Below are positions 1-64,000 of a stretch of 64,000 nucleotides of DNA, in pieces. The notes under the pieces are model-generated. The model saw only the letters and a program-made list of their open reading frames with translations, had not been told where the DNA came from and searched no databases. The DNA is taken from the NCBI GenBank assembly GCA_947085525.1, contig CAMTWU010000003.1, positions 25,866 to 89,865 of the forward strand. The letters are read 5' to 3'. Position numbers and translations under genes: made by a program. How positions within the stretch are numbered: position 1 is the first letter of the stretch; every line of letters begins with the position of its first letter. Origin of the DNA: an uncultured Candidatus Saccharibacteria bacterium (GTDB lineage: Bacteria > Patescibacteriota > Saccharimonadia > Saccharimonadales > Saccharimonadaceae).

Positions 1-382
1 TAATGAATACTGTGTCGTTGACGGTGCAGTAATCTACAGCAACTGGCTTGCCTGTCGCGATAACAGCAACAGCCTCGTCTAGATCTATGGGCAACCCCAA
101 ATCTTTTGCAAAATGATTCAGTGTCCCTAGAGGTAGGATAGCCATCGACGTATTGGTAACAACCGCAATGTTGGCGACAGCGTTTACTGTGCCATCTCCA
201 CCCGCTGCTACGATAATTTTTATTTTATGATTTTGTATCTGCTTTGTTAAACTCTCAATACCCTTGGTTATTTCTAAAAAAAACAACTCACCATCATATT
301 GTTTGAAAGCCTTTTTCAAATCGGCCAGCGATGTTGAGCTACTGCCAGACGATGGATTATATATGACGGCAGTTTTTGGCAT
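1..382 (-). CDS. Lipid/diacylglycerol kinase family protein (DAGK catalytic domain, YegS/BmrU-like). Only the N-terminal part is present; the C-terminus runs off the window.
   Basis: Not in the ORF track because there is no stop in the window. Reverse translation from the ATG at 382-380 reads MPKTAVIYNPSSGSS...KIIVAAGGDGTVNAVANI...AILPLGTLNHFAKDLG. This carries the GGDGT and PxGTxNxFA motifs of the DAGK_cat fold. The ATG shares one base with the TAA of the upstream PAP2 gene. Confidence 0.75.
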   Translation of the reverse strand, partial: MPKTAVIYNPSSGSSSTSLADLKKAFKQYDGELFFLEITKGIESLTKQIQNHKIKIIVAAGGDGTVNAVANIAVVTNTSMAILPLGTLNHFAKDLGLPIDLDEAVAVIATGKPVAVDYCTVNDTVFI

Positions 383-912
383 TATATTTTCAGTAGCTTT
401 ATGATTACTGCCAGGCTAATCGTGCCTAAAAACCAGCCCATCACAACGTCTGATGGAAAGTGTGCACCCAGGTAGACTCGGGATATTCCTACCAATAATA
501 TTATTCCCACTAGCACACCAGGGACAATAATATTCCACGGGTTAGGAAGGTGAACGTATGCCAAATATGCTAGCAGTCCGTAAAGTACCGTTGCTCCAAA
601 CGTATGACCACTAGGGAAGCTATAGCTTTGTATTTTCATACTTTCTACATATATAGTTTCAGGGCGTGTTCGGTGAACGAGGTATTTTATGATCGTATTT
701 CCGCCCATAGCTAGTGTAGTCGCGATCAGCGCGTAGGCGATTCGTTGGTAGCCTTTTATCGATGCACACGTGGCAGATATAACAGCTAGAGTGATGATGA
801 ATGTTGGGTGACCAATAAAGCTAATGGCAGTCACGATAGGTAGTAAGTTAGCTGGCATGTGTTTCACCCAAACAGCTATAGTTTCGTCAAAATTTCGTAA
901 CATTTGATGCAT
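382..912 (-). CDS. PAP2-family phosphatase (phosphatidic acid / undecaprenyl-diphosphate phosphatase type)
   Basis: 176 aa polytopic membrane protein with all three acid-phosphatase motifs: KYLVHRTRP, PSGHT and SRVYLGAHFPSDV. Confidence 0.8.
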   Translation of the reverse strand: MHQMLRNFDETIAVWVKHMPANLLPIVTAISFIGHPTFIITLAVISATCASIKGYQRIAYALIATTLAMGGNTIIKYLVHRTRPETIYVESMKIQSYSFPSGHTFGATVLYGLLAYLAYVHLPNPWNIIVPGVLVGIILLVGISRVYLGAHFPSDVVMGWFLGTISLAVIIKLLKI

Positions 913-965
913 ATTACCAGTATAACAAACAGTGGCTGGCTATGCGGGTGCTACACGTGTAAGCT

Positions 966-1721
966 TTATTCCATACTAGGCATAGTTGCCGGCTCTGACT
1001 GACCAGGTATTATGTATTGGTTTTCACCTAGTTCTTTGACTGGGCTCGGTGCTTTTATCGATACACCACTATATTCAAATGTAGTTACAGTTGTGCCGTC
1101 GCTGGTTTTACGTAACTGATAGTCTTTGTCGTCAAACCAAATTGTTTGTTTTTGGTCTTGTGCGCTAGAGTCTATTACTTCATATTTGAAACACATCAAA
1201 TCACCGCATTTTTCTTTGCCAATTTTCTTGTATGTAGTGGTATTTTTTGCCTCTTCTGTTTCACCTTCTTTTTTGGCTGGTTCTTTGAACTCTACTTTTT
1301 GTTCTTGCGTCTTCTCTTGCTCTGTATCTTTTGCAGTTTGTTTGTACCATACGTCACCAGATTTAGTATAGGTTACTTTTTCGATGGTTATTGTTTCGTA
1401 CGGGCTACCGTTCATATCCATTTTCATATGGCTTTTTTCGCCATCAATTTCAAATACACTTTTGTTACCATCTGCGTCAGTTGTGGTCATCCTGTATTGT
1501 TTGTTTGCTTTCCAGCTAGATAGAAATTTACAGACGTCTTCGTCATCTGACTCACATGGTACATTAGCCACACTGCCACCAATTCCATTAGAGGCTTGGT
1601 CTTTGTTAAGGGCTTTGTACGCACCATATCCGACCGCACCAATCAAAACTACGACGATCACGGCTATTAATATGGTCGAAAAGCCACGTTCGTCTTTATA
1701 CATTTTCAAGTTCATATACAT
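966..1721 (-). CDS. Hypothetical membrane-anchored or secreted protein
   Basis: 251 aa ORF with one N-terminal hydrophobic helix (STILIAVIVVVLIGAVGYGAY) and a Lys/Glu/Thr-rich body. I recognise no domain. The overlapping plus-strand ORFs look like shadow ORFs. Confidence 0.5.
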   Translation of the reverse strand: MYMNLKMYKDERGFSTILIAVIVVVLIGAVGYGAYKALNKDQASNGIGGSVANVPCESDDEDVCKFLSSWKANKQYRMTTTDADGNKSVFEIDGEKSHMKMDMNGSPYETITIEKVTYTKSGDVWYKQTAKDTEQEKTQEQKVEFKEPAKKEGETEEAKNTTTYKKIGKEKCGDLMCFKYEVIDSSAQDQKQTIWFDDKDYQLRKTSDGTTVTTFEYSGVSIKAPSPVKELGENQYIIPGQSEPATMPSME

Positions 1722-1848
1722 TTCCTGCTTATGGTTAGTTAGCTTTATTTTAGTCCCCGTAGAGCTTTGTTGTCAAATCTTAACCAAGCTAACAGCGCTA
1801 CCAATAATATGGTACAATAAAGGTAATTAAACAGATTGGAATCACAAA

Positions 1849-1926
1849 ATGGCAAAGCACAAAAATTGGCACAGCGCTACGCGCAAACGACTTTTGAAGA
1901 AAAAGCTCAAAAAAGCTGCAAAATAA
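1849..1926 (+). CDS. Candidate 25-aa highly basic peptide (ribosomal-protein-like composition)
   Basis: ATG..TAA ORF MAKHKNWHSATRKRLLKKKLKKAAK in an otherwise empty 308-nt gap between two minus-strand genes. The SD is weak (ggaa). It is below the length cutoff of the ORF track. Confidence 0.2.
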   Translation: MAKHKNWHSATRKRLLKKKLKKAAK

Positions 1927-2029
1927 TCTAGACTTGTTTGGTGACTTACTAGCGAACTCATCTTTCATTTCCTTCGGACAGTAATAACCTTGCTCTCGAG
2001 GTATATGTCTAGTGTAGTGACACTTATAC

Positions 2030-2317
2030 TTAGGAATAGATCAGTATACCAATCACTATGATACTTTCCGTTAACATCCATAAAGAGCTTGAAATAATTA
2101 AGGGCGTATTTTTTATTTTTATACCATATGCAAGCCATACCACAGCCGCAATTGCGAATAATAACCATGTAACTAAAGAAATAGCCGTTGTGTCTTTGGT
2201 GGTGAAAATATCTACGATCTGTGGAATTGTGGAAAGGGGTTCAATAATAGCAACAGCTAGAACAAGTTTCTCTAGAATACCGCCATTTTTATTCTTTACT
2301 ACATGTCTGCTCATCAA
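2030..2317 (-). CDS. SemiSWEET / PQ-loop (MtN3-like) three-helix sugar transporter
   Basis: 95 aa with three predicted TM helices. It has the PQ motif (LSTIPQIVDIF), then a TK..T.AISL stretch, WLAYG and a conserved Pro (NTPLI), as in bacterial SemiSWEETs. Confidence 0.65.
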   Translation of the reverse strand: MMSRHVVKNKNGGILEKLVLAVAIIEPLSTIPQIVDIFTTKDTTAISLVTWLLFAIAAVVWLAYGIKIKNTPLIISSSLWMLTESIIVIGILIYS

Positions 2318-2388
2318 CAGTAATCATAACAGATTTTCATAGCATAATATGTTAGTATCTGAATAGATAATCAGGAGGGGAGAACTTT

Positions 2389-2670
2389 ATGTCATTTCAA
2401 GCATATCTAGATAATATAGAAGAAAAAACTGGTAAAACACCGAACGAATTTATTGCTATGGCAAAGGAAAAAGGCTATGACGATCCCACAACAAAATCAG
2501 GAGTAATCGTTGACTGGTTAAAACAAGATTTCGATCTAGGTCGTGGTCATGCAATGGCGCTAGTTCACGTTATCAAAAATGGTGCCAAGATCAGTGATAA
2601 ACATGTTGGTACTGACACTGTGCACAACGATCTATCAAACACTCTAAAACTCGACGGCAAAGATCAATAA
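2389..2670 (+). CDS. DUF4287-family small protein
   Basis: The N-terminus MSFQAYLDNIEEKTGKTPNEFIAMAKEKG is the characteristic DUF4287 opening. A strong SD (aggagggg) lies upstream. Confidence 0.65.
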   Translation: MSFQAYLDNIEEKTGKTPNEFIAMAKEKGYDDPTTKSGVIVDWLKQDFDLGRGHAMALVHVIKNGAKISDKHVGTDTVHNDLSNTLKLDGKDQ

Positions 2671-2671
2671 A

Positions 2672-3052
2672 CTAGTTACTAAGAACAGATAGAATATTAC
2701 CAGCGGGGTCTTTGAACCACGCGATATCTGGTCCACGATTGACGGCTTCGCCGCGTGCAATGGCTTTTTCGTCTTGACCCATTTCTGGATAGCGTTCAAA
2801 CTCGATGCCTTTGCCGACCAGCTCGTCGACAGTTGTATCAATATCGTCAACGACAAAATTTAATACCGTGAAAGTTGCAGGTTCGTGATTGTCCTTTTGA
2901 TACAAAAATATGTTGTAGTCACCCGAAACTGTCAGTTTCAGACCCATCCAATCCTCGTCTACTTTTAGTCCTAAAGTCTCCTCATAAAATTCTTTGGCTT
3001 TTGCTATATCATTAACCGAGTAACCACTAAACGCTGTATTGTCTTTTAACAT
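2672..3052 (-). CDS. VOC / glyoxalase-bleomycin resistance family protein
   Basis: 126 aa with the pattern [20 protein letters not shown]...[12 protein letters not shown] typical of the VOC beta-alpha-beta-beta-beta fold. Confidence 0.7.
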
Positions 3053-3111
3053 TTCACACCTCCCTTTATTTCTATTTTTATTATACTCTCAGTTTTTATA
3101 TAATACTAAGT

Positions 3112-3531
3112 ATGAGCACACTAAAAACAAGACTAAACGATGCTAGTGTAGAGGATTTTATAACTACCTCAACTAGTGGAGTGAAAAGGGATGACAGCTT
3201 TGTCCTATTGGAACTATATTCGAAAGTAACTGGCGAAAAACCAAGAATGTGGGGCACAAGTATCATTGGTTTTGGTTTGTATCACTACAAATCCGAGCGC
3301 AGTAGTCAGGAAGGTGATTGGCCGCTGGCGGCTTTTTCACCTAGAAAGCAAAGTCTAACATTATACGTATCACCTGGATTTAATGGCTACTCTGAATTAT
3401 TAGCTAAATTAGGCAAGCACAAAACCAGCAAAGCATGTTTGTATATCAACAAACTGGCTGATGTTGATATAGAGATACTAGAGCAAATTGTCAAAAAATC
3501 GTATATAGATTCAAAGGAAAAACTAATCTAG
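3112..3531 (+). CDS. DUF1801 (YdhG-like) domain protein
   Basis: 139 aa. The sequence SVEDFI...GEKPRMWGTSIIGFGLYHYK...W...AFSPRKQSLTLY matches the DUF1801 pattern. Confidence 0.65.
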   Translation: MSTLKTRLNDASVEDFITTSTSGVKRDDSFVLLELYSKVTGEKPRMWGTSIIGFGLYHYKSERSSQEGDWPLAAFSPRKQSLTLYVSPGFNGYSELLAKLGKHKTSKACLYINKLADVDIEILEQIVKKSYIDSKEKLI

Positions 3532-3592
3532 CCTAATGTAAATTTGCGAAAATATTGCTATTTATACCATACTATGACATAATATGTATTAA

Positions 3593-5704
3593 ATGAGCAA
3601 AGGTTATAATCTGCCAAGAGCAGAATCTGAATTAGAGGTCGTAGAATCAACATTCGACTACGGTGCTGGTATTCAGAGTTATATCGATGATGCCGAAAAA
3701 AACAATATATTGCGCCCGCATCAGGTAGGTGTATTTAATGATATTCAAGAGTTCATGGCACAGTCCGGAGAACGAAGAGGCTACGTACAATTTCCTACTG
3801 GGACTGGTAAAACCGTTATATTTGTTGAATTATCAAAAGCAATACTAGAGACTGAAAACAAAGAAGGCAAACGACCAAAGATACTAGTTGTCACTCCGAA
3901 AGTTGATTTGGTGCATCAGACAGTTGGTAAAACCAAGAAAAAGGGCTATGGAAAGTTTGCCCCCGACCTAAAGGTTAGTGCATATTTTTCTGATAGTACA
4001 GAAGAAGACAGAAGGTCTTTGCAGAGTTCAGATGTAGTAGTTACCACATATAAATCGATGAACCTCATGACGCAACAAGGCCAATTCGAAGAACGAACGT
4101 CAGAAGAGGTTGAGGCAATGGTACAGGCAAAACTAAAAAAAATTATTCAACAGGACGGTGCATATTTTGGTAGAATTCCAGGAAAGTTTAACACGATGTC
4201 TCAACAGCTGACTAATGCAGAAGGCTTTCTTTTTGGGCAGGATATGCGCAACAAACCCACTAACAAAGCCCTGATTGATCTTTTTGATGTCATCATTCTA
4301 GACGAAGTACACCACGTTATGGGTGAAACAGCAGGGCGGATTGTCGAATCATTGCCACGACACAAGCCAATCATTGGGTTTACGGCGACCCCAGATGCAA
4401 ACCAAAAGCGCAAAGTAGAATCACGTCTGCCACAAAAAATCCATAATTTAGAAGTAAATGAAGCTATTGGTATGGGGCTATTATCACCTATCGTTCCAAT
4501 TGGTGTAAAAAGTAGTGTAGCAATGGCTGGTCATGATATTTTCGATGCAGAAGGTGAATATTTAGATGAAAAAATCAGCCACCTGGCAAGTTCAGCAATA
4601 CGTAACAGTGTGATAGTGAACATGGCCAAGGTGTTGGCGGACGAGAAAATAGGCACAATTGTTAGCAGTCTGCCAGGAGACAGGGCGCTGCATAGCCGAT
4701 TACTTGCACAGCAAATGCGCGCTGCAGGCATCAAGGCTGAAGCTGTACACAAGGATGTTACATCTGTAGAAAGACAACGTATTTACGAAAGTTTTGAGAC
4801 GGGTGAGATCGATGTTCTAACATATGTGGAGGTGCTCGGTGAAGGTTGGGACAGTGAACGCGCAAAAGCTATTATTAATGGACGGCCGACCAGGTCTCTG
4901 ATTATTGCGAAACAACGCCTAGGTAGAATACTTCGTCCCGGCAACTTTGCATTATCTATTGATGTCATTGATAAATATGACAAATTTAATCCACCCCTGC
5001 TTACGAGTGACTTACTTGACGGTTCAGATATCGATCGGGGCCAAATATTTGGTACGCTGACACCTGAACAACAGGAGCAAAAGGATAGAGTTCTATCCGA
5101 GCTTGGTCGTGTAGCAGGCATAGTTCCACACCTACCGGCTGACTACACAAATTTTCACGCAAGCCTCAGCGACTACAGTCCAATTGTCGGTGGTAATATC
5201 GCATCAACTACGGGAAAAAGCTACTCTGTTGCTAAAAGCGTGGTCAGAACTACAAAAGGAATATCGGAAGAAATTTTAGATAAATTATGGGCAGACAGCG
5301 GCCGAAACCCCGATGTTATGGAAGGTGTCTCTGGCTATACAATTCGTCGTGGATACGAGCGGAAAGAATCTGAAAAACTAATTGCGGCAATTCCAGAAAA
5401 TAATCCGGAAAAAGTACTAAAAGAAAAAGATGGCTCTCAGTGGATGTCGTCAGAGGGACTAGTCGTCCTTTTTGGTAATCGTTATCCTAAACTGAATAAA
5501 GTAACAATGGAAAAAATTTTAAATGAAGTTAAAGACCTGCTAGATTGGAAACCGCTTGTATTCCAGGAGCCACCCCATGCAGGTTCATCAACCAGGCCAT
5601 TTGTATATAAAGCCTACAAAGCTGATGACAGTAGTATCGAGATGCTAAATAACCAACTAAGAGACTATTTTATAACCATGGAACAGCTCGAAAATGACAA
5701 GTAA
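3593..5704 (+). CDS. Superfamily-2 DEAD/DEAH (ResIII-type) helicase with a roughly 230-aa C-terminal extension of unknown function
   Basis: 703 aa. Walker A is FPTGTGKT, motif II is LDEVHH, motif III is GFTATP and motif VI is QRLGRILR. I do not recognise the C-terminal third. Confidence 0.8.
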   Translation: MSKGYNLPRAESELEVVESTFDYGAGIQSYIDDAEKNNILRPHQVGVFNDIQEFMAQSGERRGYVQFPTGTGKTVIFVELSKAILETENKEGKRPKILVVTPKVDLVHQTVGKTKKKGYGKFAPDLKVSAYFSDSTEEDRRSLQSSDVVVTTYKSMNLMTQQGQFEERTSEEVEAMVQAKLKKIIQQDGAYFGRIPGKFNTMSQQLTNAEGFLFGQDMRNKPTNKALIDLFDVIILDEVHHVMGETAGRIVESLPRHKPIIGFTATPDANQKRKVESRLPQKIHNLEVNEAIGMGLLSPIVPIGVKSSVAMAGHDIFDAEGEYLDEKISHLASSAIRNSVIVNMAKVLADEKIGTIVSSLPGDRALHSRLLAQQMRAAGIKAEAVHKDVTSVERQRIYESFETGEIDVLTYVEVLGEGWDSERAKAIINGRPTRSLIIAKQRLGRILRPGNFALSIDVIDKYDKFNPPLLTSDLLDGSDIDRGQIFGTLTPEQQEQKDRVLSELGRVAGIVPHLPADYTNFHASLSDYSPIVGGNIASTTGKSYSVAKSVVRTTKGISEEILDKLWADSGRNPDVMEGVSGYTIRRGYERKESEKLIAAIPENNPEKVLKEKDGSQWMSSEGLVVLFGNRYPKLNKVTMEKILNEVKDLLDWKPLVFQEPPHAGSSTRPFVYKAYKADDSSIEMLNNQLRDYFITMEQLENDK

Positions 5705-5785
5705 TTCAAAACAACAAATTTTAGTTGCCAATTATATATAAATATGTTAAAATTAGTCAATAATATGAATGTGGAGACTCAATAA

Positions 5786-7468
5786 ATGTCATTTAATACC
5801 AATGCTGAGAAAATTTCAAGCCAACGCCAACCCGAACTTCTAGCAGAAGTAATTGTTCGTTGTAACGATAGGCTCGATGAACTAGAAGAAGAAAGAAGTT
5901 TCGTTAATCCTGATACAGAATTTGATAGGCAAGAGACTCTTGATTTACTAAACCAAGATTTTGACCTAATACCATTTGAAGATCTGCGAGATTCTTTAAA
6001 AGGAAACGAGTTAGAACATAAAAAGGCAAATCGATCTGTATCTAATGTGGACAAAGAGATCGACCTTGAATCTAGGCGTTTAGATGCTTTAGCTCGATCA
6101 CTTCCAGCTCATGTTCGTGAGCAAGCGATAAAGGCAGCTCAAGCGAAAATTGACGAGTTCAAAGACCGTTTTGAACCCGGACATAGTGAAAGGCATGCAA
6201 GACTAAGTAGCCTCGCTGTGCAAATAGCCCTAACTAGCGACGCAGAGGCACTTTTTAGTCGTGAATGGTATGTAGCTGCAGAAAATAGGCCCGAAGAAGA
6301 AGTATTTACAAGTGATAATCACTGGGATGATGAAGAGGAAACTGAAACTACAGAAGTATCTGTAGATGATGAAGAGCAGGTAGAAGAAGAGCAAGAGCTA
6401 GGTCCATATGCCGAGCTTGCTGATCAGATACCAACCTTGACCGATCGTCTAGAGCGGTCTTATTCGTCGCACCAACATATCTATGGAGAAATCGAAACAG
6501 CGTATACTGTATTGACTCGTATTCTTGATCCAAATTTTGATTTTGATACCGCAACTGACGAAGAAAAAGCAGCATATACACAAGTCAAGGTTGTACTGCC
6601 AAAGTTTATACCTAGTCTCATGAAAAATGGCGAGCTACAACTAGACCACCCATTACTAAAAGTCTATACAACAGAAGATATTGATGATTTGCAACGACGG
6701 TTTAGAGCTTTTTCACCGAAAGACCGCGCTGAATTTGACGGACTAGAGTCTCGTGTTTTACAGACTGCTGAGGTAGCTTTTAATTATCCAGATAGCCAGA
6801 TACCAAAAGATCTTGAAGGGGCCTTAGAACGTATGCATGCTGAAGCACCTAATCGAATTGGGTTGCGATGGGACAAGCTTAACAAATATGCCGATCTTGC
6901 ATCTGATGCAATTCGACAAAAAATGAAAGGTGGAGGCAAGCAAAATCTGTATCTAAAAGAGTATATTTTTGATGCTCGAGATACTAGTGGAACCGAACCA
7001 AACTTTTCATTCATATATCAGTTTATTGCAGACGAATTTGCTCTGGAAGTACATGCGAAACGGCTTGATGTAAAATCTAAAATGACGAATACACGTTTTG
7101 AAAATAACTACCACATCATAACTGAATGGTACAAAGAAGCAAAAGATCTAATAGACCAAGTTCCACGGGAAATATGTTTAGCAAAGAGAAACAGGGGAAG
7201 AGTTGTCACTAGACATGGTGGCAAAGAGCAATTCAACGCATGGTCGGCCGTGCGTTCAATCACCGGTCTGATCGAAGATATCAGCATTCGTCGGAATGGA
7301 ACAGGTGATCCTAAAGTACTGAGACATAAGTCTGTTGAACGCGATTATCAAGGTGCTCTTAATGCCCAGTTTGCATTGGGTCATATGGTAGACGAAATGA
7401 TCGAAAGACTACGCATCCACGGCATTGCTCCTGACTATGTTAGTGAAGACATTACACCTCTGGACTAA
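5786..7468 (+). CDS. Hypothetical acidic protein (560 aa), second gene of the helicase cluster
   Basis: Long uninterrupted ORF with an SD (tggaga) upstream. It contains an acidic tract WDDEEETETTEVSVDDEEQVEEEQE. No motif recognised. Confidence 0.6.
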   Translation: MSFNTNAEKISSQRQPELLAEVIVRCNDRLDELEEERSFVNPDTEFDRQETLDLLNQDFDLIPFEDLRDSLKGNELEHKKANRSVSNVDKEIDLESRRLDALARSLPAHVREQAIKAAQAKIDEFKDRFEPGHSERHARLSSLAVQIALTSDAEALFSREWYVAAENRPEEEVFTSDNHWDDEEETETTEVSVDDEEQVEEEQELGPYAELADQIPTLTDRLERSYSSHQHIYGEIETAYTVLTRILDPNFDFDTATDEEKAAYTQVKVVLPKFIPSLMKNGELQLDHPLLKVYTTEDIDDLQRRFRAFSPKDRAEFDGLESRVLQTAEVAFNYPDSQIPKDLEGALERMHAEAPNRIGLRWDKLNKYADLASDAIRQKMKGGGKQNLYLKEYIFDARDTSGTEPNFSFIYQFIADEFALEVHAKRLDVKSKMTNTRFENNYHIITEWYKEAKDLIDQVPREICLAKRNRGRVVTRHGGKEQFNAWSAVRSITGLIEDISIRRNGTGDPKVLRHKSVERDYQGALNAQFALGHMVDEMIERLRIHGIAPDYVSEDITPLD

Positions 7469-7473
7469 TAACT

Positions 7474-8748
7474 ATGGCTGAAATTTACGACGAAGTAGCT
7501 GGACTGAAACCCTGGAGACCCAATTACACATTTAACGAACCGTTAAATGTTGTTGTTTTTGATAGCTTAGTTTCTCGGTTAAACATGGTAAAAGTACAGC
7601 ATGACAACGATAATATACTATACGCGGGTGCGCACGGCGTTATATATGAATCGGTAGATCCAATAGCAGTTACTGCACGTTCTCAAACACTAGGACTTCA
7701 TCCAATACCACATGTTTTTGAACCAACAAAGGCCGTGGAGGAAGGTGGATTTATTGAAGAAGCGAGAGCTCGTGAACTACAATTAGCTATTACCAGAGCT
7801 TCTATTAAATCGGCTATTGATTCTGAAGTAGCTGAAGATTTTGATAAATCAGTACAGGACATCATCGAATCATTACGCGACGTGAAGATACGGGTACATG
7901 ATAGAGAACTACTACAGGAAAGTGCCGTTTTGCCTCGTCATGATATGTTCAGAGCTTTACTAGAGGCTTCTAAGCAGCACAAAACTATCACAAAGGACAA
8001 GTCAAGCACATTAGCTGGCATGATAAGTAGTGCTGTTGAGCTGGTATATAATCATAAAACCGAAGAACATGATATTTGGCAAAATTCCCCTGCTAGTAGG
8101 AATTTTGCTGAACGGTTTGCAACAAAGCGAAAACCACGAGCAAGAAGAGCTAAAGTAAAAACTACAAATTCAAAAAAGACTAAGCCTGAAAAATATTTAT
8201 CTATACCCCAAACACCAGAAGAAACATTCTTTACTCGAATTCGTCTAAAAGGTGCACCAAATGATTTAGGAAAGCGACGAGAATGGTTGCATGAAAAATA
8301 CATTAAAGAAGGTCTAGAGTTCCCAGAGCATACCGAAGAACAAAAGGTAGCAACGGTTAGAAGTGGCGTTAATGCATACCTAGAAACATATACAAAACAA
8401 AGAGGTCCAAACCAACCGCTAAGCGTACAAATAACAGATTATCTGAGAACTGCTCAAAAAGAAAAAGTGTTCAAAAAAATACTAACAATAGGTAATCTAT
8501 TTGCAGCAAAAATAAATGATTTTAGTAAATATGATGACTCACAGGAAAAGCCTATAAAAGCACCAGGTATTGACTGTAATACAGCATCAATACTTGCATC
8601 ATTTCAAATAATGAGAAGAAAGCTAAGTGGAAAATATGACAACGAAAAAAATGAATCTGAAAGTGCAAAACAGATTGCCGATCTATTAGAGCTATACATA
8701 GCCTCAACCAGTTTTGACTATGATTTCAGTCGAGCAGTACGATTTTAA
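7474..8748 (+). CDS. Hypothetical protein (424 aa) with an internal Lys/Arg tract, third gene of the helicase cluster
   Basis: It starts 6 nt after the preceding stop. The basic tract is KRKPRARRAKVKTTNSKKTKPEK. No domain recognised. Confidence 0.6.
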   Translation: MAEIYDEVAGLKPWRPNYTFNEPLNVVVFDSLVSRLNMVKVQHDNDNILYAGAHGVIYESVDPIAVTARSQTLGLHPIPHVFEPTKAVEEGGFIEEARARELQLAITRASIKSAIDSEVAEDFDKSVQDIIESLRDVKIRVHDRELLQESAVLPRHDMFRALLEASKQHKTITKDKSSTLAGMISSAVELVYNHKTEEHDIWQNSPASRNFAERFATKRKPRARRAKVKTTNSKKTKPEKYLSIPQTPEETFFTRIRLKGAPNDLGKRREWLHEKYIKEGLEFPEHTEEQKVATVRSGVNAYLETYTKQRGPNQPLSVQITDYLRTAQKEKVFKKILTIGNLFAAKINDFSKYDDSQEKPIKAPGIDCNTASILASFQIMRRKLSGKYDNEKNESESAKQIADLLELYIASTSFDYDFSRAVRF

Positions 8749-8890
8749 AAATTGTTAGTTCTAATTTCTCTACATATCCAAAATCAATAATAGCTTCAGC
8801 GAGCTGACTATCTGTACATATAGTCGAAAGAAGTCATATAATTATTGTATAAATTACCAAGCTGTCTGCGATGAGAGTACTACGCTATTT

Positions 8891-8908
8891 TTGGCTGGGG
8901 CGGAGGGA
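8891..8908 (-). repeat. Degenerate duplicate of a tRNA-Gln 3' end (att-like scar)
   Basis: ttggctggggcggaggga matches 16 of 18 nt of ttggctagggtggaggga (8923-8940). The latter is the CCA end, acceptor and T-stem of the adjacent tRNA. Read on the minus strand the copy ends ...CCCCAGCCA, as a canonical tRNA-Gln does. Confidence 0.6.
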
Positions 8909-8923
8909 GTAATCTATTTGTCT

Positions 8924-8997
8924 TGGCTAGGGTGGAGGGATTCGAACCCCCGATCACGGGACCAGAACCCGTTGCCTTACCACTTGGCCACACCCTA
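8924..8997 (-). tRNA. tRNA-Gln (anticodon CUG), CCA encoded
   Basis: The minus strand reads TAGGGTG TG GCCAAGTGGTAAGGC A ACGGG TTCTGGT CCCGT GATC GGGGG TTCGAAT CCCTC CACCCTA G CCA. The cloverleaf is complete. It has the U1-A72 pair and G73 typical of bacterial tRNA-Gln. Confidence 0.9.
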
Positions 8998-9066
8998 TCA
9001 AACCAAGACAAATATATTAATATTTCCCAATAACTCTACTATTTTGCCAGAATTGGGCAAAAAACT

Positions 9067-9651
9067 CTAGTCCGAAGTATCAGTAGGTGGTTTGCTGTGG
9101 GGTAGCGCAACTTTCGCCAAGGAGATGTGTTTGCGTCTAAATCTGCTGTGTATTACTGCTATTTCTTGTCGCTCTTTTTCACCTATTTCCAGAAACGCCA
9201 ATATAGCTTCTCTGTCATCTCCTGGTTCGCCAATAATATAATCAACGAATTTGGCAGCCTTATCCGCATCGAACCTTGTCTGGACATGACTCGCCTCGGC
9301 CGCATGATCCCGTATAGTAGGAGATATTTTGATGATTCGCAGTAATGAACCATTAGGCTGTATTGAAAAACTAATAATTTCATCACAAAAACTACCACCT
9401 AGCCAGTCAATCTTGCTACCCAATTCAGATGTGCGATCTATATCTTCGATACGTATTTGGTTTTCATCTCCGTATGTATTTGCTGGGGTTACATAAAAGT
9501 CTGGATCGAACTTTGCAAGTTCCTCTATGACATCATCAACATGAAAAGCTGCTACTACAAATTGATCAAACCTCCATTTGTCATCAGGTGGCTCAGGCTC
9601 TTTCCTCTCAAGCTTACGAACATTTGGTGGGAGATCAGGTATGTCTGTCAT
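9067..9651 (-). CDS. Hypothetical protein (194 aa)
   Basis: Clean ORF with no recognisable motif. The overlapping ORFs are shorter and compositionally odd. Confidence 0.5.
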   Translation of the reverse strand: MTDIPDLPPNVRKLERKEPEPPDDKWRFDQFVVAAFHVDDVIEELAKFDPDFYVTPANTYGDENQIRIEDIDRTSELGSKIDWLGGSFCDEIISFSIQPNGSLLRIIKISPTIRDHAAEASHVQTRFDADKAAKFVDYIIGEPGDDREAILAFLEIGEKERQEIAVIHSRFRRKHISLAKVALPHSKPPTDTSD

Positions 9652-9687
9652 GTCTTAATTATACTCTCTGGAAAACTTGGTTAAAGT

Positions 9688-10014
9688 TTAGCTAGCGTAC
9701 TTTTTGCCCCAGGTTGTCATAGCTTCGATCGCCGGCAATAGATCGCGACCTTTTTGTTCTAGCTGATATTGATCACCGGCGCAGCCTTCCATAGGTTGAT
9801 GAGAGATGATGCCTGCCTGTTCCAGGTCATCGAGTCGAGCCGATAATGTACGGGGATTGACGCCACCAACTGCACGTTGTATTTGGCAAAAACGTTGAGG
9901 GCTCACACCTAGGACGTATAAAATTTCGGCATTCCATTTGTGGCCAAGTGTATGCGCCGCAGCACTGACTTTGTCGCGGAGTGGGGTTGGAATGGTTGTT
10001 GTGTTCTGATTCAT
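9688..10014 (-). CDS. HxlR-family winged-helix transcriptional regulator
   Basis: 108 aa. The sequence KWNAEILYVLG..PQRFCQIQRAVGGVNPRTLSARLDDLEQAGII is the HxlR signature. It is divergent from an FMN reductase gene, which is the usual arrangement. Confidence 0.85.
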   Translation of the reverse strand: MNQNTTTIPTPLRDKVSAAAHTLGHKWNAEILYVLGVSPQRFCQIQRAVGGVNPRTLSARLDDLEQAGIISHQPMEGCAGDQYQLEQKGRDLLPAIEAMTTWGKKYAS

Positions 10015-10083
10015 TGTGCTATACTTTTTATAGTACTATACATTTTATAGTTTATAACTACATCTTACCACGGAGGGAGAAAC

Positions 10084-10650
10084 ATGGCAAAAATAGCAAT
10101 AATCGTAGGTTCAGTGCGTCCGAACAGAGTCGGTCCAAAAGTCGCAGACTGGTTTTATAAAAAAGCGTCAAAAGTTGAAGGGGTTGAGTTTGAATTAGTA
10201 GATTTGATCGACTACAAATTACCAATACTAGATGAACCATCGCCAGGTGCTCTGACTCACGAGCGTACCAAAAAATGGGCAGCAAAAATTGCTGAATTTG
10301 ATGGGTATGTTTTTGTGACACCAGAATACAACCACGGCATACCAGGGACTTTCAAAAACGCCATAGATTTCTTGAATCCACAGTGGCAACACAAGCCTGT
10401 GAGTTATGTGAGCTACGGTGTGATTGGTGGTCACAGAGCGGTTGAGCAACTTCGTCAAGTTGCTGCCCAGTTCAAAATGTATGATCTACGCGAACAAGTT
10501 TCGGTTGTTTCGCCATGGGAGTTGTTTAACGAAGCTGGTGATCTAGATGGTGATGAAATATATGGCAACAGTGCAGATAGAGTTATACAAGAGATAAGTT
10601 TCTGGGCGAATGAGCTCAAGCCTATTAGAGAAAAGCTTCAAACTGCATAA
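10084..10650 (+). CDS. NAD(P)H-dependent FMN reductase family oxidoreductase
   Basis: MAKIAIIVGSVRPNRVG...FVTPEYNHGIPGTFKNAIDFL is the flavodoxin-like FMN_red pattern. The SD is ggaggga. Confidence 0.85.
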   Translation: MAKIAIIVGSVRPNRVGPKVADWFYKKASKVEGVEFELVDLIDYKLPILDEPSPGALTHERTKKWAAKIAEFDGYVFVTPEYNHGIPGTFKNAIDFLNPQWQHKPVSYVSYGVIGGHRAVEQLRQVAAQFKMYDLREQVSVVSPWELFNEAGDLDGDEIYGNSADRVIQEISFWANELKPIREKLQTA

Positions 10651-10667
10651 AAGCTTGTGCTTTTTGC
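10649..10667 (+). terminator. Intrinsic terminator after the FMN reductase gene; also the left copy of a 19-bp inverted repeat
   Basis: AAAAGC-ttgt-GCTTTTTgc overlaps the TAA stop. Its exact reverse complement recurs at 11233-11251. Confidence 0.6.
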
Positions 10668-10692
10668 CCATATCTGATATCTTGTAAGCATT

Positions 10693-11220
10693 ATGGATTC
10701 AAATACACAAAACACACAACCAGAACAAAAACAAAGCATATGGTCAAAACTATTTGGCGGTAAAAAAGCTGAGCCCGTGGCTCCAACAACAGCTCCTAGC
10801 ACAGACGCGACTACTCCTAGTAGTGTACAGACTGCACCAACATTTCCTAGTACGCCAGCAGTTGATACTACTGCCCCAGTTTCAGAAGAACCAGCAACAA
10901 CTCCATCTTTTGGAGCACCTGCTGCGCCAGTGAGCGAAGAACCATCTCTACCACCTATCAATGATGAAGTTCCAACTTCGCCTGCTTACTTGGATACTCC
11001 AGCATCTATCACCGACACACCTGCAGTTGATGATGTTCCAGCTGACGATGCTAACAAAGTAGACGAAGCATTAAACGCATTACCACCGCTGCCAGTGACT
11101 CCTGATGTACCACCAACACCAAGTGTTGACGAAGTACCTCAACCTCCAGTTGACCCAATGGTAACACCAGTTCCTCCAACTGACGACCAACCTCCAGTTA
11201 GCCCAACAAGCCCTCTGTAG
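10693..11220 (+). CDS. Pro/Thr/Val/Asp-rich low-complexity (probably disordered) protein
   Basis: 175 aa with no TM helix and repeated PVSEEP and (D/T)TPA elements. An antisense shadow ORF is present, so the coding call rests mainly on length and ATG context. Confidence 0.45.
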   Translation: MDSNTQNTQPEQKQSIWSKLFGGKKAEPVAPTTAPSTDATTPSSVQTAPTFPSTPAVDTTAPVSEEPATTPSFGAPAAPVSEEPSLPPINDEVPTSPAYLDTPASITDTPAVDDVPADDANKVDEALNALPPLPVTPDVPPTPSVDEVPQPPVDPMVTPVPPTDDQPPVSPTSPL

Positions 11221-11232
11221 AGCAATATTGTT

Positions 11233-11263
11233 GCAAAAAGCACAAGCTTTTCATAAGCTTGTG
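11233..11263 (+). terminator. Hairpin region after the Pro-rich ORF; right copy of the 19-bp inverted repeat plus a 9-bp stem
   Basis: gcaaaaagcacaagctttt is the reverse complement of 10649-10667. In addition, CACAAGCTT-ttcat-AAGCTTGTG forms a local stem-loop. Confidence 0.5.
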
Positions 11264-11313
11264 GCGTTATAATAGAAGTACACCAATCTTTAACCTTAAA
11301 GAAGGGAGTACAT

Positions 11314-11691
11314 ATGAAGATAGCAACAAAAACACTAGTCAGTTTATTAATTATAACTGTACTAACTCTGAGCAGTAGCGGACTTGCGTCTGCCACAAAC
11401 GGAGATGGCACTCGCCGACAAGCCGCAGTCGAACGAATCACTCGTCGACATGACCGAAAACAAGAAATCACTGCCAGTTTATTAGGAATATCAACTGGTC
11501 AACTTCGCGAAGAGCTCAAAACATCAACTTTTGATCAAGTATTGAAAAAACATGGTTTTAAAACCCGTGAAGATTTCAGTATAGCTCTAGCTGGGAAAAT
11601 AAAGGACGAACTAAAGAAGCGTGGGTGGTCTGACGAAAAGATACAAAAAGTCGTAGATCACAGACTAGCGCGGATGAATGAAAAATACTAA
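11314..11691 (+). CDS. Small secreted protein of unknown function
   Basis: 125 aa with a signal-peptide-like N-terminus MKIATKTLVSLLIITVLTLSSSGLASA. The SD is aagggag. Confidence 0.55.
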   Translation: MKIATKTLVSLLIITVLTLSSSGLASATNGDGTRRQAAVERITRRHDRKQEITASLLGISTGQLREELKTSTFDQVLKKHGFKTREDFSIALAGKIKDELKKRGWSDEKIQKVVDHRLARMNEKY

Positions 11692-11703
11692 TATTAGTAG
11701 TAC

Positions 11704-12177
11704 ATGGATACACTAATACGTTTGATAGCCGATGGCTTGGTGCCAGTAGTTGCTGTGATTGGCGCGTACTATCTGATATTTCAGCTACCTAAACAATCTA
11801 ATCGCCAGCAGGCATATGCTCGGATAGTTATGGCGGGTCTCACTGCACTATTAGCTGCAAAGATCGTCGCGAGTTTTTACCAGCCTGATGCCGCTCGACC
11901 ATTCGTCGAGATGGGCGTTGCCGCCAAAGCAGCCTATTTAGATAACGCTGGCTTTCCATCTGATCACGTGTTGTTTGCTAGTGCAATTGCCTATGCTGTG
12001 TGGTTTGAAACCAAGCGGCGCAATGTTGCAACTATGCTATTTGTGCTAGTTGCTGTGATCGCCCTAGGGCGAGTGTTAGCCCTCGTCCACTCGCCGTTAG
12101 ATGTAGTAGGTGGATTTATCTTCGCCTCATTTGGCGCATTGTGGTACCTGACAAAACCCAAAACAACCAAAACATAG
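11704..12177 (+). CDS. PAP2-family membrane phosphatase (second copy in the window)
   Basis: 157 aa with degenerate PAP2 motifs: DAARPF, GFPSDH and GRVLALVHSPLDVVGG. Confidence 0.65.
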   Translation: MDTLIRLIADGLVPVVAVIGAYYLIFQLPKQSNRQQAYARIVMAGLTALLAAKIVASFYQPDAARPFVEMGVAAKAAYLDNAGFPSDHVLFASAIAYAVWFETKRRNVATMLFVLVAVIALGRVLALVHSPLDVVGGFIFASFGALWYLTKPKTTKT

Positions 12178-12201
12178 CCGTTATTTTGCTACAATAGATA
12201 T

Positions 12202-13269
12202 ATGAATAGTTTGGGACTCATCATAGGGGTAATAGTAATTGCAGTGATCGTGATCGTTGCGGCGATCTATTTTGTTGGTCAAAAAATGTTATTGCAGCTA
12301 GCCACCGCGAATGAAGACAAACGAAAAGGCAGTAAAGAAGAGATCGAGTCGGGTGTCAAAGGGATACTAGCTGACAATCAGAAATTATTAGCTGAAATAA
12401 CCAAAAACCTAGAAAAACAACTAGACAGTAGTCGTCGAGAAGTTGGTGGACTGAAAGAGCAAAATGCTGCGATCCGTGAACAGTTATTAAATACTGCGAA
12501 AATTACCGAAGGACTACAAGTTTCAACTGATGGGTTAAAAAATCTACTGTCGAACAATCGGCTGCGCGGCGAATGGGGCGAGCAAATCGCCGAAGATTTA
12601 TTGTTGGCGGCTGGCTTTGTCGAAAAAGTAAACTTTGTCAAACAAAGCACGACTGCGGCTGGACGACCGGACTTCACTATCTTGCTACCTGACGGATCAA
12701 AACTAAATGTCGATGCCAAGTTCCCCTTTGACGAGTTAATTTCATACCAAAAAGCTACGACTCCGCAGGAACGCAAACAAATCCTCAAGAAATTTTCCGA
12801 CTCGATCAAGACAAAGGTAAAGGAAGTGACCTCAAAAGATTATATAAATCCACAAGACAACACTCTGGATTTTGTAGTGATGTTCATACCGAACGAGATG
12901 ATCTTTAGTTTTATTTATGAAAAACTACCAGAGATAAATGAATATTGTAATCAACGGAAAGTAATCTTGGCTGGTCCGTTCGGTTTCACCGCAGTGCTGC
13001 GGCTCGTCATGCAAGCCTACAAAAACTTTGGTTACGAAAAGAACCTGCAAGAAATATTTGGTCTTGTTTCAAAATTCCAGGACGAATATGTAAAGTTTGG
13101 TGATCATGTGCAGCGACTCGGCACGCAAATAGATACCGCCCAAAAGACATTTCACGAAGTCGAAGGCGTTCGTCACAGGACGCTGTCGAAAGTTGCTGAT
13201 CAAATAGCTAGCAAATCGCAGCTATCGGCTGGAAAGTCTGAGAGCGATAGACTAAAGATTAGTGACTAG
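12202..13269 (+). CDS. rmuC: DNA recombination protein RmuC
   Basis: 355 aa with an N-terminal TM helix and a coiled coil. It then carries the RmuC nuclease core GRPDFTILLPDGSKLNVDAKFP...FVVMFIPNE. Confidence 0.85.
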   Translation: MNSLGLIIGVIVIAVIVIVAAIYFVGQKMLLQLATANEDKRKGSKEEIESGVKGILADNQKLLAEITKNLEKQLDSSRREVGGLKEQNAAIREQLLNTAKITEGLQVSTDGLKNLLSNNRLRGEWGEQIAEDLLLAAGFVEKVNFVKQSTTAAGRPDFTILLPDGSKLNVDAKFPFDELISYQKATTPQERKQILKKFSDSIKTKVKEVTSKDYINPQDNTLDFVVMFIPNEMIFSFIYEKLPEINEYCNQRKVILAGPFGFTAVLRLVMQAYKNFGYEKNLQEIFGLVSKFQDEYVKFGDHVQRLGTQIDTAQKTFHEVEGVRHRTLSKVADQIASKSQLSAGKSESDRLKISD

Positions 13270-13737
13270 TAGGCAAGCGGCAATCAATAACACAGTTGCT
13301 ACAAGTGCAATCACTAGATTATAAGTTCGCAGTATCCATGCAAACGCAAAGTATGCGAGTGCACTGAGTACAGTCAGTAGTAGTAGTTGTATTGGCCACG
13401 CGATTTTGTCTAGAAATGCACCATATATGCCCCACAAACTGATTGTGACAGATACGCCGACTAGCAGAGGTCTGTAAACAGATGCTTGCACCAGCATGAC
13501 AACTGCCAAAATAGCAGCGATGATACTGGCGATATGGAATGACACTTGTGAGCTCTGTGCACAGGTCGATACGTCACTACCGCTACACATAGCAGGCTGC
13601 AAGACAACTTTGTCGATAGCGAGTGTTAGGACGAGAGTCACGATACCAGCAACGATACCAGTCAACAAGATACCCAAAAAAATTCGGCGAGTGAAGTTCG
13701 CAAACGGTGAATCTAGCTGTAGTAAGTCATTATCCAT
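13252..13737 (-). CDS. Hypothetical polytopic membrane protein
   Basis: 161 aa with four hydrophobic helices. It is convergent with rmuC and overlaps it by 18 nt. Confidence 0.5.
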   Translation of the reverse strand: MDNDLLQLDSPFANFTRRIFLGILLTGIVAGIVTLVLTLAIDKVVLQPAMCSGSDVSTCAQSSQVSFHIASIIAAILAVVMLVQASVYRPLLVGVSVTISLWGIYGAFLDKIAWPIQLLLLTVLSALAYFAFAWILRTYNLVIALVATVLLIAACLLVTNL

Positions 13738-13824
13738 ATATATCTATCTCTTTTCTTTCATTATCATAAACTATTTTATATATTTATGCAAGGATATGCT
13801 ACCGTCTGTCTGGCAGAAGATAGA

Positions 13825-13853
13825 TTGACAGGTTATCTATTGCTATGTACAAT
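13825..13853 (+). promoter_or_regulatory. Sigma70-type promoter of the aquaporin gene
   Basis: TTGACA (13825-13830), a 17-nt spacer, then TACAAT (13848-13853). The track ORF's ATG at 13845 lies inside the -10 region, so the true start is 13893. Confidence 0.65.
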
Positions 13854-13892
13854 TGCCTTTATAAAGTAGATAAACGGAAGGATTACCAGATT

Positions 13893-14666
13893 ATGGCAAC
13901 TAAAAAAGCCAGTACAAAGAAAACAACAACTGTAATAAAAAAGGTAGCTAACAACAGTTCATCTAATAGCGCATCCGACATGGTCATGAATACACCAGTA
14001 GGCGCGCTATTTGGCGAGCTGATCGGGACGTTTCTATTAGCTAGTATCGTGATCGCAACGCAAGGTCAGCCGATTTTCGTACTATTTGCACTAGTTGCAA
14101 TCGTACTCACTGTCGGTAACCTATCAGGTGCTCACGTGAACCCGGCAATTACATTTGGTGCATGGGCAACCAAAAAGATTCCTACAGCAAAAGCTGTCGG
14201 TTACATCATTTTCCAGGTTCTAGGTGCAATGCTAGCGTTTGCAGCATTGAACGCACTACTAGGTGGTCAAGCACCAGTAGCAAACCAATTAACTGGTCAG
14301 GCTCAGAAACCAGAACTGTTTGCTGCAACTCAGCTGACAGATGGTAAAGAATGGTACGCATTCTGGGCAAGCCTGCTCGGTATGGCTGTTTTTGCATTTG
14401 CATGGTCAAGTGCTTTCCGAGAAGTAAAGGAACGCTTTACAGCAGCTTACACCGTTGCTGGTGGTTTGTTCCTAGGTTTGATCATTGCAGGCTCAACTGC
14501 AATCTTGAACCCAGCAGTCGCAGTATCTTTGCAGGCATTCACAAACCTCAAAGGCGACAGTGCAGTTTGGTACGCAGTACTCGCACAAGTAATCGCGCCA
14601 CTGCTTGGTGCAGCGCTTGGTTTCTTCCTATACGACTACCTACGTCGTGACGTTGATAGCAAATAA
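13893..14666 (+). CDS. MIP-family channel (aquaporin / glycerol facilitator)
   Basis: Two NPA boxes (SGAHVNPAITFG and ILNPAVAVS) and six TM helices. The start is moved to the ATG preceded by SD ggaagga. Confidence 0.85.
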   Translation: MATKKASTKKTTTVIKKVANNSSSNSASDMVMNTPVGALFGELIGTFLLASIVIATQGQPIFVLFALVAIVLTVGNLSGAHVNPAITFGAWATKKIPTAKAVGYIIFQVLGAMLAFAALNALLGGQAPVANQLTGQAQKPELFAATQLTDGKEWYAFWASLLGMAVFAFAWSSAFREVKERFTAAYTVAGGLFLGLIIAGSTAILNPAVAVSLQAFTNLKGDSAVWYAVLAQVIAPLLGAALGFFLYDYLRRDVDSK

Positions 14667-14686
14667 CAGGTAACATAACCTTTACG

Positions 14687-14717
14687 AAAAACCCGCCTTT
14701 AATCAGGCGGGTTTTTC
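14687..14717 (+). terminator. Rho-independent terminator
   Basis: AAAAACCCGCC-tttaatca-GGCGGGTTTTT lies directly after the aquaporin stop. Confidence 0.85.
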
Positions 14718-14728
14718 GTGCTAAGATA

Positions 14729-14956
14729 ATGGTAATGGCATTATTTGTAAATCGAGAAGAAAAACGTTCGCAGTATCAAGAAAAGATAGCTGCTGATTTA
14801 AAAGGTAAACTTGCGACTCAGGATATAAAAGCCAAAGAAGTCGAGTCAACTATGCTAGAGGATGTTCACCAAACTCGCCTGGCAGGACTGATCATAGGTA
14901 TATTGCTACTGTTGGTATTTATAGCAGTAATTGTCCTGATGTTTAAACTTGGTTAA
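14729..14956 (+). CDS. Small membrane protein (75 aa)
   Basis: Charged N-terminal half and a single C-terminal TM helix (LAGLIIGILLLLVFIAVIVLMF). Confidence 0.45.
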   Translation: MVMALFVNREEKRSQYQEKIAADLKGKLATQDIKAKEVESTMLEDVHQTRLAGLIIGILLLLVFIAVIVLMFKLG

Positions 14957-14977
14957 ACTATAAACACAAGCAATATT

Positions 14978-15844
14978 ATGGATCCACAACACAACGACTC
15001 AACTGATACAAATCAGACCACAACGAAAAATGACGAAATTTTCGTCCTCAAACCAGAACCGAAAGAACCCGTCAGTAAAAAGACTGTATGGCTCACTATT
15101 GGGCTGGCAGTATTAGGTATAGTTGTCTTGATCGTCGTGTTCATGCTTGCAATCATTGGCTTTGCTGGCAGTTTGGCTGATGATTATCGCCAGCTAGCGT
15201 CTGTACAGGTACAAAAAGTTAATGCACCGCTAAAAGACCTAGAACCCAGCAGAGGTTTGAATAACCGTAATATTGAACCTGCGATTAACAAGATATATAT
15301 CAGCAAACAATCACAGCCATCACTAGAAAACACACTGTTTGTTGGTGATCTCAGTAGCAAATATGTCACGGCTAAAAAACAACAGATAAGTACTATTGCC
15401 TATTACAAGGATCTCGATCTCTACACTACACAGCTCGAACAACTCATAAAGTTTGATGACGCCGTAGAAAAAATTAGCGTACAAGAAATCGATGTTGTCT
15501 CAAAAGCTAACCCCAATGATTCTCTGAACCTTCGTTCGGTTGCCGGTAATCACAAAGATTTTGCCGAACAAATAGAAAAAATTCCTACTCCCGCCCAACT
15601 AAAGAAACTGCAAAAAGATCTAGTGAAAAGCTACCAAGCCAGAGCTGATATCTATACGAAGTGGGCTCTCGCTATAGAGTCTGGTGACAAATCGGTCATT
15701 GGAACCTTGCAAACCCAGTTGCAAGTACTCAAGGCCAAGGCAGCGACCCAGGTGACTGACAAAAACCTTGTCGTGTTGTTCACCCCCTCGTATGCAAAAC
15801 TTGCAGCCCAGCAAAAAGCACTCGAAACTGCACTGTCAAACTGA
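14978..15844 (+). CDS. Membrane-anchored hypothetical protein (288 aa)
   Basis: One TM helix (VWLTIGLAVLGIVVLIVVFMLAIIGFAG) followed by a helical, Lys/Gln-rich ectodomain. No known motif. Confidence 0.55.
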   Translation: MDPQHNDSTDTNQTTTKNDEIFVLKPEPKEPVSKKTVWLTIGLAVLGIVVLIVVFMLAIIGFAGSLADDYRQLASVQVQKVNAPLKDLEPSRGLNNRNIEPAINKIYISKQSQPSLENTLFVGDLSSKYVTAKKQQISTIAYYKDLDLYTTQLEQLIKFDDAVEKISVQEIDVVSKANPNDSLNLRSVAGNHKDFAEQIEKIPTPAQLKKLQKDLVKSYQARADIYTKWALAIESGDKSVIGTLQTQLQVLKAKAATQVTDKNLVVLFTPSYAKLAAQQKALETALSN

Positions 15845-15862
15845 TATACTAGCTATCAGTAT

Positions 15863-16873
15863 ATGAGTGTTTCCGTTGATCAAATTCAAAAAAAACTAGC
15901 TCAGGCTATTGCCGAGTCAGCTTCGCCTCGCGAAGTGTTGAGATCAAATGAACTCAAAAATCTATATAGTCAGTTACCGAAATTACCTGCAGATGAACGT
16001 GCAGCCTACGGTCAAAAGATAAATACTCTCAAGAAACATCTAGAAACAGCAGTATCAGAACGAGAAGCAGAGTTGGTATCTGCAGATATCGAACCGATAG
16101 ATGTGACGGCTCCATTTGATTTCAACACTGCGTTGCCTGATTTATTGCCAGCTGAAAACGGTACAATTCACCCTCTCAACACTGAACTGGCTCGGATAAT
16201 AGATATTTTCACCCGCATGGGCTTCAGGGCAGTCGAGTCTCGGCAATTAGATGACGATTATCATATGTTTACTAGCCTCAACTTTCCCGAAAACCATCCG
16301 GCGCGTGATGGTTATGATACATTTCGCACATCCGAAGGACTCATACCTCCAGCTCACACCAGTACTATGCAAAACCGTATATTAAAGGCTGGCAAAAAAG
16401 AGTTAGAAAAAGGTGGTCAAATAGCCGCGATCAGTTATGGCCGTGTCTTCCGTAACGAAGATGTTGATGCGACACACGAGCATACGTTTTATCAAGTCGA
16501 AGGTATTTTTGTGAGTGAAACAGCTAATATGAGCCAAATGCTAGGTACATTGCGTAGCTTTTTCGAAACATATTACGGCCAGCAACTCAAAACCAAAACC
16601 CAACCAGCGTATTTTCCATTTGTCGAACCAGGTCTAGAATTTGCGATCGAGAAACCTGCAGCACTGAACGGCAAGCCAGGCGAATGGCTCGAGATGCTAG
16701 GCTGTGGCATGATACATCCGAACGTTTTGCGTGAGGCAGGTATCGACGGATCAAAATATCGAGGTTTTGCCTGGGGCGGCGGAGTCGAACGTTTAGTCAT
16801 GCTCAAATACGGCATTGAAGATTTGCGTCACTTTGAATCAGGTAAATTAGCATTCTTGAGGAAGTTTGTATGA
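15863..16873 (+). CDS. pheS: Phenylalanine--tRNA ligase alpha subunit
   Basis: 336 aa with class II motifs (HPARD, FRNE..DATH and GxGxERL: AWGGGVERLVMLKYGI). Confidence 0.95.
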   Translation: MSVSVDQIQKKLAQAIAESASPREVLRSNELKNLYSQLPKLPADERAAYGQKINTLKKHLETAVSEREAELVSADIEPIDVTAPFDFNTALPDLLPAENGTIHPLNTELARIIDIFTRMGFRAVESRQLDDDYHMFTSLNFPENHPARDGYDTFRTSEGLIPPAHTSTMQNRILKAGKKELEKGGQIAAISYGRVFRNEDVDATHEHTFYQVEGIFVSETANMSQMLGTLRSFFETYYGQQLKTKTQPAYFPFVEPGLEFAIEKPAALNGKPGEWLEMLGCGMIHPNVLREAGIDGSKYRGFAWGGGVERLVMLKYGIEDLRHFESGKLAFLRKFV

Positions 16874-17337
16874 ATGATATAGCTAAAGCAATTTTGAATA
16901 ATAATAAGTACGCAGTACTATCGACAGTTCGTGAAGATGGCGCACCATGGGCAACGCCTGTTCATATCGCACATGATGATAAAAATGTGTATTGGCTATC
17001 GAATGATGACACAATTCATTCTATCAATCTTGCTCGTGACGATCGTGCGTTTTTGACTATATTTAATTCTCAGCAAAAATCGTCAGATGATGTAGGTGAT
17101 CATGGCGCCTTGTATATTTCAACAAAAGTACGTCGACTAAGTGGTATAGAAGCCGACAAGGCGAGAGCGATCTTCGAGCTCCAGCATCCACAAAATAAAA
17201 GCAGTACACTCGGTGATTGGAGTGTTTTTTGTTCACCAATTGGTGTATTAAACCCAGCGAAGACAAATGACGATCGTGTGTATTACCAACATGTCCAAGA
17301 GGGTACAGAGTCGACATTTTTAAGGAAGTCTTCATGA
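16870..17337 (+). CDS. Pyridoxamine 5'-phosphate oxidase-like (split-barrel FMN-binding) family protein
   Basis: 155 aa. The sequence NNKYAVLSTVREDGAPWATPVHIAHDDKNVYWLS is the PNPOx-like pattern. ATGA overlap with pheS. Confidence 0.65.
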   Translation: MNDIAKAILNNNKYAVLSTVREDGAPWATPVHIAHDDKNVYWLSNDDTIHSINLARDDRAFLTIFNSQQKSSDDVGDHGALYISTKVRRLSGIEADKARAIFELQHPQNKSSTLGDWSVFCSPIGVLNPAKTNDDRVYYQHVQEGTESTFLRKSS

Positions 17338-17792
17338 ACAGTCAACAACGATTCAAATTAATACCCGCAGTCTATTTGATTCTTCGTAATGAAGACAAGG
17401 TTTTATTACTTGAGCGTCAGAATACAGGATATCAAGATGGAATGCGAAGTTTAGTAGCAGGTCATTTAGATGGTGGTGAGCTTGCAACGCAGGCTATGAT
17501 ACGCGAAGCAAAAGAGGAGGCCGGAATAACTATACAACCTGAAGACCTAAAGCTTGCGTACACAACACATAGACTTAGTGGTGATATAGAAAACGAGAGA
17601 ATTGATCTATTTTTTGAATGTTCTCATTGGCAGGGCGAAATACAGAACATGGAGCCAACAAAATGTTCAGACCTTTCATGGTTCTCTATGCAGTCGCTAC
17701 CCGATAACCTTATTGCCCACATCAAGATAGTTTTAAAAGATATCTCGCAAGGAAATAGTTTTTCGGAATACACAGAGGAGCCAACCACATGA
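17334..17792 (+). CDS. NUDIX hydrolase
   Basis: Nudix box GHLDGGELATQAMIREAKEEAGI (Gx5Ex7REUxEExGU). ATGA overlaps at both ends. Confidence 0.85.
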   Translation: MNSQQRFKLIPAVYLILRNEDKVLLLERQNTGYQDGMRSLVAGHLDGGELATQAMIREAKEEAGITIQPEDLKLAYTTHRLSGDIENERIDLFFECSHWQGEIQNMEPTKCSDLSWFSMQSLPDNLIAHIKIVLKDISQGNSFSEYTEEPTT

Positions 17793-20278
17793 TAGTTTCA
17801 CTCAATTGGCTCAAACAATATACCGATATTGATCAACCAATCGACAAGCTTGCGACGTTGATTGGCGCTAGGTTAGTTGAGATCGAGGAAGTCATAGACT
17901 TTGGCAAAAAATATCAAGATATTTTGATCGTCAAAGTTGTATCGGTTGAAAAGCATTCGAATGCTGACAGTTTGAACGTGTGTAAAATCGACGATGGCGG
18001 CAAAGCAAAAGACGTACAGCGGGATAGCGAAGGCTTGGTGCAAGTTGTTTGCGGTGCACCAAATGTTCGAAAGGGTCTGAGCGCAGTATGGTTGCCACCT
18101 GGTAGTACTGTACCTGCTAGTTGTGACGACGACGAGCCATTTGTACTAGGAACTCGTGAACTGCGCGGTATAGTCAGTAACGGCATGCTCGCTAGCCCCA
18201 AAGAACTTGCGCTGGGCGATAGCCACGAAGGGCTACTGGAAATTACCGACAACGCAAAACCTGGTAAAGAGTTCGCCAAAGTATATGAACTAAATGACTA
18301 TCTGCTAGATATCGAAAACAAATCGCTGACTCACCGTCCTGACACATTCGGCGTGATTGGGTTTGCTCGCGAACTTGCGGCTATCCAGGGCAAGAGATTC
18401 CATTCGCCCGACTGGCTAAAAACACCGAAGGTTTCGGTCACGAATATCAATCATCCTGCACCAACAGTAACAATTGACGATAGTGAACTCTCAAACCGCT
18501 ACCAAGCAGTTGTACTAGAAGCCGATACACCGAATCAAAAATCTACAACCCAACTACAATCATACTTGGCTCGTGTCGGTATGCGCCCTATCAACGCAAT
18601 CGTCGATGTGACGAACTATTACATGATGCTGACTGGTCAACCGCTACATGCGTTTGATTACGACAAACTAGCAGCACTAAACGGTGGCAAAATAGACATT
18701 CATGTGCGTGCTGGTAACGGCAAAGAAACTCTAAAGTTACTAGATGGCCGAACTGTGATATTGAGTCGTGAAGACATTGTGATTGCAAATGGCAAAGTAC
18801 CAGTTGCATTGGCAGGCGCGATGGGCGGCAGCGAAACCGAAGTCGACGAAAAGACGACAAAGGTCTTGTTAGAGAGCGCGACGTTCAATCTATACAATCT
18901 ACGTGCTACACAAATGCGCCATGGGATTTTCAGCGAAGCTATCACTCGCTTTACGAAAGGCCAGCCAAGTGAGCTGACTGCGCCAGTACTAGGCCAGGCG
19001 GTTCAAATGCTAGAAAAAGAAGCAGGACTAAAAGCCATTTCAAAAATTGCAGACGACTATCCTGTCAAATACAAACCACTCAAGATTAAAATTACTTCGC
19101 AGAAAATTAATGATATTTTGGGATGTAAACTAACCGAATCTGATATTACAAAAACACTTAAAAATGTTGAATTTGAAGTTGATAAAAACGGGGATAATCT
19201 AGTAATAACTCCACCGTGGTGGCGAGCTGATATTCATATCGACGAGGATATTATCGAAGAAATCGGTCGCATCAATGGGTACGATGCAATCACGCCTAGC
19301 TTGCCGACTCGACCATTCATCGCAACTGACAAAAGCGAACTAGAAGGTTTGAAGCAAAAGCTCCGTACTATATTGGCTCGTGCTGGTGCAAATGATATTT
19401 TGACTTACAGCTTCGTACACGGTGATTTGCTGAGCGCAGTTGGTCAAAAGCCCGAAAATTCCTATGCGATTACAAATGCGATTAGTCCGAAATTGCAATA
19501 TTATCGTCAGACGTTGACACCAAGTCTACTAGAGATCGTACACCCTAATATCAAGGCTGGAACTGATGAGTTTGTACTGTATGAAATCAACAAAACTCAC
19601 AACAAAGTTCACGGTAATGACAAAGAAGGTTTGCCGGGCGAGCTAGAAATGACTGCGCTGGTGTATGCCAACAAAAAATCTGCGCCAGGCTCACCGTTCT
19701 ACATGGTTCGACGCTACCTAGATTTCATCGCACAACAGCTTGGTCTCGTCTTTGAATATTCTGCGATAGACAAAAAGCCGAAATATCCTGTGACTGCTCC
19801 GTTTGATCATGCTCGCAGCGCCTATATAACCGAAAAGAACTCTGGCGTATTCATCGGTATTGTAGGTGAATACCGTCAGCAAGTTATAAAGAATCTGAAA
19901 TTACCAAACACAATAGCTGGCTGCGAACTCGGAACTGAAGATATTCTGAAGGCTGTTATAAAAACAAAGGGTACAGCGTATAGTTCAATCAGTAGGTACC
20001 CTGGTACTACGCAGGATATTACTTTACAGGTTGGACAACAAACCAGCTTTTCGAAGGTATGGAATGCTCTTTTTGATGATGCTTTAAAGGATATTGAGCT
20101 GCAGTGGAGTCTAGAGCCAATAAGTATATACCAATCTGACAACGCAACGACCAAGAACATGACATTCCGTATTTATCTTACTAACCATGAAAAAACGATT
20201 ACCCGTGATGAGGCTAATAAAGTCGTTGCCATCGCAATAGCAAAAGTCAGCAAAAAACTTGGTGCAAAAGTTGTCTAA
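17789..20278 (+). CDS. pheT: Phenylalanine--tRNA ligase beta subunit
   Basis: 829 aa. The N-terminus is MIVSLNWLKQY, followed by tRNA-binding, B3/4, B5 and FDX-ACB-like regions in the canonical order. Confidence 0.95.
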   Translation: MIVSLNWLKQYTDIDQPIDKLATLIGARLVEIEEVIDFGKKYQDILIVKVVSVEKHSNADSLNVCKIDDGGKAKDVQRDSEGLVQVVCGAPNVRKGLSAVWLPPGSTVPASCDDDEPFVLGTRELRGIVSNGMLASPKELALGDSHEGLLEITDNAKPGKEFAKVYELNDYLLDIENKSLTHRPDTFGVIGFARELAAIQGKRFHSPDWLKTPKVSVTNINHPAPTVTIDDSELSNRYQAVVLEADTPNQKSTTQLQSYLARVGMRPINAIVDVTNYYMMLTGQPLHAFDYDKLAALNGGKIDIHVRAGNGKETLKLLDGRTVILSREDIVIANGKVPVALAGAMGGSETEVDEKTTKVLLESATFNLYNLRATQMRHGIFSEAITRFTKGQPSELTAPVLGQAVQMLEKEAGLKAISKIADDYPVKYKPLKIKITSQKINDILGCKLTESDITKTLKNVEFEVDKNGDNLVITPPWWRADIHIDEDIIEEIGRINGYDAITPSLPTRPFIATDKSELEGLKQKLRTILARAGANDILTYSFVHGDLLSAVGQKPENSYAITNAISPKLQYYRQTLTPSLLEIVHPNIKAGTDEFVLYEINKTHNKVHGNDKEGLPGELEMTALVYANKKSAPGSPFYMVRRYLDFIAQQLGLVFEYSAIDKKPKYPVTAPFDHARSAYITEKNSGVFIGIVGEYRQQVIKNLKLPNTIAGCELGTEDILKAVIKTKGTAYSSISRYPGTTQDITLQVGQQTSFSKVWNALFDDALKDIELQWSLEPISIYQSDNATTKNMTFRIYLTNHEKTITRDEANKVVAIAIAKVSKKLGAKVV

Positions 20279-20318
20279 TATAGATATAAACTAAAAATAG
20301 TGTTACTATAATACTCTT

Positions 20319-21330
20319 ATGAACAGAGCTGAAGTGCTACCAATCCGAGAAGATGATGAACCTATTACAGACACTGCAGCTCCTTTAGAGACCGCACAGC
20401 CTCATCTACATCTTGTTGAGGCCGCAGATTCTGATACCCCCGAATCTATGCCTAGCGATGTACAAGAACCTGTTGAGAAGGCAGAAGAATCGGCAGTTGC
20501 TGCTAATGGTTTGAGTATGTATTTACAACAAATAGAAATGAGGAAAACGGCTTATTAAGTAGCGAAGAAGAAGTGGAGATTGCAAAAGAGATCGAGAAAG
20601 GTAGTTTTGATGCTAAAACAGAGTTTGCAGAAAAAAATTTACGACTGGTCGTGAATATGGCAGCAAAGTACACCAAAAAAGGGTTAGATCTAGAAGATTT
20701 AATTCAGGAAGGAAATATAGGACTTATACGAGCCACTGAAAAGTTCGATCATAGAAAAGGCTTTAAGTTTAGTACATATGCAGCATGGTGGATTAGACAA
20801 GCTTTACAGAGAGCAGTTTATGACAAAGGTAACACAATTAGAAAACCTGTACATTTGAGGGATCAATTAAATAAGATCACTAAGGTACGTCGAGAATGGG
20901 AGCGAAAAAATCAAGGTCTTGAACCACTGTATGGGATATAGCAAAAGAGCTAGATAAAGAACCCGAAGAAGTTCAAGCAATACTGGACCACTTTCAGGAC
21001 ACAATCTCACTAGAAAAGCCGTTAGGTGAAGATGATTTTACTGTTATGGATACAGTTAAGGATCAAGATGTAGATATACATGATAAAGCTGAAAGAAAAG
21101 ACAATGCCAAAAATATAAGGAAGCTAATGGAAGCTCGCCTAGATACAAGAGAAATAACTGTGTTAGAAATGAAATATGGTCTCAATGGTTACGATGAGGG
21201 GATAACATTAGTAGAAATTGGCAAAGTGATTGGTGTCACTAGGGAAAGAGTCCGTCAAATTGAAATTGCAGCAATGCAGAAGTTGCGGACTGAAAATAAC
21301 CAGCAAGGCTTATTAGAACAATCACATTAG
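20319..21330 (+). pseudogene. Sigma-70 family (RpoD/SigA-like) factor gene interrupted by two 1-nt frameshifts
   Basis: Region 1.2 (SMYLQQI) is in frame 0 up to the TAA at 20556. [17 protein letters not shown]...[12 protein letters not shown]...[12 protein letters not shown] (region 2) is in the -1 frame up to the TAG at 20939. [14 protein letters not shown]...ITLVEIGKVIGVTRERVRQIE (regions 3 and 4) is in the next -1 frame. The switch windows are 20535-20551 and 20923-20938. Confidence 0.75.
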
Positions 21331-21373
21331 TAAAAATAAGGTATACTGGTATATGTAATTCGAGAGGGGATCA

Positions 21374-21943
21374 ATGGAAAAATCATCAACATCTAAAGCT
21401 CAAAAAATAATAATCTGGTTTATCATTGTTGCAATGACGATCGGGTCTATCGGCGCATATTTTGTGGTGATCATAGCAAACGAAAACCAAAAGCGTGACA
21501 CAGCAAAACAAGCAGAGCTACAAAAGGCGACGCAAAAACAACAAGCAGAGGAGGCAAAAAAAGTGAAGGAACCATTAGACGGATATAGCGCAGAAGCTTT
21601 TGACAAAGCAGGTGTAACAGCACTAAAAGTTGAGACATTGAAAGCAGGTGAGGGTAAAGCAGCCAGTAAAACATCTACAGTTTCAGCGAACTACTTTGGC
21701 TGGACTAGTGATGGCAAGATATTTGATAGTAGCAAAAAAGACGGTGTCACTACACCCGTTAGCTTTCCTCTTAACCAAGTTATATCTGGTTGGACAGAAG
21801 GTTTGAGTGGAATCAAGGAAGGCAGTGTCGTCAAACTAACTATCCCTGGTGCGAAAGCATATGGTGCAAACGGCGCACCGCAAGCTGGTATCGGTCCAAA
21901 CGAACCGCTAGTTTTCATCGTAGAACTAAAAACCGTAAAGTAG
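21374..21943 (+). CDS. Membrane-anchored FKBP-type peptidyl-prolyl cis-trans isomerase
   Basis: N-terminal TM helix followed by the FKBP core: VSANYFGWTSDGKIFDSS...FPLNQVISGWTEGL..IKEGSVVKLTIPGAKAYG. Confidence 0.85.
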   Translation: MEKSSTSKAQKIIIWFIIVAMTIGSIGAYFVVIIANENQKRDTAKQAELQKATQKQQAEEAKKVKEPLDGYSAEAFDKAGVTALKVETLKAGEGKAASKTSTVSANYFGWTSDGKIFDSSKKDGVTTPVSFPLNQVISGWTEGLSGIKEGSVVKLTIPGAKAYGANGAPQAGIGPNEPLVFIVELKTVK

Positions 21944-21944
21944 T

Positions 21945-22664
21945 TTAACTGTCTAAACCAGGCTTGCGGACTACAAAATCATAACCCGCTTCTGGATCAT
22001 CATCTGGCCAGCCAGGATGTTTGATTTTTTCAACCAAATTGAATCCTATTTGCTCGAGGACACTAATATCCATATTCTGACCGTTAGCTACTAGTAAGCC
22101 GCCTGGCTCAAGTACACGAAAAGACTCTAAATATATCAATGTGCGCTGAGAGAGACGGGCATCTTGGGGGTCTAACGTACCATCTGATATTTGAGCCATT
22201 TCTAGTAGCGCGGTATCGAGGTTGCTCACAATTACTGGCAGCAACTCATCCTTTTCATGCTGTGGTAAATTTAAGTAAGAATCGTCTGTATGAGACATAT
22301 ATGACATCATAACCATACCAACAGACGCGTCGTCAAAAGGCATGTCAGTTCCATCAATTTCCAAGTCAATAAGTTGATTTACTTTTCTAATTTCCGGGTC
22401 TGTTGGGTTAATACTGTGGCCGTCATCTTGCACGTTAGAGATAAGTGGCTTAGTAGGTAAACTCAAGCCATCTATAAAGTAGTATCCACCCTTACTTGGT
22501 CCACCTAACTCAATAATAGGGCCCCTGAGGGTTTCTATGTACTTTTCTAAGTCAACATCAGGTACTGTCTCATTATTATTGAGGCTATAAGGTTCTTGCT
22601 CGCAGTACTTCTTTACCATAGAAGGGAAAGGATATTGATATTCCATACTTATACTATAACACAA
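21945..22664 (-). CDS. Hypothetical protein, possibly a degenerate class I SAM-dependent methyltransferase
   Basis: IIELGGPSKGG resembles motif I and RVLEPGGLLV resembles the post-motif-III loop. The support is weak. The start may be the internal MEYQY. Confidence 0.35.
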   Translation of the reverse strand: MCYSISMEYQYPFPSMVKKYCEQEPYSLNNNETVPDVDLEKYIETLRGPIIELGGPSKGGYYFIDGLSLPTKPLISNVQDDGHSINPTDPEIRKVNQLIDLEIDGTDMPFDDASVGMVMMSYMSHTDDSYLNLPQHEKDELLPVIVSNLDTALLEMAQISDGTLDPQDARLSQRTLIYLESFRVLEPGGLLVANGQNMDISVLEQIGFNLVEKIKHPGWPDDDPEAGYDFVVRKPGLDS

Positions 22665-22802
22665 ATATTAGTAAAAGTAAATATTTATTACGAATAAACT
22701 TTCTTTTAGACAAAACTACAACATATAGTGTATTGACCCAATATGCTAACGCTATATATAATGAATGACAAGAACATAGCAAAAACATACATAGGAGATC
22801 AA

Positions 22803-23054
22803 ATGTCCAAAAATATTACTGTCTACACCACCAACGCCTGCGCGTACTGCATGATGGTCAAAAAATACCTCGATAGTAAGGGTGAAAGCTACAATGTCAT
22901 CAATCTCGATGAACAACCCGACCAACGCGATAAAGTTGAAGCTATCAGTGGTGTTAAAACAGTGCCAGTGACAGTGATCCAGGCAGAAAACAGCGAACCG
23001 TCAGTCACAATTGGTTGGAACCCCGGTAAACTCTCAGCAGCTTTGATGGCCTAA
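22803..23054 (+). CDS. Glutaredoxin/NrdH-like small redoxin
   Basis: ITVYTTNACAYCMMVKKYL carries a CxxC site, followed by TVPV. The start is moved to the ATG behind SD aggaga. The gene sits immediately upstream of trxB with a TAATG overlap. Confidence 0.75.
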   Translation: MSKNITVYTTNACAYCMMVKKYLDSKGESYNVINLDEQPDQRDKVEAISGVKTVPVTVIQAENSEPSVTIGWNPGKLSAALMA

Positions 23055-23980
23055 TGTCTGATATCCACCCACTAGTTATGATTGGTGCTGGTCCGTCTGC
23101 TCTCGCAGCGGCGGTGTATACATGTCGCGAGGACATCGACACAACTTTGTATGAAAAGGGCGTCATCGGTGGTCTAGCAGCAATTACCGACCAGGTAGAC
23201 AACTACCCTGGTTTTGCTGAAGGTATCGAAGGCTTGAAGCTAGCTGAACAGCTGCAAGCACAAGCCGAACGCTTCGGCGCCAAGATAGAGTTTGGTGATG
23301 TTCAAAGTATCACGGACGCAGGTGACCACAAAGTTCTAAAAATAGATGGCAATGATGTTTCTGCCAAGGTAGTTTTGATCGCAACTGGCAGTGACTATAA
23401 AAAGATCGGTGTTCCTGGCGAAGCCGAATACTTTGGCCGTGGCGTACATTACTGTGCAACATGTGATGGTGCGTTCTATCGTGACAAGAAACTAATTGTT
23501 GTTGGTGGCGGTAACTCTGCTATCCAGGAGGCGTTGTATTTGACACGATTTACTAGCCATATCGACCTATTAGTTAGATCAACTATCAAAGCCAGTGAAG
23601 TTTTGCAGCATGATTTGGACAAAGCTGTCAGTGACGGTAAAATCACCGTACACCTAAACACCACAACTGACGAAATAGTCGCTAGTGACGGATCTAATGT
23701 TGATAAAGTATTGGCTACAAAAGATAGTGAAAAGATCGAGATTGAGACCGATGGTGTATTCGTATTTGTTGGATTACTGCCAAATACCCAGTTCCTAGCC
23801 GATTCCAAGGTCGAACTAGATGAACAAGGTTTTATAAAGACTGATAACAAATTACAAACAACAATGCCTGGTGTATTTGCCAGTGGCGATGTCCGGTCTG
23901 GCGCAACTATGCAAATAGCCAGCGCAGTTGGCGAAGGCGCAACCGCAGCACTGAATATCCGCGAATATTTAGAATCTTAA
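23054..23980 (+). CDS. trxB: Thioredoxin-disulfide reductase
   Basis: 308 aa with GAGPSALAAAVY (FAD), the redox-active CATCDG, GGGNSAIQEA (NADPH) and GDV. Confidence 0.9.
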   Translation: MSDIHPLVMIGAGPSALAAAVYTCREDIDTTLYEKGVIGGLAAITDQVDNYPGFAEGIEGLKLAEQLQAQAERFGAKIEFGDVQSITDAGDHKVLKIDGNDVSAKVVLIATGSDYKKIGVPGEAEYFGRGVHYCATCDGAFYRDKKLIVVGGGNSAIQEALYLTRFTSHIDLLVRSTIKASEVLQHDLDKAVSDGKITVHLNTTTDEIVASDGSNVDKVLATKDSEKIEIETDGVFVFVGLLPNTQFLADSKVELDEQGFIKTDNKLQTTMPGVFASGDVRSGATMQIASAVGEGATAALNIREYLES

Positions 23981-24954
23981 GCAATAGACTGAGAAAAGTA
24001 TTTTTCGAGTTGTGAAATAATCTTTTTGTCAGCGGTTTCAAGCGCAACTTCACGTGTACCGAACCGCACACCGCTGTAACTAAAGTTATGACTGCCAGTG
24101 ATTACAATTTTTGAACCATCTGACATTGTAAACACGATGAATTTTGCGTGCAAATACTTTGATTTTTTATATGAAGATCGTAGACCGGTTATCAGTTGTG
24201 AGCCCCGGATCAACATGCTGGTGGAAAATGATGTTTGCGAAGGTTGGTTGAAATATACTTTCTCGGCCTTGGCTTTGACATAATCTGCCAGTTCACCTGT
24301 AGGACAATATTGGCTGACGAACAGTATCGATTCGGCTTTTTCTGCCAGGTCTACAGCGCGGTCGTAGATCATTGAATCGCTACGCTTACCACTGTCAATC
24401 ATCATTCGTCCGTAGTCTATTTTTGCTGACAAACCATTGTAATGGGCGGGGCCTTTGTCTGCCTTTATGATTTTCTTTTGTTCGGCCACCAATATGTTTG
24501 CTAACTTTTTGTCAGTAACTTTGAACATATAATCTTGGTTAATTGCGCCTTTGCCATACAAGTTCACACCACCAAAGGCATATACGATGTCATCAACCAC
24601 AGTCCATTTGATATGAGTCACACCAGCAAATGGGTTAATTTTGTGGTTGCCACCGAGCCAAGCAAATTCAACACCCACTTTGATCAAAGTTTCAGTGAAA
24701 GCTGTGACGGCTTTGGAACGCTCAGTTCGTTTCTTTAGAGGCGAAAAATGTCCACCAAACTCGCTATAGGTGAAAGTATCGGCAGCAACGTTTACATCTA
24801 GACCACGCTCGGAGCTTTTGATCAGTACATCCATGAAAGCTTCGGTACGCTCTTCACGAGCGATTGCCAGTGTCATTGTATAGACGCGGAATTTAGCACG
24901 AGTGATCTCGTGAGTCGCGTCTTTGAAATATTCCTCTATAGTCAGTAGTTTCAT
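23977..24954 (-). CDS. Phospholipase D-like (HKD) family protein
   Basis: Two HKD-type motifs: HIKWTVVDD...GGVN and HAKFIVF...GSHNFS. Confidence 0.7.
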   Translation of the reverse strand: MKLLTIEEYFKDATHEITRAKFRVYTMTLAIAREERTEAFMDVLIKSSERGLDVNVAADTFTYSEFGGHFSPLKKRTERSKAVTAFTETLIKVGVEFAWLGGNHKINPFAGVTHIKWTVVDDIVYAFGGVNLYGKGAINQDYMFKVTDKKLANILVAEQKKIIKADKGPAHYNGLSAKIDYGRMMIDSGKRSDSMIYDRAVDLAEKAESILFVSQYCPTGELADYVKAKAEKVYFNQPSQTSFSTSMLIRGSQLITGLRSSYKKSKYLHAKFIVFTMSDGSKIVITGSHNFSYSGVRFGTREVALETADKKIISQLEKYFSQSIA

Positions 24955-25001
24955 GATAAAATTGTACCAATAACGATTATAACGTAAACGGAGAAGACTA
25001 C

Positions 25002-25535
25002 ATGGCAGACTTTAATAAAATACTAGATGCAGGTGATGTTGATGGCGGTGTTATCAACACAGTTGTCGAGATCCCAAAATGGTCAACTCTGAAAATCGAA
25101 TGGAACCGTGGTCTAGGTGTATTTGAGCTAGACCGAGTCGAGCCAAGTATCTTTGCAAAACCAGTTAACTACGGTTTCATCCCGCAAACGTTGGACGAAG
25201 ACGGCGACGAGCTAGACACACTAATCATCACCAACGATCCGATTCCAACAGGTGTATACCTAAAAGGCCGCGTAATAGGCGTCATGCACTTTGTTGATGA
25301 TGGCGAAGTTGACGACAAGATCATCGTTGTACCAGCTGATGATCGCAATACTGGCGATACTATCAAATCTATTGACGACATTCACGAGCAGTGGAAGCAA
25401 AAAGTTGAACACCACTTTAACCACTACAAAGATCTGAAAAAACCTGGCAGTACAAAAGTACAAAGCTGGGGTGATGCAGCTGACGCTCAAAAAGTAATCC
25501 GCGAGTCTATCGAGCGCTGGAAGAACCAGGCCTAA
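25002..25535 (+). CDS. ppa: Inorganic pyrophosphatase (family I)
   Basis: VVEIPKWS..KIEW...YGFIPQTLDEDGDELD...DDKIIVVP are the family I signatures. Confidence 0.9.
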   Translation: MADFNKILDAGDVDGGVINTVVEIPKWSTLKIEWNRGLGVFELDRVEPSIFAKPVNYGFIPQTLDEDGDELDTLIITNDPIPTGVYLKGRVIGVMHFVDDGEVDDKIIVVPADDRNTGDTIKSIDDIHEQWKQKVEHHFNHYKDLKKPGSTKVQSWGDAADAQKVIRESIERWKNQA

Positions 25536-27075
25536 TACTCTTTCGAGCTTTGCGGACTGCTTTGTCACGAATGATCGCACTGGCACTAGTCAAGGTCTCG
25601 ATCAAACCCAGTTGTTTTAGCTGAGAACGTAGTTTGTTTCTGGCATGTACGGTAGTCACTAGATCCATCCAGGCTTGTTTAGGTGAGGATAATTTTCGGG
25701 TAACAACTTCTACTACATCACCGTTATGCAACTTTTTATCGAATGGTGCGATATTACCATTTACTCGGAAACTATAGGCGTGTTTGGCGATGTCGCTATG
25801 TACTAAGTAGGCAAAATCCAGCGGCAAGGCGCCTTCGGGTAGATTATAGATATCGCCTTTTGGCGAATACACGAATATTCTTTGGTCAAATAGATCAACT
25901 TTTAGTTCATCCAGGGCGACCTCGTCTCCTTCACTGAGCTTGTCAGCGACTTCTTGCATTTGTGATATCCACTGCAATTGTGCGGGCAGGGTAGATGTAC
26001 CACGTTTTTTCTTGTAATCTTTAGCCTGTTTTTGCTCGTGGTAATGAAAACTCGCGGCAAGCCCGCGCTCGGCATATTCATGCATCTCCCTAGTTCTAAC
26101 CTGAAACTCAACTACTTGCTTTGTAGGTGTGATAACTGTAGTGTGCAGGCTTTGATAACCATTTGGTTTCGGCGCAGCAATATAATCTTTGATACGTCCT
26201 AGCATTGGTTGGTATGAACTATGTAAAAGACCAAGGACTCGATAGCACGTTTCAGGGTCATCGACAATAATACGTAGCGCAATCAGATCGTAAATATCAT
26301 CTATATTATCATCTGTTTTTGCGAGTTTGCGTTTCAAGCTATAGATGCTCTTTACGCGACCATCCATCTCGTGTTCAATGCCTTGCCGAGTTAGCTCTTC
26401 GGAAAATTCTTTGCGTACGACTGCTAGCTTGCGGTGTGATTTGCCCAAGCGGTCTTTCATGAGCTTGCGCAGTTTCTTAAACTCTCGTGGTTCCATGAAG
26501 CTAAAGGCCAGCTCTTCCATTTGCATACGTAGCCGCCCCATACCTAAGCGGTCTGCCATAGGTGCAAAAACCTCTAGGCTTTCGCGGGCGATCTTGAGCT
26601 GTTTGTCGCGTGGCATGTGCTCGAGTGTCTGCAGGTTGTGCAGACGATCAGCCAGTTTAATGATGATCACTCGGATATCTTGGCCGATGGCGATCAGTAG
26701 TTTTGATAAATTATCACGGGTGGATGGCAAGTAGCTGCCGATGTCGCGCATACCAGCTCTAGCTTGGCCAACCTTGGTGACGCCGTCTACTAAAAATGCG
26801 ACGTCGTGACCAAAAGTTGTCTCGATTTTCTCGAGTGTTAATTCGGTGTCTTCTACGGTGTCGTGCAGTACACCCGCGATCACTGTATCGATATCCATAC
26901 CCCATTCCATCAAGGTATTAGCAACATTGAGCGGGTGTACTATATATCCTTCACCACTGAGACGTTTTTGACCAGCATGAGCCCGCGTCGCAGTATCGAT
27001 AGCCAGCTCGAGCTCAGATATCTCATTTTCATCATAATGAGCTTCGGCATTTTTCAGTAGATCTCGTTTTTTCAT
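25507..27075 (-). CDS. Bifunctional (p)ppGpp synthetase/hydrolase of the RelA/SpoT family, short form ending after the TGS domain
   Basis: HD hydrolase motif (HPLNVA...GVLHDTVEDT), synthetase core (DLIALRIIV...YQSLHT) and a TGS domain (IFVYSPKGDIYNLPEGALPLDFAY). No ACT region is present. Confidence 0.9.
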   Translation of the reverse strand: MKKRDLLKNAEAHYDENEISELELAIDTATRAHAGQKRLSGEGYIVHPLNVANTLMEWGMDIDTVIAGVLHDTVEDTELTLEKIETTFGHDVAFLVDGVTKVGQARAGMRDIGSYLPSTRDNLSKLLIAIGQDIRVIIIKLADRLHNLQTLEHMPRDKQLKIARESLEVFAPMADRLGMGRLRMQMEELAFSFMEPREFKKLRKLMKDRLGKSHRKLAVVRKEFSEELTRQGIEHEMDGRVKSIYSLKRKLAKTDDNIDDIYDLIALRIIVDDPETCYRVLGLLHSSYQPMLGRIKDYIAAPKPNGYQSLHTTVITPTKQVVEFQVRTREMHEYAERGLAASFHYHEQKQAKDYKKKRGTSTLPAQLQWISQMQEVADKLSEGDEVALDELKVDLFDQRIFVYSPKGDIYNLPEGALPLDFAYLVHSDIAKHAYSFRVNGNIAPFDKKLHNGDVVEVVTRKLSSPKQAWMDLVTTVHARNKLRSQLKQLGLIETLTSASAIIRDKAVRKARKSIRPGSSSAR

Positions 27076-27129
27076 AGTTTAATTATACGTTAAAACATGA
27101 AAAAAGAGCGGTAACGCAAGGCCAAAGCC

Positions 27130-27522
27130 TCACGCACCGCTCGACGGTAGGGTCTCTTTCGAGAAAAGTCCATTTTCGTAAAGGTCTACGAAATCTAGGC
27201 GCCCCATACCAACCTCATCCCGCTCTTGACCCATCTTATTTGTGGGTTGCCATCCTTTTTCTGCTAGGATGACAAGTAGGTAGAATGGCAGAATGTCTGA
27301 AGGGAAAAACGTGACATGGAAACACCTAAGAACAAAATACTCAAGCCTACCATGGCGATCTTTGCCAAACATATGAAATTCGCCGTGGTAGTTGTGGCCA
27401 CCTTCGCGAATCGCAATCGACGTTCTTGGGTTTTGATCGTCAGCGATTTCCCTCGCAAGAGAGTCCATCGCATCTTGATCGTATGTTATTTCTTCTGAAG
27501 AGGGCATAAAAAAACCTTTCAC
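27130..27522 (-). CDS. Hypothetical protein (about 125-130 aa)
   Basis: ORF with no recognisable motif. It lies between relA/spoT and gap on the minus strand. Confidence 0.4.
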   Translation of the reverse strand: MKGFFMPSSEEITYDQDAMDSLAREIADDQNPRTSIAIREGGHNYHGEFHMFGKDRHGRLEYFVLRCFHVTFFPSDILPFYLLVILAEKGWQPTNKMGQERDEVGMGRLDFVDLYENGLFSKETLPSSGA

Positions 27523-27644
27523 AGAAAAGTGTTTATTTTTATATATTAATTATAACACAAAATATAATATAAGTCAAGTATTACAATACTTTTACATATG
27601 ATACAATATCTGTAAATAATACTAATGCTTATAGGAGTGGGAAC

Positions 27645-28664
27645 TTGGCGAAAACAAAAGTAGCAATTAACGGTTTCGGTAGAATAGGCCGCAATGCATT
27701 CAAAATTGCATTTGAACGTACAGATTTAGAGATTGTAGCGATCAATGATTTGACTGATACAAAGACATTAGCCCATCTGTTAAAGCACGACAGTTCGTAT
27801 GGTACATATCAGCACGAAGTGAGCTCAGACGATGACCATGTGATCGTTGATGGCCAGCCTATCAAAATTTTGGCTGAAAAAGAACCTAGTAGTTTACCTT
27901 GGGGTGATTTGGGCGTCGAAGTCGTTATTGAATGTACAGGATTTTTCGTCAAACCTGAACTAGCCAAAGCTCATATAGACGGCGGTGGTGCTAAAAAGGT
28001 TGTTATTTCAGCCCCTGCAAAAGGCGATGGTGCAGATACGATCGTACTAGGTGTGAACGAAGATAAAATCGCGACCGCAACTGATGTCGTGTCTAACGCT
28101 AGTTGTACAACAAACTGTATCACCCCTGTTATGGCGGTTCTAGAGAGCAACTTTGGTATCGAAAAAGCCATGATGACAACTGTGCACAGCTACACTTCTG
28201 ATCAACGTCTACAGGATTCTCCGCACAATGACCCGCGTCGAACACGAGCCGCGGCCGCAAACATCATACCTACAAGTACGGGAGCAAGTATCGCAGCTGG
28301 TGAAGCACTTCCGGCAGTGAAAGGTAATTTTGGAGGTCTATCCCTAAGGGTACCTACTCCGGTTGTAAGTCTGAGTGATTTTGTTGTACTGATAAAGCGC
28401 GACACAACTGTTGATGAAATCAAAGAAGTGTTTAAAAAAGCTGCCAAAGAGCCATTTTACCAAGGCATCTTGGCTGTGACAGAAGAAGAACTAGTTTCTA
28501 GCGACTTCAAGGGTAATTCGCACAGCGCGATAGTCGATCTGAACCTGACAAATGTCGTCGGTGGCAACTTGATCAAAGTTGTCGCATGGTATGACAACGA
28601 ATGGGGTTATAGTAACCGATTGGTAGAATTGACAGCAGACATCGGTCGAACGTTGCAGAGCTAA
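27645..28664 (+). CDS. gap: Type I glyceraldehyde-3-phosphate dehydrogenase
   Basis: TTG start behind SD aggagtggg. Diagnostic motifs are INGFGRIGR and the active site SNASCTTNC. Confidence 0.95.
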   Translation: MAKTKVAINGFGRIGRNAFKIAFERTDLEIVAINDLTDTKTLAHLLKHDSSYGTYQHEVSSDDDHVIVDGQPIKILAEKEPSSLPWGDLGVEVVIECTGFFVKPELAKAHIDGGGAKKVVISAPAKGDGADTIVLGVNEDKIATATDVVSNASCTTNCITPVMAVLESNFGIEKAMMTTVHSYTSDQRLQDSPHNDPRRTRAAAANIIPTSTGASIAAGEALPAVKGNFGGLSLRVPTPVVSLSDFVVLIKRDTTVDEIKEVFKKAAKEPFYQGILAVTEEELVSSDFKGNSHSAIVDLNLTNVVGGNLIKVVAWYDNEWGYSNRLVELTADIGRTLQS

Positions 28665-28694
28665 GCCAAAACGCTTATACTAATAGGTAGAATT

Positions 28695-29147
28695 ATGAAG
28701 ATATTTTTGGGTAGTGATCACAATGGATTTCATCTAAAGGAAGATGTGTTTGCTTATTTGGTCAAGCGTGGCCATGAAGTTGAAGATGTTGGTGACGAAG
28801 TTCTAGATAAAGAGGATGATTTTCCAGAGTTTGCCGCCAAAGCTGCTATCAAAGTTTTGGGCAGTGAAATTGAAGATACAAGAGCAATTTTATTATGTGG
28901 TGGTGCCCAAGGTATGAGCATGGCAGCTAATCGATTCGACGGCATCCGTGCTAGCGTTGTCTGGGATGCGCACGAGGCCAAGATCACTCGCAACGATAAT
29001 GACAGTAACATTTTGTGTCTACCAGCTCGCATACTAGATGGCGAGCCAGACGAGTGGAAAGATATAATCGACACATGGCTAACTACGCCGTTTGCCAATG
29101 CAGAGCGGTATCGCCGACGTAATCACCAATTGGATAATCTACGATGA
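28695..29147 (+). CDS. rpiB: Ribose-5-phosphate isomerase B (RpiB/LacAB family)
   Basis: MKIFLGSDHNGFHLKE...LLCGGAQGMSMAANR...NILCLPAR. Confidence 0.9.
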   Translation: MKIFLGSDHNGFHLKEDVFAYLVKRGHEVEDVGDEVLDKEDDFPEFAAKAAIKVLGSEIEDTRAILLCGGAQGMSMAANRFDGIRASVVWDAHEAKITRNDNDSNILCLPARILDGEPDEWKDIIDTWLTTPFANAERYRRRNHQLDNLR

Positions 29148-29812
29148 GTATAGTTGTACCAGCCCTATTAGGCCAAACAAAGGAAGAACTCGATACATTG
29201 TGGTTGCGCGTGCAGCCGTTTGCTAATCGTGTGCATATAGATATGATGGACGGACAATTTGCGCCAGGCAATAGTGCGACTCCGACAGATTTGTCATGGT
29301 CAGAAGGTTGGGAAGTCGATATCCATCTGATGTATCAACAACCCATGGAGCAATTACCGGCGATTGTTGCGATGAACCCAAAGCCAAGTCTGGTTGTGTT
29401 TCACGCTGAAGCTGAAGGTGATCTGTTAGCATTTGCCAAAGGTTTGCAAGATGCAGGTATCAAAGCTGGTGTCGCATTGATGCGCTCAACTGTACCAGAG
29501 GATAAAAAAGACTTGATTGCAGTAGTTAATCACGTGTTGATCTTTAGTGGTGATTTGGGCAAATATGGCGGAAAAGCTAACATGCTACAACTCGAAAAAG
29601 TCCAGCTCATACGTAAATTGAACGAGACAGCTGAAATAGGCTGGGACGGCGGTGCAAATGTTGATAACTCCTATACTCTGGCTCTCGGCGGTATAGACGT
29701 GATCAATGTAGGTAGTGCGCTAGCTAGTGCAGATTACCCGGGCGAAGTATATCGTAAATTTGATTTTGAGGTGCATCGCAAAGATGTGCTAAAGAAGAAA
29801 GCAGAAGAGTAG
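29144..29812 (+). CDS. rpe: Ribulose-phosphate 3-epimerase-like protein
   Basis: 222 aa TIM-barrel pattern with HIDMMDGQFAPG near the N-terminus. It is more divergent than the other operon members. Confidence 0.7.
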   Translation: MSIVVPALLGQTKEELDTLWLRVQPFANRVHIDMMDGQFAPGNSATPTDLSWSEGWEVDIHLMYQQPMEQLPAIVAMNPKPSLVVFHAEAEGDLLAFAKGLQDAGIKAGVALMRSTVPEDKKDLIAVVNHVLIFSGDLGKYGGKANMLQLEKVQLIRKLNETAEIGWDGGANVDNSYTLALGGIDVINVGSALASADYPGEVYRKFDFEVHRKDVLKKKAEE

Positions 29813-29818
29813 GCGATT

Positions 29819-30700
29819 ATGGGTGGGCAACTAACAACCAAGCAACTGGAGCAAAAAGCCGAGACAATCCGCGAGGATATCATCACTATGCTCGAGGAAG
29901 CCGGTTCGGGCCACAGTGCTGGTCCATTAGGGCTTGCTGATATATTTGCTGCACTGTATTTCGATATCCTAAAGATCGATCCTACTAATCCTGATTGGCC
30001 AGAGCGCGACAGACTACTATTATCAAACGGACACTGTGTTCCAGTGCAGTATGCGTCTATGGCGGAAGCAGGATACTTTGATCGCGAGGAATTGATGACC
30101 CTGCGCAAGTTAGGTTCCCGCCTGCAAGGTCACCCCGAGCGCGAAAAATTACCAGGATTAGAAACAACTTCTGGCCCACTGGGGTCTGGGTTATCACAGG
30201 CGGCTGGCATGGCATACGTGATTGAAAAAATCGATAAATTAAAAGACCAATGGGTCTATGTTGTCATGGGCGACGGCGAGTTGGACGAAGGCAATATTTG
30301 GGAAGCAGCAATGTTTGCTGGCAAGAACAAGCTACACAATCTAATTGGTATTATTGATCGCAACAACATCCAGATTGATGGACCAACCGAGACCGTCATG
30401 CCACTGGAAGATCTAAAAGGTAAATGGGAAGCATTTGGTTGGCATGTTCAGGAAATCGATGGAAATAATATCGAGAGCATAATTGACGCTGCTGCCATAG
30501 CTCGCTCTATCACTAACCGACCATCAGTCATAATTGCACACACCATTCCTGGTAAGGGTGTTGATTTCATGGAATATGATTATCACTGGCATGGTTATTT
30601 TGTCAATACCCCTGGCGGTCCACCAAAGAATGAAGTTGCGCGCGAAGCATTGAAAAAGCTACGCAGCCTCAATGGCAAGATCACAGGAGAGCACGAATGA
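29819..30700 (+). CDS. Transketolase, N-terminal (thiamine-diphosphate-binding) subunit
   Basis: SGHSAGPLGLADIFAALY...LSNGH...GSRLQGHPE...GDGELDEGNIWEA. Confidence 0.9.
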   Translation: MGGQLTTKQLEQKAETIREDIITMLEEAGSGHSAGPLGLADIFAALYFDILKIDPTNPDWPERDRLLLSNGHCVPVQYASMAEAGYFDREELMTLRKLGSRLQGHPEREKLPGLETTSGPLGSGLSQAAGMAYVIEKIDKLKDQWVYVVMGDGELDEGNIWEAAMFAGKNKLHNLIGIIDRNNIQIDGPTETVMPLEDLKGKWEAFGWHVQEIDGNNIESIIDAAAIARSITNRPSVIIAHTIPGKGVDFMEYDYHWHGYFVNTPGGPPKNEVAREALKKLRSLNGKITGEHE

Positions 30701-31695
30701 GCAATTATCCATTGAATCCAAAACTACACGACCAAGATGTCGAGCAAGAGCCGATCCGCGCTGGGTTCGGTCGTGGACTCAAGACTGCTGGCGAGCAAAA
30801 TGATCAGATTGTTGCCCTATGCGCTGACCTGACTGACTCGACCCAGATGAACCATTTTCGTGATGCATTTCCTGAACGATTTATCGAAATTGGTGTTGCC
30901 GAGCAAAACCTCGTGACGGTTGCTAGTGGTATGGCTGCAATGGGCAAGATCCCATTCACATCTAGTTATGCTGCATTCAGTCCAGGGCGCAACTGGGAAC
31001 AAATACGGACAACGATATGTCTCAACAATCAGCCCGTCAAAGTAGTTGGCTCGCATGCGGGGGTGAGTGTTGGGCCAGACGGTGCGACTCACCAGATGTT
31101 AGAAGACATTGCCTTGATGCGAGTATTGCCAAATATGGTCGTGATCGCACCTGGTGATTCTGTTGAGGCCGAGAAAGCTACCTTGGCGCTTGCTAGCGAT
31201 AGTCGCCCTGCATATTTACGACTAGCTCGCGAAAAAACACCAGTATTTAGTACCGATGAGTCACCATTCGAGATAGGCAAAGCCTACGTACTGCGTGAAG
31301 GACGCGATATTACGCTACTAGGAACAGGAACGATGACATATCAGCTGCTGGTTGCGGCTGATATATTAGCCCAGGAAGGTATCGAGGCAGAAGTTGTCCA
31401 TGTACCAACGATCAAACCGCTGGATGACGAGACTATACTAGGATCATTACGTAAAACTGGACGGGCGCTAACTGCCGAAGAAGGTCAAAGAAGTGGCGGC
31501 TTCGGCGGAGCGGTATCTGAACTGTTGAGCTCGAAACTACCAATGCCTTTGAAGCGTATCGGTATGAGAGATCGTTTCGGCGAGAGTGGTGAACCGACAG
31601 AACTACTGCAAAAGTTTGAGCTTACCAGCGACGCTATCGTATACAAAGCTCGAACATTTGTTCACAGCATACCGCAATATAAACAGGGATTTTAG
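30697..31695 (+). CDS. Transketolase, C-terminal (pyrimidine-binding) subunit
   Basis: FIEIGVAEQNLVTVASGMA...GPDGATHQMLEDIALMR. ATGA overlap with the N-terminal subunit gene. Confidence 0.9.
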   Translation: MSNYPLNPKLHDQDVEQEPIRAGFGRGLKTAGEQNDQIVALCADLTDSTQMNHFRDAFPERFIEIGVAEQNLVTVASGMAAMGKIPFTSSYAAFSPGRNWEQIRTTICLNNQPVKVVGSHAGVSVGPDGATHQMLEDIALMRVLPNMVVIAPGDSVEAEKATLALASDSRPAYLRLAREKTPVFSTDESPFEIGKAYVLREGRDITLLGTGTMTYQLLVAADILAQEGIEAEVVHVPTIKPLDDETILGSLRKTGRALTAEEGQRSGGFGGAVSELLSSKLPMPLKRIGMRDRFGESGEPTELLQKFELTSDAIVYKARTFVHSIPQYKQGF

Positions 31696-31703
31696 GAGGG
31701 AAT

Positions 31704-32615
31704 ATGGCACTGACAATTAGCGAAATTCGAGATCGTACAACTAGAGCCCGACATCTAATGCAGCGATCCAGACAGCAAAAGTTCGCTGTAGGTGCGTTTA
31801 ATATCGATAATCAAGAAACCTTGATTGCGGTGTCTCGAGCTGCACAAAAGCTCAACTCACCGGTATTGGTAGAAGTTAGTGATGGTGAAGTAAAGGCACT
31901 AGGTCTCGATAATATACGTGATATGGTTGATAACTACCGCGAAGAATACGGTGTCGAGATGTATATCAACCTCGACCATGCACCAACGGTTGAGGCTTGC
32001 AAGCGCGCGATTGATGCTGGCTTTGAGTTTATACATATTGATGTGTCTCAGGCGAATCACGATGCAACGACCGAAGAAATCATCGCCGCAACCAAAGAAG
32101 TCGTCGAGTATGCCAAATTTACTGGCGCACTAGTAGAAAGCGAGCCACATTATTTTGGTGGTAGCTCAAATGTTTACGAAGAGGAAATTGACTACGATGA
32201 AATCAAAAAGACTTTTTCAACCGTTGAAGGTACAAAATCATTCGTAGATGCAACGGGTATCGATACATTTGCCGCAGCTATCGGTAATTTGCATGGTAAA
32301 TATCCTGTACCAAAAGTTCTGGATCTAGAGTTACTGCAACGATTGCGCGACAGTATAGACTGCCAAATATCCTTGCATGGCGGCTCAGGAACTCCACTCA
32401 ATTTCTTTGAACGTGCAGCACAGATAGGTGTTAGCAAGATCAATATTAACAGCGACATGAGATTCGCTTTTCGTGAAACCCTAGAAAAAGTCCTAGCCGA
32501 TAACCCAAAGGAATTTGCGATTGTAAAACTAATGCCAACCGTATATGAAGCTGTCCAAGTAGTAGTCGAAGAAAAAATAAAAGCCTTTGGCAGTGAAGGA
32601 AAGGCAGTTGTCTAA
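31704..32615 (+). CDS. fba: Class II fructose-bisphosphate (ketose-bisphosphate) aldolase
   Basis: FAVGAFNIDNQE...NLDHA...IHIDVS...GNLHG...LHGGSG pattern. Confidence 0.85.
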   Translation: MALTISEIRDRTTRARHLMQRSRQQKFAVGAFNIDNQETLIAVSRAAQKLNSPVLVEVSDGEVKALGLDNIRDMVDNYREEYGVEMYINLDHAPTVEACKRAIDAGFEFIHIDVSQANHDATTEEIIAATKEVVEYAKFTGALVESEPHYFGGSSNVYEEEIDYDEIKKTFSTVEGTKSFVDATGIDTFAAAIGNLHGKYPVPKVLDLELLQRLRDSIDCQISLHGGSGTPLNFFERAAQIGVSKININSDMRFAFRETLEKVLADNPKEFAIVKLMPTVYEAVQVVVEEKIKAFGSEGKAVV

Positions 32616-33576
32616 ACTACCAACTATTCTGGCTATCGGCAAGGCGACACAGGATGTCTTTTTGAAAAGTTCTAAAAATTTTGTAGCTCATAAAAGCAAG
32701 GGTGTTCGCTACGAGCAGTTGCCATTAGGTAAGAAACTAGATCTAGACGAGGTAATATTCGCAACTGGTGGTAACGTGACGAATGCAGCGGTGACTTTTG
32801 CCAGGCAAGGGCTCAATAGTAAATATATGTGGGCGCTTGGCAATGATGTCTCGTCCGAAGCGATCTTGAAAGATCTGGATAACGAAGCGGTAGAAACTTC
32901 TGGAGTTGTGCAGGACGAACAATATCGTGCCAGCTACTCGACAATACTACTAGCGAATGATGGTGAACGAACTATTCTGAATTACAAAGGCACCAAACTG
33001 GCCAGCAACGGCCACCCTTTAGATCTCGACGCTATTGAGCATGCCGATTGGGTATATCTGTCAGCACTGGGCGATATGAAGCTACTAGAAAAAATCGTGA
33101 CGTTAGCCGCGAGGTACGATACAAAAGTCATGCTAAACCCTGCAGGTGCGGAGCTAAAGGAAAAACACAAACTCAGAAGCTTGTTAGACGATGTGGCTAT
33201 TCTAGCGGTTAATAAAGAAGAGGCACAGCAAATAGTCAGCGGCCAAGCGCTAGAAGAATTGTTGCGACATGCAACCAATCTATGTTCGGTTGTGATAATT
33301 TCAGATGGTCCGAATGGTGTGATTGCAACTGATAGCAAAGAAATTGTGCGTGCTGGGATGTACGAAGATGTCCCGGTTATCGACCGGACTGGTGCTGGCG
33401 ATGCATTTGGTTCGGGCTTTTTGAGCCAATGGTCACAGGGCAAGACATTGCAAGAGTCTATTATATTTGCCAGTGCCAATTCTACCTCTGTTGTGACTAA
33501 AATTGGTGCCAAAGAAGGAATATTACATAAGGGCGCCAAATTACACCACATGCCAATCGATACAAAGCCATTTTAA
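32587..33576 (+). CDS. PfkB-family carbohydrate/phosphosugar kinase
   Basis: GGNVTNAAVTFARQG and the C-terminal DRTGAGDAFGSGF motif. The track start is a TTG at 32587. A TTG at 32608 (MSKLPTILAIGKA) behind GAAGGA is an equally plausible start. Confidence 0.8.
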   Translation: MAVKERQLSKLPTILAIGKATQDVFLKSSKNFVAHKSKGVRYEQLPLGKKLDLDEVIFATGGNVTNAAVTFARQGLNSKYMWALGNDVSSEAILKDLDNEAVETSGVVQDEQYRASYSTILLANDGERTILNYKGTKLASNGHPLDLDAIEHADWVYLSALGDMKLLEKIVTLAARYDTKVMLNPAGAELKEKHKLRSLLDDVAILAVNKEEAQQIVSGQALEELLRHATNLCSVVIISDGPNGVIATDSKEIVRAGMYEDVPVIDRTGAGDAFGSGFLSQWSQGKTLQESIIFASANSTSVVTKIGAKEGILHKGAKLHHMPIDTKPF

Positions 33577-33621
33577 TCTGGTATAATCATAAGCATATAT
33601 ATGAGGGTGGATACATAAAAA

Positions 33622-35631
33622 ATGTCAAAATTTCTACGTGATTTATTAGATGCCGAGGAACCACTCTTTGGCTTGAGTCTACGTGATCTAGAAAAAGCCA
33701 GCGGTAAACAAGGTGTTGATGCTAGGTTGATTGCTGATATTACCCAAGAGACTCATCAAGCTATCCGTGAGCTAGGGTTAGATCACAAAAATACCACGGG
33801 CAAAGAATTTTACCAAGCATTGATGGCGCGCGTAGCAAGCGATAACGAACGGGTGACTAAAATTGTTGGCGGAACAGATAGTGATGACGTGCGCCAAATG
33901 GTTCCGCTGCTAGTAGCTGCAGCTAACAAAGTAAAATTCAATCGCAAAGTTTTTGTACTAAAACACGACAAAGCCAAAGATTTGCTGCGACAAATGCCAC
34001 CGAAAAAACTGATGCAACGGCTAGGCTACGATAATATCGAAGATTTATTTGGAGGTGAGAATTTTTCCGAGCTCTATACTGCCCTGCGGTTTTCCGAAGG
34101 CGCAGATTGGCTAAATGAATATAATGAGCTGTTCAAGACTGTCGCGGCTGATGATTACGAAGAGCGTGATATCGAAATTGTTGTGATGGATCATGACAAA
34201 TATGTCGATCTGGCCGAACATTTTGTTGAGAAAAAGCTACATAACGTGACCCATACCAAAGAGCTGGGCGTAATAGTTGTTGTTCCGATGCACGCAAAGC
34301 GCATCAAAGGTCTGACACTCAAAACATTGCCACTACTCTTTCATTACCTGAACGAAGTGAAACTGTATTCGACTTTCTTTAAGCTAAAGTCCAAAACAGC
34401 CAAGCAATTTGGCGAGACTGTGATGGAAACATTGATAGCCGATCCTGCAAAGGCCGCCTCGATCTCGGGCAGGCACGTACACTGGCGAGTTATTCAGCGG
34501 TATTTTGGCAAACTAAAGGACGAGAGTCACCTAGAAGCATTTGAACCACATGTTCAACCCGAGGATCTACATTGGCGCCGTGCCGAGGATCTACTGTATC
34601 AGATAGATCCTGAAATGAAATTTTACAAAAGCCGCGACTGGGTTGGTATGATGTACGATGGCAGTCCCGTGACACTCAATTTTGTCGATATCGCCCTCGG
34701 TTATTCAAATGATATTAGCTACGAAGATCGTTATGTGTATCATTTCCGTGAGAGCTTGTGGAACGAAATATTTGCCCGTTATATGGGTATGCCTAACCTG
34801 AGAGAGCAAGTGCTGAATCAATTAGATAATGATATGATTGCACCCGAAAAGCTCGGTACAGGTAAAAAAAAACGAGCTAAGTCTGCAGAGTCGGAAGCTG
34901 CACCCTACTGCCCAACGGCGTTGATCGAACAAAACAAGCTGAATCATTTGCTGGTTCGCGAAAAGCTAGTCGATGCAGCCGCTGGTAAATTGATAGGTGT
35001 TATAGACGAGTTCGAAAAAGCTTTTGAAGTACTAGGTAAATACCCTAGGACGGTGACTGTATTTGGATCGGCTAGGTTACCTCAAAATCATCCAGCTTGC
35101 AAAGCCGCTTATGAGCTAACCAAGAAAATTGCCCAGGAAGATTATGCGATTGTCACAGGCGGCGGCCACGGCATCATGGAAGCCGCGAATCATGCTGCCT
35201 ATGATATTGGTACTGGATCTGTCGGCCTTAATATCGAATTGCCGACCGAGCAAAGTCTCAACAAATATACGACCGATCATTACACGTTCGAACATTTCTT
35301 TAGCCGCAAGGTCGCATTGACTTTTGACGCTAGCGGATACGTATTTTGCGCAGGAGGTTTCGGGACACTAGATGAGTTATTTGAGATAACTACCCTAGCA
35401 CAAACTGGCATCATACCTCGTGCGCCAATCATTCTATATGGCAGTGACTTTTGGAATCCACTAGCTGACTACATACAACACACACTGAATGAAAAATTTG
35501 GAACTATTGGTCCTGATGATCCCAAGCTGCATATTATTACTGACGATCCATTAGAGATTATTGCTTATATCGAGGCATATGAAAGCGGTCGACCAAGCTT
35601 TGCAAACCACTCGAGCGTACATCCGCTATAA
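33622..35631 (+). CDS. Fusion protein: unknown N-terminal region of about 450 aa plus a C-terminal LOG/TIGR00730 (nucleotide N-ribohydrolase) domain
   Basis: The C-terminal 200 aa carries VTVFGSARL...TGGGHGIMEAAN...GGFGTLDELFE, which are the LOG-family motifs. The N-terminal part has no motif I recognise. Confidence 0.75.
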   Translation: MSKFLRDLLDAEEPLFGLSLRDLEKASGKQGVDARLIADITQETHQAIRELGLDHKNTTGKEFYQALMARVASDNERVTKIVGGTDSDDVRQMVPLLVAAANKVKFNRKVFVLKHDKAKDLLRQMPPKKLMQRLGYDNIEDLFGGENFSELYTALRFSEGADWLNEYNELFKTVAADDYEERDIEIVVMDHDKYVDLAEHFVEKKLHNVTHTKELGVIVVVPMHAKRIKGLTLKTLPLLFHYLNEVKLYSTFFKLKSKTAKQFGETVMETLIADPAKAASISGRHVHWRVIQRYFGKLKDESHLEAFEPHVQPEDLHWRRAEDLLYQIDPEMKFYKSRDWVGMMYDGSPVTLNFVDIALGYSNDISYEDRYVYHFRESLWNEIFARYMGMPNLREQVLNQLDNDMIAPEKLGTGKKKRAKSAESEAAPYCPTALIEQNKLNHLLVREKLVDAAAGKLIGVIDEFEKAFEVLGKYPRTVTVFGSARLPQNHPACKAAYELTKKIAQEDYAIVTGGGHGIMEAANHAAYDIGTGSVGLNIELPTEQSLNKYTTDHYTFEHFFSRKVALTFDASGYVFCAGGFGTLDELFEITTLAQTGIIPRAPIILYGSDFWNPLADYIQHTLNEKFGTIGPDDPKLHIITDDPLEIIAYIEAYESGRPSFANHSSVHPL

Positions 35632-35638
35632 TAGTAGG

Positions 35639-37603
35639 ATGACAAAGTTCAAGTTAGTGACAAAATATCAGCCAACAGGTGATCAGCCTGCTGCTATTGC
35701 TCAATTGATTGATGGACTAGAAAAGGGCGAAAAGGAACAAACACTGCTGGGTGTAACTGGTAGTGGCAAGACGTTTACTATGGCAAATATTATTGCCAAT
35801 CGTCAGACGCCGACATTGGTGCTAGCACATAACAAAACGTTGGCTGCACAGCTGTATAGTGAGTTCAAATCATTTTTCCCTGAAAATGAAGTTCATTATT
35901 TTGTTAGCTACTTTGACTACTACCAACCCGAAGCCTATATAGCCAGCCGCGATGTCTATATCGAAAAAGACAGCAAGATCAACGAAGAGATCGATAAGTT
36001 GCGGCATGCAGCTACTGCTGCACTGCTAACTGGGCGTGATGTGATCATTGTTGCTAGTGTCAGCTGTATTTACGGCATCGGCTCACCAGAAGCCTACAAT
36101 CAAATGTCAGTCACTGTTAAAAAGAGCGAAAGACGTTCGCTAGATAAATTCGTTCGACATTTAACAGATATCCAATATCAACGAAATGATATTGATTTTT
36201 CTCGCGGCACATTTCGTCAACGTGGTGATATCATCGACGTGTTTCCTGCGGGCGGTGACAACGCCTATCGCATAGAGTTCTTTGGTGACGAAGTCGAAAA
36301 TATCAGTGAGATCAATCCACTAACTGGTGAAATTTTGCGCAGGCCCAGCGAAGTACATATCTTCCCGAGCTCGCACTACGTCACGCCAAAGGAAAAGCTA
36401 TCTCATGCTTTGACAGGTATTAAAAAAGAGTTTGAACAGCAGGTGCAACACTTTGAAAAAGCCGGTAAATTCCTAGAAGCCCAACGCCTGACGCAGCGTA
36501 CAAAATACGATATCGAAATGCTAGAAGAAACAGGGTTTGTCAAAGGTATCGAAAACTACAGTCGCTATCTAACCGATCGCGAGCCGGGCGCACAGCCGGC
36601 AACATTGATAGACTATTTCCCTGATGATTGGCTGTTGATGGTCGACGAATCACACATGAGCCTGCCACAGGTACGTGGTATGTATAATGGCGATCGAGCT
36701 CGCAAAGAGACTTTGGTCGAACACGGTTTTCGTATGCCTAGCGCACTCGACAACCGTCCACTACGTTTTGACGAGTTCAATAATCATATCAATCAAGCAA
36801 TCTATGTATCGGCGACCCCGAGCGACTATGAGCTAGAGCATTCACCTCCTCCTGCGCAGCAGGTTATTCGTCCAACTGGACTAGTCGACCCAGTGATCGA
36901 CATTCGTTCCTCTGAAGGCCAAGTTGATGATTTGATTGCCGAGATCCGTGAGCGTATAGAAAAACACCAACGAGTTCTGGTAACAACCCTAACCAAACGT
37001 ATGGCCGAAGATCTGACAGAGCATTTACAAGAACTCGATATCAAAACTGCCTATATTCATAGTGACATTGACACGTTGGAGCGTGGGGATATACTGAAAT
37101 CACTACGACTAGGCGAGTTTGATGTGCTGGTCGGTATTAACTTGCTGCGTGAAGGTTTGGACTTGCCAGAGGTTAGTTTGGTAGCAATCATCGACGCCGA
37201 CAAAGAAGGTTTCCTGCGTAGCGCCAGTGCGCTGATACAAACAATCGGTCGTGCAGCCAGGCATCTAGATGGAAAAGTCATCATGTATGCCGATCACGAA
37301 ACCGATTCTATGAAAAAAGCGATCGGCGAAACCAACCGCCGCCGCAAGATCCAAGAAGACTACAATACCGAGCACAACATCACACCCGAGAGTATCGCCA
37401 AAGAAATTAGCGAAGGCTTGCGGGCGATCATACCAGAAAAAGACAAAGGTCCAACGCTGAAACTAAGCAAGATACCAAAAGATGAATACCCACACCTATT
37501 AAAAGAACTAACAGGTCAAATGGAACTCGCCAGCGCCAACTTAGAATTTGAAAAAGCCGCTGAACTACGTGATTCGATAGAGGAAATAAAAGCAAAAATG
37601 TAA
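35639..37603 (+). CDS. uvrB: Excinuclease ABC subunit B
   Basis: MTKFKLVTKYQPTGDQPAAI...GVTGSGKTFT...C-terminal UVR motif. The start is moved to the ATG at 35639, because the upstream extension overlaps the previous gene. Confidence 0.95.
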   Translation: MTKFKLVTKYQPTGDQPAAIAQLIDGLEKGEKEQTLLGVTGSGKTFTMANIIANRQTPTLVLAHNKTLAAQLYSEFKSFFPENEVHYFVSYFDYYQPEAYIASRDVYIEKDSKINEEIDKLRHAATAALLTGRDVIIVASVSCIYGIGSPEAYNQMSVTVKKSERRSLDKFVRHLTDIQYQRNDIDFSRGTFRQRGDIIDVFPAGGDNAYRIEFFGDEVENISEINPLTGEILRRPSEVHIFPSSHYVTPKEKLSHALTGIKKEFEQQVQHFEKAGKFLEAQRLTQRTKYDIEMLEETGFVKGIENYSRYLTDREPGAQPATLIDYFPDDWLLMVDESHMSLPQVRGMYNGDRARKETLVEHGFRMPSALDNRPLRFDEFNNHINQAIYVSATPSDYELEHSPPPAQQVIRPTGLVDPVIDIRSSEGQVDDLIAEIRERIEKHQRVLVTTLTKRMAEDLTEHLQELDIKTAYIHSDIDTLERGDILKSLRLGEFDVLVGINLLREGLDLPEVSLVAIIDADKEGFLRSASALIQTIGRAARHLDGKVIMYADHETDSMKKAIGETNRRRKIQEDYNTEHNITPESIAKEISEGLRAIIPEKDKGPTLKLSKIPKDEYPHLLKELTGQMELASANLEFEKAAELRDSIEEIKAKM

Positions 37604-37613
37604 AAAAACAGCC

Positions 37614-37649
37614 CCGGTGTCTCAAATTTCTTTCGAGACGAAACACCGG
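37614..37649. terminator. Imperfect hairpin between convergent uvrB and a minus-strand membrane protein gene
   Basis: CCGGTGTCTC...GAGAC-gaa-ACACCGG, preceded by an A run and so usable from either strand. It is not a textbook terminator. Confidence 0.4.
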
Positions 37650-37667
37650 AGCCTTGCGCGGTTTGTT

Positions 37668-38087
37668 TTACGGACCACACCACCGTATGAACTCCTTGCG
37701 CTGCGTGAACTCGCTGGCATCTGTGATCGGAGTTTTGTACTTGACCCCAGCGATGTTCGCGAGCCACTTGCCGTCGTCACGGTTAAGGGTGACGCGACAG
37801 CCAACAGGGTAACCCTGCAAGCTGACCCCAGCCTCTCTGCTGTAAATCATTACAACACCCCGAAAGCCAAGCGCCTGAAGAGCTGCCTTGTCTTTGTCAG
37901 ATTGCTTCTGGTTGCCAGCCTCCTCTGCCGCTATGGCGAATGCCAGTGCAGCTATAAAAGCCAGAGCACCAAGATTGCCAAGCCACTTTGCTCGTTGTTT
38001 GTTCTTCTCAGGATCAGTTCGCAAGCAAAAAACAATGAGCACAATTGCGACTAACACAAAAAAGAGCGCCACATACCACATGTTCAT
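37668..38087 (-). CDS. Hypothetical two-TM membrane protein in a locally GC-elevated segment
   Basis: The start is set at ATGAACATG behind AAGGTGGTG. It has two hydrophobic helices and then a soluble tail of about 70 aa. The antisense 145-aa ORF is rejected. Confidence 0.5.
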   Translation of the reverse strand: MNMWYVALFFVLVAIVLIVFCLRTDPEKNKQRAKWLGNLGALAFIAALAFAIAAEEAGNQKQSDKDKAALQALGFRGVVMIYSREAGVSLQGYPVGCRVTLNRDDGKWLANIAGVKYKTPITDASEFTQRKEFIRWCGP

Positions 38088-38204
38088 CCTCACACCACCT
38101 TTTCGATTGATTTCAAAAATATGAAGATTAGTTTTTATTATGAAAAAATAAATAGTATTTGTCAAGTAGTTACACCTCGGTAATATTTGGTATAATGATC
38201 ATCA

Positions 38205-38495
38205 ATGGCGAGCATCTCAAAAGACGAGGTGATGCATTTAGCATCCCTCAGCAATATTAGTTTGACCGACGACGAAATCGAGTCGTTGCAGGGTGATTTG
38301 GAAAATATCCTGAGTTATGTCAGTACACTTTCAGGTATCAACACCGACGGCGTCGAGCCCACCTATCAGGTTAATGGACTACAGAATATAGATCGACCGG
38401 ACGAAGTTATAGATTATGGAGTCAGCCGTGAAGCGTTGCTGGCAACAGCTCCCGAGCAACTAGACAGTCAAATAAAGGTACCGAAGGTTATTTAA
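38205..38495 (+). CDS. gatC: Asp/Glu-tRNA amidotransferase subunit C
   Basis: 96 aa. The sequence VMHLASLSNISLTDDEIESLQGDLENILSYV is typical of GatC. Confidence 0.9.
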   Translation: MASISKDEVMHLASLSNISLTDDEIESLQGDLENILSYVSTLSGINTDGVEPTYQVNGLQNIDRPDEVIDYGVSREALLATAPEQLDSQIKVPKVI

Positions 38496-39910
38496 TGGCT
38501 AATATTCAAAGCATAGTCGATGCAGTTGCTAGTGGAAATTCTACAGCTGTCCAACAGGTGCGAGATGCAATCGCTAGAGCTAATGATAAATCAGATTTCA
38601 ATGCAATCCTTAGTTTTACCGAGGAGCGAGCACTACAGCGAGCGAATGAAATCGATGAAAAGATAAAAAAAGGCGAAAATGCTGGTCGACTAGCAGGTGT
38701 GCCATTCATTGCCAAAGACAACTTTTTGACATTTGGCTCACCGACTACTGCTGCTAGCAAGATTTTGCAAAACTTTGAAACACCGATCCAGGCTACTGCT
38801 ATCGAAAAGTTAGAGGCCGAGGGCGCAATTTGTATCGGCAAAGCCAACCTAGACGCATTTGCACACGGTGGTAGTACTGAAAACTCTGCCCGTGGTGTAA
38901 CCAAAAATGCTATCGATCAAACACGAGTCGCTGGTGGATCATCTGGTGGCTCTGCAGTCGCAGTTGCACTGGATATTGTTCCATTCACATTAGGCACCGA
39001 CACTGGCGGCTCTATTCGTCAACCAGCTAGCTTTAATGGTGTTGTTGGCGTCAAACCAACCTACGGCACAGTCAGTCGTTTCGGTGTGGTTGCTATGGCT
39101 AGCAGTACCGACGTCATAGGTCCGATTACCAAAAATGTTACTGATGCTGAACTAGTGCTAGATGTCCTAGCTGGTCGTGATGACCGTGACGGTACAACTT
39201 TGCCTGACTTTTTCACACCTAGAGATCAAACTTCAACAAAGCTTCGCATAGGTATCATCAATGACATGTTAGACGACGGTACAGACGCCGAAGTGAGCAG
39301 CGCGATCAAGAAATACGCAAATGATTTAAAAGACAAAGGTCACAATGTTGAAGAACTAGAACTCGGTACAGACTCGAGAATCAGCGACAGCTTGGCAATG
39401 TATTACATCATTGTTCCAGCAGAAATTAGCTCGAACTTGGCTCGTTATGATGGTATACGATACGGAGTACGCGCTGACGAAAAAGAGCTATCAGAGTTGT
39501 ATGGCAAGAGCCGCGACCAAGGTTTTGAGCTAGAAAACAAACGACGTATTTTGATAGGCAGCTACGTGTTATCTAGTGGTTACTACGATGCGTATTACAA
39601 TCAGGCTGCAAAAGCTCGTACATTATTGATTGCAGAATTTAACACATTGTTTGAAAAATACGATGTACTATTGAGCCCTATTGCCCCGACGCCTGCGTTC
39701 AAAATAGGCGAAAATACTGACGATCCTCTGAAAATGTACAAAGCTGATGTTATGACAGTACCAGCTAGTTTAGCTGGTTTGCCAGCGATCAGTGTACCAG
39801 CAGGTACAACCGAGGCAGGATTGCCTGTTGGTGTGCAGTTGATCGGTCAGCAAAAAACTGATGCACAATTGCTAACACTAGCTAAATCTATGGAGGCGAG
39901 TCATGAATAG
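38495..39910 (+). CDS. gatA: Asp/Glu-tRNA amidotransferase subunit A
   Basis: Amidase signature GGSSGGSAVAVA...GTDTGGSIRQPASFNGVVG. Confidence 0.95.
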   Translation: MANIQSIVDAVASGNSTAVQQVRDAIARANDKSDFNAILSFTEERALQRANEIDEKIKKGENAGRLAGVPFIAKDNFLTFGSPTTAASKILQNFETPIQATAIEKLEAEGAICIGKANLDAFAHGGSTENSARGVTKNAIDQTRVAGGSSGGSAVAVALDIVPFTLGTDTGGSIRQPASFNGVVGVKPTYGTVSRFGVVAMASSTDVIGPITKNVTDAELVLDVLAGRDDRDGTTLPDFFTPRDQTSTKLRIGIINDMLDDGTDAEVSSAIKKYANDLKDKGHNVEELELGTDSRISDSLAMYYIIVPAEISSNLARYDGIRYGVRADEKELSELYGKSRDQGFELENKRRILIGSYVLSSGYYDAYYNQAAKARTLLIAEFNTLFEKYDVLLSPIAPTPAFKIGENTDDPLKMYKADVMTVPASLAGLPAISVPAGTTEAGLPVGVQLIGQQKTDAQLLTLAKSMEASHE

Positions 39911-40319
39911 TTTTGTCGTCATCATGGTTATCGGCATTATCATTATAGGTATTATTATGCTGGGCATCATGGCGTCAACTCGTCGAAAAGCTCCTGGGTT
40001 AGACCAGCAAGAATTCCGCAGCAAGTGGCTCAAGATTGAAGCCAGTATCATCGATGACGAAGCCTCATGTCACTTGGCGATTCTAAATGCAGACAAGCTA
40101 CTGGACGCTGCGCTGAAAGCTCGAGGTTTTGCTGGTGAAACTATGGGCGAGCGTATGAAGGCTGCTCGCGGTATGTTTAGTAATAACAACGCCGTATGGG
40201 CAGCACACAAGCTACGCAACCAAATCGCACATGAGTCTGACGTAAATATAAAACCAAAAACTGCTAGGTATGCATTGAAAGCCTTTAAAAAAGGCTTGAA
40301 AGATTTGGGGGCACTATGA
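39903..40319 (+). CDS. Hypothetical N-terminally anchored protein inserted between gatA and gatB
   Basis: 138 aa with a TM helix (FVVIMVIGIIIIGIIMLGIMA) and a helical domain. It overlaps gatA by 8 nt and gatB by 4 nt. Confidence 0.55.
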   Translation: MNSFVVIMVIGIIIIGIIMLGIMASTRRKAPGLDQQEFRSKWLKIEASIIDDEASCHLAILNADKLLDAALKARGFAGETMGERMKAARGMFSNNNAVWAAHKLRNQIAHESDVNIKPKTARYALKAFKKGLKDLGAL

Positions 40320-41737
40320 GCAAACTAGTCCCAACCATCGGTATCGAATGTCACGTACAGTTGGCTACCAAAACCAAATTGTTTAGTGGTGCAAATAACG
40401 ACGCTCGTGATGAGGCGCCAAATAGTGTTGTTTCGCCAATCGATTACGGTCTACCTGGTATGTTGCCTGTGCTCAATCGTGGCGCAGTAGATTTAGCCAT
40501 AAAAGCTGGGTTGGCACTAGGCAGTGAAATTGCACTAACTAGTCGATTTGATCGTAAACATTATTTTTACCCCGATCTACCAAACGGCTATCAAATCACT
40601 CAGCTATACGAACCCATTATCCTGGAAGGCTTGGTGAAGGTTCCGTTGAATGGTGAAACTTTCGAAGTGCGCATACACCACGCGCACCTAGAGGCCGACG
40701 CTGGTAAGCTCACTCACTATGACGACTATAGTTTGGTTGATCTGAACCGTGTTGGCACACCATTGATTGAAATTGTGTCTGAGCCAGATATTCACAGTGC
40801 TCAACAAGCTAGGGCGTATGCACAAGAACTGTATTTGTTAATGACTTATGTTGGTGCAACGCATGGCGATCTGTATCACGGCAATATGCGCTTTGATGTG
40901 AATATTTCTGTCGCGCATGAAGACGGTAGCGAACTAGGTAATCGTGCCGAAGTCAAAAACCTCAATTCGTTCCGTGCGGTTGAAAAAGTTGTGGAGTATG
41001 AGTTCAAACGACAAAGCGAGCTACTAGAAAAAGGCGAAACGATAGAACAAGAAACTCGCGGCTGGGACGATGACAAACAAAAGACATTTAGCCAACGTTC
41101 CAAAGAAAATGCTCCTGATTATCGTTATATGCCTGATCCCGATTTGCCACCGATTGTATTGAAGTCAGAACAAATAGAGGCTGCAAAAACAAGTTTGCCA
41201 GTACTGCCAAATGTGTATCGTGAATCTTGGTCTACGCTCGGTCTCGACACTTCTGTGGTTACAACCCTACTATCAGACCGAAATATAGCGGAACTATTAC
41301 TAGCTACGCAAAAAACCACAGACGACACGACTGCAAAGAGGATAGCTAATTGGTTTGCTAGTGCTGTTGACTCGGATAGTGACCAAAAAGAACTGAGTCT
41401 AGACCAGAAAAAACTGACCAAACTATCGCAAATGGTTGAAGGTAGCGAGCTCAGCTCGACTGCAGCAAAAGAAATATTTAATGTGCTGATTGCTGGCAGT
41501 GATAAGTCACCTCGTGAAATTGCAGTAGAAAAAAACCTCCTTCAGGTTTCTGACGAAAGCGAAATCATCAAAGTCGTTGAGCAAGTACTAGCTGATCCAT
41601 CTGCACAAAAAGCCGTAGAGGATATCAAATCTGGCAATGACAAAGCAATTGGATTTCTAGTCGGACAGGTAATGAAACTCTCTGCTGGCAAAGCTAATCC
41701 AGCCCTAGCCCAAAAACTCATCCGCGAACGTCTGTAA
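40316..41737 (+). CDS. gatB: Asp/Glu-tRNA amidotransferase subunit B
   Basis: PTIGIECHVQL...FDRKHYFYPDLP.GYQITQ...NRVGTPLIEIVSEPD. Confidence 0.95.
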   Translation: MSKLVPTIGIECHVQLATKTKLFSGANNDARDEAPNSVVSPIDYGLPGMLPVLNRGAVDLAIKAGLALGSEIALTSRFDRKHYFYPDLPNGYQITQLYEPIILEGLVKVPLNGETFEVRIHHAHLEADAGKLTHYDDYSLVDLNRVGTPLIEIVSEPDIHSAQQARAYAQELYLLMTYVGATHGDLYHGNMRFDVNISVAHEDGSELGNRAEVKNLNSFRAVEKVVEYEFKRQSELLEKGETIEQETRGWDDDKQKTFSQRSKENAPDYRYMPDPDLPPIVLKSEQIEAAKTSLPVLPNVYRESWSTLGLDTSVVTTLLSDRNIAELLLATQKTTDDTTAKRIANWFASAVDSDSDQKELSLDQKKLTKLSQMVEGSELSSTAAKEIFNVLIAGSDKSPREIAVEKNLLQVSDESEIIKVVEQVLADPSAQKAVEDIKSGNDKAIGFLVGQVMKLSAGKANPALAQKLIRERL

Positions 41738-41821
41738 CCTCAATTAAATACACTGCGCAGATTAGTCTGTGGTGTTATAATAGTCATAGAACAAAAGAAT
41801 AATGCATCATAGGAGCGGTAC

Positions 41822-42073
41822 ATGTCAGATCCAGCGTATATATTAGTCATAATTCTCAGCGTATTTTTAGCAGTTTCATTGCTGTTATCAATCATATTAC
41901 TCGTCATGCTCATTCAATTCGTCAAACGTGTTAATACTGTTGCAGCAAGCGTCCAAGCAACCGCAGAAAATGTCGAAACCGTAGTGAGTGGCGTCAGTAA
42001 AGTCACGTCACCAATGATAATCGCAAAACTTATCATGAAGCAGTTCAATGAAAAAGGAAAGGGGAAGAAATAA
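41822..42073 (+). CDS. Small membrane protein (DUF948-like arrangement upstream of YtxH)
   Basis: 83 aa with an N-terminal TM helix and then a helical segment. SD is aggagcgg. Confidence 0.45.
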   Translation: MSDPAYILVIILSVFLAVSLLLSIILLVMLIQFVKRVNTVAASVQATAENVETVVSGVSKVTSPMIIAKLIMKQFNEKGKGKK

Positions 42074-42381
42074 TGAGTAAAAAATTCGCAGCAGGAGCAT
42101 TAATAGGCGCAATTGCAGGTGCGGTTGCCGGAGTATTAGCAGCCCCAAAGAGTGGTAAAGAAACACGTGAGGATATCAAAAAGAAAGCCGAAGAAGCCAA
42201 GCAGGATACTGTCGATGCATATGAAACAACCAAGGCAGAAGTAAGCAAGCAAACTGCTGATGCCAAAAAACAAGCCGAAGCCAAAGTAAAAGAAGCTAAA
42301 GCTACAGCTGAGGATCTAAAGAAACGTACTGAAAAAGCAGCTGACGCAGCTAAAAAAGAATTCAACAAACCTGCAAAATAG
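42073..42381 (+). CDS. YtxH-domain protein
   Basis: GALIGAIAGAVAGVLAAPKSGKETREDIKKKAEE is the YtxH signature, followed by Lys/Ala/Glu-rich helices. Confidence 0.75.
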   Translation: MSKKFAAGALIGAIAGAVAGVLAAPKSGKETREDIKKKAEEAKQDTVDAYETTKAEVSKQTADAKKQAEAKVKEAKATAEDLKKRTEKAADAAKKEFNKPAK

Positions 42382-42383
42382 AT

Positions 42384-42659
42384 ATGTCAGAAGCTTTAAA
42401 AAACACAAAGGAAAGTATCAAGCGCGATCAGGTCATTGGTGCTCACCGAGAACTTCTAGAGCAACTCTTTGATGACCATTACAAATACAGATGGCGTGTG
42501 TACAAGATGAATTTTGTACGTGGTATATTTTTTGGCGTTGGTTCAGTGATAGGTGCGACAATTATTGTATCTTTTGTTATATGGATACTAACTCTTTTAA
42601 ATGTTCCTGATAATTTCATTGAATCTATAGAGACAAAACAGAGTCAAACAGTACAGTAA
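42384..42659 (+). CDS. Small membrane protein (DUF5665-like)
   Basis: 91 aa. The sequence FVRGIFFGVGSVIGATIIVSFVIWIL resembles the DUF5665 core. This is a low-confidence family call. Confidence 0.45.
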   Translation: MSEALKNTKESIKRDQVIGAHRELLEQLFDDHYKYRWRVYKMNFVRGIFFGVGSVIGATIIVSFVIWILTLLNVPDNFIESIETKQSQTVQ

Positions 42660-42691
42660 AATAAAGGGTGTGAGAGAGGGGTAGAGTAGGT

Positions 42692-45600
42692 GTGAGTAAG
42701 CAAGCGGTACAATTACAGCCGTCTGATTATGTGCATTTGCATAATCACACCCACCATAGCTTGCTCGATGGCATGACGAAAATCGATGCCCTGGTAGAGC
42801 GTGTCAAAATGATGGGCATGGAAGCTGTTGCGATGACTGACCATGGCACATTATCTGGCACGATTGACTTTTACAAAGCCTGTAAAGGCGAGGGTATCAA
42901 GCCGATTATCGGCATGGAAGCCTACATAGCTGCTCGCAAACATACTGACAAAGAAGCCCAGCATGACAAGCCGCGCTATCACCTGATCATCCTCGCGATG
43001 AATAACAAGGGGTATGAGAACCTGATGCGACTTTCAACAATCGCCAATCTGGATGGTATGTACTACAAACCTCGTATTGACCGCGATCTGTTAGAGCAAT
43101 ACAACGAAGGATTAATCATCCTGAGTGGATGTGCCAGTAGCGAAATCGGCGAAGCACTAAAAAATGGCAACTATGAACCTGCCAAAAAGACTGCTCAGTG
43201 GTATAAAAAAATATTTGGCGATCGATATTATCTGGAGATCCAAGACCATGGTGATTGGGAAGACCAGTTAAAGATCAATGCTGGTGTTGAAAAACTATCC
43301 AGGGAGTTGGACATTCCTAGAGTACTAACAGGCGATGCCCACTACTTGAACAAAGATGATTCTCAAGCTCACGAAATTTTATTATGTGTTGGCACAAACG
43401 CCTATTTGTCAGACAAAAACCGTATGAGTCTAGAAGGCTTCCATCTACACGTCCGTGATCCAAATGAAATTATCGAAAAATGGGGTGATCAACCCGAGCT
43501 CATTACGACTAGCAAAGCTATTGCTGATCGCTGTGATGTAGAGATCGAACTCGGTAGTATCTTGATCCCGACATTTCCAACTCCGCCGAAAGAAACCGAA
43601 AAAAGCTATCTACAAAAACTAGTCTATCAAGGGTTGGCATGGCGCTACGGTAATGTTGAGCGTGAAAAAGCGTTGAAAATGACCGTTACTGATGCAAAGA
43701 AAAAGTTGCCTGACAATGTGCTGGAACGTGCCAAGTTTGAACTAAGTGTCATCGACAATATGGGCTTCAATGGTTATTTCTTGATCGTGCAGGACTTTAT
43801 CAACTGGGGTAAAGATCGCGGAATTATTTTTGGTCCCGGTCGTGGTAGTGCGGCTGGCTCGATCATTTCGTATGCCCTGAACACGACAGATCTTGATCCA
43901 ATTCACTACGATTTACTGTTCGAAAGGTTCCTCAACCCAGATCGTATCTCGATGCCTGATATCGATATTGATATTCAAGATACCCGTCGCGATGAAGTGA
44001 TTCAATATTGTATAGATAAATACGGCAGTGACCGCGTGGCGAATATTGTCACCTTTGGAACCATGGCAGCACGGGCGGCAGTACGAGATGTTGCACGTGT
44101 GTTAGAAGTACCATACGCCGAAGCTGATCACTTGGCCAAACTCATTCCACCACCTGTGCAGGGGCGACATATTCCACTGGCAAAAAGCATCCAGGACGAT
44201 CCAGACCTAAAGAACCAATATGAAACAAATGAACGAGCTCACGAAGTAATCGACTTTGCATCTAGACTAGAGGGAACCATACGCTCACATGGTGTACATG
44301 CCGCGGGTGTGGTGATTGCACCAGACGAGTTGGTCAAATTTGCACCACTAGAAATGGCGCAAAAGGGTGTCGTTTCGACCCAGTACCCGATGTTCCCGAT
44401 TGAAGATCTAGGTCTACTCAAAATGGATTTTTTGGGTCTTTCTAACCTGACAACAATCAATAATGCCATGAGGATAGTAAAGAAAGTTTACGGTGAGGAT
44501 ATCGATCTCAACACATTGAAACTTGATGACAAAGAAACCTACGAGCTATTCCAGCGTGGCGACACGACCGGTGTATTTCAGTTAGAATCTGCCGGAATGA
44601 AACGCTATCTCAAGCAACTAAAACCGAGCGTGTTCGATGACATTATTGCCATGGTTGCTTTGTATCGTCCTGGTCCAATGCAGTTTATCGATAGCTTTAT
44701 CAAACGAAAACATGGGAAAGAAAAAATCAGCTACCTGCACCCAAAGATGGAAAATGCCCTGAGCAATACCTACGGGGTTTTGGTGTACCAAGAGCAGTTT
44801 ATGCAGATCAGTAAGGATCTTGCTGGGTTTACTGGTGGTCAAGCCGATACCCTTAGGAAGGCGGTTGGTAAAAAGATCATGACAATGATGAAAAAGATCA
44901 AACCAGAATTTGTCGAGGGTGCGATCAAACATAGCAATGCCGATCGAAAAACGATGGAACTCTTTTGGGATCAGCTAGAAGAATTCGCTAACTATTGTTT
45001 CAACAAATCTCATGCTGCATGTTACGCATTGATCTCGTACTGGACTGCGTATCTCAAAGCCCACTACCCAGATGCTTTTATGGCAGCATTGATGACGAGT
45101 GATCAGGGTGATATTGACCGATTAGCAATCGAAATTGCTGAGGCACAGCATATGGGTATCAAAGTGTTGTCACCAGACGTAAACCTGAGTTTCGTTGAGT
45201 TCTCGGTCGTACCAGGCAAGAACGAAATCCGTTTTGGCTTGGCTGCGGTCAAGGGTGTTGGTGTCGGAGCTGTCGAAGCAATTTTGGAAGCCCGAGAAGC
45301 AGGCCCATTCACCTCACCAGAAGATTTTGCAAAACGTGTACCTGCCAATAAGGTCAATCGTCGAGTTTGGGATTCACTCATCAAATCAGGTGCATTTGAT
45401 TCTATGGCAGATCGATCAGACCTACTGTTCAATCTAGATGTTATTCTAGGCTTTGCTTCAAAACTACAAAAAGAAGCCTTGTCTGGACAAACAGATTTGT
45501 TTGCGAGCTTGGGAGAGACGGTATCTGACGTTATACCGAGCCTCGATCTGAAACCATCACCAACCAAACACAGCGAAAAAGAACGCCTCACCTGGGAGCG

Positions 45601-46312
45601 AGAACTACTCGGTCTATACCTCAGCTCCCATCCGCTCGACCCATACTCGGTCTATCTCAACGAGCAAACAGTTCCTCTAGACCAAGTCACACTCGATGCA
45701 GACGGCAAAGGCTTGACCGTTGGTGGAATCATCAGCACCGTTCGAGCTATCACGACCAAAAATGGCAGCAAGATGGCTTTCCTCAAATTAGAAGATAAAT
45801 TCGGTGAGACAGAAATAATCATTTTTCCGAAACTCTACCAAGAAATTGGCGAACGGCTGCTGCAGGATACTGTTATCAAGGTGAACGGTCGTGTCAATGC
45901 TCGTAACCAAGCTGGTAACTTGCAGGACGAAACAAAAGTTATTGTCGAAAAAATAACCATTGTGTCTCAGGAAGAGCTGGATAACTATCAACCGACAGGA
46001 CAACAGCAAAAAGCTCCCGCAGCCAAAAAAGGCAGCAAAAAAGCTACTAACGAGAAAAAGAAAACTGAAACTGTCGAACCGGTCAGTACTATCCCGACTA
46101 TGTATATTCATATCAAGGACACTAACGACCATGATAGACTACGCGAAATGAAGCGAGAGCTCAGTAGTGTGCCTGGTGAGAATCAAGTTATTTTGGTGCT
46201 AGGCGAAGATAAAGCGTCTGCTATTCGCCTACCTTTTACGACTAATTTGTCAGAAAGTCTGGTCGCAAATATAAAGAGTCTGTACGGATCTGACCAAGTG
46301 GTTGTGAAATAG
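42692..46312 (+). CDS. dnaE: DNA polymerase III alpha subunit
   Basis: 1206 aa with a GTG start. The PHP domain opens FVHLHNHTHHSLLDG, followed by PDIDIDI, the finger and beta-binding regions, and an OB fold. Confidence 0.95.
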   Translation: MSKQAVQLQPSDYVHLHNHTHHSLLDGMTKIDALVERVKMMGMEAVAMTDHGTLSGTIDFYKACKGEGIKPIIGMEAYIAARKHTDKEAQHDKPRYHLIILAMNNKGYENLMRLSTIANLDGMYYKPRIDRDLLEQYNEGLIILSGCASSEIGEALKNGNYEPAKKTAQWYKKIFGDRYYLEIQDHGDWEDQLKINAGVEKLSRELDIPRVLTGDAHYLNKDDSQAHEILLCVGTNAYLSDKNRMSLEGFHLHVRDPNEIIEKWGDQPELITTSKAIADRCDVEIELGSILIPTFPTPPKETEKSYLQKLVYQGLAWRYGNVEREKALKMTVTDAKKKLPDNVLERAKFELSVIDNMGFNGYFLIVQDFINWGKDRGIIFGPGRGSAAGSIISYALNTTDLDPIHYDLLFERFLNPDRISMPDIDIDIQDTRRDEVIQYCIDKYGSDRVANIVTFGTMAARAAVRDVARVLEVPYAEADHLAKLIPPPVQGRHIPLAKSIQDDPDLKNQYETNERAHEVIDFASRLEGTIRSHGVHAAGVVIAPDELVKFAPLEMAQKGVVSTQYPMFPIEDLGLLKMDFLGLSNLTTINNAMRIVKKVYGEDIDLNTLKLDDKETYELFQRGDTTGVFQLESAGMKRYLKQLKPSVFDDIIAMVALYRPGPMQFIDSFIKRKHGKEKISYLHPKMENALSNTYGVLVYQEQFMQISKDLAGFTGGQADTLRKAVGKKIMTMMKKIKPEFVEGAIKHSNADRKTMELFWDQLEEFANYCFNKSHAACYALISYWTAYLKAHYPDAFMAALMTSDQGDIDRLAIEIAEAQHMGIKVLSPDVNLSFVEFSVVPGKNEIRFGLAAVKGVGVGAVEAILEAREAGPFTSPEDFAKRVPANKVNRRVWDSLIKSGAFDSMADRSDLLFNLDVILGFASKLQKEALSGQTDLFASLGETVSDVIPSLDLKPSPTKHSEKERLTWERELLGLYLSSHPLDPYSVYLNEQTVPLDQVTLDADGKGLTVGGIISTVRAITTKNGSKMAFLKLEDKFGETEIIIFPKLYQEIGERLLQDTVIKVNGRVNARNQAGNLQDETKVIVEKITIVSQEELDNYQPTGQQQKAPAAKKGSKKATNEKKKTETVEPVSTIPTMYIHIKDTNDHDRLREMKRELSSVPGENQVILVLGEDKASAIRLPFTTNLSESLVANIKSLYGSDQVVVK

Positions 46313-46340
46313 TTAACGCTAATGGTAAAATTGTAATCAT

Positions 46341-47717
46341 ATGGCACACAGAGGGACTCTAGTGAGGGGTAAGCAGCTGAACAAGTGGTCGGTACTATTA
46401 TTTTTTTCAATAATATTACTAGTGATTTTTAGTTTTGTTAGTTACAAAAATAGTCTATCCTCACATTCGGCACAAAGCCCAGTCAGTAAGGCAGCACAAA
46501 TCTCAGCCAAATCCTTTGGTACAGCATATACCGTTACTAGGGTGCACGCATCAAAAAATACCATTATCATGAATAACCTATGGCGTTCATCTGTGCAACT
46601 AGCGGGTGGAGGTTATAATAACTGCGCTCTCTCTAATGGTAATGTGTATTGTTGGGGCAAAGGAACAAATGGTCAACTAGGAAACAGCGCAAGTAGTAAT
46701 GCTGTGACACCAGTAGCTGTCACAAGAGACATATTAAATGGGCAAAGAATGACTCAAATAGCGGGTGGTGCTAATCATATGTGTGCGATCAACAGTGGAT
46801 TGGCTGCATGTTGGGGGGATAATACTTATGGCCAACTCGGTAACAACAGTGCGACAACTTCGTTCAATACCCCGCAACAAGTAGCTACGTTTGGTCCACT
46901 CCTCACTATTAGTCATATAGCAGCAGGTGCACGGAATAGCTGTGGAATCGCCAGTAATGCGGCGTATTGCTGGGGCGATAATTCATCCGGGGCAGTTGGC
47001 AATAATTCATCTACAAACGTAGCGTCTCCTACTCTCGTTACTGCTTCTGCGGGGTTATTAGGAGGTAAATCGGTTACTCAAATTCAGGTTGGGGGGCTAT
47101 TTGCCTGTGCACTTGCAAACGGTGGTGTGTATTGTTGGGGTAGTAATACTTATGGCCAACTCGGCAACAGCAGTACAACATTGAGCAGGGTGCCTGTCAG
47201 AGTTCTGAATACGGGAGCTTTGCTAAACAAGACGGTTTCACAAATAGCTGTAGGTAACGAGCATGCTTGCGCTATTGCCGACGGCCAGGCCTACTGTTGG
47301 GGTCGCAACAACTACGGTCAGCTAGGTACAGGGAATACGACCAATAGTAGTGTTCCTGTCGAAGTCAGTACTTCTACAGGGTTATTAGGCAAAGTGGTCA
47401 CAAATGTACTTAACGGTGGATATTCTCATACATGTGCTATAGCTGATAGTCAGGCATATTGTTGGGGTCGCAACAATTACGGTCAACTAGGTGATGGCAC
47501 GATAGCCGACAAGACTAGCCCTGTCGCAGTTAATGTTTCTGGAGTGCTGAGTGGTAAAGGTGTGACGCAACTTATCGGCGGTGATTTGTACACATGTAGT
47601 ATTGCAAACGGACGTGCATACTGCTGGGGAGATAACTCCTTTGGCCAGTTAGGTATAAATGCCAACACTCCTGTGAGTACCTCGATACCTTATAGGGTAA
47701 ATGATGGGTATTATTAG
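46341..47717 (+). CDS. Membrane-anchored RCC1-repeat (seven-bladed beta-propeller) protein
   Basis: N-terminal TM helix followed by seven repeats of the type (Y/A)CWG.N.YGQLGN spaced about 50 aa apart. A GTG at 46362 behind AGAGGGA is an alternative start. Confidence 0.8.
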   Translation: MAHRGTLVRGKQLNKWSVLLFFSIILLVIFSFVSYKNSLSSHSAQSPVSKAAQISAKSFGTAYTVTRVHASKNTIIMNNLWRSSVQLAGGGYNNCALSNGNVYCWGKGTNGQLGNSASSNAVTPVAVTRDILNGQRMTQIAGGANHMCAINSGLAACWGDNTYGQLGNNSATTSFNTPQQVATFGPLLTISHIAAGARNSCGIASNAAYCWGDNSSGAVGNNSSTNVASPTLVTASAGLLGGKSVTQIQVGGLFACALANGGVYCWGSNTYGQLGNSSTTLSRVPVRVLNTGALLNKTVSQIAVGNEHACAIADGQAYCWGRNNYGQLGTGNTTNSSVPVEVSTSTGLLGKVVTNVLNGGYSHTCAIADSQAYCWGRNNYGQLGDGTIADKTSPVAVNVSGVLSGKGVTQLIGGDLYTCSIANGRAYCWGDNSFGQLGINANTPVSTSIPYRVNDGYY

Positions 47718-47726
47718 GAAAATAGT

Positions 47727-49373
47727 ATGAATATATTTTTGAATCGAAAACAACATACAAACGGATTCGTACTGCCAACAGTGCTGGTACTCTCGGTAGT
47801 ACTAATGACGCTTGGACTGTCTGTATTCCAACTCACATCCAGTATTGCTCGTTCATTGACTGATCAATATTGGCAAAGACTTTCCAAACAAACTGCGCAG
47901 GCAGGAGTTTCGTATGTCTCAGCCTGTGTAGATCAAGGTTTGAGTCCCAGTACTTGGCCTGCATCTATTACACAAGACAACACATGTTTAGGGGCTTCAT
48001 TGGGGACCCAGGCTAGTGTCTTTACAAATAGTAGTGATACAAACCCGATACCAAATCCGTATAGATCAAATTTTACTATTTATAGACCAACCACTAGTGG
48101 CGACGGTATACCAAAAGCTCGAGTTGTCGGCTCTGTAAATATTCTCAACACAGCAGGGAGTACGATCAAGACATATACATACGAAATGCTTGCTATCGTG
48201 AATGGCCCCACTCAGGCATACACCCAAATAGTAGCAGGATACAAGCACACTTGTGGACTTACTGATGGCAAAGTATATTGTTGGGGTTCAAATGCAGTAG
48301 ACCCTCCGACAAATAACAACACGATCACGGGGCAATTAGGTATAGGTTCGGCAAGTACTAATGTAACAACTCCAAATCTGGTCGGCGGCCTATTATCTGG
48401 CAAATTTGTGACCTCAGTATCTGCGGGTAGGAACTTTACATGTGCCGTAGCTAACGGACAGGTATATTGCTGGGGAGCGAATGGCAGTGGGCAACTCGGT
48501 AATAATAGTACGACATCCAGCGCAGTACCTGTCTCGGCATACACAGGACAGCTGGTAAACAAACGGGTGACTGCGATTAGCGCTGGTACAGACTTTGCCT
48601 GTGCCGTAGCTAACGGACAGGTATATTGTTGGGGGAATGGTGCTAACGGACAGCATGGCAATAGCACAACAAACACTACCAGTACCCCTGATACTGCTGT
48701 CACTGGTATCACGAACGCAGACGCATTATCCGCTGGCGGTAACCATACCTGTGCACTCATGAACGGAACGCCATACTGTTGGGGAGGTGGTGCAAATGGG
48801 CAGCTCGGCAATGGTGCCACGCCAGCTACCCAATCGTCACCTGTAGCAGTAGCTATCGGAGGAGCATTTGTATATAAAATATATGCAAACAATACGTTTA
48901 CCTGCGCCCTTGCACTAACAGGTCTACCATATTGTTGGGGTAACAACAGTAATGGACAATTAGGAACCAATAACACTACTAGTTATGCAACAGCCCAGCC
49001 CGTGAACACAACCAATGTCGTTGGTCTCATTACAGACATGAGCTCATCGAGTTCGTCGGAGTACCACGCATGTCTGATGGCAAACGGCAATGCATTTTGT
49101 TGGGGAACAGGCTCGTCAGGTCAGCTCGGTAACAACGCGACAAGTCAAAACAACCGTCCAGTAGCAGTTGATACCTCAGGACTTTTGCCAACCAACAGAA
49201 CAATTACAAACATTACTACAGGTGGTATTCATACCTGTGCATTGGCCGAAGGTCAGCCTTATTGTTGGGGTAGCGGAGTCGCAGGTTCGTTAGGTAACGG
49301 TGTCGATAATGCATCGTGTGGATGTACTAACTCTCCAAACTCTGTACCAAAGAAAACAATCAACTCTTACTAG
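47727..49373 (+). CDS. PilX-like minor-pilin N-terminus fused to a seven-bladed RCC1-repeat propeller
   Basis: The N-terminus NGFVLPTVLVLSVVLMTLGLSVFQL...SKQTAQAGVSY resembles the PilX_N / pseudopilin hydrophobic segment and its A..AEAG motif. Seven (Y/F)CWG...GQ(L/H)GN or GSLGN blades follow. Confidence 0.7.
   Translation: MNIFLNRKQHTNGFVLPTVLVLSVVLMTLGLSVFQLTSSIARSLTDQYWQRLSKQTAQAGVSYVSACVDQGLSPSTWPASITQDNTCLGASLGTQASVFTNSSDTNPIPNPYRSNFTIYRPTTSGDGIPKARVVGSVNILNTAGSTIKTYTYEMLAIVNGPTQAYTQIVAGYKHTCGLTDGKVYCWGSNAVDPPTNNNTITGQLGIGSASTNVTTPNLVGGLLSGKFVTSVSAGRNFTCAVANGQVYCWGANGSGQLGNNSTTSSAVPVSAYTGQLVNKRVTAISAGTDFACAVANGQVYCWGNGANGQHGNSTTNTTSTPDTAVTGITNADALSAGGNHTCALMNGTPYCWGGGANGQLGNGATPATQSSPVAVAIGGAFVYKIYANNTFTCALALTGLPYCWGNNSNGQLGTNNTTSYATAQPVNTTNVVGLITDMSSSSSSEYHACLMANGNAFCWGTGSSGQLGNNATSQNNRPVAVDTSGLLPTNRTITNITTGGIHTCALAEGQPYCWGSGVAGSLGNGVDNASCGCTNSPNSVPKKTINSY
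48441..48469 (+). repeat. 29-nt perfect direct repeat, copy 1 (copy 2 at 48600-48628)
   Basis: tgtgccgtagctaacggacaggtatattg occurs twice, 159 nt (53 codons, one blade) apart. Each copy encodes CAVANGQVYCW. Confidence 0.9.
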
Positions 49374-49873
49374 GTGTTATAAACCAAACCGTATAGCGCG
49401 ATACCCGCAGCAACGCTGACGTTGAACGATTCTTTTTGCCCTTTCATTGGGATTTCTATCAGTTGATCGCACTTTTGTCGCAGTTCAGTACTGATACCAT
49501 CAACTTCTTCGCCCAGTACCAGGATGATTTTTTCAGGTGGCGTAAAGTCCGACAATTCAATTGCTGATTCATCCTGCTCCAAACCCACAATTTTATAACC
49601 ATGGGCTTTGAAAGCATCTAACGTACTAGCGATATGTGGAACGTGTGAAAATGGCACCGTTTTTTCAGCACCCAACGCCGTCTTTGATATATCTGCTGTT
49701 AATTTCTGCACAATATGAGGTAATCGGGTATCGGACTCAATCTCCGGATACGGTGTATAGCCGCTGAGGTACAGGTGCTGTACGCCGAAACCATCGCACG
49801 TGCGAAAGATCGAGCCCACGTTGTGAGCCGAGCGAACATTGTGCGCTACAACCGAGATTTGTATATCTGCCAT
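49370..49873 (-). CDS. SpoU/TrmH-family RNA 2'-O-methyltransferase
   Basis: The start is set at MADIQISVVAHNVRSAHNVGSIFRTCDGFG. The C-terminal SPOUT knot motif is IPMKGQKESFNVSVAAGIALY. The upstream 49 codons of the track ORF overlap the pilB promoter and start. Confidence 0.8.
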   Translation of the reverse strand: MADIQISVVAHNVRSAHNVGSIFRTCDGFGVQHLYLSGYTPYPEIESDTRLPHIVQKLTADISKTALGAEKTVPFSHVPHIASTLDAFKAHGYKIVGLEQDESAIELSDFTPPEKIILVLGEEVDGISTELRQKCDQLIEIPMKGQKESFNVSVAAGIALYGLVYNT

Positions 49874-49922
49874 AGTGCCAATATACCACAGTTTAATTAG
49901 TGTATAATAAACCGTAAGAACT

Positions 49923-51554
49923 ATGGATACTGACAATAAACAAGCAATTCGTTTTCGCGAAACTGACGAGGATGCTACCCAGAAACGGGCGGCATTAATT
50001 GGTATAGAATACCTAGACACTAGAGGTATTTCGGATGTATCGCCACTACTGACTGATGTGTTGACAGTCGAGCAGATGTATCAAGGTAAATTGATCCCCC
50101 TCAAAAAAGGCAATGATGCCGATCCGTATGTGTATGGTGTCACTAGTGATACCCCACAATCTCTCACGCAAAAGCTCAAAGCCGACTGGCAAGAGAAGGG
50201 TGTAAATACTAAATTCTTGCTCATCAGTAAAGCTGGTTACCGTGAATTTATGCAGCGCTTTGATCCACCAAAGGAAGTTGTCTATGACGATGTCGAAATC
50301 GCCAAGGATGGTGATAGTGACACGATCGAAGCAGTATCGCAAACTCTCGACAGTGTGAGAACTGACGATATTTTGGACTATTTGATTGATCAGGCAGATA
50401 GTTTGGGCGCCAGCGATATCCATATCGAAAACCAGCGCGAGAATGTTCGGGTGCGATTCCGAGTTGATGGGGCATTGCACTCGGTGGCTAATCTGACTCA
50501 CGAAAAATATCGTATTCTCAAAGCATCGCTAGCAACAAAGGCAAATATCTCGACTGCTTCAGCAGATGCTCAGAGTGGCAGTATGCAAAAGCAAGTTATG
50601 GCTAAAGGCGGAACAGTAGATCATTTCCTCAATATGCGTATCGAAACCGTCCCGACAGTATATGGCCAAGATGTGGTAATCCGTCTATTCAACTTTGACG
50701 AGACACTACTGGATCTCAACAATATTGGCGTCAATGAACGCGAACGAGCCCAGATAGATGAGATCGTTTCGCATCCGCGTGGCATGGTGTTGATGGTTGG
50801 TCCAACTGGTTCGGGAAAATCAACCACGCTCTATAGCATGATTAATGCTCTCAACACACCTGATCGCAAAGTCGTTACCCTAGAAGATCCTGTCGAATTC
50901 CGCATACCTGGTGTCAGTCAGATACCAGTCAATACAGGTGGTGGTCAAACTTTTGCCGACAAGTTGCGAGCAGTACTGCGACTAGACCCCGATATCGTCA
51001 TGGTCGGTGAGATTCGTGACAACGACACCGCTCGCACGACTATACAGGCGGCCATCACTGGTCACCTGGTATTATCAACATTTCATGCCGAAACAGCTAG
51101 TGCGGCATTTTCACGTATGATCGATATGATTGGTATTAATCCTATATTCTCAACCGCTATTCGTTTAGTGGTTGGACAACGTTTAGTACGTAAACTAGAC
51201 GAAAACAAAGAAGCCTACACGGCAGACGAGGCTACTAGCAAGTGGATACGAGATGTACTGAGTGATTTACCACCTGTTATAGAAAAACCTAACCTGGACG
51301 GTGAGATTACCTTGTACAAGCCGAAAGTCAGCGATGAATCACCATTTGGATACAAGGGCAGAGTGATTTTGATGGAGCAACTAGTTGTCGACGAAGAAAT
51401 CCAAAAATTCCTACGTGGTGAAATTGCTGATGCACACGCCGAGACTATCGAGAAAGCCGCCAAAGCTCAGGGTATGGTCACGATGATACAATCAGGAGTC
51501 CTGCGAGCACTCTCAGGCGAAACAACCCTCGAAGAAATTCACCGAGTACTTTAG
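49923..51554 (+). CDS. pilB: Type IV pilus / type II secretion assembly ATPase (GspE/PilB family)
   Basis: 543 aa with Walker A GPTGSGKSTT, the Asp box, Walker B DPDIVMVGEIRD and the His box TGHLVLSTFH. Confidence 0.9.
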   Translation: MDTDNKQAIRFRETDEDATQKRAALIGIEYLDTRGISDVSPLLTDVLTVEQMYQGKLIPLKKGNDADPYVYGVTSDTPQSLTQKLKADWQEKGVNTKFLLISKAGYREFMQRFDPPKEVVYDDVEIAKDGDSDTIEAVSQTLDSVRTDDILDYLIDQADSLGASDIHIENQRENVRVRFRVDGALHSVANLTHEKYRILKASLATKANISTASADAQSGSMQKQVMAKGGTVDHFLNMRIETVPTVYGQDVVIRLFNFDETLLDLNNIGVNERERAQIDEIVSHPRGMVLMVGPTGSGKSTTLYSMINALNTPDRKVVTLEDPVEFRIPGVSQIPVNTGGGQTFADKLRAVLRLDPDIVMVGEIRDNDTARTTIQAAITGHLVLSTFHAETASAAFSRMIDMIGINPIFSTAIRLVVGQRLVRKLDENKEAYTADEATSKWIRDVLSDLPPVIEKPNLDGEITLYKPKVSDESPFGYKGRVILMEQLVVDEEIQKFLRGEIADAHAETIEKAAKAQGMVTMIQSGVLRALSGETTLEEIHRVL

Positions 51555-52693
51555 ACAATAATTTTTGCGATAGCTGGGACTAATTGATCATTCATTACTG
51601 ACGGTATAATTTCATCTGGTGTCGGATTTTCGACTAGTTCTGCAATAGCTTGGGCTGCGGCGAGTTTATGCTCATCAGTAATCTGCTGCACATTGTTGTC
51701 TAGTGCGCCACGGAATATTCCAGGAAAGGCCAGGGCATTGTTGACTTGGTTCGGCAGGTCGCTCCGACCTGTCGCTATCACAGCCGCACCTGCAGCTTTT
51801 GCTTCATCGGGCATGATTTCTGGTGTTGGGTTGGCTAGTGCAAATATAATGGGCTGATCGTTCATAGATTTGACCATGTCGGTTGATAGCAATCCTGCGC
51901 GCGATACACCGACAAATATATCAGCCTCACGTATTGCCTCTGTTAAATCACCAGTTTGAGTGCTTGAAATAACGTTTTCATTGATAAGTTTTTGTTTCGT
52001 CTCATTGAGATCCTGGCGCTCATGCGAGATAATACCTTGGCTATCAACAGCCACAATTGTAATATATGGTGCATATAGTTTGACGAGTTTCATAACAGCA
52101 ACACCAGCTGCTCCGACACCACTGAACACAGCTCTAGAAGTATTCAAATTTTTACCAGTTACTTTAGTTGCATTGATGAGTCCTGCCAAAACCACAATTG
52201 CAGTACCATGTTGATCGTCGTGAAATATCGGAATATCTAGCTCAGCTTTTAGTTTTTCTTCTATCTCAAAACACTGTGGTGCCGCAAAATCTTCTAGATT
52301 AATCGCTCCAAAACTCGGTGCAATAGCTTTAATTGCAGCTACAGCTTCATCTGCCGAGTTAATATCTAGTGTAATCGGCACAGAATCAATATTTGCAAAG
52401 TGTTTAAATAACAGTGCTTTACCTTCCATAACAGGCATACTAGCTTTCGGCCCGATATTGCCCAAGCCCAGGACTGATGAGCCATCAGATATGACAGCTA
52501 CTAGATTATTAGTCCAGGTATATTCTTTTAGCTTTGTAGGGTCTTCGGCAATTGCTTTGCTGACCGCTGCCACACCAGGGGTATAATACGCGCTCAATTT
52601 ATCACGCGTTAGTTCCTCGTCGTCACGTAGTTTTGTGGTTATTTTGCCTTTGTATTTTTTGTGTAGTTCTAGCGCCAATTCATCAAAATTCAT
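51551..52693 (-). CDS. NAD(P)-dependent malic enzyme (short form)
   Basis: 380 aa with YTPGVA...GLGNIGP...FHDDQHGTAIV...GVGAAG motifs. It is convergent with pilB and the stop codons overlap. Confidence 0.9.
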   Translation of the reverse strand: MNFDELALELHKKYKGKITTKLRDDEELTRDKLSAYYTPGVAAVSKAIAEDPTKLKEYTWTNNLVAVISDGSSVLGLGNIGPKASMPVMEGKALLFKHFANIDSVPITLDINSADEAVAAIKAIAPSFGAINLEDFAAPQCFEIEEKLKAELDIPIFHDDQHGTAIVVLAGLINATKVTGKNLNTSRAVFSGVGAAGVAVMKLVKLYAPYITIVAVDSQGIISHERQDLNETKQKLINENVISSTQTGDLTEAIREADIFVGVSRAGLLSTDMVKSMNDQPIIFALANPTPEIMPDEAKAAGAAVIATGRSDLPNQVNNALAFPGIFRGALDNNVQQITDEHKLAAAQAIAELVENPTPDEIIPSVMNDQLVPAIAKIIV

Positions 52694-52712
52694 AATCCCA
52701 GTATATCACCTC

Positions 52713-52742
52713 TTGTATATCAGGGGTACTTTGTGGTACAAT
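52713..52742 (+). promoter_or_regulatory. Candidate promoter of rplS
   Basis: TTGTAT, an 18-nt spacer, then TACAAT, with TG two bases upstream of the -10. Confidence 0.45.
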
Positions 52743-52784
52743 TTGTAACTAACTGAGAAATAAAGTTTAAGAGAGATAAAGTAT

Positions 52785-53312
52785 ATGAGTTTTGCATTAA
52801 TCGACAAAGTCAACAAAGCGCAGATGAAGCCGTCTGTTGTTGATGCTCGTAGTGGTGACACAGTCAAAGTCCACCAAAAGATTAAAGAAGGTAACAAAGA
52901 ACGTATCCAGATATTTGAAGGCGTTGTTATCCGTACTGATCGCAAAAACAGCCACACTAGCCGTATCACTGTACGCAAAATCGCCAGTGGTGTTGGTGTC
53001 GAAAAAAGCTTTCTACTACACAGCCCATTAGTCGAAAAAGTCGAAATCGTTCGTCGTTCTAAAGTTCGCCGTAACTACCTCAGCTATTTGCGAGCTCGTA
53101 GCGGTAAGAGTGCTCGCCTAAAAGGTACTGATTTCGACCGCTTGGCAGTTAATGATGTACATGATCCTAAAGCCGAAGCTGAAGCCTTACGTTTGAAAGA
53201 AGAAGCTGCCAAGGCAGCAGCCGAAAAAGCCGAAGCAAAAGCCGCCGAGGAAGCTGAGCTTGCTGCAAAACAAGCAGAAGTCGAAGCTCGTCACAACGAG
53301 ACCAAAGAATAA
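52785..53312 (+). CDS. rplS: 50S ribosomal protein L19 with a C-terminal Ala/Glu/Lys-rich extension of about 60 aa
   Basis: The core GDTVKVHQKIKEGNKERIQIFEGVVI...RKIASGVGVEKSFLLHSP.VEKVEIVRR.KVRR is canonical bL19. Residues from about 115 to 175 are low-complexity (AEAEALRLKEEAAKAAAEKAEAKAAEEAELAAKQAE). Confidence 0.9.
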   Translation: MSFALIDKVNKAQMKPSVVDARSGDTVKVHQKIKEGNKERIQIFEGVVIRTDRKNSHTSRITVRKIASGVGVEKSFLLHSPLVEKVEIVRRSKVRRNYLSYLRARSGKSARLKGTDFDRLAVNDVHDPKAEAEALRLKEEAAKAAAEKAEAKAAEEAELAAKQAEVEARHNETKE

Positions 53313-53330
53313 AGCTCCTACACAAGAAAT

Positions 53331-53358
53331 AAAACCACTCTGTTCTGGGGTGGTTTTT
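53331..53358 (+). terminator. Rho-independent terminator of rplS
   Basis: AAAACCAC-tctgttctgg-GTGGTTTTT. Confidence 0.75.
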
Positions 53359-53380
53359 AGTTTAAAAAAAAAGAAGACCT

Positions 53381-53415
53381 CCCGGGTCGACACCAAATGA
53401 ATGGTGCCGCCCGGG
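53381..53415 (-). terminator. Hairpin plus U-run terminating the 54-codon minus-strand ORF
   Basis: CCCGGG..CACCA / TGGTG..CCCGGG, an imperfect stem of about 13 bp. On the minus strand it is followed by aggtcttc and then a T9 run (plus-strand A run 53364-53372). Confidence 0.5.
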
Positions 53416-53502
53416 TTAGGTCCGTCTTTGTGATCCAACTGCGCCGGAAAAACCGACTAGCCCTCCCGAGCTAGGATCTACAAAGGTGCGCGTCGCTGAG
53501 GA

Positions 53503-53667
53503 TCAGTCCGGGTTGAAGCCGGCGATGCCGCCGGTGGCGGAGTTGGCCTTGGTCGCGTTGCGCGCGTGCGTCGAGGAGGTCGTGCTGATCTGCATTTCGT
53601 TCTCAATTTCGGAGATGTTTCCGAGGGGTGTGCCGCGAGCCGCGGCGAGGGAATGCAGGTGCTTCAT
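53503..53667 (-). CDS. 54-aa ORF with extreme GC3 bias, unknown function (below the cutoff of the ORF track)
   Basis: MKHLHSLAAARGTPLGNISEIENEMQISTTSSTHARNATKANSATGGIAGFNPD. 47 of 54 codons end in G or C. The promoter is near-consensus and there is a downstream hairpin. The SD is weak. Confidence 0.45.
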   Translation of the reverse strand: MKHLHSLAAARGTPLGNISEIENEMQISTTSSTHARNATKANSATGGIAGFNPD

Positions 53668-53732
53668 ATAGATGAACCAACTTTCTCTACTCGTCTTTCA
53701 TTTCCACCAGGTGGTTACCTGATTTACATAGC

Positions 53733-53761
53733 ATAGTATCATATATTAAAAAACTTGTCAA
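53733..53761 (-). promoter_or_regulatory. Near-consensus sigma70 promoter driving the 54-codon ORF
   Basis: On the minus strand: TTGACA (53761-53756), a 17-nt spacer, then TACTAT (53738-53733). Confidence 0.6.
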
Positions 53762-53801
53762 CACTTTTGTCAAACTATTTTGAAACATAAAAATAGGCAA
53801 G

Positions 53802-53848
53802 AAAAAACCTTCGTGACGAGTGGTGCTTTTTAGGGCACCACTCGTCAC
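53802..53848 (-). terminator. Strong intrinsic terminator (perfect 14-bp stem) for a minus-strand transcript
   Basis: GTGACGAGTGGTGC (53813-53826), an 8-nt loop, then GCACCACTCGTCAC (53835-53848). On the minus strand it is followed by gaagg and TTTTTT (plus-strand A6 at 53802-53807). Confidence 0.7.
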
Positions 53849-54121
53849 AGATAACCAGGAGGGAGAAATCAGGTACCCGGAAAGTTACAGGAACTAGGCG
53901 GTCGTGTGATTTCAATTTTTACTGCAGGTACTGCATGCTGCCCTTTTGGGGACTCGTCATCAGTGCGTCCTTGGTTTACTACCCCAATTGAATGCGATGA
54001 ACCATCCAGGGTTCGAACTGCTATCGGGTAGGACTACTGCGCCTTCGTATAAGTTTTTTCTTGCCAGTGTTTGTATTGGTACTTCGAGACCTCTGCATCC
54101 ATGCATGTTTCTCGATTACTC
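53802..54121 (-). ncRNA. Candidate unclassified non-coding transcript of about 320 nt
   Basis: It is bounded by the promoter at 54156-54128 and the 14-bp-stem terminator. Internal hairpins include TCGAGA..TCTCGA, CTACCC..GGGTAG, GAACC..GGTTC and TGCAG-tac-CTGCA. The only ORFs are at most 49 codons and lack an SD. Confidence 0.35.
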
Positions 54122-54127
54122 ACTATC

Positions 54128-54156
54128 AGTATATTCCTCACGCTTACGCTTGTAAA
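54128..54156 (-). promoter_or_regulatory. Sigma70-type promoter of the candidate ncRNA
   Basis: On the minus strand: TTTACA (54156-54151), a 17-nt spacer, then TATACT (54133-54128). Confidence 0.55.
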
Positions 54157-54172
54157 CACTTTTTTGTATGAA

Positions 54173-54199
54173 ATACAAAAAACTACCATTTAGGTAGTT
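54173..54199 (-). terminator. AT-rich hairpin plus U-run ending the rightmost minus-strand unit
   Basis: On the minus strand: AACTACC-taaat-GGTAGTT, then TTTTT. A second hairpin, TTTTTTGTAT-ttc-ATACAAAAAA, abuts it. Confidence 0.5.
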
Positions 54200-54391
54200 T
54201 GAAAGATGTTTCTATAAAAATGAGACAAGGAAATTGTGCTGGTGGACGGTGCGTAAAGCGCCGCCCACCAGCTGCAACATGGATGTCGTCGACACAGGCG
54301 TGGTGTGTTCCTGGTCTCGACGCAATGAGTACGAACAGACGAGTGACAGTCCGTGTCATTGCTTCCATTTGTGCATCGTGTAGTAAGACTA

Positions 54392-54427
54392 CGCCACATG
54401 AGAACTATCCATAGCTCTCATGTGGCG
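54392..54427. repeat. Perfect 12-bp inverted repeat with a 12-nt loop
   Basis: CGCCACATGAGA-actatccatagc-TCTCATGTGGCG. No U-run follows on either strand. Confidence 0.9.
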
Positions 54428-54762
54428 AGTTGACCAGAGGTAGCAACTTCGCTTGTTATTCGTCCTTCTCGGCAGGAACGAACAACGCCTCTGGCACACT
54501 TGTGGGTGAGTGGCTAGCGACCGCCGAAGCGAGAAACGCATTCTTGCGCGGCGCCGCCTCCTCCGCCACGACGGTTCATGCCGCTGCCGCCCTGACAGTG
54601 ACCACGAAAGCCACCGCCATTGCGTCACTTGACCTTTTCGCCAGTCTGGCGATTTGTTCCGCGAATCCCTACCATCGCATCTCCTTGTCTCGATTGAAAA
54701 CGGATGTTCTCAATTATCTTTTATATTAATACGCCTAGGCTCAATAGTCTATAGTAGACGAC

Positions 54763-55689
54763 ATGATAGTTGGAATTGACGAAGTAGGACGGGGTGCATG
54801 GGCAGGGCCACTAGTCGTTGGGGCGGTTGTACTGGGCGGTGCACAGATCGATGGTTTGACCGATAGCAAAAAGCTAACCGCAAAGCGTCGCCGAGAACTG
54901 GCGAGTGAAATCAAAGAAAAAGCTATGGCGATTGGTTTGGGTTGGGTATCAGCTGAGACAATTGACAAGATTGGTTTATCCGAAGCACTAAAAATGGCGA
55001 CCAGACTAGCGGTCAAAGAAATAAATGTTGAGTACGACGAGATCATTATAGATGGCACAATCAAACTACTGGATGATGATAGAGTTACGACAATGAAGCA
55101 AGCTGATTTGTTAGTTCCCAGTGTGTCAGCCGCCAGTATAGTTGCCAAAGTTGCTCGTGACTATTATATGAGTGAAGTTATTCACGCACAACATCCACAG
55201 TACAGCTTTGATCGACATGTTGGCTACGGTACGGCATTGCACTCCACGGCACTGACTGAACATGGGCCGATAGAACTACATCGGCTGAGCTTTACACCCG
55301 TCAAAAAAGCGCTAGGACTCGAAATATCACAACCAGTAAAGGTTGATAAAGTCGTTGAGACCGCAGGTCGTCAGGCAGAGGCTGTAGCTGCACGGTATCT
55401 TGCTAATCAAGGATATGAAATCTTGGCACAAAACTGGCGTACCAAATTATGCGAAATCGATATTGTGGCGCAAAAAGACCAGGTAGTACATTTGGTCGAA
55501 GTAAAATATCGCAAAAAGCAGACTCAAGGTGATGGCTTGCAAGCAATTACTCCTAAAAAATTACGACAAATGAAATTCGCTGCACGTATGTGGCAACATT
55601 GGCACGGATTCACGGGCGGCATGCAGCTGAGCGTCATATCAATGAGCGGCCAACCACCTCAGGTTGATGAATTTTTGGAAAGTATTTAG
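54763..55689 (+). CDS. rnhB: Fusion of ribonuclease HII and a YraN (UPF0102) endonuclease-like domain
   Basis: The N-terminal 190 aa or so is MIVGIDEVGRGAWAGPLVVGAVVL...DSKKL...ASIVAKV.RD (RNase HII). The C-terminal 110 aa or so is GRQAEAVAARYLANQGYEILAQNWR.KLCEIDIVAQK...VHLVEVKYR (YraN). Confidence 0.85.
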   Translation: MIVGIDEVGRGAWAGPLVVGAVVLGGAQIDGLTDSKKLTAKRRRELASEIKEKAMAIGLGWVSAETIDKIGLSEALKMATRLAVKEINVEYDEIIIDGTIKLLDDDRVTTMKQADLLVPSVSAASIVAKVARDYYMSEVIHAQHPQYSFDRHVGYGTALHSTALTEHGPIELHRLSFTPVKKALGLEISQPVKVDKVVETAGRQAEAVAARYLANQGYEILAQNWRTKLCEIDIVAQKDQVVHLVEVKYRKKQTQGDGLQAITPKKLRQMKFAARMWQHWHGFTGGMQLSVISMSGQPPQVDEFLESI

Positions 55690-55793
55690 ACAAGACTCAT
55701 ACATCATTCACTCAGGTCGCTTGCTTGCCAGGGCAATGCAAGACAAGCTCCTCGGGAAACGAGAGCCTTCACGAATAATATATGAGTCTTGTC
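55689..55793. repeat. 105-nt intergenic element closed by a perfect 13-bp inverted repeat, with two internal hairpins
   Basis: GACAAGACTCATA (55689-55701) pairs with TATGAGTCTTGTC (55781-55793). Inside are CTTGCTTGCC..GGCAATGCAAG and CTCCTCG-ggaaa-CGAGAG. The ends coincide with the stops of rnhB-yraN and the Y-family polymerase gene. Confidence 0.8.
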
Positions 55794-57061
55794 TATGACA
55801 AATTACCAAACGCTATCGAGTCACCAGCGATATTTTCGGTGCCAATCATCGTTGCAGGTATCAACGCAAAGTCACCATAACGATCGTTGACACTATTCAT
55901 AGCCCTCGCAATTGCGCTACGATCTGCCAGTGGTCGTCCCGTGAGATTCATCACTAATTGTTCAGGATTAACAGGGTGAAAATCAAAGGTAGTAACAGAC
56001 AGTAGACTGACTAATCCCGCATCTTTCGGTGCATGTGTATCTATAAGGTCACGCGCTGCCCGAAATACGTCTTGTGTTGTGATGAGTTGATGTGGGACAT
56101 GATGAGATTTGTGCCAATAGGGTGAGCGCACATGGCGCAAGCCAACACGTATACCTGTAGCACTGACGTCTCGGCCGCTCAGCCGCCTGGCTATCTTTTG
56201 CGAGAGTTTAAATATGATCGGGTCTAGTTGATCATGAGGTAGTTTTTCTTTCATTGCATACTGATGGCCAATTTGACTGCCAGTTTTCCAATCACGATCA
56301 TCAACTTCCCAGCCTCGTAGACGTAACCACCAATAATAACCCACAATACCACCGAATATAGCTCGCAGTTTCTGTGGATCAGCCTGGGCAAAATCAGACA
56401 CAGTATTGATACCAGCTAGTTGCAGGCGTACGCTGTAGCGTCTATCAATCCCCGGTAGATCTTTCAGGTCTAGCTCGCTAAAAATCTGATCTATATTGTG
56501 ACTATCAATTATATCCAGTCCATCTGGTTTATGCAGTCCCGCGGCTAGTTTAGCCAAAAGCCGATTGGACGCGATACCAACATTGCAACTAACCGCTTCG
56601 CCAACATGCACACGAATTTGGTCTTTGATCTCTCGTCCAATCTGTTCTATTGTTTTGCCGTCACGCAACGCTTTGCTATTGCTTAGGTCGATCACAAACT
56701 CGTCAATACTCTTTGCTGATATTTGATCAGTGTAGTTTTCTAACACCTTGCGAAATAACCGATGAGCCTCACGATATTTTAGTGGATCAACAGTAGTGAT
56801 ATGTATGGTAGGACAGATCTTTTTGGCTTCCCATACGCGTGTTCCGAGTTTTATACCCAAGTATTTTGCTTCATAACTAGCGGCTAATATGATGCCGCCA
56901 GGACTGTCATAGGCGACAATTCCAACCGGCTGACCACGCCAATGGCGCCGAGCTTGCTGTTCTATTGTGGCAAAACATGAATTGAGATCGATGTGCATGA
57001 TAGTAGGGGATGCCTGGTTAACACCTAATTCAATCTTGCTGGCGCTGTGTTTTATTGGCAC
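55793..57061 (-). CDS. Y-family (DinB/UmuC-type) translesion DNA polymerase
   Basis: 422 aa. It shows MHIDLNSCFATIEQ...YEAKYLGIK...SIDEFVIDL, the IMS-family catalytic pattern. Confidence 0.85.
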   Translation of the reverse strand: MPIKHSASKIELGVNQASPTIMHIDLNSCFATIEQQARRHWRGQPVGIVAYDSPGGIILAASYEAKYLGIKLGTRVWEAKKICPTIHITTVDPLKYREAHRLFRKVLENYTDQISAKSIDEFVIDLSNSKALRDGKTIEQIGREIKDQIRVHVGEAVSCNVGIASNRLLAKLAAGLHKPDGLDIIDSHNIDQIFSELDLKDLPGIDRRYSVRLQLAGINTVSDFAQADPQKLRAIFGGIVGYYWWLRLRGWEVDDRDWKTGSQIGHQYAMKEKLPHDQLDPIIFKLSQKIARRLSGRDVSATGIRVGLRHVRSPYWHKSHHVPHQLITTQDVFRAARDLIDTHAPKDAGLVSLLSVTTFDFHPVNPEQLVMNLTGRPLADRSAIARAMNSVNDRYGDFALIPATMIGTENIAGDSIAFGNLS

Positions 57062-57312
57062 GGCTCGATCTCCTCGAGTGTCCAGACTAGGCTATGGCTA
57101 TGAAAGGCTAGTTTCATATACATTGATTGCGCTTCGTCAGTTAATGAAAAGTGGTGAATAGTGTGATAACCATCACGAGTAGTGTGATGAAAATCAACTT
57201 TTCCTAGTTTGTACTGCTTGTGATTCCAGCGTAGCTGAGCAGGGATGAGAGGTGCTATTTTGCCACCAAATACTGCTATGACTGCTATTCGTTCGTTTAT
57301 ATTGAGACTCAC
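57052..57312 (-). CDS. 86-aa hypothetical protein translationally coupled to the Y-family polymerase
   Basis: GTG start behind AAAGGA. Its 3' end overlaps the polymerase start by 10 nt. No motif recognised. Confidence 0.45.
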   Translation of the reverse strand: MSLNINERIAVIAVFGGKIAPLIPAQLRWNHKQYKLGKVDFHHTTRDGYHTIHHFSLTDEAQSMYMKLAFHSHSLVWTLEEIEPCQ

Positions 57313-57453
57313 TTTAATAATCCTTTATCAATTTATAAGGTTTTTACTGCTATGTGACGCTAAGCCAATCAAGGCACGTCGGTAAAGAATTATTAAAGCT
57401 TGTTTGTAAAAATCTGCCGTGGCAAAAGTACAAACACTGCTAACGCTATAATA

Positions 57454-59979
57454 TCAGCGTTTTGCTACTTGTTCAAGTCGTGTGGCAACCTCTACCTTGT
57501 TGCTCTCGATCCACTCAATACGACTCTGGATTTCGCTCAGACCAATGTCGATTGTGCGCTGCAAAGCAATTTCGTCACGCATCGGTACAAAGAATTCACG
57601 AAACTTTTCCAAATATTCACTGCTAGAAAATGCGCTAGCGGTGTAGTAGACAAAATTATCATAGTGATGGTCGTTTTTGTATGATTTTTTGATCCACTGC
57701 CAGTTATTAGCTATCCATTCCCAAGCTTGGGCTCGGATAAATCGATTGCGGATCATGTAGGCGTACCAACCCGTGGCATCTTGTGGTCGAACGATAGACG
57801 AATCGGTGATGAGAGATAGCAATTTCTTGGCGGTTGCAGGGTCTTTTGTACTAGTGAGGCCAACGACGATATCTTGTTGTATGTCACTATTGCTAGTAGT
57901 TTTGTGATATTTTAACAACTCATCAATAACCGCATCACTATTGCTAGAATATTTCACAGCAGTACCTAGTATCATAGAGCGTAATTCACCACTGAGCTCG
58001 GCAATATCGTTGGCTGATTGGTATAACTCTAGCGCTTGGTCTGTTGCTTGCTGGTTTTCGGAATATAGCATCATACCAACTATCGTCGCACGCAGTTTTG
58101 TCTCGTCCTCAGACTCACCATCCTTAGCATGCCAGCCAAGTTTTTTGTATAGAGGTAGTGATACTTTCTCGGCAAACTTTTTTAAGTTCTTTTCTAATGT
58201 TGCATCATCTTCGCTAAAGCGTTTGAGATCAGCAAAACTTAGCCCAATTACGTCCCATACAGGTTGTAAAGTTTCGTTCTTGAATGCGTCCAGTAGATCT
58301 ACTAGTTCGGCAGTTGGTTTCAGTGAGCCTTTCGACAGCAAACTAGCTTCATTGAGTAACTGTAACTTATCAATATCGCTCAGCTTATCGATGTTAGCGA
58401 GTAACCGCGCCGTCAACTCCTGATCATAATCTGTCACAAAATATGATGTGTCGTTTTGGTTGAGCTTGATGTAATCACTTGTTATCTTGCTACTGATTGA
58501 TGGTTGATCCAAAATTTCTGGCAGTGCCGGGTCATTCGCAAAGAGAGGTACTGGCCACTGACGGTCATCTGCACCACCACCAATTTGGAAATGCTTTTGT
58601 TCTAAATTAAGTGTATCGCTAATAAGTGTTGCCTTGATGACTGGATAGCCTGACTGTGTCAACCACGTATCCATAAACGCCTCAATGTCTCTGCCAGATG
58701 TCTCGGCCAGAACTTTCCACAAATCATTGCCGGTAGTGTTGGCGTAGGCGTGGGTTTTAAAGTATTGCTTCAAGCCCTTACGAAATGCATCTTCACCAAT
58801 ATATGAACGGAGCATATTTAGTAAATTACCACCCTTTGCATAGACGATAGATGGATCAAACAGAGTACCAATTTCTTCTGGATCGTTAACTTCAACTTTG
58901 ACGGCCTGCACACCTGGCAGCGCATCTCGTCGTAGGGCTGCCAAGCCTTCATGTGAGGCAAAATCATTCCATACTTTCCAGTCAGGGTACAAGCTATCAG
59001 TGACAAGGTATTGCATCATGTTGGCAAAGCTTTCGTTGAGCCACAGATCATCCCACCAAGCCATAGTGACGAGGTTACCGAACCATTGATGAGAAGTTTC
59101 GTGGCCAATCACAGATGCAATCGTTTGTTTCGTGCTCACGGCAGTTGTGCTGTCAGCTAGTAGGTATGCTTCACGATAGGTCATCAGACCCCAGTTTTCC
59201 ATAGCGGCAGATGAAAAGTCAGGAACGGCTACGTGATCGGCTTTTGGTAGTGGATATGCGGTACCAAAGTAGTCATCAAAAAACTCAATTGAGCCGATAC
59301 CGGTTTTGAGTGCAAATTGCATGCTTTCCGCGCTCTGAGCTGGCGTCGCCCAAATATTCACATCTACACCCGATTTGGTCTTGCCAGATACGCTGTGCAG
59401 CTCACCAATCACAAATGCGAGTAGGTATGGTGACATCTTGGGTGAAGTTTCGAAGCTAGTTGTTAAACGATCATCGGCTGTGTCTTGCTGCTTGATTGGC
59501 ATGTTGCCGAGCACTTGTACACCAGTTTCGGTGTGTAGGGTTACGTCAAAGGTGGCTTTGGCGGCTGGCTCATCAACACATGGCAACAATTCACGAGCAT
59601 AGTGTGATTCTAGCTGGGTAATCAACAATTCTTTTTTCACTCCTTCATGTTCGAAATAGCAAGGGTACAGACCATGCAGTAAATCATTAATCTTGCCTGA
59701 AAACTCCAAAACCACTGTGATATCTGTGTCTACTAATGCACTGGTTGGAGTGATAGTGATCTCATCATTTTCGCCATATGTTACCTCTGCAGGTATCTTA
59801 TTTACCACCGCTTTTTTGATCGTCAGATCATTGCCGTGAAGACGCAATGTTGCGCCCATTTTCAGCTCGCCAGTAATAGTCACTGTTCCGCTAAACACCC
59901 TAGTGATACGTTGGATATCTAAATCGAGGCTGTAGTGGGTGGGTTTGAAGTCGTCATGTAGTCGTCGGAGTTTTGTCAT
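57454..59979 (-). CDS. pepN: M1-family aminopeptidase N
   Basis: GAMEN-type exopeptidase motif (SSAAMENWG) and the zinc site HETSHQWFGNLVT...WLNESFA. The start is set at MTKLRRLHDDFKPTHY (ATG at 59979). The 93 upstream codons of the track ORF run into the nusA leader. Confidence 0.9.
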   Translation of the reverse strand: MTKLRRLHDDFKPTHYSLDLDIQRITRVFSGTVTITGELKMGATLRLHGNDLTIKKAVVNKIPAEVTYGENDEITITPTSALVDTDITVVLEFSGKINDLLHGLYPCYFEHEGVKKELLITQLESHYARELLPCVDEPAAKATFDVTLHTETGVQVLGNMPIKQQDTADDRLTTSFETSPKMSPYLLAFVIGELHSVSGKTKSGVDVNIWATPAQSAESMQFALKTGIGSIEFFDDYFGTAYPLPKADHVAVPDFSSAAMENWGLMTYREAYLLADSTTAVSTKQTIASVIGHETSHQWFGNLVTMAWWDDLWLNESFANMMQYLVTDSLYPDWKVWNDFASHEGLAALRRDALPGVQAVKVEVNDPEEIGTLFDPSIVYAKGGNLLNMLRSYIGEDAFRKGLKQYFKTHAYANTTGNDLWKVLAETSGRDIEAFMDTWLTQSGYPVIKATLISDTLNLEQKHFQIGGGADDRQWPVPLFANDPALPEILDQPSISSKITSDYIKLNQNDTSYFVTDYDQELTARLLANIDKLSDIDKLQLLNEASLLSKGSLKPTAELVDLLDAFKNETLQPVWDVIGLSFADLKRFSEDDATLEKNLKKFAEKVSLPLYKKLGWHAKDGESEDETKLRATIVGMMLYSENQQATDQALELYQSANDIAELSGELRSMILGTAVKYSSNSDAVIDELLKYHKTTSNSDIQQDIVVGLTSTKDPATAKKLLSLITDSSIVRPQDATGWYAYMIRNRFIRAQAWEWIANNWQWIKKSYKNDHHYDNFVYYTASAFSSSEYLEKFREFFVPMRDEIALQRTIDIGLSEIQSRIEWIESNKVEVATRLEQVAKR

Positions 59980-59996
59980 AGATAATATTGTACCAC

Positions 59997-60025
59997 TTGC
60001 GTTAGTGACGAGCGTCGTGTATAGT
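59997..60025 (+). promoter_or_regulatory. Candidate nusA promoter
   Basis: TTGCGT (59997-60002), a 17-nt spacer, then TATAGT (60020-60025). Confidence 0.45.
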
Positions 60026-60038
60026 TGTACACAGTTAA

Positions 60039-60064
60039 CCGGACCTAATTGGCCCGGGTTTTTT
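60039..60064 (+). terminator. Terminator-like leader hairpin (candidate attenuator) upstream of nusA
   Basis: CCGGACC-taatt-GGCCCGG with one A-C mismatch, then g and TTTTTT. A second stem (60075-60108) and AAGGAG (60118-60123) precede the ATG at 60131. Confidence 0.5.
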
Positions 60065-60130
60065 AATAACGGGGCCCCCGAACGAAACCAGCGAAGCGTT
60101 TCGGGTGGGGCTGAGTAAAGGAGAAAAATA

Positions 60131-61255
60131 ATGGATGGAATAGACCTCAAACAACTCACAATGGCAGTTCGTACAATTGCCGAAGAAAAGAATCTACCTG
60201 AAGAAACGGTAGTAGAAGTAATCGAACAAGCAATCGCTGCTGCGTGGCGCCGTGACAATGGTGACCGTGATCAGCTAGTTAAAGCTGTGCTCAATACTAA
60301 TAGTGGCGAAGCAACAATTTCTGTTGGCCGCGAAGTGGTAGAGGAAGTCGAAAACGACATCAATGAAATTAGCCTAGAAGATGCTAAAAAAGTTAAAAAA
60401 GACGCTAAAATTGGCGACTTTATAGAAGAAAAAACTGAAATGGCCACAACTTTCGGTCGCGTTGCTGCGCAGACCGCAAAGCAAGTTGTCTTGCAACGCC
60501 TACGTGAAGCTGAGCGAGAAGTCGTCAGTGCTGCGTTTGAAGACAAAGTTGGCGAAATACTAAACGGTACAGTGCAACGTGTTGAACCACGTGTGGTTCG
60601 TATTGACCTCGGTAACGCAACGGGTATTATTCCTGCTAGCGAACAGATTCAGGGCGAATATTACTCTCCTGGCTCACGAGTTAAAGTGCTACTAAAAGAA
60701 ATCGAACGCGGTAACCGCGGCCCACAACTTATCTTGTCTCGTGCGAGTACTGGTTTTATCAAACTACTATTTGCTAGTGAAGTTCCAGAAATCGAAACAG
60801 GAGCAGTTGAAATCAAGACTATCGCCCGTGAAGCTGGCCGACGTTCCAAGATCGCCGTTGTCTCTAACGTTCCAGGTGTCGATCCAGTCGGTACATTCGT
60901 TGGTAGTCATGGTACACGTATCCAGGCTGTTATGAACGAAGTTGGTGACCAAGAAAAGATCGATATCATTTCGTATAACGAAGATACTCAGAGCTTTATC
61001 AAAGCTGCCCTATCTCCTGCAGAAGTCCAAAAGATCGAGATTGTCAGCGACAAAGAGGGTGACCGACGTGCCAAAGTATTTGTCAACGAAGATCAGCAAT
61101 CAATTGCGATCGGTCGTGGCGGTCAAAACGTACGTCTAGCCTCTCAACTAACTGGCTATGAATTAGACATTGAAACTGCTACCAAACCAGAAGCAAAACC
61201 TCGCAAAAACATCGAAGACTCCCTACTCAACGCCGTAGAAGAAGCTACAGAGTAG
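60131..61255 (+). CDS. nusA: Transcription termination/antitermination factor NusA
   Basis: 374 aa with the N-terminal RNAP-binding domain, an S1 domain (GEILNGTVQRVEPRVVRIDLG) and two KH domains (GxxG: IGRGGQNVRLAS). Confidence 0.95.
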   Translation: MDGIDLKQLTMAVRTIAEEKNLPEETVVEVIEQAIAAAWRRDNGDRDQLVKAVLNTNSGEATISVGREVVEEVENDINEISLEDAKKVKKDAKIGDFIEEKTEMATTFGRVAAQTAKQVVLQRLREAEREVVSAAFEDKVGEILNGTVQRVEPRVVRIDLGNATGIIPASEQIQGEYYSPGSRVKVLLKEIERGNRGPQLILSRASTGFIKLLFASEVPEIETGAVEIKTIAREAGRRSKIAVVSNVPGVDPVGTFVGSHGTRIQAVMNEVGDQEKIDIISYNEDTQSFIKAALSPAEVQKIEIVSDKEGDRRAKVFVNEDQQSIAIGRGGQNVRLASQLTGYELDIETATKPEAKPRKNIEDSLLNAVEEATE

Positions 61256-61257
61256 TA

Positions 61258-61284
61258 TTAGCACTCGGTTGACACGAGTGCTAA
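61258..61284. promoter_or_regulatory. CIRCE operator (HrcA binding site), perfect match to the consensus
   Basis: TTAGCACTC-ggttgacac-GAGTGCTAA equals the consensus TTAGCACTC-N9-GAGTGCTAA. The N9 spacer contains the -35 hexamer of the clpC promoter. Confidence 0.85.
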
Positions 61285-61296
61285 AAAGCGTATAAT
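61269..61296 (+). promoter_or_regulatory. Near-consensus promoter of clpC
   Basis: TTGACA (61269-61274), a 16-nt spacer, then TATAAT (61291-61296). SD ggagg lies upstream of the ATG at 61338. Confidence 0.65.
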
Positions 61297-61337
61297 TTTA
61301 GGTATACACTATACATATTTGGAGGTAGAATATAAGT

Positions 61338-63806
61338 ATGCCAGAAAACTTTCAAGATTTCGCTCAGTATCTTACTGACAACGCGCGAGGGAGCCTGCAA
61401 CAGGCTGAGTTGATTGCGCGCAGTCTCGGCAGTTCATACATCGGGACAGAGCATCTCTTGCTCGGCCTTCTCTCTCAACCTGACTCTGTCGGTGGTAGAA
61501 TATTGCAGGACAACGGTGTGACGCTCGAGCGAGCTCATACTGCCCTCAATCTGACACCACGCTCATTAGTCATTAATGCTGGTGCAACGGGTCTGAGCGA
61601 AACAGCTAAATTGACACTCAAAATGAGTTGGGAAACAGCACAAGAATTTCACCAAGATTACTGTGGAACAGAACATATATTATTTAGTATTTTGTCGCAA
61701 AAAAATGCTCGAGCTACTGTATTGCTGCGTGATATGAGCGTAGATATGCAAGAAGTCTCAGCCGAGCTAGACGATTATTTACGTGATCAAAAAGAAGCGT
61801 TTCATCTAGGCAGTGCAGGTTCAAAAGTCGGCTTCAAGCAGCGTACCAAAAAAGGAATGCTCGATACGTTCGGTATTGACCTAACGGCTCAGGCACACAA
61901 AAACGAGCTTGATCCAGTGATTGGCCGTGATGAACAAATTAACCGCATGATTACTATTTTGTCTCGTCGAACAAAGAACAACCCAGTATTGATCGGTGAT
62001 CCAGGTGTCGGTAAAACTGCCATTGTCGAAGGATTAGCTCAGCGTATTGCTAATGAGCAAGCACCCGAGCACCTACTAGACAAGAGGATCGTTCAACTCG
62101 ATTTACCAGGTATGATTGCTGGTACAAAATATCGTGGTGAGTTCGAAGAGCGCTTAAAGAAAGTCATGAATGAAATTCGTGACAATGCCAATACTATTAT
62201 TTTCGTTGACGAGCTACATCTAATTGTTGGCGCTGGCGCTGCTGAAGGCTCGATGGATGCAGCCAATATCCTCAAGCCAGCACTTGCTCGTGGACAAATA
62301 CGTCTGATTGGTGCAACAACAACCGAGGAGTTCCGTAAACACATCGAAAAAGACGCCGCCCTAGAGCGACGTTTGCAATCTATTATAGTGCCAGAACCAA
62401 AGCTCAAAGACGTTGTCGCAATCCTCAAAGGCCTACGTCACCACTACGAGGAATATCACGGCGTCGAGCTGAGCGACGAAGTCATCGAAGACACCGTCAA
62501 CCTTGCTGACCGTTATGTCAGCGAGCGTTTTATGCCCGACAAAGCAATCGATGTGATCGATGAAGCTGCCAGTAAAGTTCGGGTCAAAAATGGTGTCATT
62601 TTGCCAGAAGCTCGCCGTATCCAACGTGAAATCAATCTGTTAAATGACAAGATGGAAGAAGCCGTGACGAATGAAAACTACGAACGAGCAGCTCTGTGCA
62701 AGACTCGTATTTCACAACTCAGTGAAAAGCTAAACAAGCTACACATTGACGAAAAGCGCGATGCAATTGCACTCACGGCTGATGATGTTGCAGCTGCAAT
62801 CTCAACTATGACCGGTATTCCTGTGAATCGAGTTGTCTCAAAAGAAGCCACCTTGCTACGTAATCTCGAAGGTCATTTGGGTAAATCGGTCATTGGGCAA
62901 AAGGAAGCAATTGTCAAAGTTGCCAAGAGTATTCGCCGTAGCCGTTCGGGTATCACCAGCAAGCGTCGCCCAATCGGTTCGTTTATATTCATGGGTCCTA
63001 CGGGTGTGGGCAAGACTGAACTCGCTAGGGTTTTGGCGCGCGAAGTATTTGGTAGTGAGCAGGCACTCATCAAAATTGATATGAGTGAATTTGGCGAACG
63101 ACATAGCGCTAGTCGCCTAGTTGGTGCGCCAGCAGGTTATGTTGGCTACGATGACGGCGGACAATTGACCGACAAAATACGCCGTCAACCATATAGTGTG
63201 GTGTTATTCGATGAGATCGAAAAAGCCCACTCTGACGTGTTCCAACTATTGCTGCAACTGCTCGAAGATGGACGGTTAACTGACGCAAAAGGCCGCAGTG
63301 TTGATTTTTCTAACAGCATAATCATCCTGACCAGCAACTTGGGCGCAGAGGCTATGCAAAAGGAAGCCAGTCTAGGATTTAAGGCAAAGACGACAAGCGA
63401 TACCAAAAAGCTCGATAACCTTCATCACAAAAACGAAGCAGCAGCCAAGGAAGCCTTGTCTCGTATGATGAAACCCGAGCTGATTAATCGTTTTGATGGC
63501 GTGGTTGTCTTTCACGCATTAACTCGTGGTGAAATTGGCAAAATATTTAATCTGCAGGTAAAAGACCTCAAGGCTCGGCTCAACGCACAGGGTCTCAGTG
63601 TTATTGTCAGCCCACCTGCCAAAAGATGGCTCATCGACAAGGGCTACGATGAATTCAACGGTGCCAGGCCGCTCAGACGAGTTTTGCAAGATGAGCTAGA
63701 GCATATCATCGCTGATGGAATGTTGGGTGGCGAGTTTAATAAAGGCGATGTATTACATGCATCTGTCGCCGATGGCGCACTAAAAGTTGGCGTAAGGGCA
63801 GAATAA
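61338..63806 (+). CDS. clpC: ATP-dependent Clp protease ATP-binding subunit ClpC (class I AAA+)
   Basis: 822 aa with the Clp_N repeat ([11 protein letters not shown] and [11 protein letters not shown]), two Walker A boxes ([13 protein letters not shown] and [12 protein letters not shown]) and a short UVR-like linker ([17 protein letters not shown]) rather than the long ClpB middle domain. Confidence 0.9.
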
Positions 63807-64000
63807 ATGCGCTCTAAACGCATACCTAGCTTTATGTACACGATGTTACTCGCAATAGGTTTTGTCTGGCTATTTTTCAACTATCAACATTTGATTGATC
63901 AGGTTGTCGTATCGCAGTTCAAGCCAAGTGGTGAAGTGAGTAAGGTCGCAGATGAAGTACAGTTTACTGAAAAAGGTAAATTTTTGTACCTAGCAGCACA
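63807..64000 (+). CDS. Hypothetical membrane protein, 5' part only (runs off the window)
   Basis: The ATG lies directly after the clpC TAA. It reads MRSKRIPSFMYTMLLAIGFVWLFFNYQ..., a basic N-terminus plus a TM helix. The frame is open to the window end. Confidence 0.4.
   Translation, partial: MRSKRIPSFMYTMLLAIGFVWLFFNYQHLIDQVVVSQFKPSGEVSKVADEVQFTEKGKFLYLAA

Follow-up and report, generated by a model that had tools for sequence, protein, structure and literature searches.

The product of the gene at 47727..49373 (gene B) is probably a non-canonical minor pilin, similar to PilX2, of a type IV pilus of Saccharibacteria, and its seven-bladed RCC1 propeller would be displayed for host binding. 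The initial annotation had proposed a PilX-like minor pilin whose RCC1 propeller would be presented on a pilus and serve as an adhesin in host recognition, and this proposal is supported by homology to PilX2 of Nanosynbacter lyticus TM7x, by the pilin lollipop which AlphaFold2 predicts for the N-terminal part of B, and by weak matches of its relatives to PilX_N, prepilin, GspK and HpsA models. Features of the locus within the window, i.e. the whole 64-kb stretch of DNA that was analysed, are as follows.

42692..46312, + strand: dnaE (DNA polymerase III alpha), ending 28 nt before gene A
46341..47717, + strand: gene A (ORF A), 458 aa, seven-bladed RCC1 propeller
46389-46445, + strand: single hydrophobic segment of A (aa 17-35), following a basic N-terminus
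A, after the hydrophobic segment: spacer, Ser/Ala-rich and variable
A, aa 58-81: pre-propeller segment SFG.AYTV.R...NNLW, conserved in the orthologue alignment
about 46584 to 47714, + strand: propeller of A, seven CWG blades
A, C-terminus: PYRVND.YY, conserved in the orthologue alignment
47727..49373, + strand: gene B (ORF B), 548 aa, pilin-like module and RCC1 propeller
47727..48221, + strand: predicted PilX-like pilin module of B (aa 1-165)
47763-47768: G13/F14 junction of B, after a short basic leader
47772-47933: predicted alpha-1 helix of B (aa 16-69), 54 residues, hydrophobic then amphipathic, including AQAG
47964-48197: predicted beta-sheet of B (aa 80-157), with strands at aa 80-82, 112-119, 129-140 and 146-157
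48222..49373, + strand: propeller head of B with the stop codon (aa 166-548), seven CWG blades directly after the pilin module
B, C-terminal tail: C.C...VP.K.IN.Y, conserved
49370..49873, - strand: SpoU/TrmH-family RNA 2'-O-methyltransferase gene, convergent with B and overlapping it by 4 nt, including the stop codon of B
49923..51554, + strand: GspE/PilB-type pilus extension ATPase gene (pilB), 543 aa, T2SSE E 4e-89

Proteins were regarded as RCC1-like propellers on the basis of Pfam PF00415 / PF25390 matches above the curated cut-off together with seven repeats of ~50-55 aa. The Pfam RCC1-like domain WD40_RLD matches A with an E-value of 5.4e-89 (299.5 bits) and B with 5.6e-68 (230.3 bits), both above the cut-off of 150, and the Pfam RCC1 repeats were detected as well (E 1.9e-68 and 6.5e-46, respectively). 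Each protein contains exactly seven CWG motifs as part of CWG/GQLG blades, spaced by 53-55 aa in A and by 50-63 aa in B, a seven-fold repetition far beyond chance, and the description of two adjoining genes with seven RCC1-type blades each is thus confirmed. Both products are also rich in Gly, Ala, Ser and Thr, which together make up 41.9% of A and 43.8% of B versus 24-30% in the cytoplasmic neighbours. RCC1 itself is a eukaryotic GEF and BLIP-II is a secreted beta-lactamase inhibitor, neither of them known to be fused to a pilin; A and B share with these proteins the repeat family and the number of blades, and nothing suggests a functional relation. It is very improbable that the propellers of A and B have no link to a pilus and serve as inhibitors or enzymes, whether secreted or anchored, for instance by inhibiting host enzymes in the manner of BLIP-II or by processing glycans: no enzyme family in Pfam or NCBIfam matches either protein, and such a function would leave both the pilin module of B and its homology to PilX2 unexplained.

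The N-terminus of B contains HTNG followed directly by FVLPTVLVLSVVLMTLGL, with KQTAQAGVSY further on. Of a class III signal peptide, it has the leader, G13 and F14, and lacks the Glu at +5, as residue +5 is Thr18, preceded by Pro at +4. In the alignment columns of the module family L16-P17 is invariant, as are Cys67 and Cys87, while the AQAG motif of alpha-1 appears as AEAG in relatives. The AlphaFold2 model of residues 1-171, built with a 60-sequence family alignment (A1), packs an N-terminal helix (aa 16-69) on a four-strand beta-sheet with a mean pLDDT of 86.6 and a pTM of 0.72; full-length B submitted without an alignment yielded no usable model (pLDDT 36.8). The predicted fold displays the helix-on-antiparallel-sheet arrangement of the type IV pilin/pseudopilin superfamily, so that residues 1-165 are modelled as a complete pilin lollipop module and not as a helix plus linker. 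What had been taken for a linker domain of ~130 aa corresponds in the model to the C-terminal half of the pilin helix and the globular beta-sheet of the module. An ordinary signal anchor without a pilin-like fold, the outcome which according to the initial annotation would refute its proposal, is contradicted by the pilin lollipop that AlphaFold2 confidently predicts with the family alignment.

Neither N_methyl (PF07963) nor PilX_N (PF14341) matched residues 1-163 of B even at E ≤ 10, and neither was found in the full protein. When the PDB was searched with the module model in Foldseek, no significant pilin match was obtained (best E 0.14), and a search of PDB sequences with the module profile returned nothing. 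The family itself is nevertheless large. An exhaustive HMMER search retrieved 578 cluster representatives which match the B module, each at its own N-terminus, and throughout these clusters the globular beta-sheet is preserved along with both invariant cysteines. A word-indexed homology search, whether with B 1-171 alone or with alignment A1, gave nothing, which is a limitation of the index, given the result of the exhaustive search. Scanning of genome contigs with a profile of a closer alignment (A3) led to eight loci, all in uncultured Saccharibacteria or Patescibacteria MAGs and with TM7x not among them. Among the 60 aligned modules, PilX_N matches 14 at E ≤ 1 (best 1e-4, all weak), the NCBIfam prepilin model NF007660 weakly matches 26, HpsA nine and GspK two, likewise weakly, and N_methyl matches a single one (E 0.074); of 80 full-length family members, one is matched weakly by PilX_N at E ≤ 1e-3. 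One member cluster bears the JGI/IMG name “Tfp pilus assembly protein PilX”. As to the PilX_N-like N-terminus ascribed to B, a pilin fold is predicted and some homologous modules weakly match PilX_N; B itself obtains no score with any Pfam pilin model, PilX_N included, and none with the GspK-type (NCBIfam T2SS_GspK), HpsA or ComGG models.

Minor pilins and pseudopilins of the GspK/PilX/PilK type, cyanobacterial HpsA and ComGG share with B the junction of Gly with a hydrophobic residue in the absence of Glu5 and the A..AEAG-type motif of alpha-1. The GF.LP..L..S start of B resembles ComGG, with an hhalign probability of 69% over only 24 residues. What sets the B family apart is its invariant Pro at +4 together with the Cys67/Cys87 pair, and the extra domain of B is a propeller at the C-terminus and not an inserted alpha-domain. 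GspK/PilX/PilK-type pilins are located at the tip and carry a bulky extra domain, and the absence of Glu5 is the rule for them; hence the lack of this residue in B would fit a tip position.

The closest characterized counterpart of B is PilX2 (TM7x_02980) of Nanosynbacter lyticus TM7x, which has been described as a minor pilin of the thin T4P-2 pilus that carries a hepta-bladed RCC1 propeller and lacks a PilD signal (ISME J 2025;19:wraf119). The PilX2 sequence used for comparison was taken from metagenome contig L017, located via the published pilX2 primer; both the gene order of this contig and its 141-aa PilA2 agree with the published TM7x locus, and pilX2 lies there within the operon pilZ2-pilV2-pilW2-pilX2-pilA2. 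Residues 5-525 of B align with residues 1-550 of PilX2 at 29% identity (BLASTP, E 8e-48), and hhalign of module alignment A1 against the PilX2 N-terminus gave a probability of 99.6% (E 1.5e-23). Judged by these alignments, B is a full-length, collinear, divergent homologue of TM7x-type PilX2 over both the module and the propeller. Both proteins, each from the phylum Saccharibacteria, lack a PilD-type signal and Glu5 and combine a pilin lollipop, predicted in the case of B, with a seven-bladed RCC1 propeller directly behind it. The two differ in their surroundings. TM7x-type pilX2 sits inside a pilin operon of the pilA2 type (T4P locus three), whereas B is found between dnaE and A on one side and the SpoU gene and an orphan pilB on the other; moreover, pilX2 of L017, the one TM7x-type locus read, is not flanked by a membrane-anchored RCC1 paralogue, while B is accompanied by A.

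Since the homologue PilX2 has already been studied genetically in TM7x, the adhesin class of B can no longer be called uncharacterised, as it initially was. Deletion of pilX2 reduced host binding from ~10.6% to 4.6%, deletion of pilA2 or pilB2 caused a similar defect, and PilX2 was proposed by the authors as the T4P-2 adhesin (PMC12206443, PMC11623550). Thin T4P-2 pili were still extruded without PilX2, although the counts, length and diameter of filaments were altered, and priming “like PilY1 in Myxococcus” was raised by the authors as a possibility (ISME J 2025 wraf119); rhamnose is reported there to inhibit binding. If these filament changes and the suggestion of priming are given more weight, B might instead be a core minor pilin which mainly primes or regulates assembly (filament number, length), its propeller being a sensor or plug and its part in adhesion a secondary one. 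Pilins of the GspK/PilX type without Glu5 join priming complexes in other systems, which would be in line with such a role. We nonetheless hold it to be improbable, for the persistence of T4P-2 filaments in the deletion mutant speaks against priming, and the rapid divergence of the heads and their exchange for one another among lectin-type domains fit ligand recognition better than a conserved assembly function.

The repertoire of heads can be seen among the 80 family members: RCC1 occurs in 53, Gly_rich_2 in nine and ricin-B lectin in eight and four (two models), with ConA-like lectin, fibrinogen_C, CBM_4_9, PA14 and NHL represented by one or two cases each. These heads constitute a repertoire of adhesins or lectins. 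RCC1 heads are also found on canonical Glu5 prepilins in related genomes, namely in the N_methyl-RCC1 fusions P0010, P0031, P0038, P0058, P0082, P0083 and P0088. It is these fusions, not B, that correspond to the modular type IV pilins of Streptococcus sanguinis, which reportedly carry canonical class III signal peptides. In concept, however, B follows the same plan, an adhesion module being grafted on a pilin module to give the filament its binding specificity; the S. sanguinis proteins are PilB with a vWA module and PilC with a lectin module (PNAS 2021, PMC8179133). A seven-bladed beta-propeller placed at the type IV pilus tip for adhesion, as proposed for B, is known from PilY1 (Pseudomonas, Myxococcus) and PilC (Neisseria), and the same analogy has been made for PilX2 in the TM7x paper (ISME J 2025 wraf119).

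Downstream of B, the SpoU-family gene and pilB are divergent and separated by a 49-bp gap, in agreement with the arrangement initially described. The start of the SpoU gene was set at Met50 of a 216-aa ORF, as in the 165-169 aa orthologues at the same place, and it is probably an unrelated housekeeping gene. The GspE and PilB models match the ATPase below their equivalog cut-offs. No genes for pilC, pilM, pilD (prepilin peptidase) or pilins were found in the 64-kb window, which makes pilB an orphan here. The order dnaE-A-B-SpoU-pilB is conserved in three further MAGs; however, synteny in these genomes extends over the entire gatCAB-dnaE...malic-rplS neighbourhood. Because the housekeeping genes are equally conserved in place, the adjacency of pilB was not accepted as proof of a functional link and is regarded as weak evidence for one. 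A promoter-like site at 46302-46331 overlaps the end of dnaE; in scans for promoters and terminators such sites were no commoner than in shuffled sequence.

Orthologues of B are surrounded by housekeeping genes and lie outside pilin operons, and the same holds for family members that are more distant. This scattering, the lack of Glu5 and of matches to prepilin models, the failure of the module model to find a structural pilin match in the PDB and the assembly of thin pili in the TM7x pilX2 deletion could all be reconciled with B being a lectin or adhesin of the cell surface which does not become part of a pilus at any stage; its helix would then be a membrane anchor and stalk of pilin descent, and its propeller would work at the cell envelope, as would that of A. 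We consider this somewhat unlikely. Among B orthologues the pilin module is 70-77% identical and the propeller head 38-46%, i.e. the module is far more conserved than a mere anchor requires, and the anchor of A shows no such conservation. A globular beta-sheet with an invariant Cys pair would hardly be kept across 578 clusters for anchorage, the TM7x-type homologue lies inside a five-gene pilin operon, and host binding suffers from its deletion just as it does when the major pilin or the ATPase is lost. The conserved module rather suggests that B remains compatible with an assembly machinery, and we propose that its head diverges with the host or ligand.

Gene A had been described as having a plain N-terminal membrane anchor, and indeed a basic N-terminus and one hydrophobic segment were found, with no pilin-like features. 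Its transmembrane sequence varies among orthologues, while the pre-propeller segment and the C-terminus are conserved. The product of A is predicted to carry its seven-bladed RCC1 propeller on a type-II membrane anchor (or to be secreted). That A might be a degenerate pilin was dismissed, as hhalign against the pilin-module profile gave a probability of 1.7%. Gene conversion or concerted evolution of the two genes was likewise rejected: the propellers of A and B are 38-45% identical both within and between genomes, whereas the closest orthologue pairs reach 77-80%.

Under the minor pilin reading of B, its helix would first enter the membrane and from there the top of a pilus that is being extended by a PilB-type ATPase, which would place the propeller at the pilus tip or close to it. 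In this position it may bind a component of the host-bacterium surface, probably a cell-wall glycan, and tether the epibiont at long range. The initial annotation had suggested that A may be a surface partner or decoy. Gene A, presumably co-transcribed with B, would provide a propeller paralogue kept at the cell surface by its plain anchor; our best guess is that it is a short-range surface lectin or adhesin complementing the pilus-borne B. A published multiphase binding model of host attachment postulates a “close-proximity adhesin” and leaves it without identity. It is tempting, if speculative and rather unlikely, to regard A and B as a conserved two-tier host-recognition pair, in which B on the pilus tip tethers at long range and the co-transcribed A on its short anchor is this adhesin, and, more broadly, to see in the 578-cluster family of PilX-like modules with interchangeable lectin heads the principal system of host-range cassettes in these epibionts.

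The core idea of a pilin with an RCC1 propeller head for host binding has already been published for PilX2 of TM7x, and the gain from the present locus is incremental. New here are the conserved order dnaE-A-B-SpoU-pilB outside any pilin operon, the tandem membrane-anchored paralogue A, which offers a testable partner, and a pilin module which is kept while its propeller diverges strongly and which is paired elsewhere with many lectin-type heads. The design of PilX2 is hereby extended, at no more than 29% identity, to an environmental lineage of Saccharibacteria, and the signature GF.LP..L..S ... AEAG ... C ... C.G may be used to mine metagenomes for candidate host-range determinants. Patescibacteria, Saccharibacteria among them, live attached to the bacteria that host them, and PilX2-type pilins are the best current candidate for a pilus-borne recognition head.

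The two neighbouring RCC1-propeller genes, here called A and B, are followed by a methyltransferase gene and an ATPase gene in this arrangement:

46341..47717, plus strand: gene A, ORF of 458 aa
47727..49373, plus strand: gene B, ORF of 548 aa
49370..49873, minus strand: SpoU-family methyltransferase gene, convergent with B, its 3' end overlapped by the B stop
49923..51554, plus strand: GspE/PilB-type ATPase gene (pilB), divergent from the SpoU-family gene

The start of the SpoU-family gene was set at Met50, as in its orthologues of 165-169 aa. The ORF map and the family matches confirm that this gene lies between B and pilB and diverges from the latter, and the factual statements of the initial annotation all hold. 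The seven RCC1 blades that it had assigned to each of the adjacent genes were likewise recovered: both proteins contain exactly seven CWG motifs (spaced by 53-55 aa in A and 50-63 aa in B), match the Pfam RCC1-like domain WD40_RLD (E 5.4e-89 for A, 5.6e-68 for B) and show many matches to the RCC1 and RCC1_2 repeat models. Gene A starts 28 nt after the end of dnaE. Since only 9 nt separate the A stop from the B start, and AGGA is found 8 nt before the B ATG, the two genes are very probably co-transcribed. Gene conversion between their propellers was ruled out, as none was seen when these were compared.

A literature search yielded a single directly relevant study, that of Grossman et al. on Nanosynbacter lyticus TM7x (ISME J 2025;19:wraf119; PMC12206443; preprint PMC11623550). 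Its RCC1-bearing minor pilin PilX2 (TM7x_02980), which lacks a predicted PilD signal peptide, was recognised by its N-terminal helix when AlphaFold models were examined and not through sequence similarity. Deletion of pilX2 lowered host binding from ~10.6% to 4.6% of host cells, and loss of the major pilin PilA2 or the ATPase PilB2 led to similar defects. Thin T4P-2 filaments were still formed without PilX2, which the authors proposed to be the T4P-2 adhesin (PMC12206443; PMC11623550). That B is a minor pilin serving mainly in assembly priming is improbable.

Using the genomic part of the published PilX2_Up_R primer, eight loci were found in metagenome contigs. In one of them, L017, canonical pilins of 163, 155 and 275 aa are followed by a 576-aa RCC1 protein, which begins directly after the primer site, and by a 141-aa canonical pilin; judging by this order, the locus matches locus three of the paper (pilZ2-V2-W2-X2-A2, with a PilA2 of 141 aa; ISME J 2025;19:wraf119). 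Because residues 5-525 of B align with the L017 PilX2 (29% identity, E 8e-48), and the 60-sequence profile of the B pilin-module family (A1) matches the PilX2 N-terminus with an hhalign probability of 99.6% (E 1.5e-23), B is by sequence of the PilX2 kind, though divergent. The propeller-tipped minor pilin, initially regarded as uncharacterised, thus belongs to a class of proteins that the TM7x work has already described and tested by genetics, while the proposal of a PilX-like N-terminus joined to an RCC1 head as a host-recognition adhesin was essentially right, given this homology and the predicted pilin fold.

AlphaFold2 modelling of the module (B residues 1-165) with the 60-sequence alignment was confident (pLDDT 86.6, pTM 0.72), predicting a helix at 16-69 and strands at 80-82, 112-119, 129-140 and 146-157, the topology of a pilin lollipop. 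Accordingly, what had been taken for a linker domain of about 130 aa is, in the model, the globular part of the pilin module, with the propeller directly after it. Neither the sequence profile nor a Foldseek search with the model gave a significant match in the PDB, so that the fold is assigned from the predicted topology alone. Pfam PilX_N and N_methyl did not match B even at E <= 10; weak PilX_N matches were seen in the homologous modules only (14 of 60, best E 1e-4). The NCBIfam prepilin-type model NF007660 matched 26 of the 60 (0.001), HpsA nine (6.6e-6) and GspK two (6.2e-4), all weakly, which suggests a recurrent but weak pilin signal at the family level. One member cluster bears the JGI/IMG name "Tfp pilus assembly protein PilX". 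B has the G13|F14 junction but lacks Glu5: position +5 is Thr and position +4 an invariant Pro. For GspK/PilX-type tip (pseudo)pilins, a missing Glu5 is expected of the filament-capping subunit, and its absence in B would fit such a role.

An exhaustive HMMER search with B residues 1-171 against 1.84 billion cluster representatives returned 578 proteins at E <= 1e-3, of which 42 also pass E <= 1e-10. In each of the 150 top-ranking hits of these 578 (124-1449 aa long) the match lies at the protein's own N-terminus. The family consensus reads GFALPTVLI.S...(hydrophobic)...DQYY..LA..AAEAG..YA..C...W...L.P.T.C.G...RS.F.V...G.V.LL...G...KTYT, and L16, P17, G60, C67 and C87 are invariant in the 60-sequence alignment. 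In 15 of 21 aligned B orthologues the module is 70-77% identical, whereas the propeller reaches only 38-46%. The head C-terminal to the module is RCC1 in 53 of 80 full-length members, Gly_rich_2 in nine, ricin-B lectin in eight and four (two models), a ConA-like lectin domain (Laminin_G_3) in two, and fibrinogen_C, CBM_4_9, PA14 or NHL in single members. As far as sequences can tell, a conserved assembly module with swappable lectin-type heads that diverge fast is what characterises a family of receptor-binding proteins; that B is an unrelated inhibitor or enzyme is very hard to credit.

Fusions of RCC1 with a canonical Glu5 prepilin occur in related small genomes (P0010, P0031, P0038, P0058, P0082, P0083, P0088). 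Contigs L024 (7001-9730) and L023 (7001-9751), which look like Patescibacteria by gene content, encode a canonical prepilin (GFT[IL]VE, Pfam N_methyl) with double RCC1 propellers, ~910 aa long. L024 and the window have the order rpe-tkt-fba-pfkB-LOG-uvrB in common; the L024 fusion gene comes directly after uvrB, where the window has a 145-aa ORF (37617-38054) without a Pfam match. Another MAG (L013, 4884-10754), from a different lineage, carries two tandem RCC1 proteins of ~920-980 aa, each starting with a PilX-like module and each encoded downstream of a vWA-domain gene, so that head-bearing modules have recurrently been duplicated in tandem.

Protein A has a basic N-terminus and a single hydrophobic segment (about aa 17-35) of varying sequence across orthologues, which keep the pre-propeller segment SFG.AYTV.R...NNLW and the C-terminus PYRVND.YY. 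No kinship with the pilin module was detected (hhalign probability 1.7%), and A is read as an extracellular propeller that has a type-II anchor or may be cleaved off and secreted. Three further Saccharibacteria MAGs share the order dnaE-A-B-SpoU(-)-pilB-small ORF-malic enzyme, the anchored paralogue A included, and their B orthologues are 76%, 49% and 45% identical. In contrast, no A-like anchored gene flanks pilX2 in L017, the one locus read. Since the surrounding housekeeping genes are syntenic in the same MAGs, the position of pilB close to B argues only weakly for a functional link between the two. Within the 64-kb window no canonical prepilin ORF and no pilus machinery gene other than pilB was found; the major pilin and prepilin peptidase looked for there were both missing. 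A pilus-independent surface lectin is a rather unlikely reading of B.

The ATPase gene (49923-51554) is an orphan without adjoining pilC, pilM or pilT, as at the syntenic place in the three related MAGs, and its product scores below the NCBIfam equivalog cut-offs of both GspE and PilB. The other window genes are housekeeping ones (gatCAB, pentose-phosphate and glycolytic genes, uvrB, pheST, relA, nusA, clpB and others). The ~1.45 kb that separate rplS from the RNase HII gene (53313-54762; GC 49% against roughly 44-47% nearby) contain no ORF >100 aa, no Rfam match at E <= 0.1, no tRNA and no tmRNA; short islands of 39-196 nt (73-90% identity) are kept at the syntenic place in Saccharibacteria MAGs L007, L012 and L001/L008, and the region may represent a decayed gene or a structured RNA that has escaped annotation. 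Two consecutive plus-strand ORFs downstream of a ResIII/SNF2-type helicase gene (5786-7468, 560 aa; 7474-8748, 424 aa) are without a Pfam match at E <= 1e-3. In the 669-aa protein of 33622-35631, a LOG/"lysine decarboxylase"-type SLOG domain occupies only the C-terminal third (aa 476-649), and the ~470 aa before it have no Pfam match.

Gly+Ala+Ser+Thr content, a marker of exposed, shearable proteins in the TM7x study (PMC12206443; PMC11623550), is 43.8% in B and 41.9% in A, compared with 24-30% in cytoplasmic neighbours, and the A and B values agree with such exposure. With B as a PilX2-type adhesin, its helix would insert into the membrane, a PilB-type ATPase would drive the filament, and B would be incorporated at the filament top, a capping position that the lack of Glu5 would suit; its propeller would then bind to the host surface, where the ligand would probably be a cell-wall glycan. 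A might act after tethering as a membrane-proximal lectin or adhesin, which is a guess. To the class known from TM7x, the present data add, each at modest value, a conserved locus that lies outside a pilin operon and includes an anchored paralogue, the contrast between module and head conservation in numbers, and a sequence signature by which members of a large modular PilX-like family can be recognised.

Follow-up and report, generated by a model that had tools for sequence, protein, structure and literature searches.

The genes rplS and rnhB lie 1,450 nt apart in the window (the whole 64-kb stretch of Saccharibacteria DNA that was analysed). The gene rplS ends at 53312, and rnhB, which is fused to yraN, starts at 54763. 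Housekeeping genes surround the gap in both the window and its relatives, namely those for a malic enzyme, RplS, RnhB, and a DinB-like polymerase. This is the longest ORF-poor gap of the window, where the other gaps between long ORFs measure at most approximately 360 nt. A sequence-only reading had described a gap of about 1.4 kb with no ORF above 100 aa, and the description is accurate: the longest ORF in the gap has 99 aa (54430-54729, plus strand) and is mirrored by antisense ORFs. The composition given in that reading was also reproduced. G and C make up exactly 44 of 60 nt at 53521-53580 and 101 of 161 nt (63%) at 54500-54660, and the AT-rich spacers (53680-53810, 54100-54235, and 54690-54762) contain 31-34% GC; the window mean is 43.7%. 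Just three stretches in the 64 kb reach at least 58% GC in 150-nt windows, and two of them are inside the island. The block at 53480-53650 is a small ORF of the element designated unit 1 below, and the block at approximately 54500-54660 is a small ORF of unit 3; both fall under the 60-aa tracking limit of the earlier reading. Outside the small ORFs, the RNA bodies of the island are structured and contain 47-53% GC. What had been taken for a high-GC foreign block thus resolves into two small ORFs, and only the unit 1 ORF has foreign-looking codon usage.

Three successive minus-strand promoter-to-terminator units had also been proposed, and promoter and terminator scans together with direct reading bear out this anatomy, with the unit 3 promoter matching the consensus at 8 of 12 positions only. 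The terminator scan found eight terminator-like sites (2.1 ± 1.6 in shuffled sequences). The features, all of them predictions from sequence, are as follows from the rnhB side to the rplS side.

54726..54755, plus strand: rnhB promoter (context only), with the -10 box TATAGT ending 7 nt 5' of the ATG at 54763.
54723..54751, minus strand: unit 3 promoter, TAGACT-17-TAATAT, read directly; 8/12 consensus, under the scan threshold.
54693..54714, minus strand: 5' stem-loop of unit 3 (AUUGAGAACAUCCGUUUUCAAU) in the minimum-free-energy fold; equivalents in L183 and L187.
54679..54691, minus strand: 5' strand of the unit 3 closing helix, GAGACAAGGAGAU, from inverted repeat, fold, and duplex search.
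54514..54675, minus strand (54675 to 54514): small Gly/Arg-rich ORF of unit 3, 53 codons, ATG at 54675 and TAG at 54516-54514.
54235..54513, minus strand: structured body of unit 3, with a CCAGAGG/CCUCUGG helix, a 17-bp hairpin (54427-54392), and a 15-bp hairpin (54272-54238).
54222..54234, minus strand: 3' strand of the unit 3 closing helix, anti-Shine-Dalgarno AUUUCCUUGUCUC, followed by a U run (54221-54213).
54174..54200, minus strand: second hairpin and U run after unit 3 (AAACUACCUAAAUGGUAGUUUUUU); hairpin 54200-54180 in the scan.
54128..54156, minus strand: unit 2 promoter, TTTACA-17-TATACT, with an upstream A tract; 10/12 consensus in the scan.
53787..54121, minus strand: unit 2 non-coding RNA, approximately 335 nt, from fold, covariation, and the absence of a conserved ORF.
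54114-54085, minus strand: 5' hairpin of unit 2.
54065-54051 with 53811-53796, minus strand: closing helix of unit 2.
53870-53855, minus strand: C/U-rich, anti-Shine-Dalgarno-like stretch of unit 2, GAUUUCUCCCUCCUGG.
53849-53812, minus strand: terminal hairpin of unit 2, 14-15 bp, also terminator-like in the scan.
53733..53761, minus strand: unit 1 promoter, TTGACA-17-TACTAT, with an extended -10 TG; 10/12 consensus in the scan.
53706..53723, minus strand: 5' stem-loop of unit 1 (AUCAGGUAACCACCUGGU) in the predicted fold.
53503..53667, minus strand (53667 to 53503): small ORF of unit 1, 54 aa, MKHLHSLAAARGTPLGNISEIENEMQISTTSSTHARNATKANSATGGIAGFNPD, from three-base periodicity, GC3, and homologues.
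53364..53474, minus strand: 3' UTR of unit 1, with two hairpin and U-run elements (53474-53447 and 53415-53364); hairpin 53474-53457 from the scan and 53415-53364 read directly.

The promoters of unit 3 and rnhB stand back-to-back. Every relative keeps the CTATAGT of the rnhB promoter, whether or not it has unit 3. In the five relatives inspected for the unit 3 promoter, a -10-like box 17 nt past TAGACT occurs in L004, L161, and L163, where unit 3 is present, and not in L001 and L167, where it is absent. The Shine-Dalgarno sequence of unit 3, AAGGAG (54686-54681), is located inside the 5' strand of the closing helix, and the 13-bp helix formed by 54691-54679 and 54234-54222 is predicted to bury it. 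L161, L163, L183, and L187 have this pairing too, and complementary changes occur at its inner end; the helix yields little covariation because its core is invariant. Closing helices were detected by duplex search in every lineage tested. The whole of unit 3 folds at z = -10.3 in the window and at z = -7.8 to -8.9 in relatives. The body helices are common to the window, L187, and L163, where 18 pairs are maintained through two-sided changes, and the sequence of the second hairpin after unit 3 is conserved in L161, L163, L183, and L187.

The unit 3 ORF runs for 16 codons before an in-frame TGA (54627-54625, codon 17), an ordinary stop codon in the genome of the window, and the frame continues beyond it. 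Across this TGA, the ORF aligns with an intact 66-aa ORF of L187 (44% identity over 48 aa, pairwise E = 7e-11), and both ORFs stop just 5' of a common element, CACCCAC(A/C)AGUGUGCCAGAGG. L163 has kept unit 3 and deleted the ORF. The GC3 of the window ORF is 0.57, and its high GC content comes from GGN and CGN codons.

No conserved ORF was found when one was sought in unit 2 across the relatives. The unit 2 promoter, with its spacer AAAAC(A/G)TAAGG, is nearly invariant across eight relatives, and the RNA folds at z = -4.5 in the window and at z = -6.8 to -9.2 in relatives (the z-scores of units 2 and 3, together spanning -6.8 to -9.2, come from five relatives). In an alignment of approximately nine related lineages, assembled by hand from the two helix regions and a linker and therefore leaning towards the structure being tested, 90.6% of the cells of the closing helix and terminal hairpin are paired, compared with 43-54% with slid partners (nine lineages). 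In these helices, 16 pairs have changed on both sides, and none of 500 shuffles scored as high.

Unit 1 differs in carrying an ORF with a strong three-base periodicity, in which one codon position has a GC fraction of 0.83-0.97. Its GC3 is 0.87, mostly from C-ending codons, whereas that of the genome is 0.39 ± 0.05, that of rplS is 0.37, and the highest value of any 54-codon window in the long ORFs is 0.63. GC3 is 0.8-0.9 in five unit 1 ORFs and high in most island-bearing lineages. In the unit 1 ORFs, pairing is no more frequent at wobble positions than at the first two codon positions, so the obvious explanation of the high GC3 at the RNA level is unsupported. Homologues of 28-59 aa are present in six lineages, among them L161, L163 (two copies), L167, L183, and L187 (two copies). 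A canonical Shine-Dalgarno sequence stands at 5-12 nt in seven of the eight copies; the window copy is the one without a good one. The family has a conserved N-terminal motif, (L/I)AAARG(S/T), of only approximately seven residues (positions 7-14), followed by a fast-changing remainder. In the stretch encoding LAAARGTPLG, the window and L161 differ at three synonymous third positions only, and the C-terminus IGGLHREC(G/N)SS is common to the L161 and L187 proteins. Many copies are Gly/Ser/Thr-rich with Gly-Gly near the C-terminus; the patterns of Cys, Ser, and Thr are unconserved. The protein is hydrophilic and its predicted fold lacks confidence (pLDDT 55). We infer from the periodicity, codon usage, and homologues that the unit 1 ORF is translated.

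The surroundings of this ORF are conserved and its body is almost wholly different between lineages. The promoter is kept in L004, L161, L163, L167, L183, and L187, counterparts of the 5' hairpin (UCAGG...CCUGA) occur in L004, L167, and L163, and the 3' UTR, approximately 79% identical to that of L183, is conserved better than the ORF body. The unit 1 RNA folds at z = -4.1 in the window. In L004 and L184, unit 1 is present and the family ORF is missing.

The island is confined to one small clade of approximately nine lineages, in which the same units, promoters, and terminators are retained. In most Saccharibacteria, the rplS-rnhB junction measures 60-100 nt and the units are absent both there and in the flanks examined; in L166 it is 70 nt, despite an RplS 86% identical and the same upstream synteny. 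The suggestion of a high-GC insert is therefore sound insofar as the island is an insertion relative to other Saccharibacteria; the Actinomycetota-type donor attached to it is not supported, as no homologue turned up outside the clade in the protein libraries, phage and plasmid records, and viral contigs searched. Gene content varies within the clade: L001 has unit 2 alone, without units 1 and 3, L167 lacks unit 3, and L163 and L187 have four units each. Housekeeping RNAs would be expected in all related genomes, and the units do not show such a distribution. Among the island-bearing lineages, the four-fold sites of rnhB are saturated, and blastn aligns only the promoter and terminator spacers. 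L004 and L184 have islands 86% identical overall, yet 47% of their rnhB four-fold sites differ. Nor is the island a wrecked copy of genes that other Saccharibacteria carry between rplS and rnhB. A gene intact in relatives and broken in this assembly, which had been named as a competing account of the gap, does exist in miniature, as the 66-aa ORF of L187.

Comparison with known families returned no assignment. At the Rfam gathering thresholds, the only match in the whole window was a tRNA (8927-8997), with no RNase P, tmRNA, SRP, or 6S RNA, and ARAGORN found nothing in the island, tmRNA included, in agreement with the earlier failure to see the cores of the housekeeping RNAs. The proposed Rfam cmscan check did not assign the blocks to a known RNA family: at E <= 10, region 53250-54850 gave chance-level matches only, and at E <= 5, the loci of five relatives gave no known family. 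Models of OLE, ROOL, GOLLD, HEARO, and raiA did not match the island of the window or those of relatives at permissive E-values. Scans of Pfam and NCBIfam at E <= 10 gave no family match, including the KGG and precursor families, and PHROGs and PDB sequences did not match the island products. No homologue outside the clade was found among 5.8 billion clustered proteins and 1.84 billion representatives, where small ORFs are under-called, and none of the island in phage records, plasmid records, or viral contigs. A full-text literature search for small RNAs and small proteins of Saccharibacteria and Patescibacteria gave no relevant paper.

On balance, we favour reading the island as a cluster peculiar to the clade, made up of three very small minus-strand genes that are each transcribed independently. 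They would share a common plan, in which a strong sigma-70-type promoter (weak by consensus in unit 3) is followed by a 5' stem-loop, then the body, and finally a long G+C hairpin with a U-rich tail. Unit 3 (approximately 54716 to 54174) would give an exceptionally stable RNA of approximately 540 nt carrying an interrupted Gly/Arg-rich ORF, unit 2 (approximately 54121 to 53787) a purely non-coding RNA, and unit 1 (approximately 53726 to 53364) an mRNA encoding the hydrophilic 54-aa protein, a member of an orphan family. Unit 2 would be a paralogue of unit 3 that lost the Shine-Dalgarno sequence and the ORF, in which GACAAGGAGA of unit 3 would have become GGCAAGAAAAAA and the 3' strand of the helix would have been altered to match. 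The closing helix would probably render the RNAs nuclease-resistant, and in the coding versions it would give ribosomes access only before the 3' end is transcribed or once the helix is opened. The predicted promoters and terminators are probably used in the cell. A predicted promoter and terminator in an intergenic position, kept in relatives, appear to match what is generally expected of small RNA genes, and the conserved secondary structure with covariation is another generic mark of them. Because the ORFs have been lost repeatedly and the folds kept, the RNAs, beyond the peptides alone, are likely to be selected products. The peptides are dispensable in some lineages, since unit 1 lacks the family ORF in L004 and L184 and unit 3 has none in L163. 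Peptide output in the window may be low or nil, since unit 1 has no recognisable Shine-Dalgarno sequence and the unit 3 ORF is broken.

The same losses could mean that none of the three units codes for protein, all being regulatory or scaffold RNAs with incidental or vestigial small ORFs, which we regard as unlikely. The features kept in every lineage are at the RNA level (promoters, 5' hairpins, closing helices, terminal hairpins, and z-scores), the unit 1 3' UTR is more strongly conserved than the ORF body, and the ORF is absent from the L004 and L184 copies of unit 1 and from the L163 unit 3, is broken in unit 3 of the window, and lacks a Shine-Dalgarno sequence in its unit 1. However, three-base periodicity and a GC3 of 0.8-0.9 in five ORFs are hard to obtain without a reading frame, and the canonical Shine-Dalgarno sequences in seven of eight unit 1 copies, the N-terminal motif, whose differences between the window and L161 are all synonymous, the C-terminus kept in L161 and L187, and the alignment of the window and L187 unit 3 ORFs (E = 7e-11) all argue for coding. 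That GC3 also speaks for an origin by import, in which the GC-rich parts or the unit 1 ORF body came from a high-GC donor, such as an actinobacterial host, and were placed under native promoters, perhaps with repeated replacement of the body. A value of 0.87 against 0.39 for the genome and a maximum of 0.63 in long-ORF windows, the absence of the island from most Saccharibacteria, bodies that differ nearly completely between conserved flanks, and wobble positions without preferential pairing are all consistent with it. We nevertheless consider import quite improbable. The foreign-looking signature covers only approximately 165 nt, the other block has a GC3 of 0.57, and the RNA bodies are at 47-53% GC. 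The unit 1 copies share a start, a Shine-Dalgarno sequence, an N-terminal motif, and one transcription unit at one locus across saturated lineages, which points to vertical descent with GC3 maintained; the same locus and promoters in approximately nine saturated lineages, with high GC3 in most, likewise suggest maintenance and not the fading of a single import. Protein libraries, phage and plasmid records, and viral contigs gave no homologue, and no donor can be named because neither DNA nor protein homologues turned up outside the clade; this lack is weak evidence, since protein libraries cover small ORFs poorly and the DNA-level search did not extend to the genomes of actinobacteria.

A type I toxin-antitoxin-like arrangement, with unit 3 and perhaps unit 1 as a self-silenced toxin mRNA and unit 2 as a derived RNA antitoxin, appears very unlikely. 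In the hok and aapA1 mRNAs, a long-distance 5'-3' helix buries the Shine-Dalgarno sequence. As in hok/Sok and aapA1/IsoA1 of Helicobacter, the Shine-Dalgarno sequence of unit 3 is predicted to pair over a long distance with a stretch beside the 3' terminator, which would silence the short ORF; the units are tandem paralogues present in multiple copies; unit 2 has an anti-Shine-Dalgarno-like C/U-rich stretch (53870-53855); and the ORF is repeatedly lost or inactivated, as toxic genes would be. In contrast to those systems, the peptides are hydrophilic and Gly/Arg/Ala/Ser-rich, with no hydrophobic helix and no membrane-active character, and neither an antisense promoter nor an overlapping antisense gene was found, the only plus-strand promoter candidate inside the units being a weak 9/12 match at 53767-53794. 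Pairing predicted for unit 2 with the 5' ends of units 1 and 3 does not exceed that of shuffled sequences and is inconsistently placed, unit 2 keeps its helix without any ORF or Shine-Dalgarno sequence, and the L001 lineage has unit 2 alone. The small proteins could instead be precursors of a peptide that is made on ribosomes and then modified or exported, much like a bacteriocin or signal, with a conserved leader and a hypervariable core. The conserved N-terminal motif before a hypervariable remainder, the tandem copies (four units in L163 and L187), and the Gly-Gly near the C-terminus of many Gly/Ser/Thr-rich copies fit such a role. We give this little credence, since no gene for a modifying enzyme, C39-peptidase transporter, or immunity protein adjoins the island in the window or relatives, the motif comprises only approximately seven residues at positions 7-14, the Cys, Ser, and Thr patterns are unconserved, and Pfam and NCBIfam precursor families are unmatched. 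Equally slim is the chance that the locus acts at the interface with a high-GC host, as an episymbiont effector locus, in place of a housekeeping one, whose RNAs or peptides are delivered to the host for use there or whose ORF bodies are repeatedly exchanged with it; this idea comes from the actinobacterium-like GC3 (0.8-0.9 versus 0.39) across saturated lineages and the unusually stable RNAs.

A cluster of three very small genes, the reading we prefer, has its closest parallels in dual-function small RNAs such as Staphylococcus aureus RNAIII (delta-haemolysin), Bacillus subtilis SR1/SR1P, and Escherichia coli SgrS/SgrT. Like these, the island RNAs would be highly structured, several hundred nucleotides long, and equipped with their own promoter and terminator, with a short ORF close to the 5' end and a large folded domain after it, single-stranded C/U-rich stretches that could pair with Shine-Dalgarno sequences, and an ORF that is dispensable for the RNA in some relatives. 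Unlike these, they show no sequence or Rfam-model similarity and form tandem paralogues with a 5'-3' closing helix, and the candidate target pairing, between unit 2 and units 1 and 3, is at the shuffled level. With OLE, ROOL, GOLLD, raiA, and HEARO, Rfam families of large or ornate structured non-coding RNAs that were themselves found as GC-rich intergenic regions, the island shares an intergenic position that is poor in ORFs and richer in GC than its genome, strongly negative z-scores, and covarying helices; it differs in its very narrow taxonomic range and in a GC excess that comes partly from small ORFs and not from stems. The peptides also resemble the KGG-repeat proteins YciG/GsiB (PF10685), which are small glycine-rich stress proteins, in being short, hydrophilic, and Gly/Arg/Ser/Gln-rich with RGG- or GGG-type motifs, a likeness that we take to be compositional only; unlike those proteins, they gave no KGG match at E <= 10 in Pfam and NCBIfam.

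Saccharibacteria and other Patescibacteria have small, tightly packed genomes, and, to our knowledge, their small RNAs and small proteins have hardly been described. The island offers three candidates: a covarying RNA of approximately 335 nt, an RNA of approximately 540 nt that would hide its own ribosome-binding site, and a family of orphan proteins 28-59 aa long. Within one clade, coding units appear to turn non-coding with the fold kept, which would make the island a natural series for the passage from mRNA to regulatory RNA. It is a real oddity that so small a gene keeps a persistently high GC3 when that of the genome is low; should this reflect interaction with a high-GC host, it would be relevant to the way these episymbionts deal with their hosts. 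The finding is worth recording and by itself overturns nothing. As small, lineage-restricted orphan genes, the units are a modest yet real addition to the unknown gene content of Saccharibacteria.

The stretch between rplS and the rnhB-yraN fusion gene is a cluster of tiny orphan genes confined to one clade, and these genes represent new families. It comprises a structured RNA (unit 2), a self-closing RNA with a broken mini-ORF (unit 3), and the mRNA of a small protein with puzzling codon usage (unit 1). We identified three conserved modules resembling transcription units, helices that covary, and two families of small ORFs.

Features of the island and its neighbors
52785-53312, plus strand: rplS, the left neighbor
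53474-53457, minus strand: terminator-like hairpin (terminator scan)
about 53726 to 53364, minus strand: unit 1, with a 54-aa ORF at 53667 to 53503
53761-53733, minus strand: unit 1 promoter (scan, 10/12 consensus match)
53849-53812, minus strand: terminator-like hairpin (terminator scan)
about 54121 to 53787, minus strand: unit 2, a structured RNA with no ORF common to the lineages
54156-54128, minus strand: unit 2 promoter (scan, 10/12 consensus match)
54200-54180, minus strand: terminator-like hairpin (terminator scan)
about 54716 to 54174, minus strand: unit 3, 540 nt with a highly stable predicted fold
54751-54723, minus strand: unit 3 promoter TAGACT-17-TAATAT, named by the sequence-only reading and weaker than the other two
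54763-55689, plus strand: rnhB-yraN fusion gene, the right neighbor

No other ORF-poor gap in the 64 kb is as long as this one of 1,450 nt between the two genes; its largest ORF has 99 aa, and each ORF in it is mirrored by an antisense ORF. G/C accounts for 44 of the 60 nt in 53521-53580 and for 63% of 54500-54660, and the three spacers are 31–34% GC. The sequence-only reading had described an ORF-poor, GC-rich island made of three minus-strand units, and both parts are borne out by the recomputed gap length and composition, by two 10/12 promoters with a weaker third, and by the hairpins at the unit ends. Terminator-like sites on both strands of 53000-55000 number eight, versus approximately two in shuffled sequences. 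In 150-nt windows, just three stretches of the window reach 58% GC, two of them inside the island. The third (37671-37890) falls within a 165-aa minus-strand ORF (37668-38165), in its 3′ half, and this ORF is directly downstream of a uvrB-like gene (35561-37603). The unit 3 terminator is separated from the unit 2 −35 box by a stretch containing a perfect 10-bp A/T palindrome, UUUUUUGUAU-UUC-AUACAAAAAA (54160-54182), and similar palindromes are present in the related loci L161 and L163.

The rnhB gene encodes RNase HII fused to a UPF0102/YraN-like domain (PF02021; 308 aa), a fusion shared by all Saccharibacteria loci for which gene tables were obtained. Its −10 box TATAGT ends 7 nt ahead of the ATG (54726-54765), and the rnhB mRNA is therefore probably leaderless. 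CTATAGT is kept in every relative, even where unit 3 is lacking, and is arranged back-to-back with the unit 3 promoter. On the other side, the conserved L19 domain of RplS is followed by a C-terminal tail of approximately 47 aa (residues 129–175; 53169-53309) with a high Ala, Glu, and Lys content, and tails of comparable length are present in relatives throughout the phylum.

The organism belongs to Saccharibacteria. From this group, 160 loci that contain the rplS-rnhB pair were retrieved; the closest relatives were reached via genome contigs and exact-protein look-ups. The junction is variable and usually 60–100 nt long, and in many lineages it is filled by an unrelated plus-strand membrane-protein gene of approximately 170 aa. 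Across L001-L160 it is an insertion hotspot: many junctions of approximately 550 nt hold the membrane-protein ORF, and the remaining ones span 0.5–3.2 kb with differing content on either strand. In L166, RplS is 86% identical and the upstream genes are the same, and the junction is only 70 nt. The ORF-poor island with the same units was found only in the closest relatives (RplS 91–98% identical), several of whose contigs come from groundwater samples. Its length is 1,716 nt in L187, 1,541 nt in L163, 1,373 nt in L161/L162, 1,233 nt in L004, 1,228 nt in L184, 1,105 nt in L183, 848 nt in L167-L172, and 500 nt in L001 and L173-L180. L001 has unit 2 alone, L167 has units 2 and 1, and L163 and L187 have four units, including a second copy of unit 1. 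The sources of the relatives include Hainich groundwater (ERZ1292617/27/43) and the environments of the runs SRR22388166, SRR22388031, and ERR3858113. The sequence-only reading had regarded the island as an insert and had named an ordinary gene broken in this assembly as the alternative. The island is indeed lacking from most Saccharibacteria, and the broken gene is rejected, as tBLASTn with all ORFs of at least 90 aa from the rplS-rnhB gaps of other Saccharibacteria gave only chance-level matches.

Between lineages, blastn aligned hardly anything beyond the spacers that hold promoters and terminators. Across relatives, the unit 2 promoter and its spacer are nearly invariant, and the conserved promoter word is confined, within the 64 kb, to the two island promoters. 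In the inspected relatives (L004, L161, L163, L001, and L167), a −10 box at the 17-nt spacing of the unit 3 promoter is present in the first three, which have unit 3, and absent from L001 and L167, which lack it. Four-fold sites of rnhB differ by 55–75% between most lineages and are saturated; therefore, island sequence that can still be aligned is under selection. L004 and L184 are 86% identical over the whole island, and their rnhB four-fold sites differ by 47%. A synonymous comparison at strain level was uninformative because L161/L162/L181/L182 and L167/L172 are near-identical. Searches of the window and 189 Saccharibacteria loci with nhmmer (three, then nine sequences) revealed no further unit 2 copies beyond the islands of this clade.

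The z-score of the unit 2 fold is −4.5 in the window, with values of −6.8 to −9.2 for relatives. A 15-bp closing helix, in which GGCAAGAAAAAACUU (54065-54051) pairs with AAGGUUUUUUCUUGCC (53811-53796), encloses the body and a 14–15-bp terminal hairpin (53849-53812). Its strands vary in step across nine lineages, with the 5′/3′ combinations GGCAAG/CUUGCC, GACAAG/CUUGUC, GAUAAG/CUUAUC, GACGAG/CUCGUC, and GACGAU/AUCGUC. In a helix-only alignment, which we built from two linker-joined helix regions and which is biased towards the structure tested, 90.6% of cells were paired versus 43–54% with slid partners, and 16 pairs had changes on both sides, a count reached by none of 500 shuffles. MAFFT and RNAalifold on seven full-length sequences recovered the terminal hairpin alone because the divergence of the bodies precludes their alignment; the structure was instead taken from subgroup alignments and the helix-only alignment. 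An internal helix (AAAUCA...UGAUUU) also covaries in the subgroup alignments and is followed by a C/U-rich single strand, GAUUUCUCCCUCCUGG (53870-53855).

Unit 3 has a minimum free energy of −243 kcal/mol versus −176 ± 6.5 kcal/mol in shuffled sequences (z = −10.3), and z is −7.8 to −8.9 in relatives. After the 5′ hairpin, GAGACAAGGAGAU (54691-54679), which contains the Shine-Dalgarno sequence, pairs with AUUUCCUUGUCUC (54234-54222), a strand placed between an upstream 15-bp hairpin and a downstream U run. This closing helix is kept in L161, L163, L183, and L187 with an invariant core and covarying inner ends, and the helices that the body shares with L187 and L163 contain 18 compensated pairs. 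The ORF starts at an ATG (54675) five nt past the Shine-Dalgarno sequence and meets a TGA after 16 codons. Beyond it, the frame is open and Gly/Arg-rich until a TAG (54516-54514). Across the TGA, the 53 codons can be aligned with a 66-aa ORF of L187 that is intact (MIGIRGSNRCGGRGS...; 44% identity, E = 7e-11). Since a frame alignable with that of L187 is cut by an ordinary stop, we read the second GC-rich block as a tiny Gly/Arg-rich gene that is broken in the window. The in-frame TGA (54625-54627, codon 17), beyond which the frame stays uninterrupted up to the orthologous stop, may reflect a sequencing error, a read-through site, or a nonsense mutation that arose recently. Decoding of UGA as glycine (code 25) was rejected, as 5 of 35 long ORFs end in TGA.

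The element CACCCAC(A/C)AGUGUGCCAGAGG directly follows the unit 3 ORF in both the window and L187; L163 has lost the ORF by deletion, and there the element comes immediately after the Shine-Dalgarno sequence. A conserved post-ORF element, CACCCACAAGUGUG (54495-54508), repeats the ACAAG of the Shine-Dalgarno strand, and RNAalifold with the 5′ strand omitted pairs it with the 3′ CUUGU (54222-54234), a possible alternative pairing or switch. Judging from their sequences, units 2 and 3 are paralogues. A clear relationship is seen between their 3′ strands with the tails (UUUCUUGCCUAUUUUUAU and UUCCUUGUCUCAUUUUUAU), and the unit 2 5′ strand of L004, GACAAGAAAAAGCUU, equals the L163 unit 3 strand GACAAGGAGAAGCUU with AAAA in place of GGAG.

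The first GC-rich block has strong three-base periodicity, with 0.83–0.97 GC at one codon position, and coincides with the unit 1 ORF (53667 to 53503). Homologs of 28–59 aa occupy the same unit position in L161, L163 (two), L167, L183, and L187 (two). The family shares an N-terminal M(K)...P(L/I)AAARG(S/T) motif, and the ending IGGLHREC(G/N)SS is common to L161 and L187; the middles are almost wholly different between lineages. The 3′ UTR, with two hairpins, is conserved better than the ORF body. AlphaFold2 (two-sequence alignment) gave no secondary structure for the 54-aa protein (pLDDT 55, pTM 0.11), an output that would fit disorder and is uninformative. In L163 and L187, the second unit 1 copy makes up a fourth unit (770-1075 of the minus-strand island in L163, 1010-1290 in L187) that has a promoter and a terminator of its own and a short ORF, MKNT(A/V)PVPASRGSTA..., of 28–36 aa.

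GC at third codon positions (GC3)
Long ORFs of the window: 0.39 ± 0.05
rplS: 0.37
rnhB: 0.39
Highest 54-codon window in long ORFs: 0.63
Unit 1 ORF, window: 0.87
Unit 1 ORFs of L161, L163 (two copies), and L167: 0.81–0.92
Unit 1 ORF of L164: 0.69
Unit 1 ORFs of L187 and L183: about 0.83 and 0.66 (hand counts)
Unit 3 ORF, window: 0.57

Because neutral sites are saturated between lineages, the wobble G/C of the unit 1 ORFs is being maintained. Selection of wobble G/C for base pairing is unsupported, as pairing probabilities do not differ among the three codon positions.

That all three units are non-coding appears unlikely. The window's unit 1 ORF is without a good Shine-Dalgarno sequence, and L004 (590-953) and L184 conserve the promoter and 5′ hairpin of unit 1 and lack the family ORF; the unit of the L004 lineage is among the strongest folds (z = −10.9), with the rplS terminator inside the folded stretch. 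On the coding side, AAGGAG, GGAGG, AAGGUG, or AAGAGG stands 5–12 nt before the unit 1 ORFs of relatives, and the LAAARGTPLG-coding stretch differs between the window and L161 at three sites, all synonymous third positions. Predicted peptides that are intact measure 56 aa in L161, 66 and 47 aa in L187, and 38 aa in L167. The ORFs might instead be precursors of modified peptides, which is very improbable in our estimate; many unit 1 ORFs have Gly-Gly close to the C-terminus, and Pfam, NCBIfam, PHROGs, and PDB sequences gave no match to the 54-aa ORF or its family profile. A type I toxin-antitoxin-like module is very improbable as well. A 13-nt complementarity links unit 2 (53878-53866) with unit 1 (53725-53713) in the window and is not conserved; RNAduplex energies for unit 2 with units 1 and 3 are no better than for shuffled sequences, and no target of the C/U-rich stretch was found in them.

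That the unit 1 ORF arose by import from a high-GC donor is quite unlikely and would be compatible with the tiny-gene explanation. In viral contigs, the LAAARG-coding 17-mer was matched 81 times, all in high-GC phages (mean GC 0.68); none of these matches lies in a small MK-led ORF of the unit 1 family, and the unit 2 promoter pattern was unmatched. Phage and plasmid DNA records gave one match (E = 0.01), in an AT-rich spacer. A word-indexed search of a 5.8-billion-cluster protein collection with the 54-aa ORF gave no match, the family profile found solely the L161 orthologue (P0140) there, and phmmer against 1.84 billion representatives gave none at E ≤ 1e-3. Acquisition from an Actinomycetota-type donor, as proposed from the sequence alone, is unsupported as stated: the collections searched hold no donor homolog, a weak negative because small ORFs are under-represented in protein libraries and, beyond Saccharibacteria, the DNA-level searches covered phage, plasmid, and viral records. 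The sequence-only reading had reported that the cores of the usual housekeeping RNAs are absent from the island, and rightly so, since ARAGORN on the island and Rfam at gathering and permissive E-values (window and five relatives) found nothing; known RNA families do not account for the blocks. Literature searches returned no work on the small RNAs or small proteins of this group of bacteria.

We consider it moderately probable that the island consists of conserved tiny-gene modules that are expressed and controlled by their helices. The ORF has been lost repeatedly and the fold retained. The units would be expressed from strong promoters, and a 5′ hairpin together with the closing helix, which would tie down the U-rich 3′ end, may yield long-lived RNAs. 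In coding versions of unit 3, ribosomes would load only during transcription or after the closing helix opens. Unit 2 is possibly a former mRNA that now works as an RNA only. This tiny-gene cluster is of moderate interest and is directly testable by metatranscriptomes and peptide mass spectrometry.

Follow-up and report, generated by a model that had tools for sequence, protein, structure and literature searches.

Results

The spacer between rplS and rnhB

The window analysed here, a stretch of 64,000 nt, belongs to a Saccharibacteria genome (G000) of 764 kb and 43% GC that is 96.75% complete. The locus under study is a 1450-nt spacer between rplS and an rnhB-yraN fusion (Table 1). The order rplS-rnhB is common to all nine species of the genus, among which one congener comes from Northern California groundwater, and the spacer measures 500-1716 nt in these species. 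In the family as a whole it ranges from 42 to 1716 nt, and in other genera it carries unrelated minus-strand genes of 93-150 aa. Since both its length and its gene content vary across the family, the spacer is a hotspot for small accessory genes. The alignment of the rplS-proximal part in eight species shows a common succession of promoter block, 5' hairpin, variable G/C-rich body and long terminator hairpin.

Table 1. Genes and features of the rplS-rnhB spacer, in coordinates of the window.
Feature	Position	Strand	Description	Basis
rplS	52785-53312	plus		
Whole unit	53364-53773	minus	self-contained, monocistronic	
Intrinsic terminator	53364-53423	minus	interrupted hairpin of ~20 bp followed by U9	scan, fold, covariation
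Small 3'-UTR hairpin	53447-53474	minus	CTAGC-TCGGGAGG-GCTAG, then TCGGTTTTTC	terminator-like match
Plus-strand ORF	53486-53671	plus	61 aa	
54-codon ORF	53503-53667	minus	MKHLHSLAAARGTPLGNISEIENEMQISTTSSTHARNATKANSATGGIAGFNPD; stop TGA at 53505-53503	ORF list, composition
Palindrome	53632-53646	minus	GCCGCGGCTCGCGGC, the codons for A-A-A-R-G	sequence, fold, alignment
Leader	53668-53705	minus	with weak SD-like AGAGAAAG	sequence and fold
5'-terminal transcript hairpin	53706-53723	minus	7 bp, loop AACC	present in MFE structure
Tandem sigma-70-type promoters	53733-53773	minus		promoter scan and direct reading
First promoter of the pair	TTGACA 53773-53768, TTTAAT 53750-53745	minus	TTGACA-17-TTTAAT	read from sequence
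Second promoter of the pair	TTGACA 53761-53756, TGaTACTAT 53741-53733	minus	TTGACA-17-TGaTACTAT	scan, 10/12 positions
Middle unit	53802-54156			
Unit nearest rnhB	54173-54751			
rnhB-yraN fusion	54763-55689	plus		

A predicted transcription unit on the minus strand

The initial annotation of this region had described a small ORF with a TTGACA-17-TACTAT promoter, a leader of about 60 nt, a weak SD and a hairpin with a U run, and all these elements were recovered. The promoter matches at 10 of 12 positions, with TACTAT at 53738-53733 and, in addition, a TG extended -10. Another TTGACA box (53773-53768) lies 12 nt upstream of the one at 53761-53756, and the two overlap as promoters. The promoter block TTGACAAAAGTGTTGACAAG..TGTGATACTAT is kept in the alignment of G000 and its congeners G008, G005, G007 and G001, and the second promoter of the tandem is kept in G002, G003 and G004 as well. 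About 3 nt past the predicted start of transcription, near 53726, begins a hairpin to which each of the nine units of the genus has a counterpart in the same position (one genome has two units), with stems that differ between units (CAGGT/ACCTG, CAGAC/GTCTG, CGGGC/GCCUG, CAAGT/GCTTG). The leader measures about 59 nt. Its SD is indeed weak, AGAGAAAG being at least 13 nt from the ATG, and the ATG itself lies within a small local hairpin (UUCAU-CUAU-AUGAA). The SD is also weak in G008; it is stronger in G007 (AAAGGTGATcgaATG), in G001 (GAGGTGAatATG) and in a paralogue of the latter (GAGGTGATCA).

Downstream of the ORF we found two hairpins, of which the distal one carries the U run (U9). The smaller one (53474-53457) exposes an SD-like GGGAGG in its loop, and its own U run is not kept across species. 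The larger one, with arms GGACCU..CCCGGGCGGCACC / GGUGUCG-CCCGGG..AGGUCU, is paired in 97% of the cells of an alignment of eight genomes, and 7 of its 13 pairs show compensatory changes on both sides. Its covariation score was reached by none of 500 shuffles, and pairing drops to 36-50% once the partners are slid. The unit runs to 53364, some 17 nt beyond the left end first given for it. Promoter, 5'-terminal hairpin and terminator hairpin are kept in eight of the nine species of the genus, and the unit is absent from G006. A minus-strand transcript is very probable on these grounds: the promoter is kept, the terminator covaries, the U run lies on the minus strand alone, and immediately past it rplS is served by a terminator of its own.

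A short ORF with G/C-rich third positions

The minus-strand ORF (its product includes the stretch MKHLHSLAAARGTPLG...) has 47 G/C-ending codons among its 54 sense codons, a count given before and obtained again here. The GC content of its sense codons is 0.52, 0.54 and 0.87 at the first, second and third positions, and none of 20,000 shuffles matched this third-position excess. ORFs of at least 150 aa in the genome average a GC3 of 0.40±0.07 and reach 0.72 at most, so that the short ORF is the most extreme GC3 outlier of the genome; C alone accounts for 0.61 of its third positions. At four-fold sites it uses C at 0.65, G at 0.26, A at 0.06 and T at 0.03. In contrast, EF-Tu, L7/L12 and other highly expressed genes favour A/T at these sites (C 0.08-0.13, G 0.01-0.06), and favour C only in two-fold pyrimidine families.

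The ORF would encode a hydrophilic peptide with a mass of about 5.5 kDa. Direct reading confirms that it lacks Cys and, as expected of a peptide described as having no TM helix, any hydrophobic stretch; it also lacks Trp. In G000 it ends in ..A-T-G-G-I-A-G-F-N-P-D. AlphaFold, run with a five-sequence alignment, gave a pLDDT of 54 and a pTM of 0.14 without secondary structure, which fits either disorder or a sequence that is not a protein. If made, the product is probably disordered.

Conservation of the ORF within the genus

ORFs of 38-56 codons lie at the same place and on the same strand in five species, i.e. G000 and four congeners: G008 (MKTTIITLAAAHGTPVGSSNSDQVFGTDSSAATGGILGHKPAAHDDISDQLGFAPD), G005 (MTQNVLTPRAAARGSTSETLMSTTSNAADRGAHAITSDAAEASSG), G007 (MKFSNAPPLAAARGSTNGNTFSKYIAKISRHAGGGTHW) and G001 (MHARSPAAFSGSLTQIALEHDDDTAGREHGIANDNLIGGLHRECNSS). 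The initial annotation had made its gene depend on homologues preserving the frame, and these four do preserve it. In the same frame, all five ORFs have a GC3 of 0.82-0.92, the permutation p values of the third-position excess being <5e-5, 0.0017, 0.025, <5e-5 and 0.003, and purines occupy 0.64-0.71 of their first positions. The ATGs stand at corresponding positions in the five ORFs and the TGA stops are aligned in four of them. The invariant Gly is spelled GGC, GGT or GGG depending on the species, and the codons of conserved Ala and Thr residues are also synonymous.

The alignment of the five peptides has invariant M1, A8, A9, G12 and G47. What is kept in the family is an N-terminal motif, M-(K/T)-x3-6-(L/P)-x-A-A-(A/F)-(R/H/S)-G-(S/T), a second, Gly-Gly-like anchor and a make-up rich in Ala, Gly, Ser, Thr, Asn and Asp; all else varies, length included. 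The peptides of G000 and G008 further share ATGGI(A/L)G and a C-terminal GF(N/A)PD. In G001 the orthologue is accompanied by a tandem paralogue (MKNTVPVPASRGSTAVALLNTKPSVGVA) that has a separate promoter, 5' hairpin and terminator as well as a strong SD. One of the five orthologues, that of G008, has been annotated by the NCBI pipeline, as a hypothetical protein (MDO8336049.1). The other four went uncalled by gene callers and are absent from a collection of 15 billion proteins. The ORF family comprises five to six sequences, all short and of low complexity.

Searches for homologues

No candidate for the ORF peptide came from a word-indexed search of 5.8 billion proteins, nor any match from a phmmer search of 1.8 billion representative proteins, and a profile of the five peptides run against the protein collection returned the G008 orthologue only. 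Pfam and NCBIfam hold no family matching the peptide, which agrees with the earlier failure to recognise one. Across 400 genomes of the class, which include 168 from the same family, matches to this profile stayed at chance level. A search for relatives that would include Actinomycetota had been proposed with the ORF: it succeeded among the congeners, and in 400 Actinomycetota genomes it gave a single match at chance level. Plasmid and phage DNA collections contained no match to the ORF either, and small unannotated donor ORFs could have escaped all of these searches. Exact matching of rplS and of the peptide against other contigs gave no record. The promoter pattern TTGACAAAANNNTTGACAAGT, a loose one, was run against genome and metagenome contigs and hit mostly unrelated bacteria, along with at least four members of the genus. 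We found nothing relevant in the literature on small proteins or sRNAs of Saccharibacteria. As judged from the collections searched, where no outside homologue appeared, the ORF family would be restricted to one genus of environmental Saccharibacteria.

Discussion

A small protein gene or a small RNA

We think that the unit is probably a real, lineage-restricted small protein gene carried by a hairpin-capped monocistronic mRNA, and the comparison of sequences makes translation of the ORF rather likely. One or two strong promoters would initiate transcription near 53726, giving an RNA that opens with the short hairpin, continues with the leader and its weak ribosome-binding site, the 54-codon ORF and a 3' UTR of about 80 nt, and ends at the long hairpin and U9. 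The peptide would then be made in the cell, where, through its N-terminal motif, it might serve a binding or regulatory role while its tail evolves fast, and the terminal hairpins together with the G/C-rich body might make the mRNA long-lived.

The most serious alternative is that the unit specifies a small RNA of about 360 nt, non-coding or mainly so, with the ORF as a by-product of its G/C-rich body. The functional parts would then be the promoter, the 5' hairpin, the hairpin GCCGCGGCxCGCGGC, the 3' UTR and the terminator. We regard this as unlikely. The RNA elements are the best-conserved parts of the unit. The UTR and terminator, small hairpin included, are 79% identical between G000 and G005, which exceeds the identity of the ORF, and the whole unit folds better than shuffled sequences (z -3.65). 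In G002, G003 and G004, this promoter, 5' hairpin and terminator enclose an unrelated body of about 50% GC without periodicity; this body holds a different ORF of 32-37 aa, shifted in G003, that ends in ..PPxNLPVPT(H/L)ExxL. The weak SD of G000 points the same way. An open frame of 54 codons is also unremarkable by itself: by a rough estimate it arises with a chance of about 0.2 per frame at 64% GC. Hence, the case for a gene must be carried by periodicity and by comparison between species.

Several observations go against the small RNA. RNA alone does not explain a three-base periodicity found in the same frame in five orthologues at saturated divergence, nor why start and stop positions match between species. 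The MFE of the coding sequence is not below that of synonymous-codon permutations in any orthologue (z -1.5 to +0.5), a result that gives no support to selection for a specific mRNA fold within the coding sequence. No Rfam family fits the unit either: in Rfam 15, at the gathering score, the whole window contains one tRNA and nothing else, and at E<=10 the region 53200-54900 gives only chance-level matches. The RNase P RNA and the tmRNA of the genome are on another contig, and the models of 6S and SRP RNA matched nowhere in the genome.

The palindrome at the A-A-A-R-G codons speaks for both sides. The G001 orthologue keeps the stem (GCCGC-TTTTA-GCGGC) and changes the residues, as expected of an RNA element, but the G001 paralogue keeps the residue motif (SRGST) and has lost the palindrome GCCGCGGCxCGCGGC. 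The constraint at this place may therefore be on the RNA, on the protein, or on both. Because of the different body in G002, G003 and G004, the absence of the unit from G006, the conservation of the 3' part and the AlphaFold result, a non-coding or dual-function RNA stays a live rival to the small protein gene that we favour.

The origin of the G/C-rich codons

The initial annotation had taken the ORF for the true reading frame of a gene derived from a high-GC organism. The coding signature and the orthologues in four congeners bear out the reading frame; the donor origin finds no homologue to back it. A recent import from a high-GC organism, e.g. an actinobacterial host, with a composition that has not yet drifted, would account for a four-fold usage opposite to that of native highly expressed genes, and there are other accessory genes of high GC3 in the genome, e.g. 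C1:3027-3860 (GC3 0.72). Yet, several observations make this explanation quite improbable. The searches of proteins, Actinomycetota, plasmids and phages found no donor or outside homologue, the ORF is complete rather than a fragment, and its position, downstream of one shared native A/T-rich promoter, does not change among five species spread over the genus tree. These species have diverged widely, with dS of 0.5-1.35 in rplS and above 1.3, i.e. saturated, in the adjacent malic-enzyme gene, whose GC3 is 0.32-0.44 in all species. Sequence free of constraint would have been randomised at such flanking divergence, and a neutral import of comparable age would retain neither the frame nor the G/C-rich third positions that all five copies still show. 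In the malic-enzyme tree G000 groups with G002 and G004, which do not carry the ORF (support 0.87), so that the carriers are not one clade and the ORF type is probably older than the splits within the genus.

Since all five copies have a GC3 of 0.82-0.92 at the same locus between saturated flanks, the codon bias appears to be maintained rather than an unameliorated import. The G/C-rich third positions would then be a lasting property of the gene instead of the trace of a recent arrival. We rejected native translational selection as the source of the bias, given that highly expressed genes favour A/T at four-fold sites. The maintaining force might be general mRNA stability, by way of fewer A/U-rich nuclease sites in addition to the 5' and 3' hairpins.

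The choice of strand

The initial annotation had cautioned that the plus-strand frame might turn out to be the conserved one. That caution was correct. The plus-strand ORF shares the wobble phase of the minus-strand one and has a GC3 of 0.84, so that GC3 alone cannot pick the strand. When translated frames were compared across species, the sense frame and the antisense frame in wobble phase with it each reached a z of 2.44, the other four frames giving 0.8-1.9; this tie fixes the phase but not the strand. The call for the minus strand thus rests on expression signals, i.e. on the conserved promoter and terminator and on the correspondence of SD, ATG and stop.

That the plus-strand ORF is the true gene and the minus-strand ORF its shadow might be argued from its being open in all five species (61-83 aa) and from an AGGAT 9 nt before its GTG, besides the tied similarity, but we consider it extremely improbable: there is no plus-strand promoter, the ORF is preceded by the terminator hairpin of rplS and by another hairpin and extends into the conserved promoter and leader of the minus strand, neither its starts (GTG, ATG, TTG) nor its ends match between species, its Cys/Arg/Trp-rich products resemble antisense translations, and its third positions would be dominated by G (0.61). 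An open shadow frame is in fact expected opposite a GC3-rich gene, because stops there require TTA, CTA or TCA in the sense frame.

Likeness to known systems and candidate functions

If the small protein gene is accepted, it is close to lineage-restricted sORF products, of less than about 60 aa and with their own promoter and terminator. It resembles them in size and monocistronic layout, in standing outside family databases, in being mostly uncalled and in being kept in close relatives only. It departs from them in holding a GC3 of 0.82-0.92 over saturated divergence in genomes whose GC3 is about 0.4. We know of no described small-protein family with such long-held non-native GC3.

A secreted or processed peptide with a leader-like first half had been suggested at the outset. 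The first half of this picture recalls precursors that join a conserved leader to a hypervariable core, such as double-glycine bacteriocins, pheromones and prochlorosin-type peptides: the N-terminal part is conserved, a near-invariant Gly-Gly-like site precedes a short tail that varies freely in sequence and length, and more than one cassette can occur at the locus. The conserved N-terminus and the variable tail thus uphold the comparison, as a resemblance and nothing further. Unlike in double-glycine precursors, the conserved part spans only about 15 residues and does not fit the leader LSxxELxxIxGG; Cys is lacking, and there is no modifying enzyme nearby. The invariance of G47, the second Gly of the pair, comes from a shallow alignment of five sequences, G005 having RG there, in peptides where Gly is common. 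Secretion or processing draws no support from the peptide, which has no signal-like segment and no family match. The C39 peptidase family PF03412 had no match in G000, 96.75% complete as noted above, in a search where controls were detected, and we rejected double-glycine export on this ground.

A lasso peptide, which calls for Thr at -2, Gly1, Asp/Glu at 7-9 and a tail passing through the ring, was also rejected: the ending of the G000 peptide would give a ring without a tail, and the pattern is not kept in orthologues. Of the Asn-synthase-like lasso cyclase and the leader peptidase, the only trace in the genome is a partial match of 23 bits to PF00733 in a 349-aa ORF of another contig, and neither gene occurs near the locus. 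As for type I toxin mRNAs (hok, tisB, fst, txpA), they share with the unit an intergenic, stand-alone layout with varying copy number, a structured RNA that has 5' stem-loops and keeps its start sites poorly exposed. They differ in that the peptide here is hydrophilic and no antisense RNA partner was seen, and this option was discarded since none of the five peptides has a hydrophobic stretch. A target of a diversity-generating retroelement (DGR) was rejected too, as blastn with a word size of 7 detected the region only once in the genome and hence no template repeat. Finally, dual-function RNAs (SgrS/SgrT, RNAIII/delta-haemolysin, SR1/SR1P) likewise are structured transcripts in which conserved RNA elements lie around a short ORF; in one pair of species the 3' UTR is here better conserved than the ORF. 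They differ from the unit, where no target pairing or seed was identified and where the ORF makes up about half of the transcript.

Among the roles that the peptide might have, that of an intracellular binder is the one we would tentatively put first, and an exported signal or effector is distinctly less likely. One might even speculate that the codon usage stays actinobacterial-like because the translation machinery of a high-GC partner reads the message or the gene. This epibiont would then pass a hairpin-capped, nuclease-resistant mRNA, or its DNA, to the cell on which it lives, and the variable peptide would be made in that host. We hold this to be most improbable. If true, it would account together for the long retention of non-native codons, for a stable mRNA and for a fast-evolving product. 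In a milder version, the peptide may be an exported host-directed or pheromone-like signal whose leader is conserved and whose mature part varies.

Implications

No part of bacterial genomes is less well charted than their small proteins, and knowledge is thinner still for the ultra-small, host-dependent Saccharibacteria. The ORF described here is one that a gene caller would skip, yet the comparison of species argues that it is real. It would represent a new small-protein family restricted to a genus, the odd property of which is a non-native codon usage maintained over a long time. The puzzle is how third positions of about 0.85 G/C could be held for so long in genomes of about 0.4, in opposition to the codons that highly expressed genes prefer. 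If made, the peptide offers a handle on the lineage-specific biology of an uncultured groundwater clade, and a test case for mRNA stability, or another force, overriding genomic codon bias. Otherwise, the unit marks a conserved and strongly expressed small RNA.

Two other units occupy the remainder of the spacer (Table 1). The middle one is kept in all nine genomes and has no ORF. The one nearest rnhB encodes short Gly/Arg-rich peptides after a strong SD.

Cargo of the rplS-proximal cassette

In three congeneric species (G002, G003 and G004; loci L045, L043 and L014, respectively), the rplS-proximal unit shares its promoter, 5' hairpin and terminator with the unit carrying the 54-codon ORF in G000, the source genome of the window. 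Yet its body is a different one: it is about 50% GC, lacks the periodicity, and contains another short ORF of 32-37 amino acids with the C-terminus ..PPxNLPVPT(H/L)ExxL, of which G003 has a frame-shifted or shorter version. Compared with the species carrying the 54-codon ORF (G000) or an orthologue of it (G001, G005, G007 and G008), this looks like a swap of cargo within one expression cassette. G001 also has an extra copy of the cassette in tandem (see table), whose product, MKNTVPVPASRGSTAVALLNTKPSVGVA, is 28 amino acids long with a GC3 of 0.82.

The 3' UTR and terminator of the unit with the 54-codon ORF (53381-53495, minus strand) are 79% identical between G000 and G005, far above the coding part. 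This 3' UTR, which may be functional in itself, includes a small hairpin with an SD-like GGGAGG in its loop, and a GGATCAC box.

Units of the rplS-rnhB spacer other than the one carrying the 54-codon ORF, and the extra cassette copy of G001
Feature	Location	Strand	Description
Middle unit	53802-54156 (window)	minus	promoter to terminator, ~300 nt
Unit nearest rnhB	54173-54751 (window)	minus	Gly/Arg-rich small-peptide family; strong SD CAAGGAG
Extra tandem cassette copy	G001, locus L118, between the middle and rplS-proximal units		own promoter, 5' hairpin, SD GAGGTGATCA and terminator

Neighbouring units of the spacer

Each of the nine genomes of the genus has kept the middle unit, even G006, from which the other two are missing. 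Within this unit an A-rich stretch is invariant (..ACAAACA..CAAGAAAAA(G)CTT..). The unit has no ORF conserved across the nine genomes and no match in Rfam.

The peptide encoded by the unit nearest rnhB is MTGIRGTNCGGGKGGPARGGGGGAQEFTLRVGGSGRG in G008, has 66 amino acids in G001, and is MNQNNKGGGRVNRGGGGGPARGGGLREL in G004, with a similar one in G002. The G000 copy reads MVGIRGTNRQTGEKVK up to an in-frame TGA (54627-54625), past which the Gly-rich frame stays open for 36 more codons; possible explanations are pseudogenisation, truncation or read-through. The corresponding ORF of G005 reads MKMFGVPAAGAHRGTL.., has no flagged SD, and shows an A-x-R/H-G-T motif resembling that of the 54-codon ORF (53503-53667).

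A hotspot of small accessory genes

Among 30 genomes of the family (loci L014-L042), the rplS-rnhB spacer is between 42 and 1716 nt long. Several other genera have unrelated genes there, on the minus strand, which encode 93-150 amino acids and have a raised GC3 (0.6-0.8); among them are the paralogues of 106-108 amino acids that form a tandem pair at locus L040. The spacer is a hotspot of small accessory genes throughout the family.

Other features of the genome

RNA and protein family models detected no component of the signal recognition particle pathway in G000, which is 96.75% complete. Neither the small nor the large SRP RNA was matched (RF00169, RF01854), and the model of the former matched none of 30 relatives within the order. 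The M domain of Ffh (PF02978) and the SRP54-type GTPase domain of Ffh/FtsY (PF00448) had no match in G000 either, whereas all control genomes matched both.

Outside the window, another contig of G000 (C1) carries a second high-GC island at 2463-3860, where GC reaches 0.67. It includes an ORF of 277 amino acids with a GC3 of 0.72 and, nearby, a shorter one (2552-2662), the two having in common the C-terminal motif RWDDDREL.L...W..SPTVR(D/E)C. This island probably consists of an imported accessory gene and its partial duplicate.
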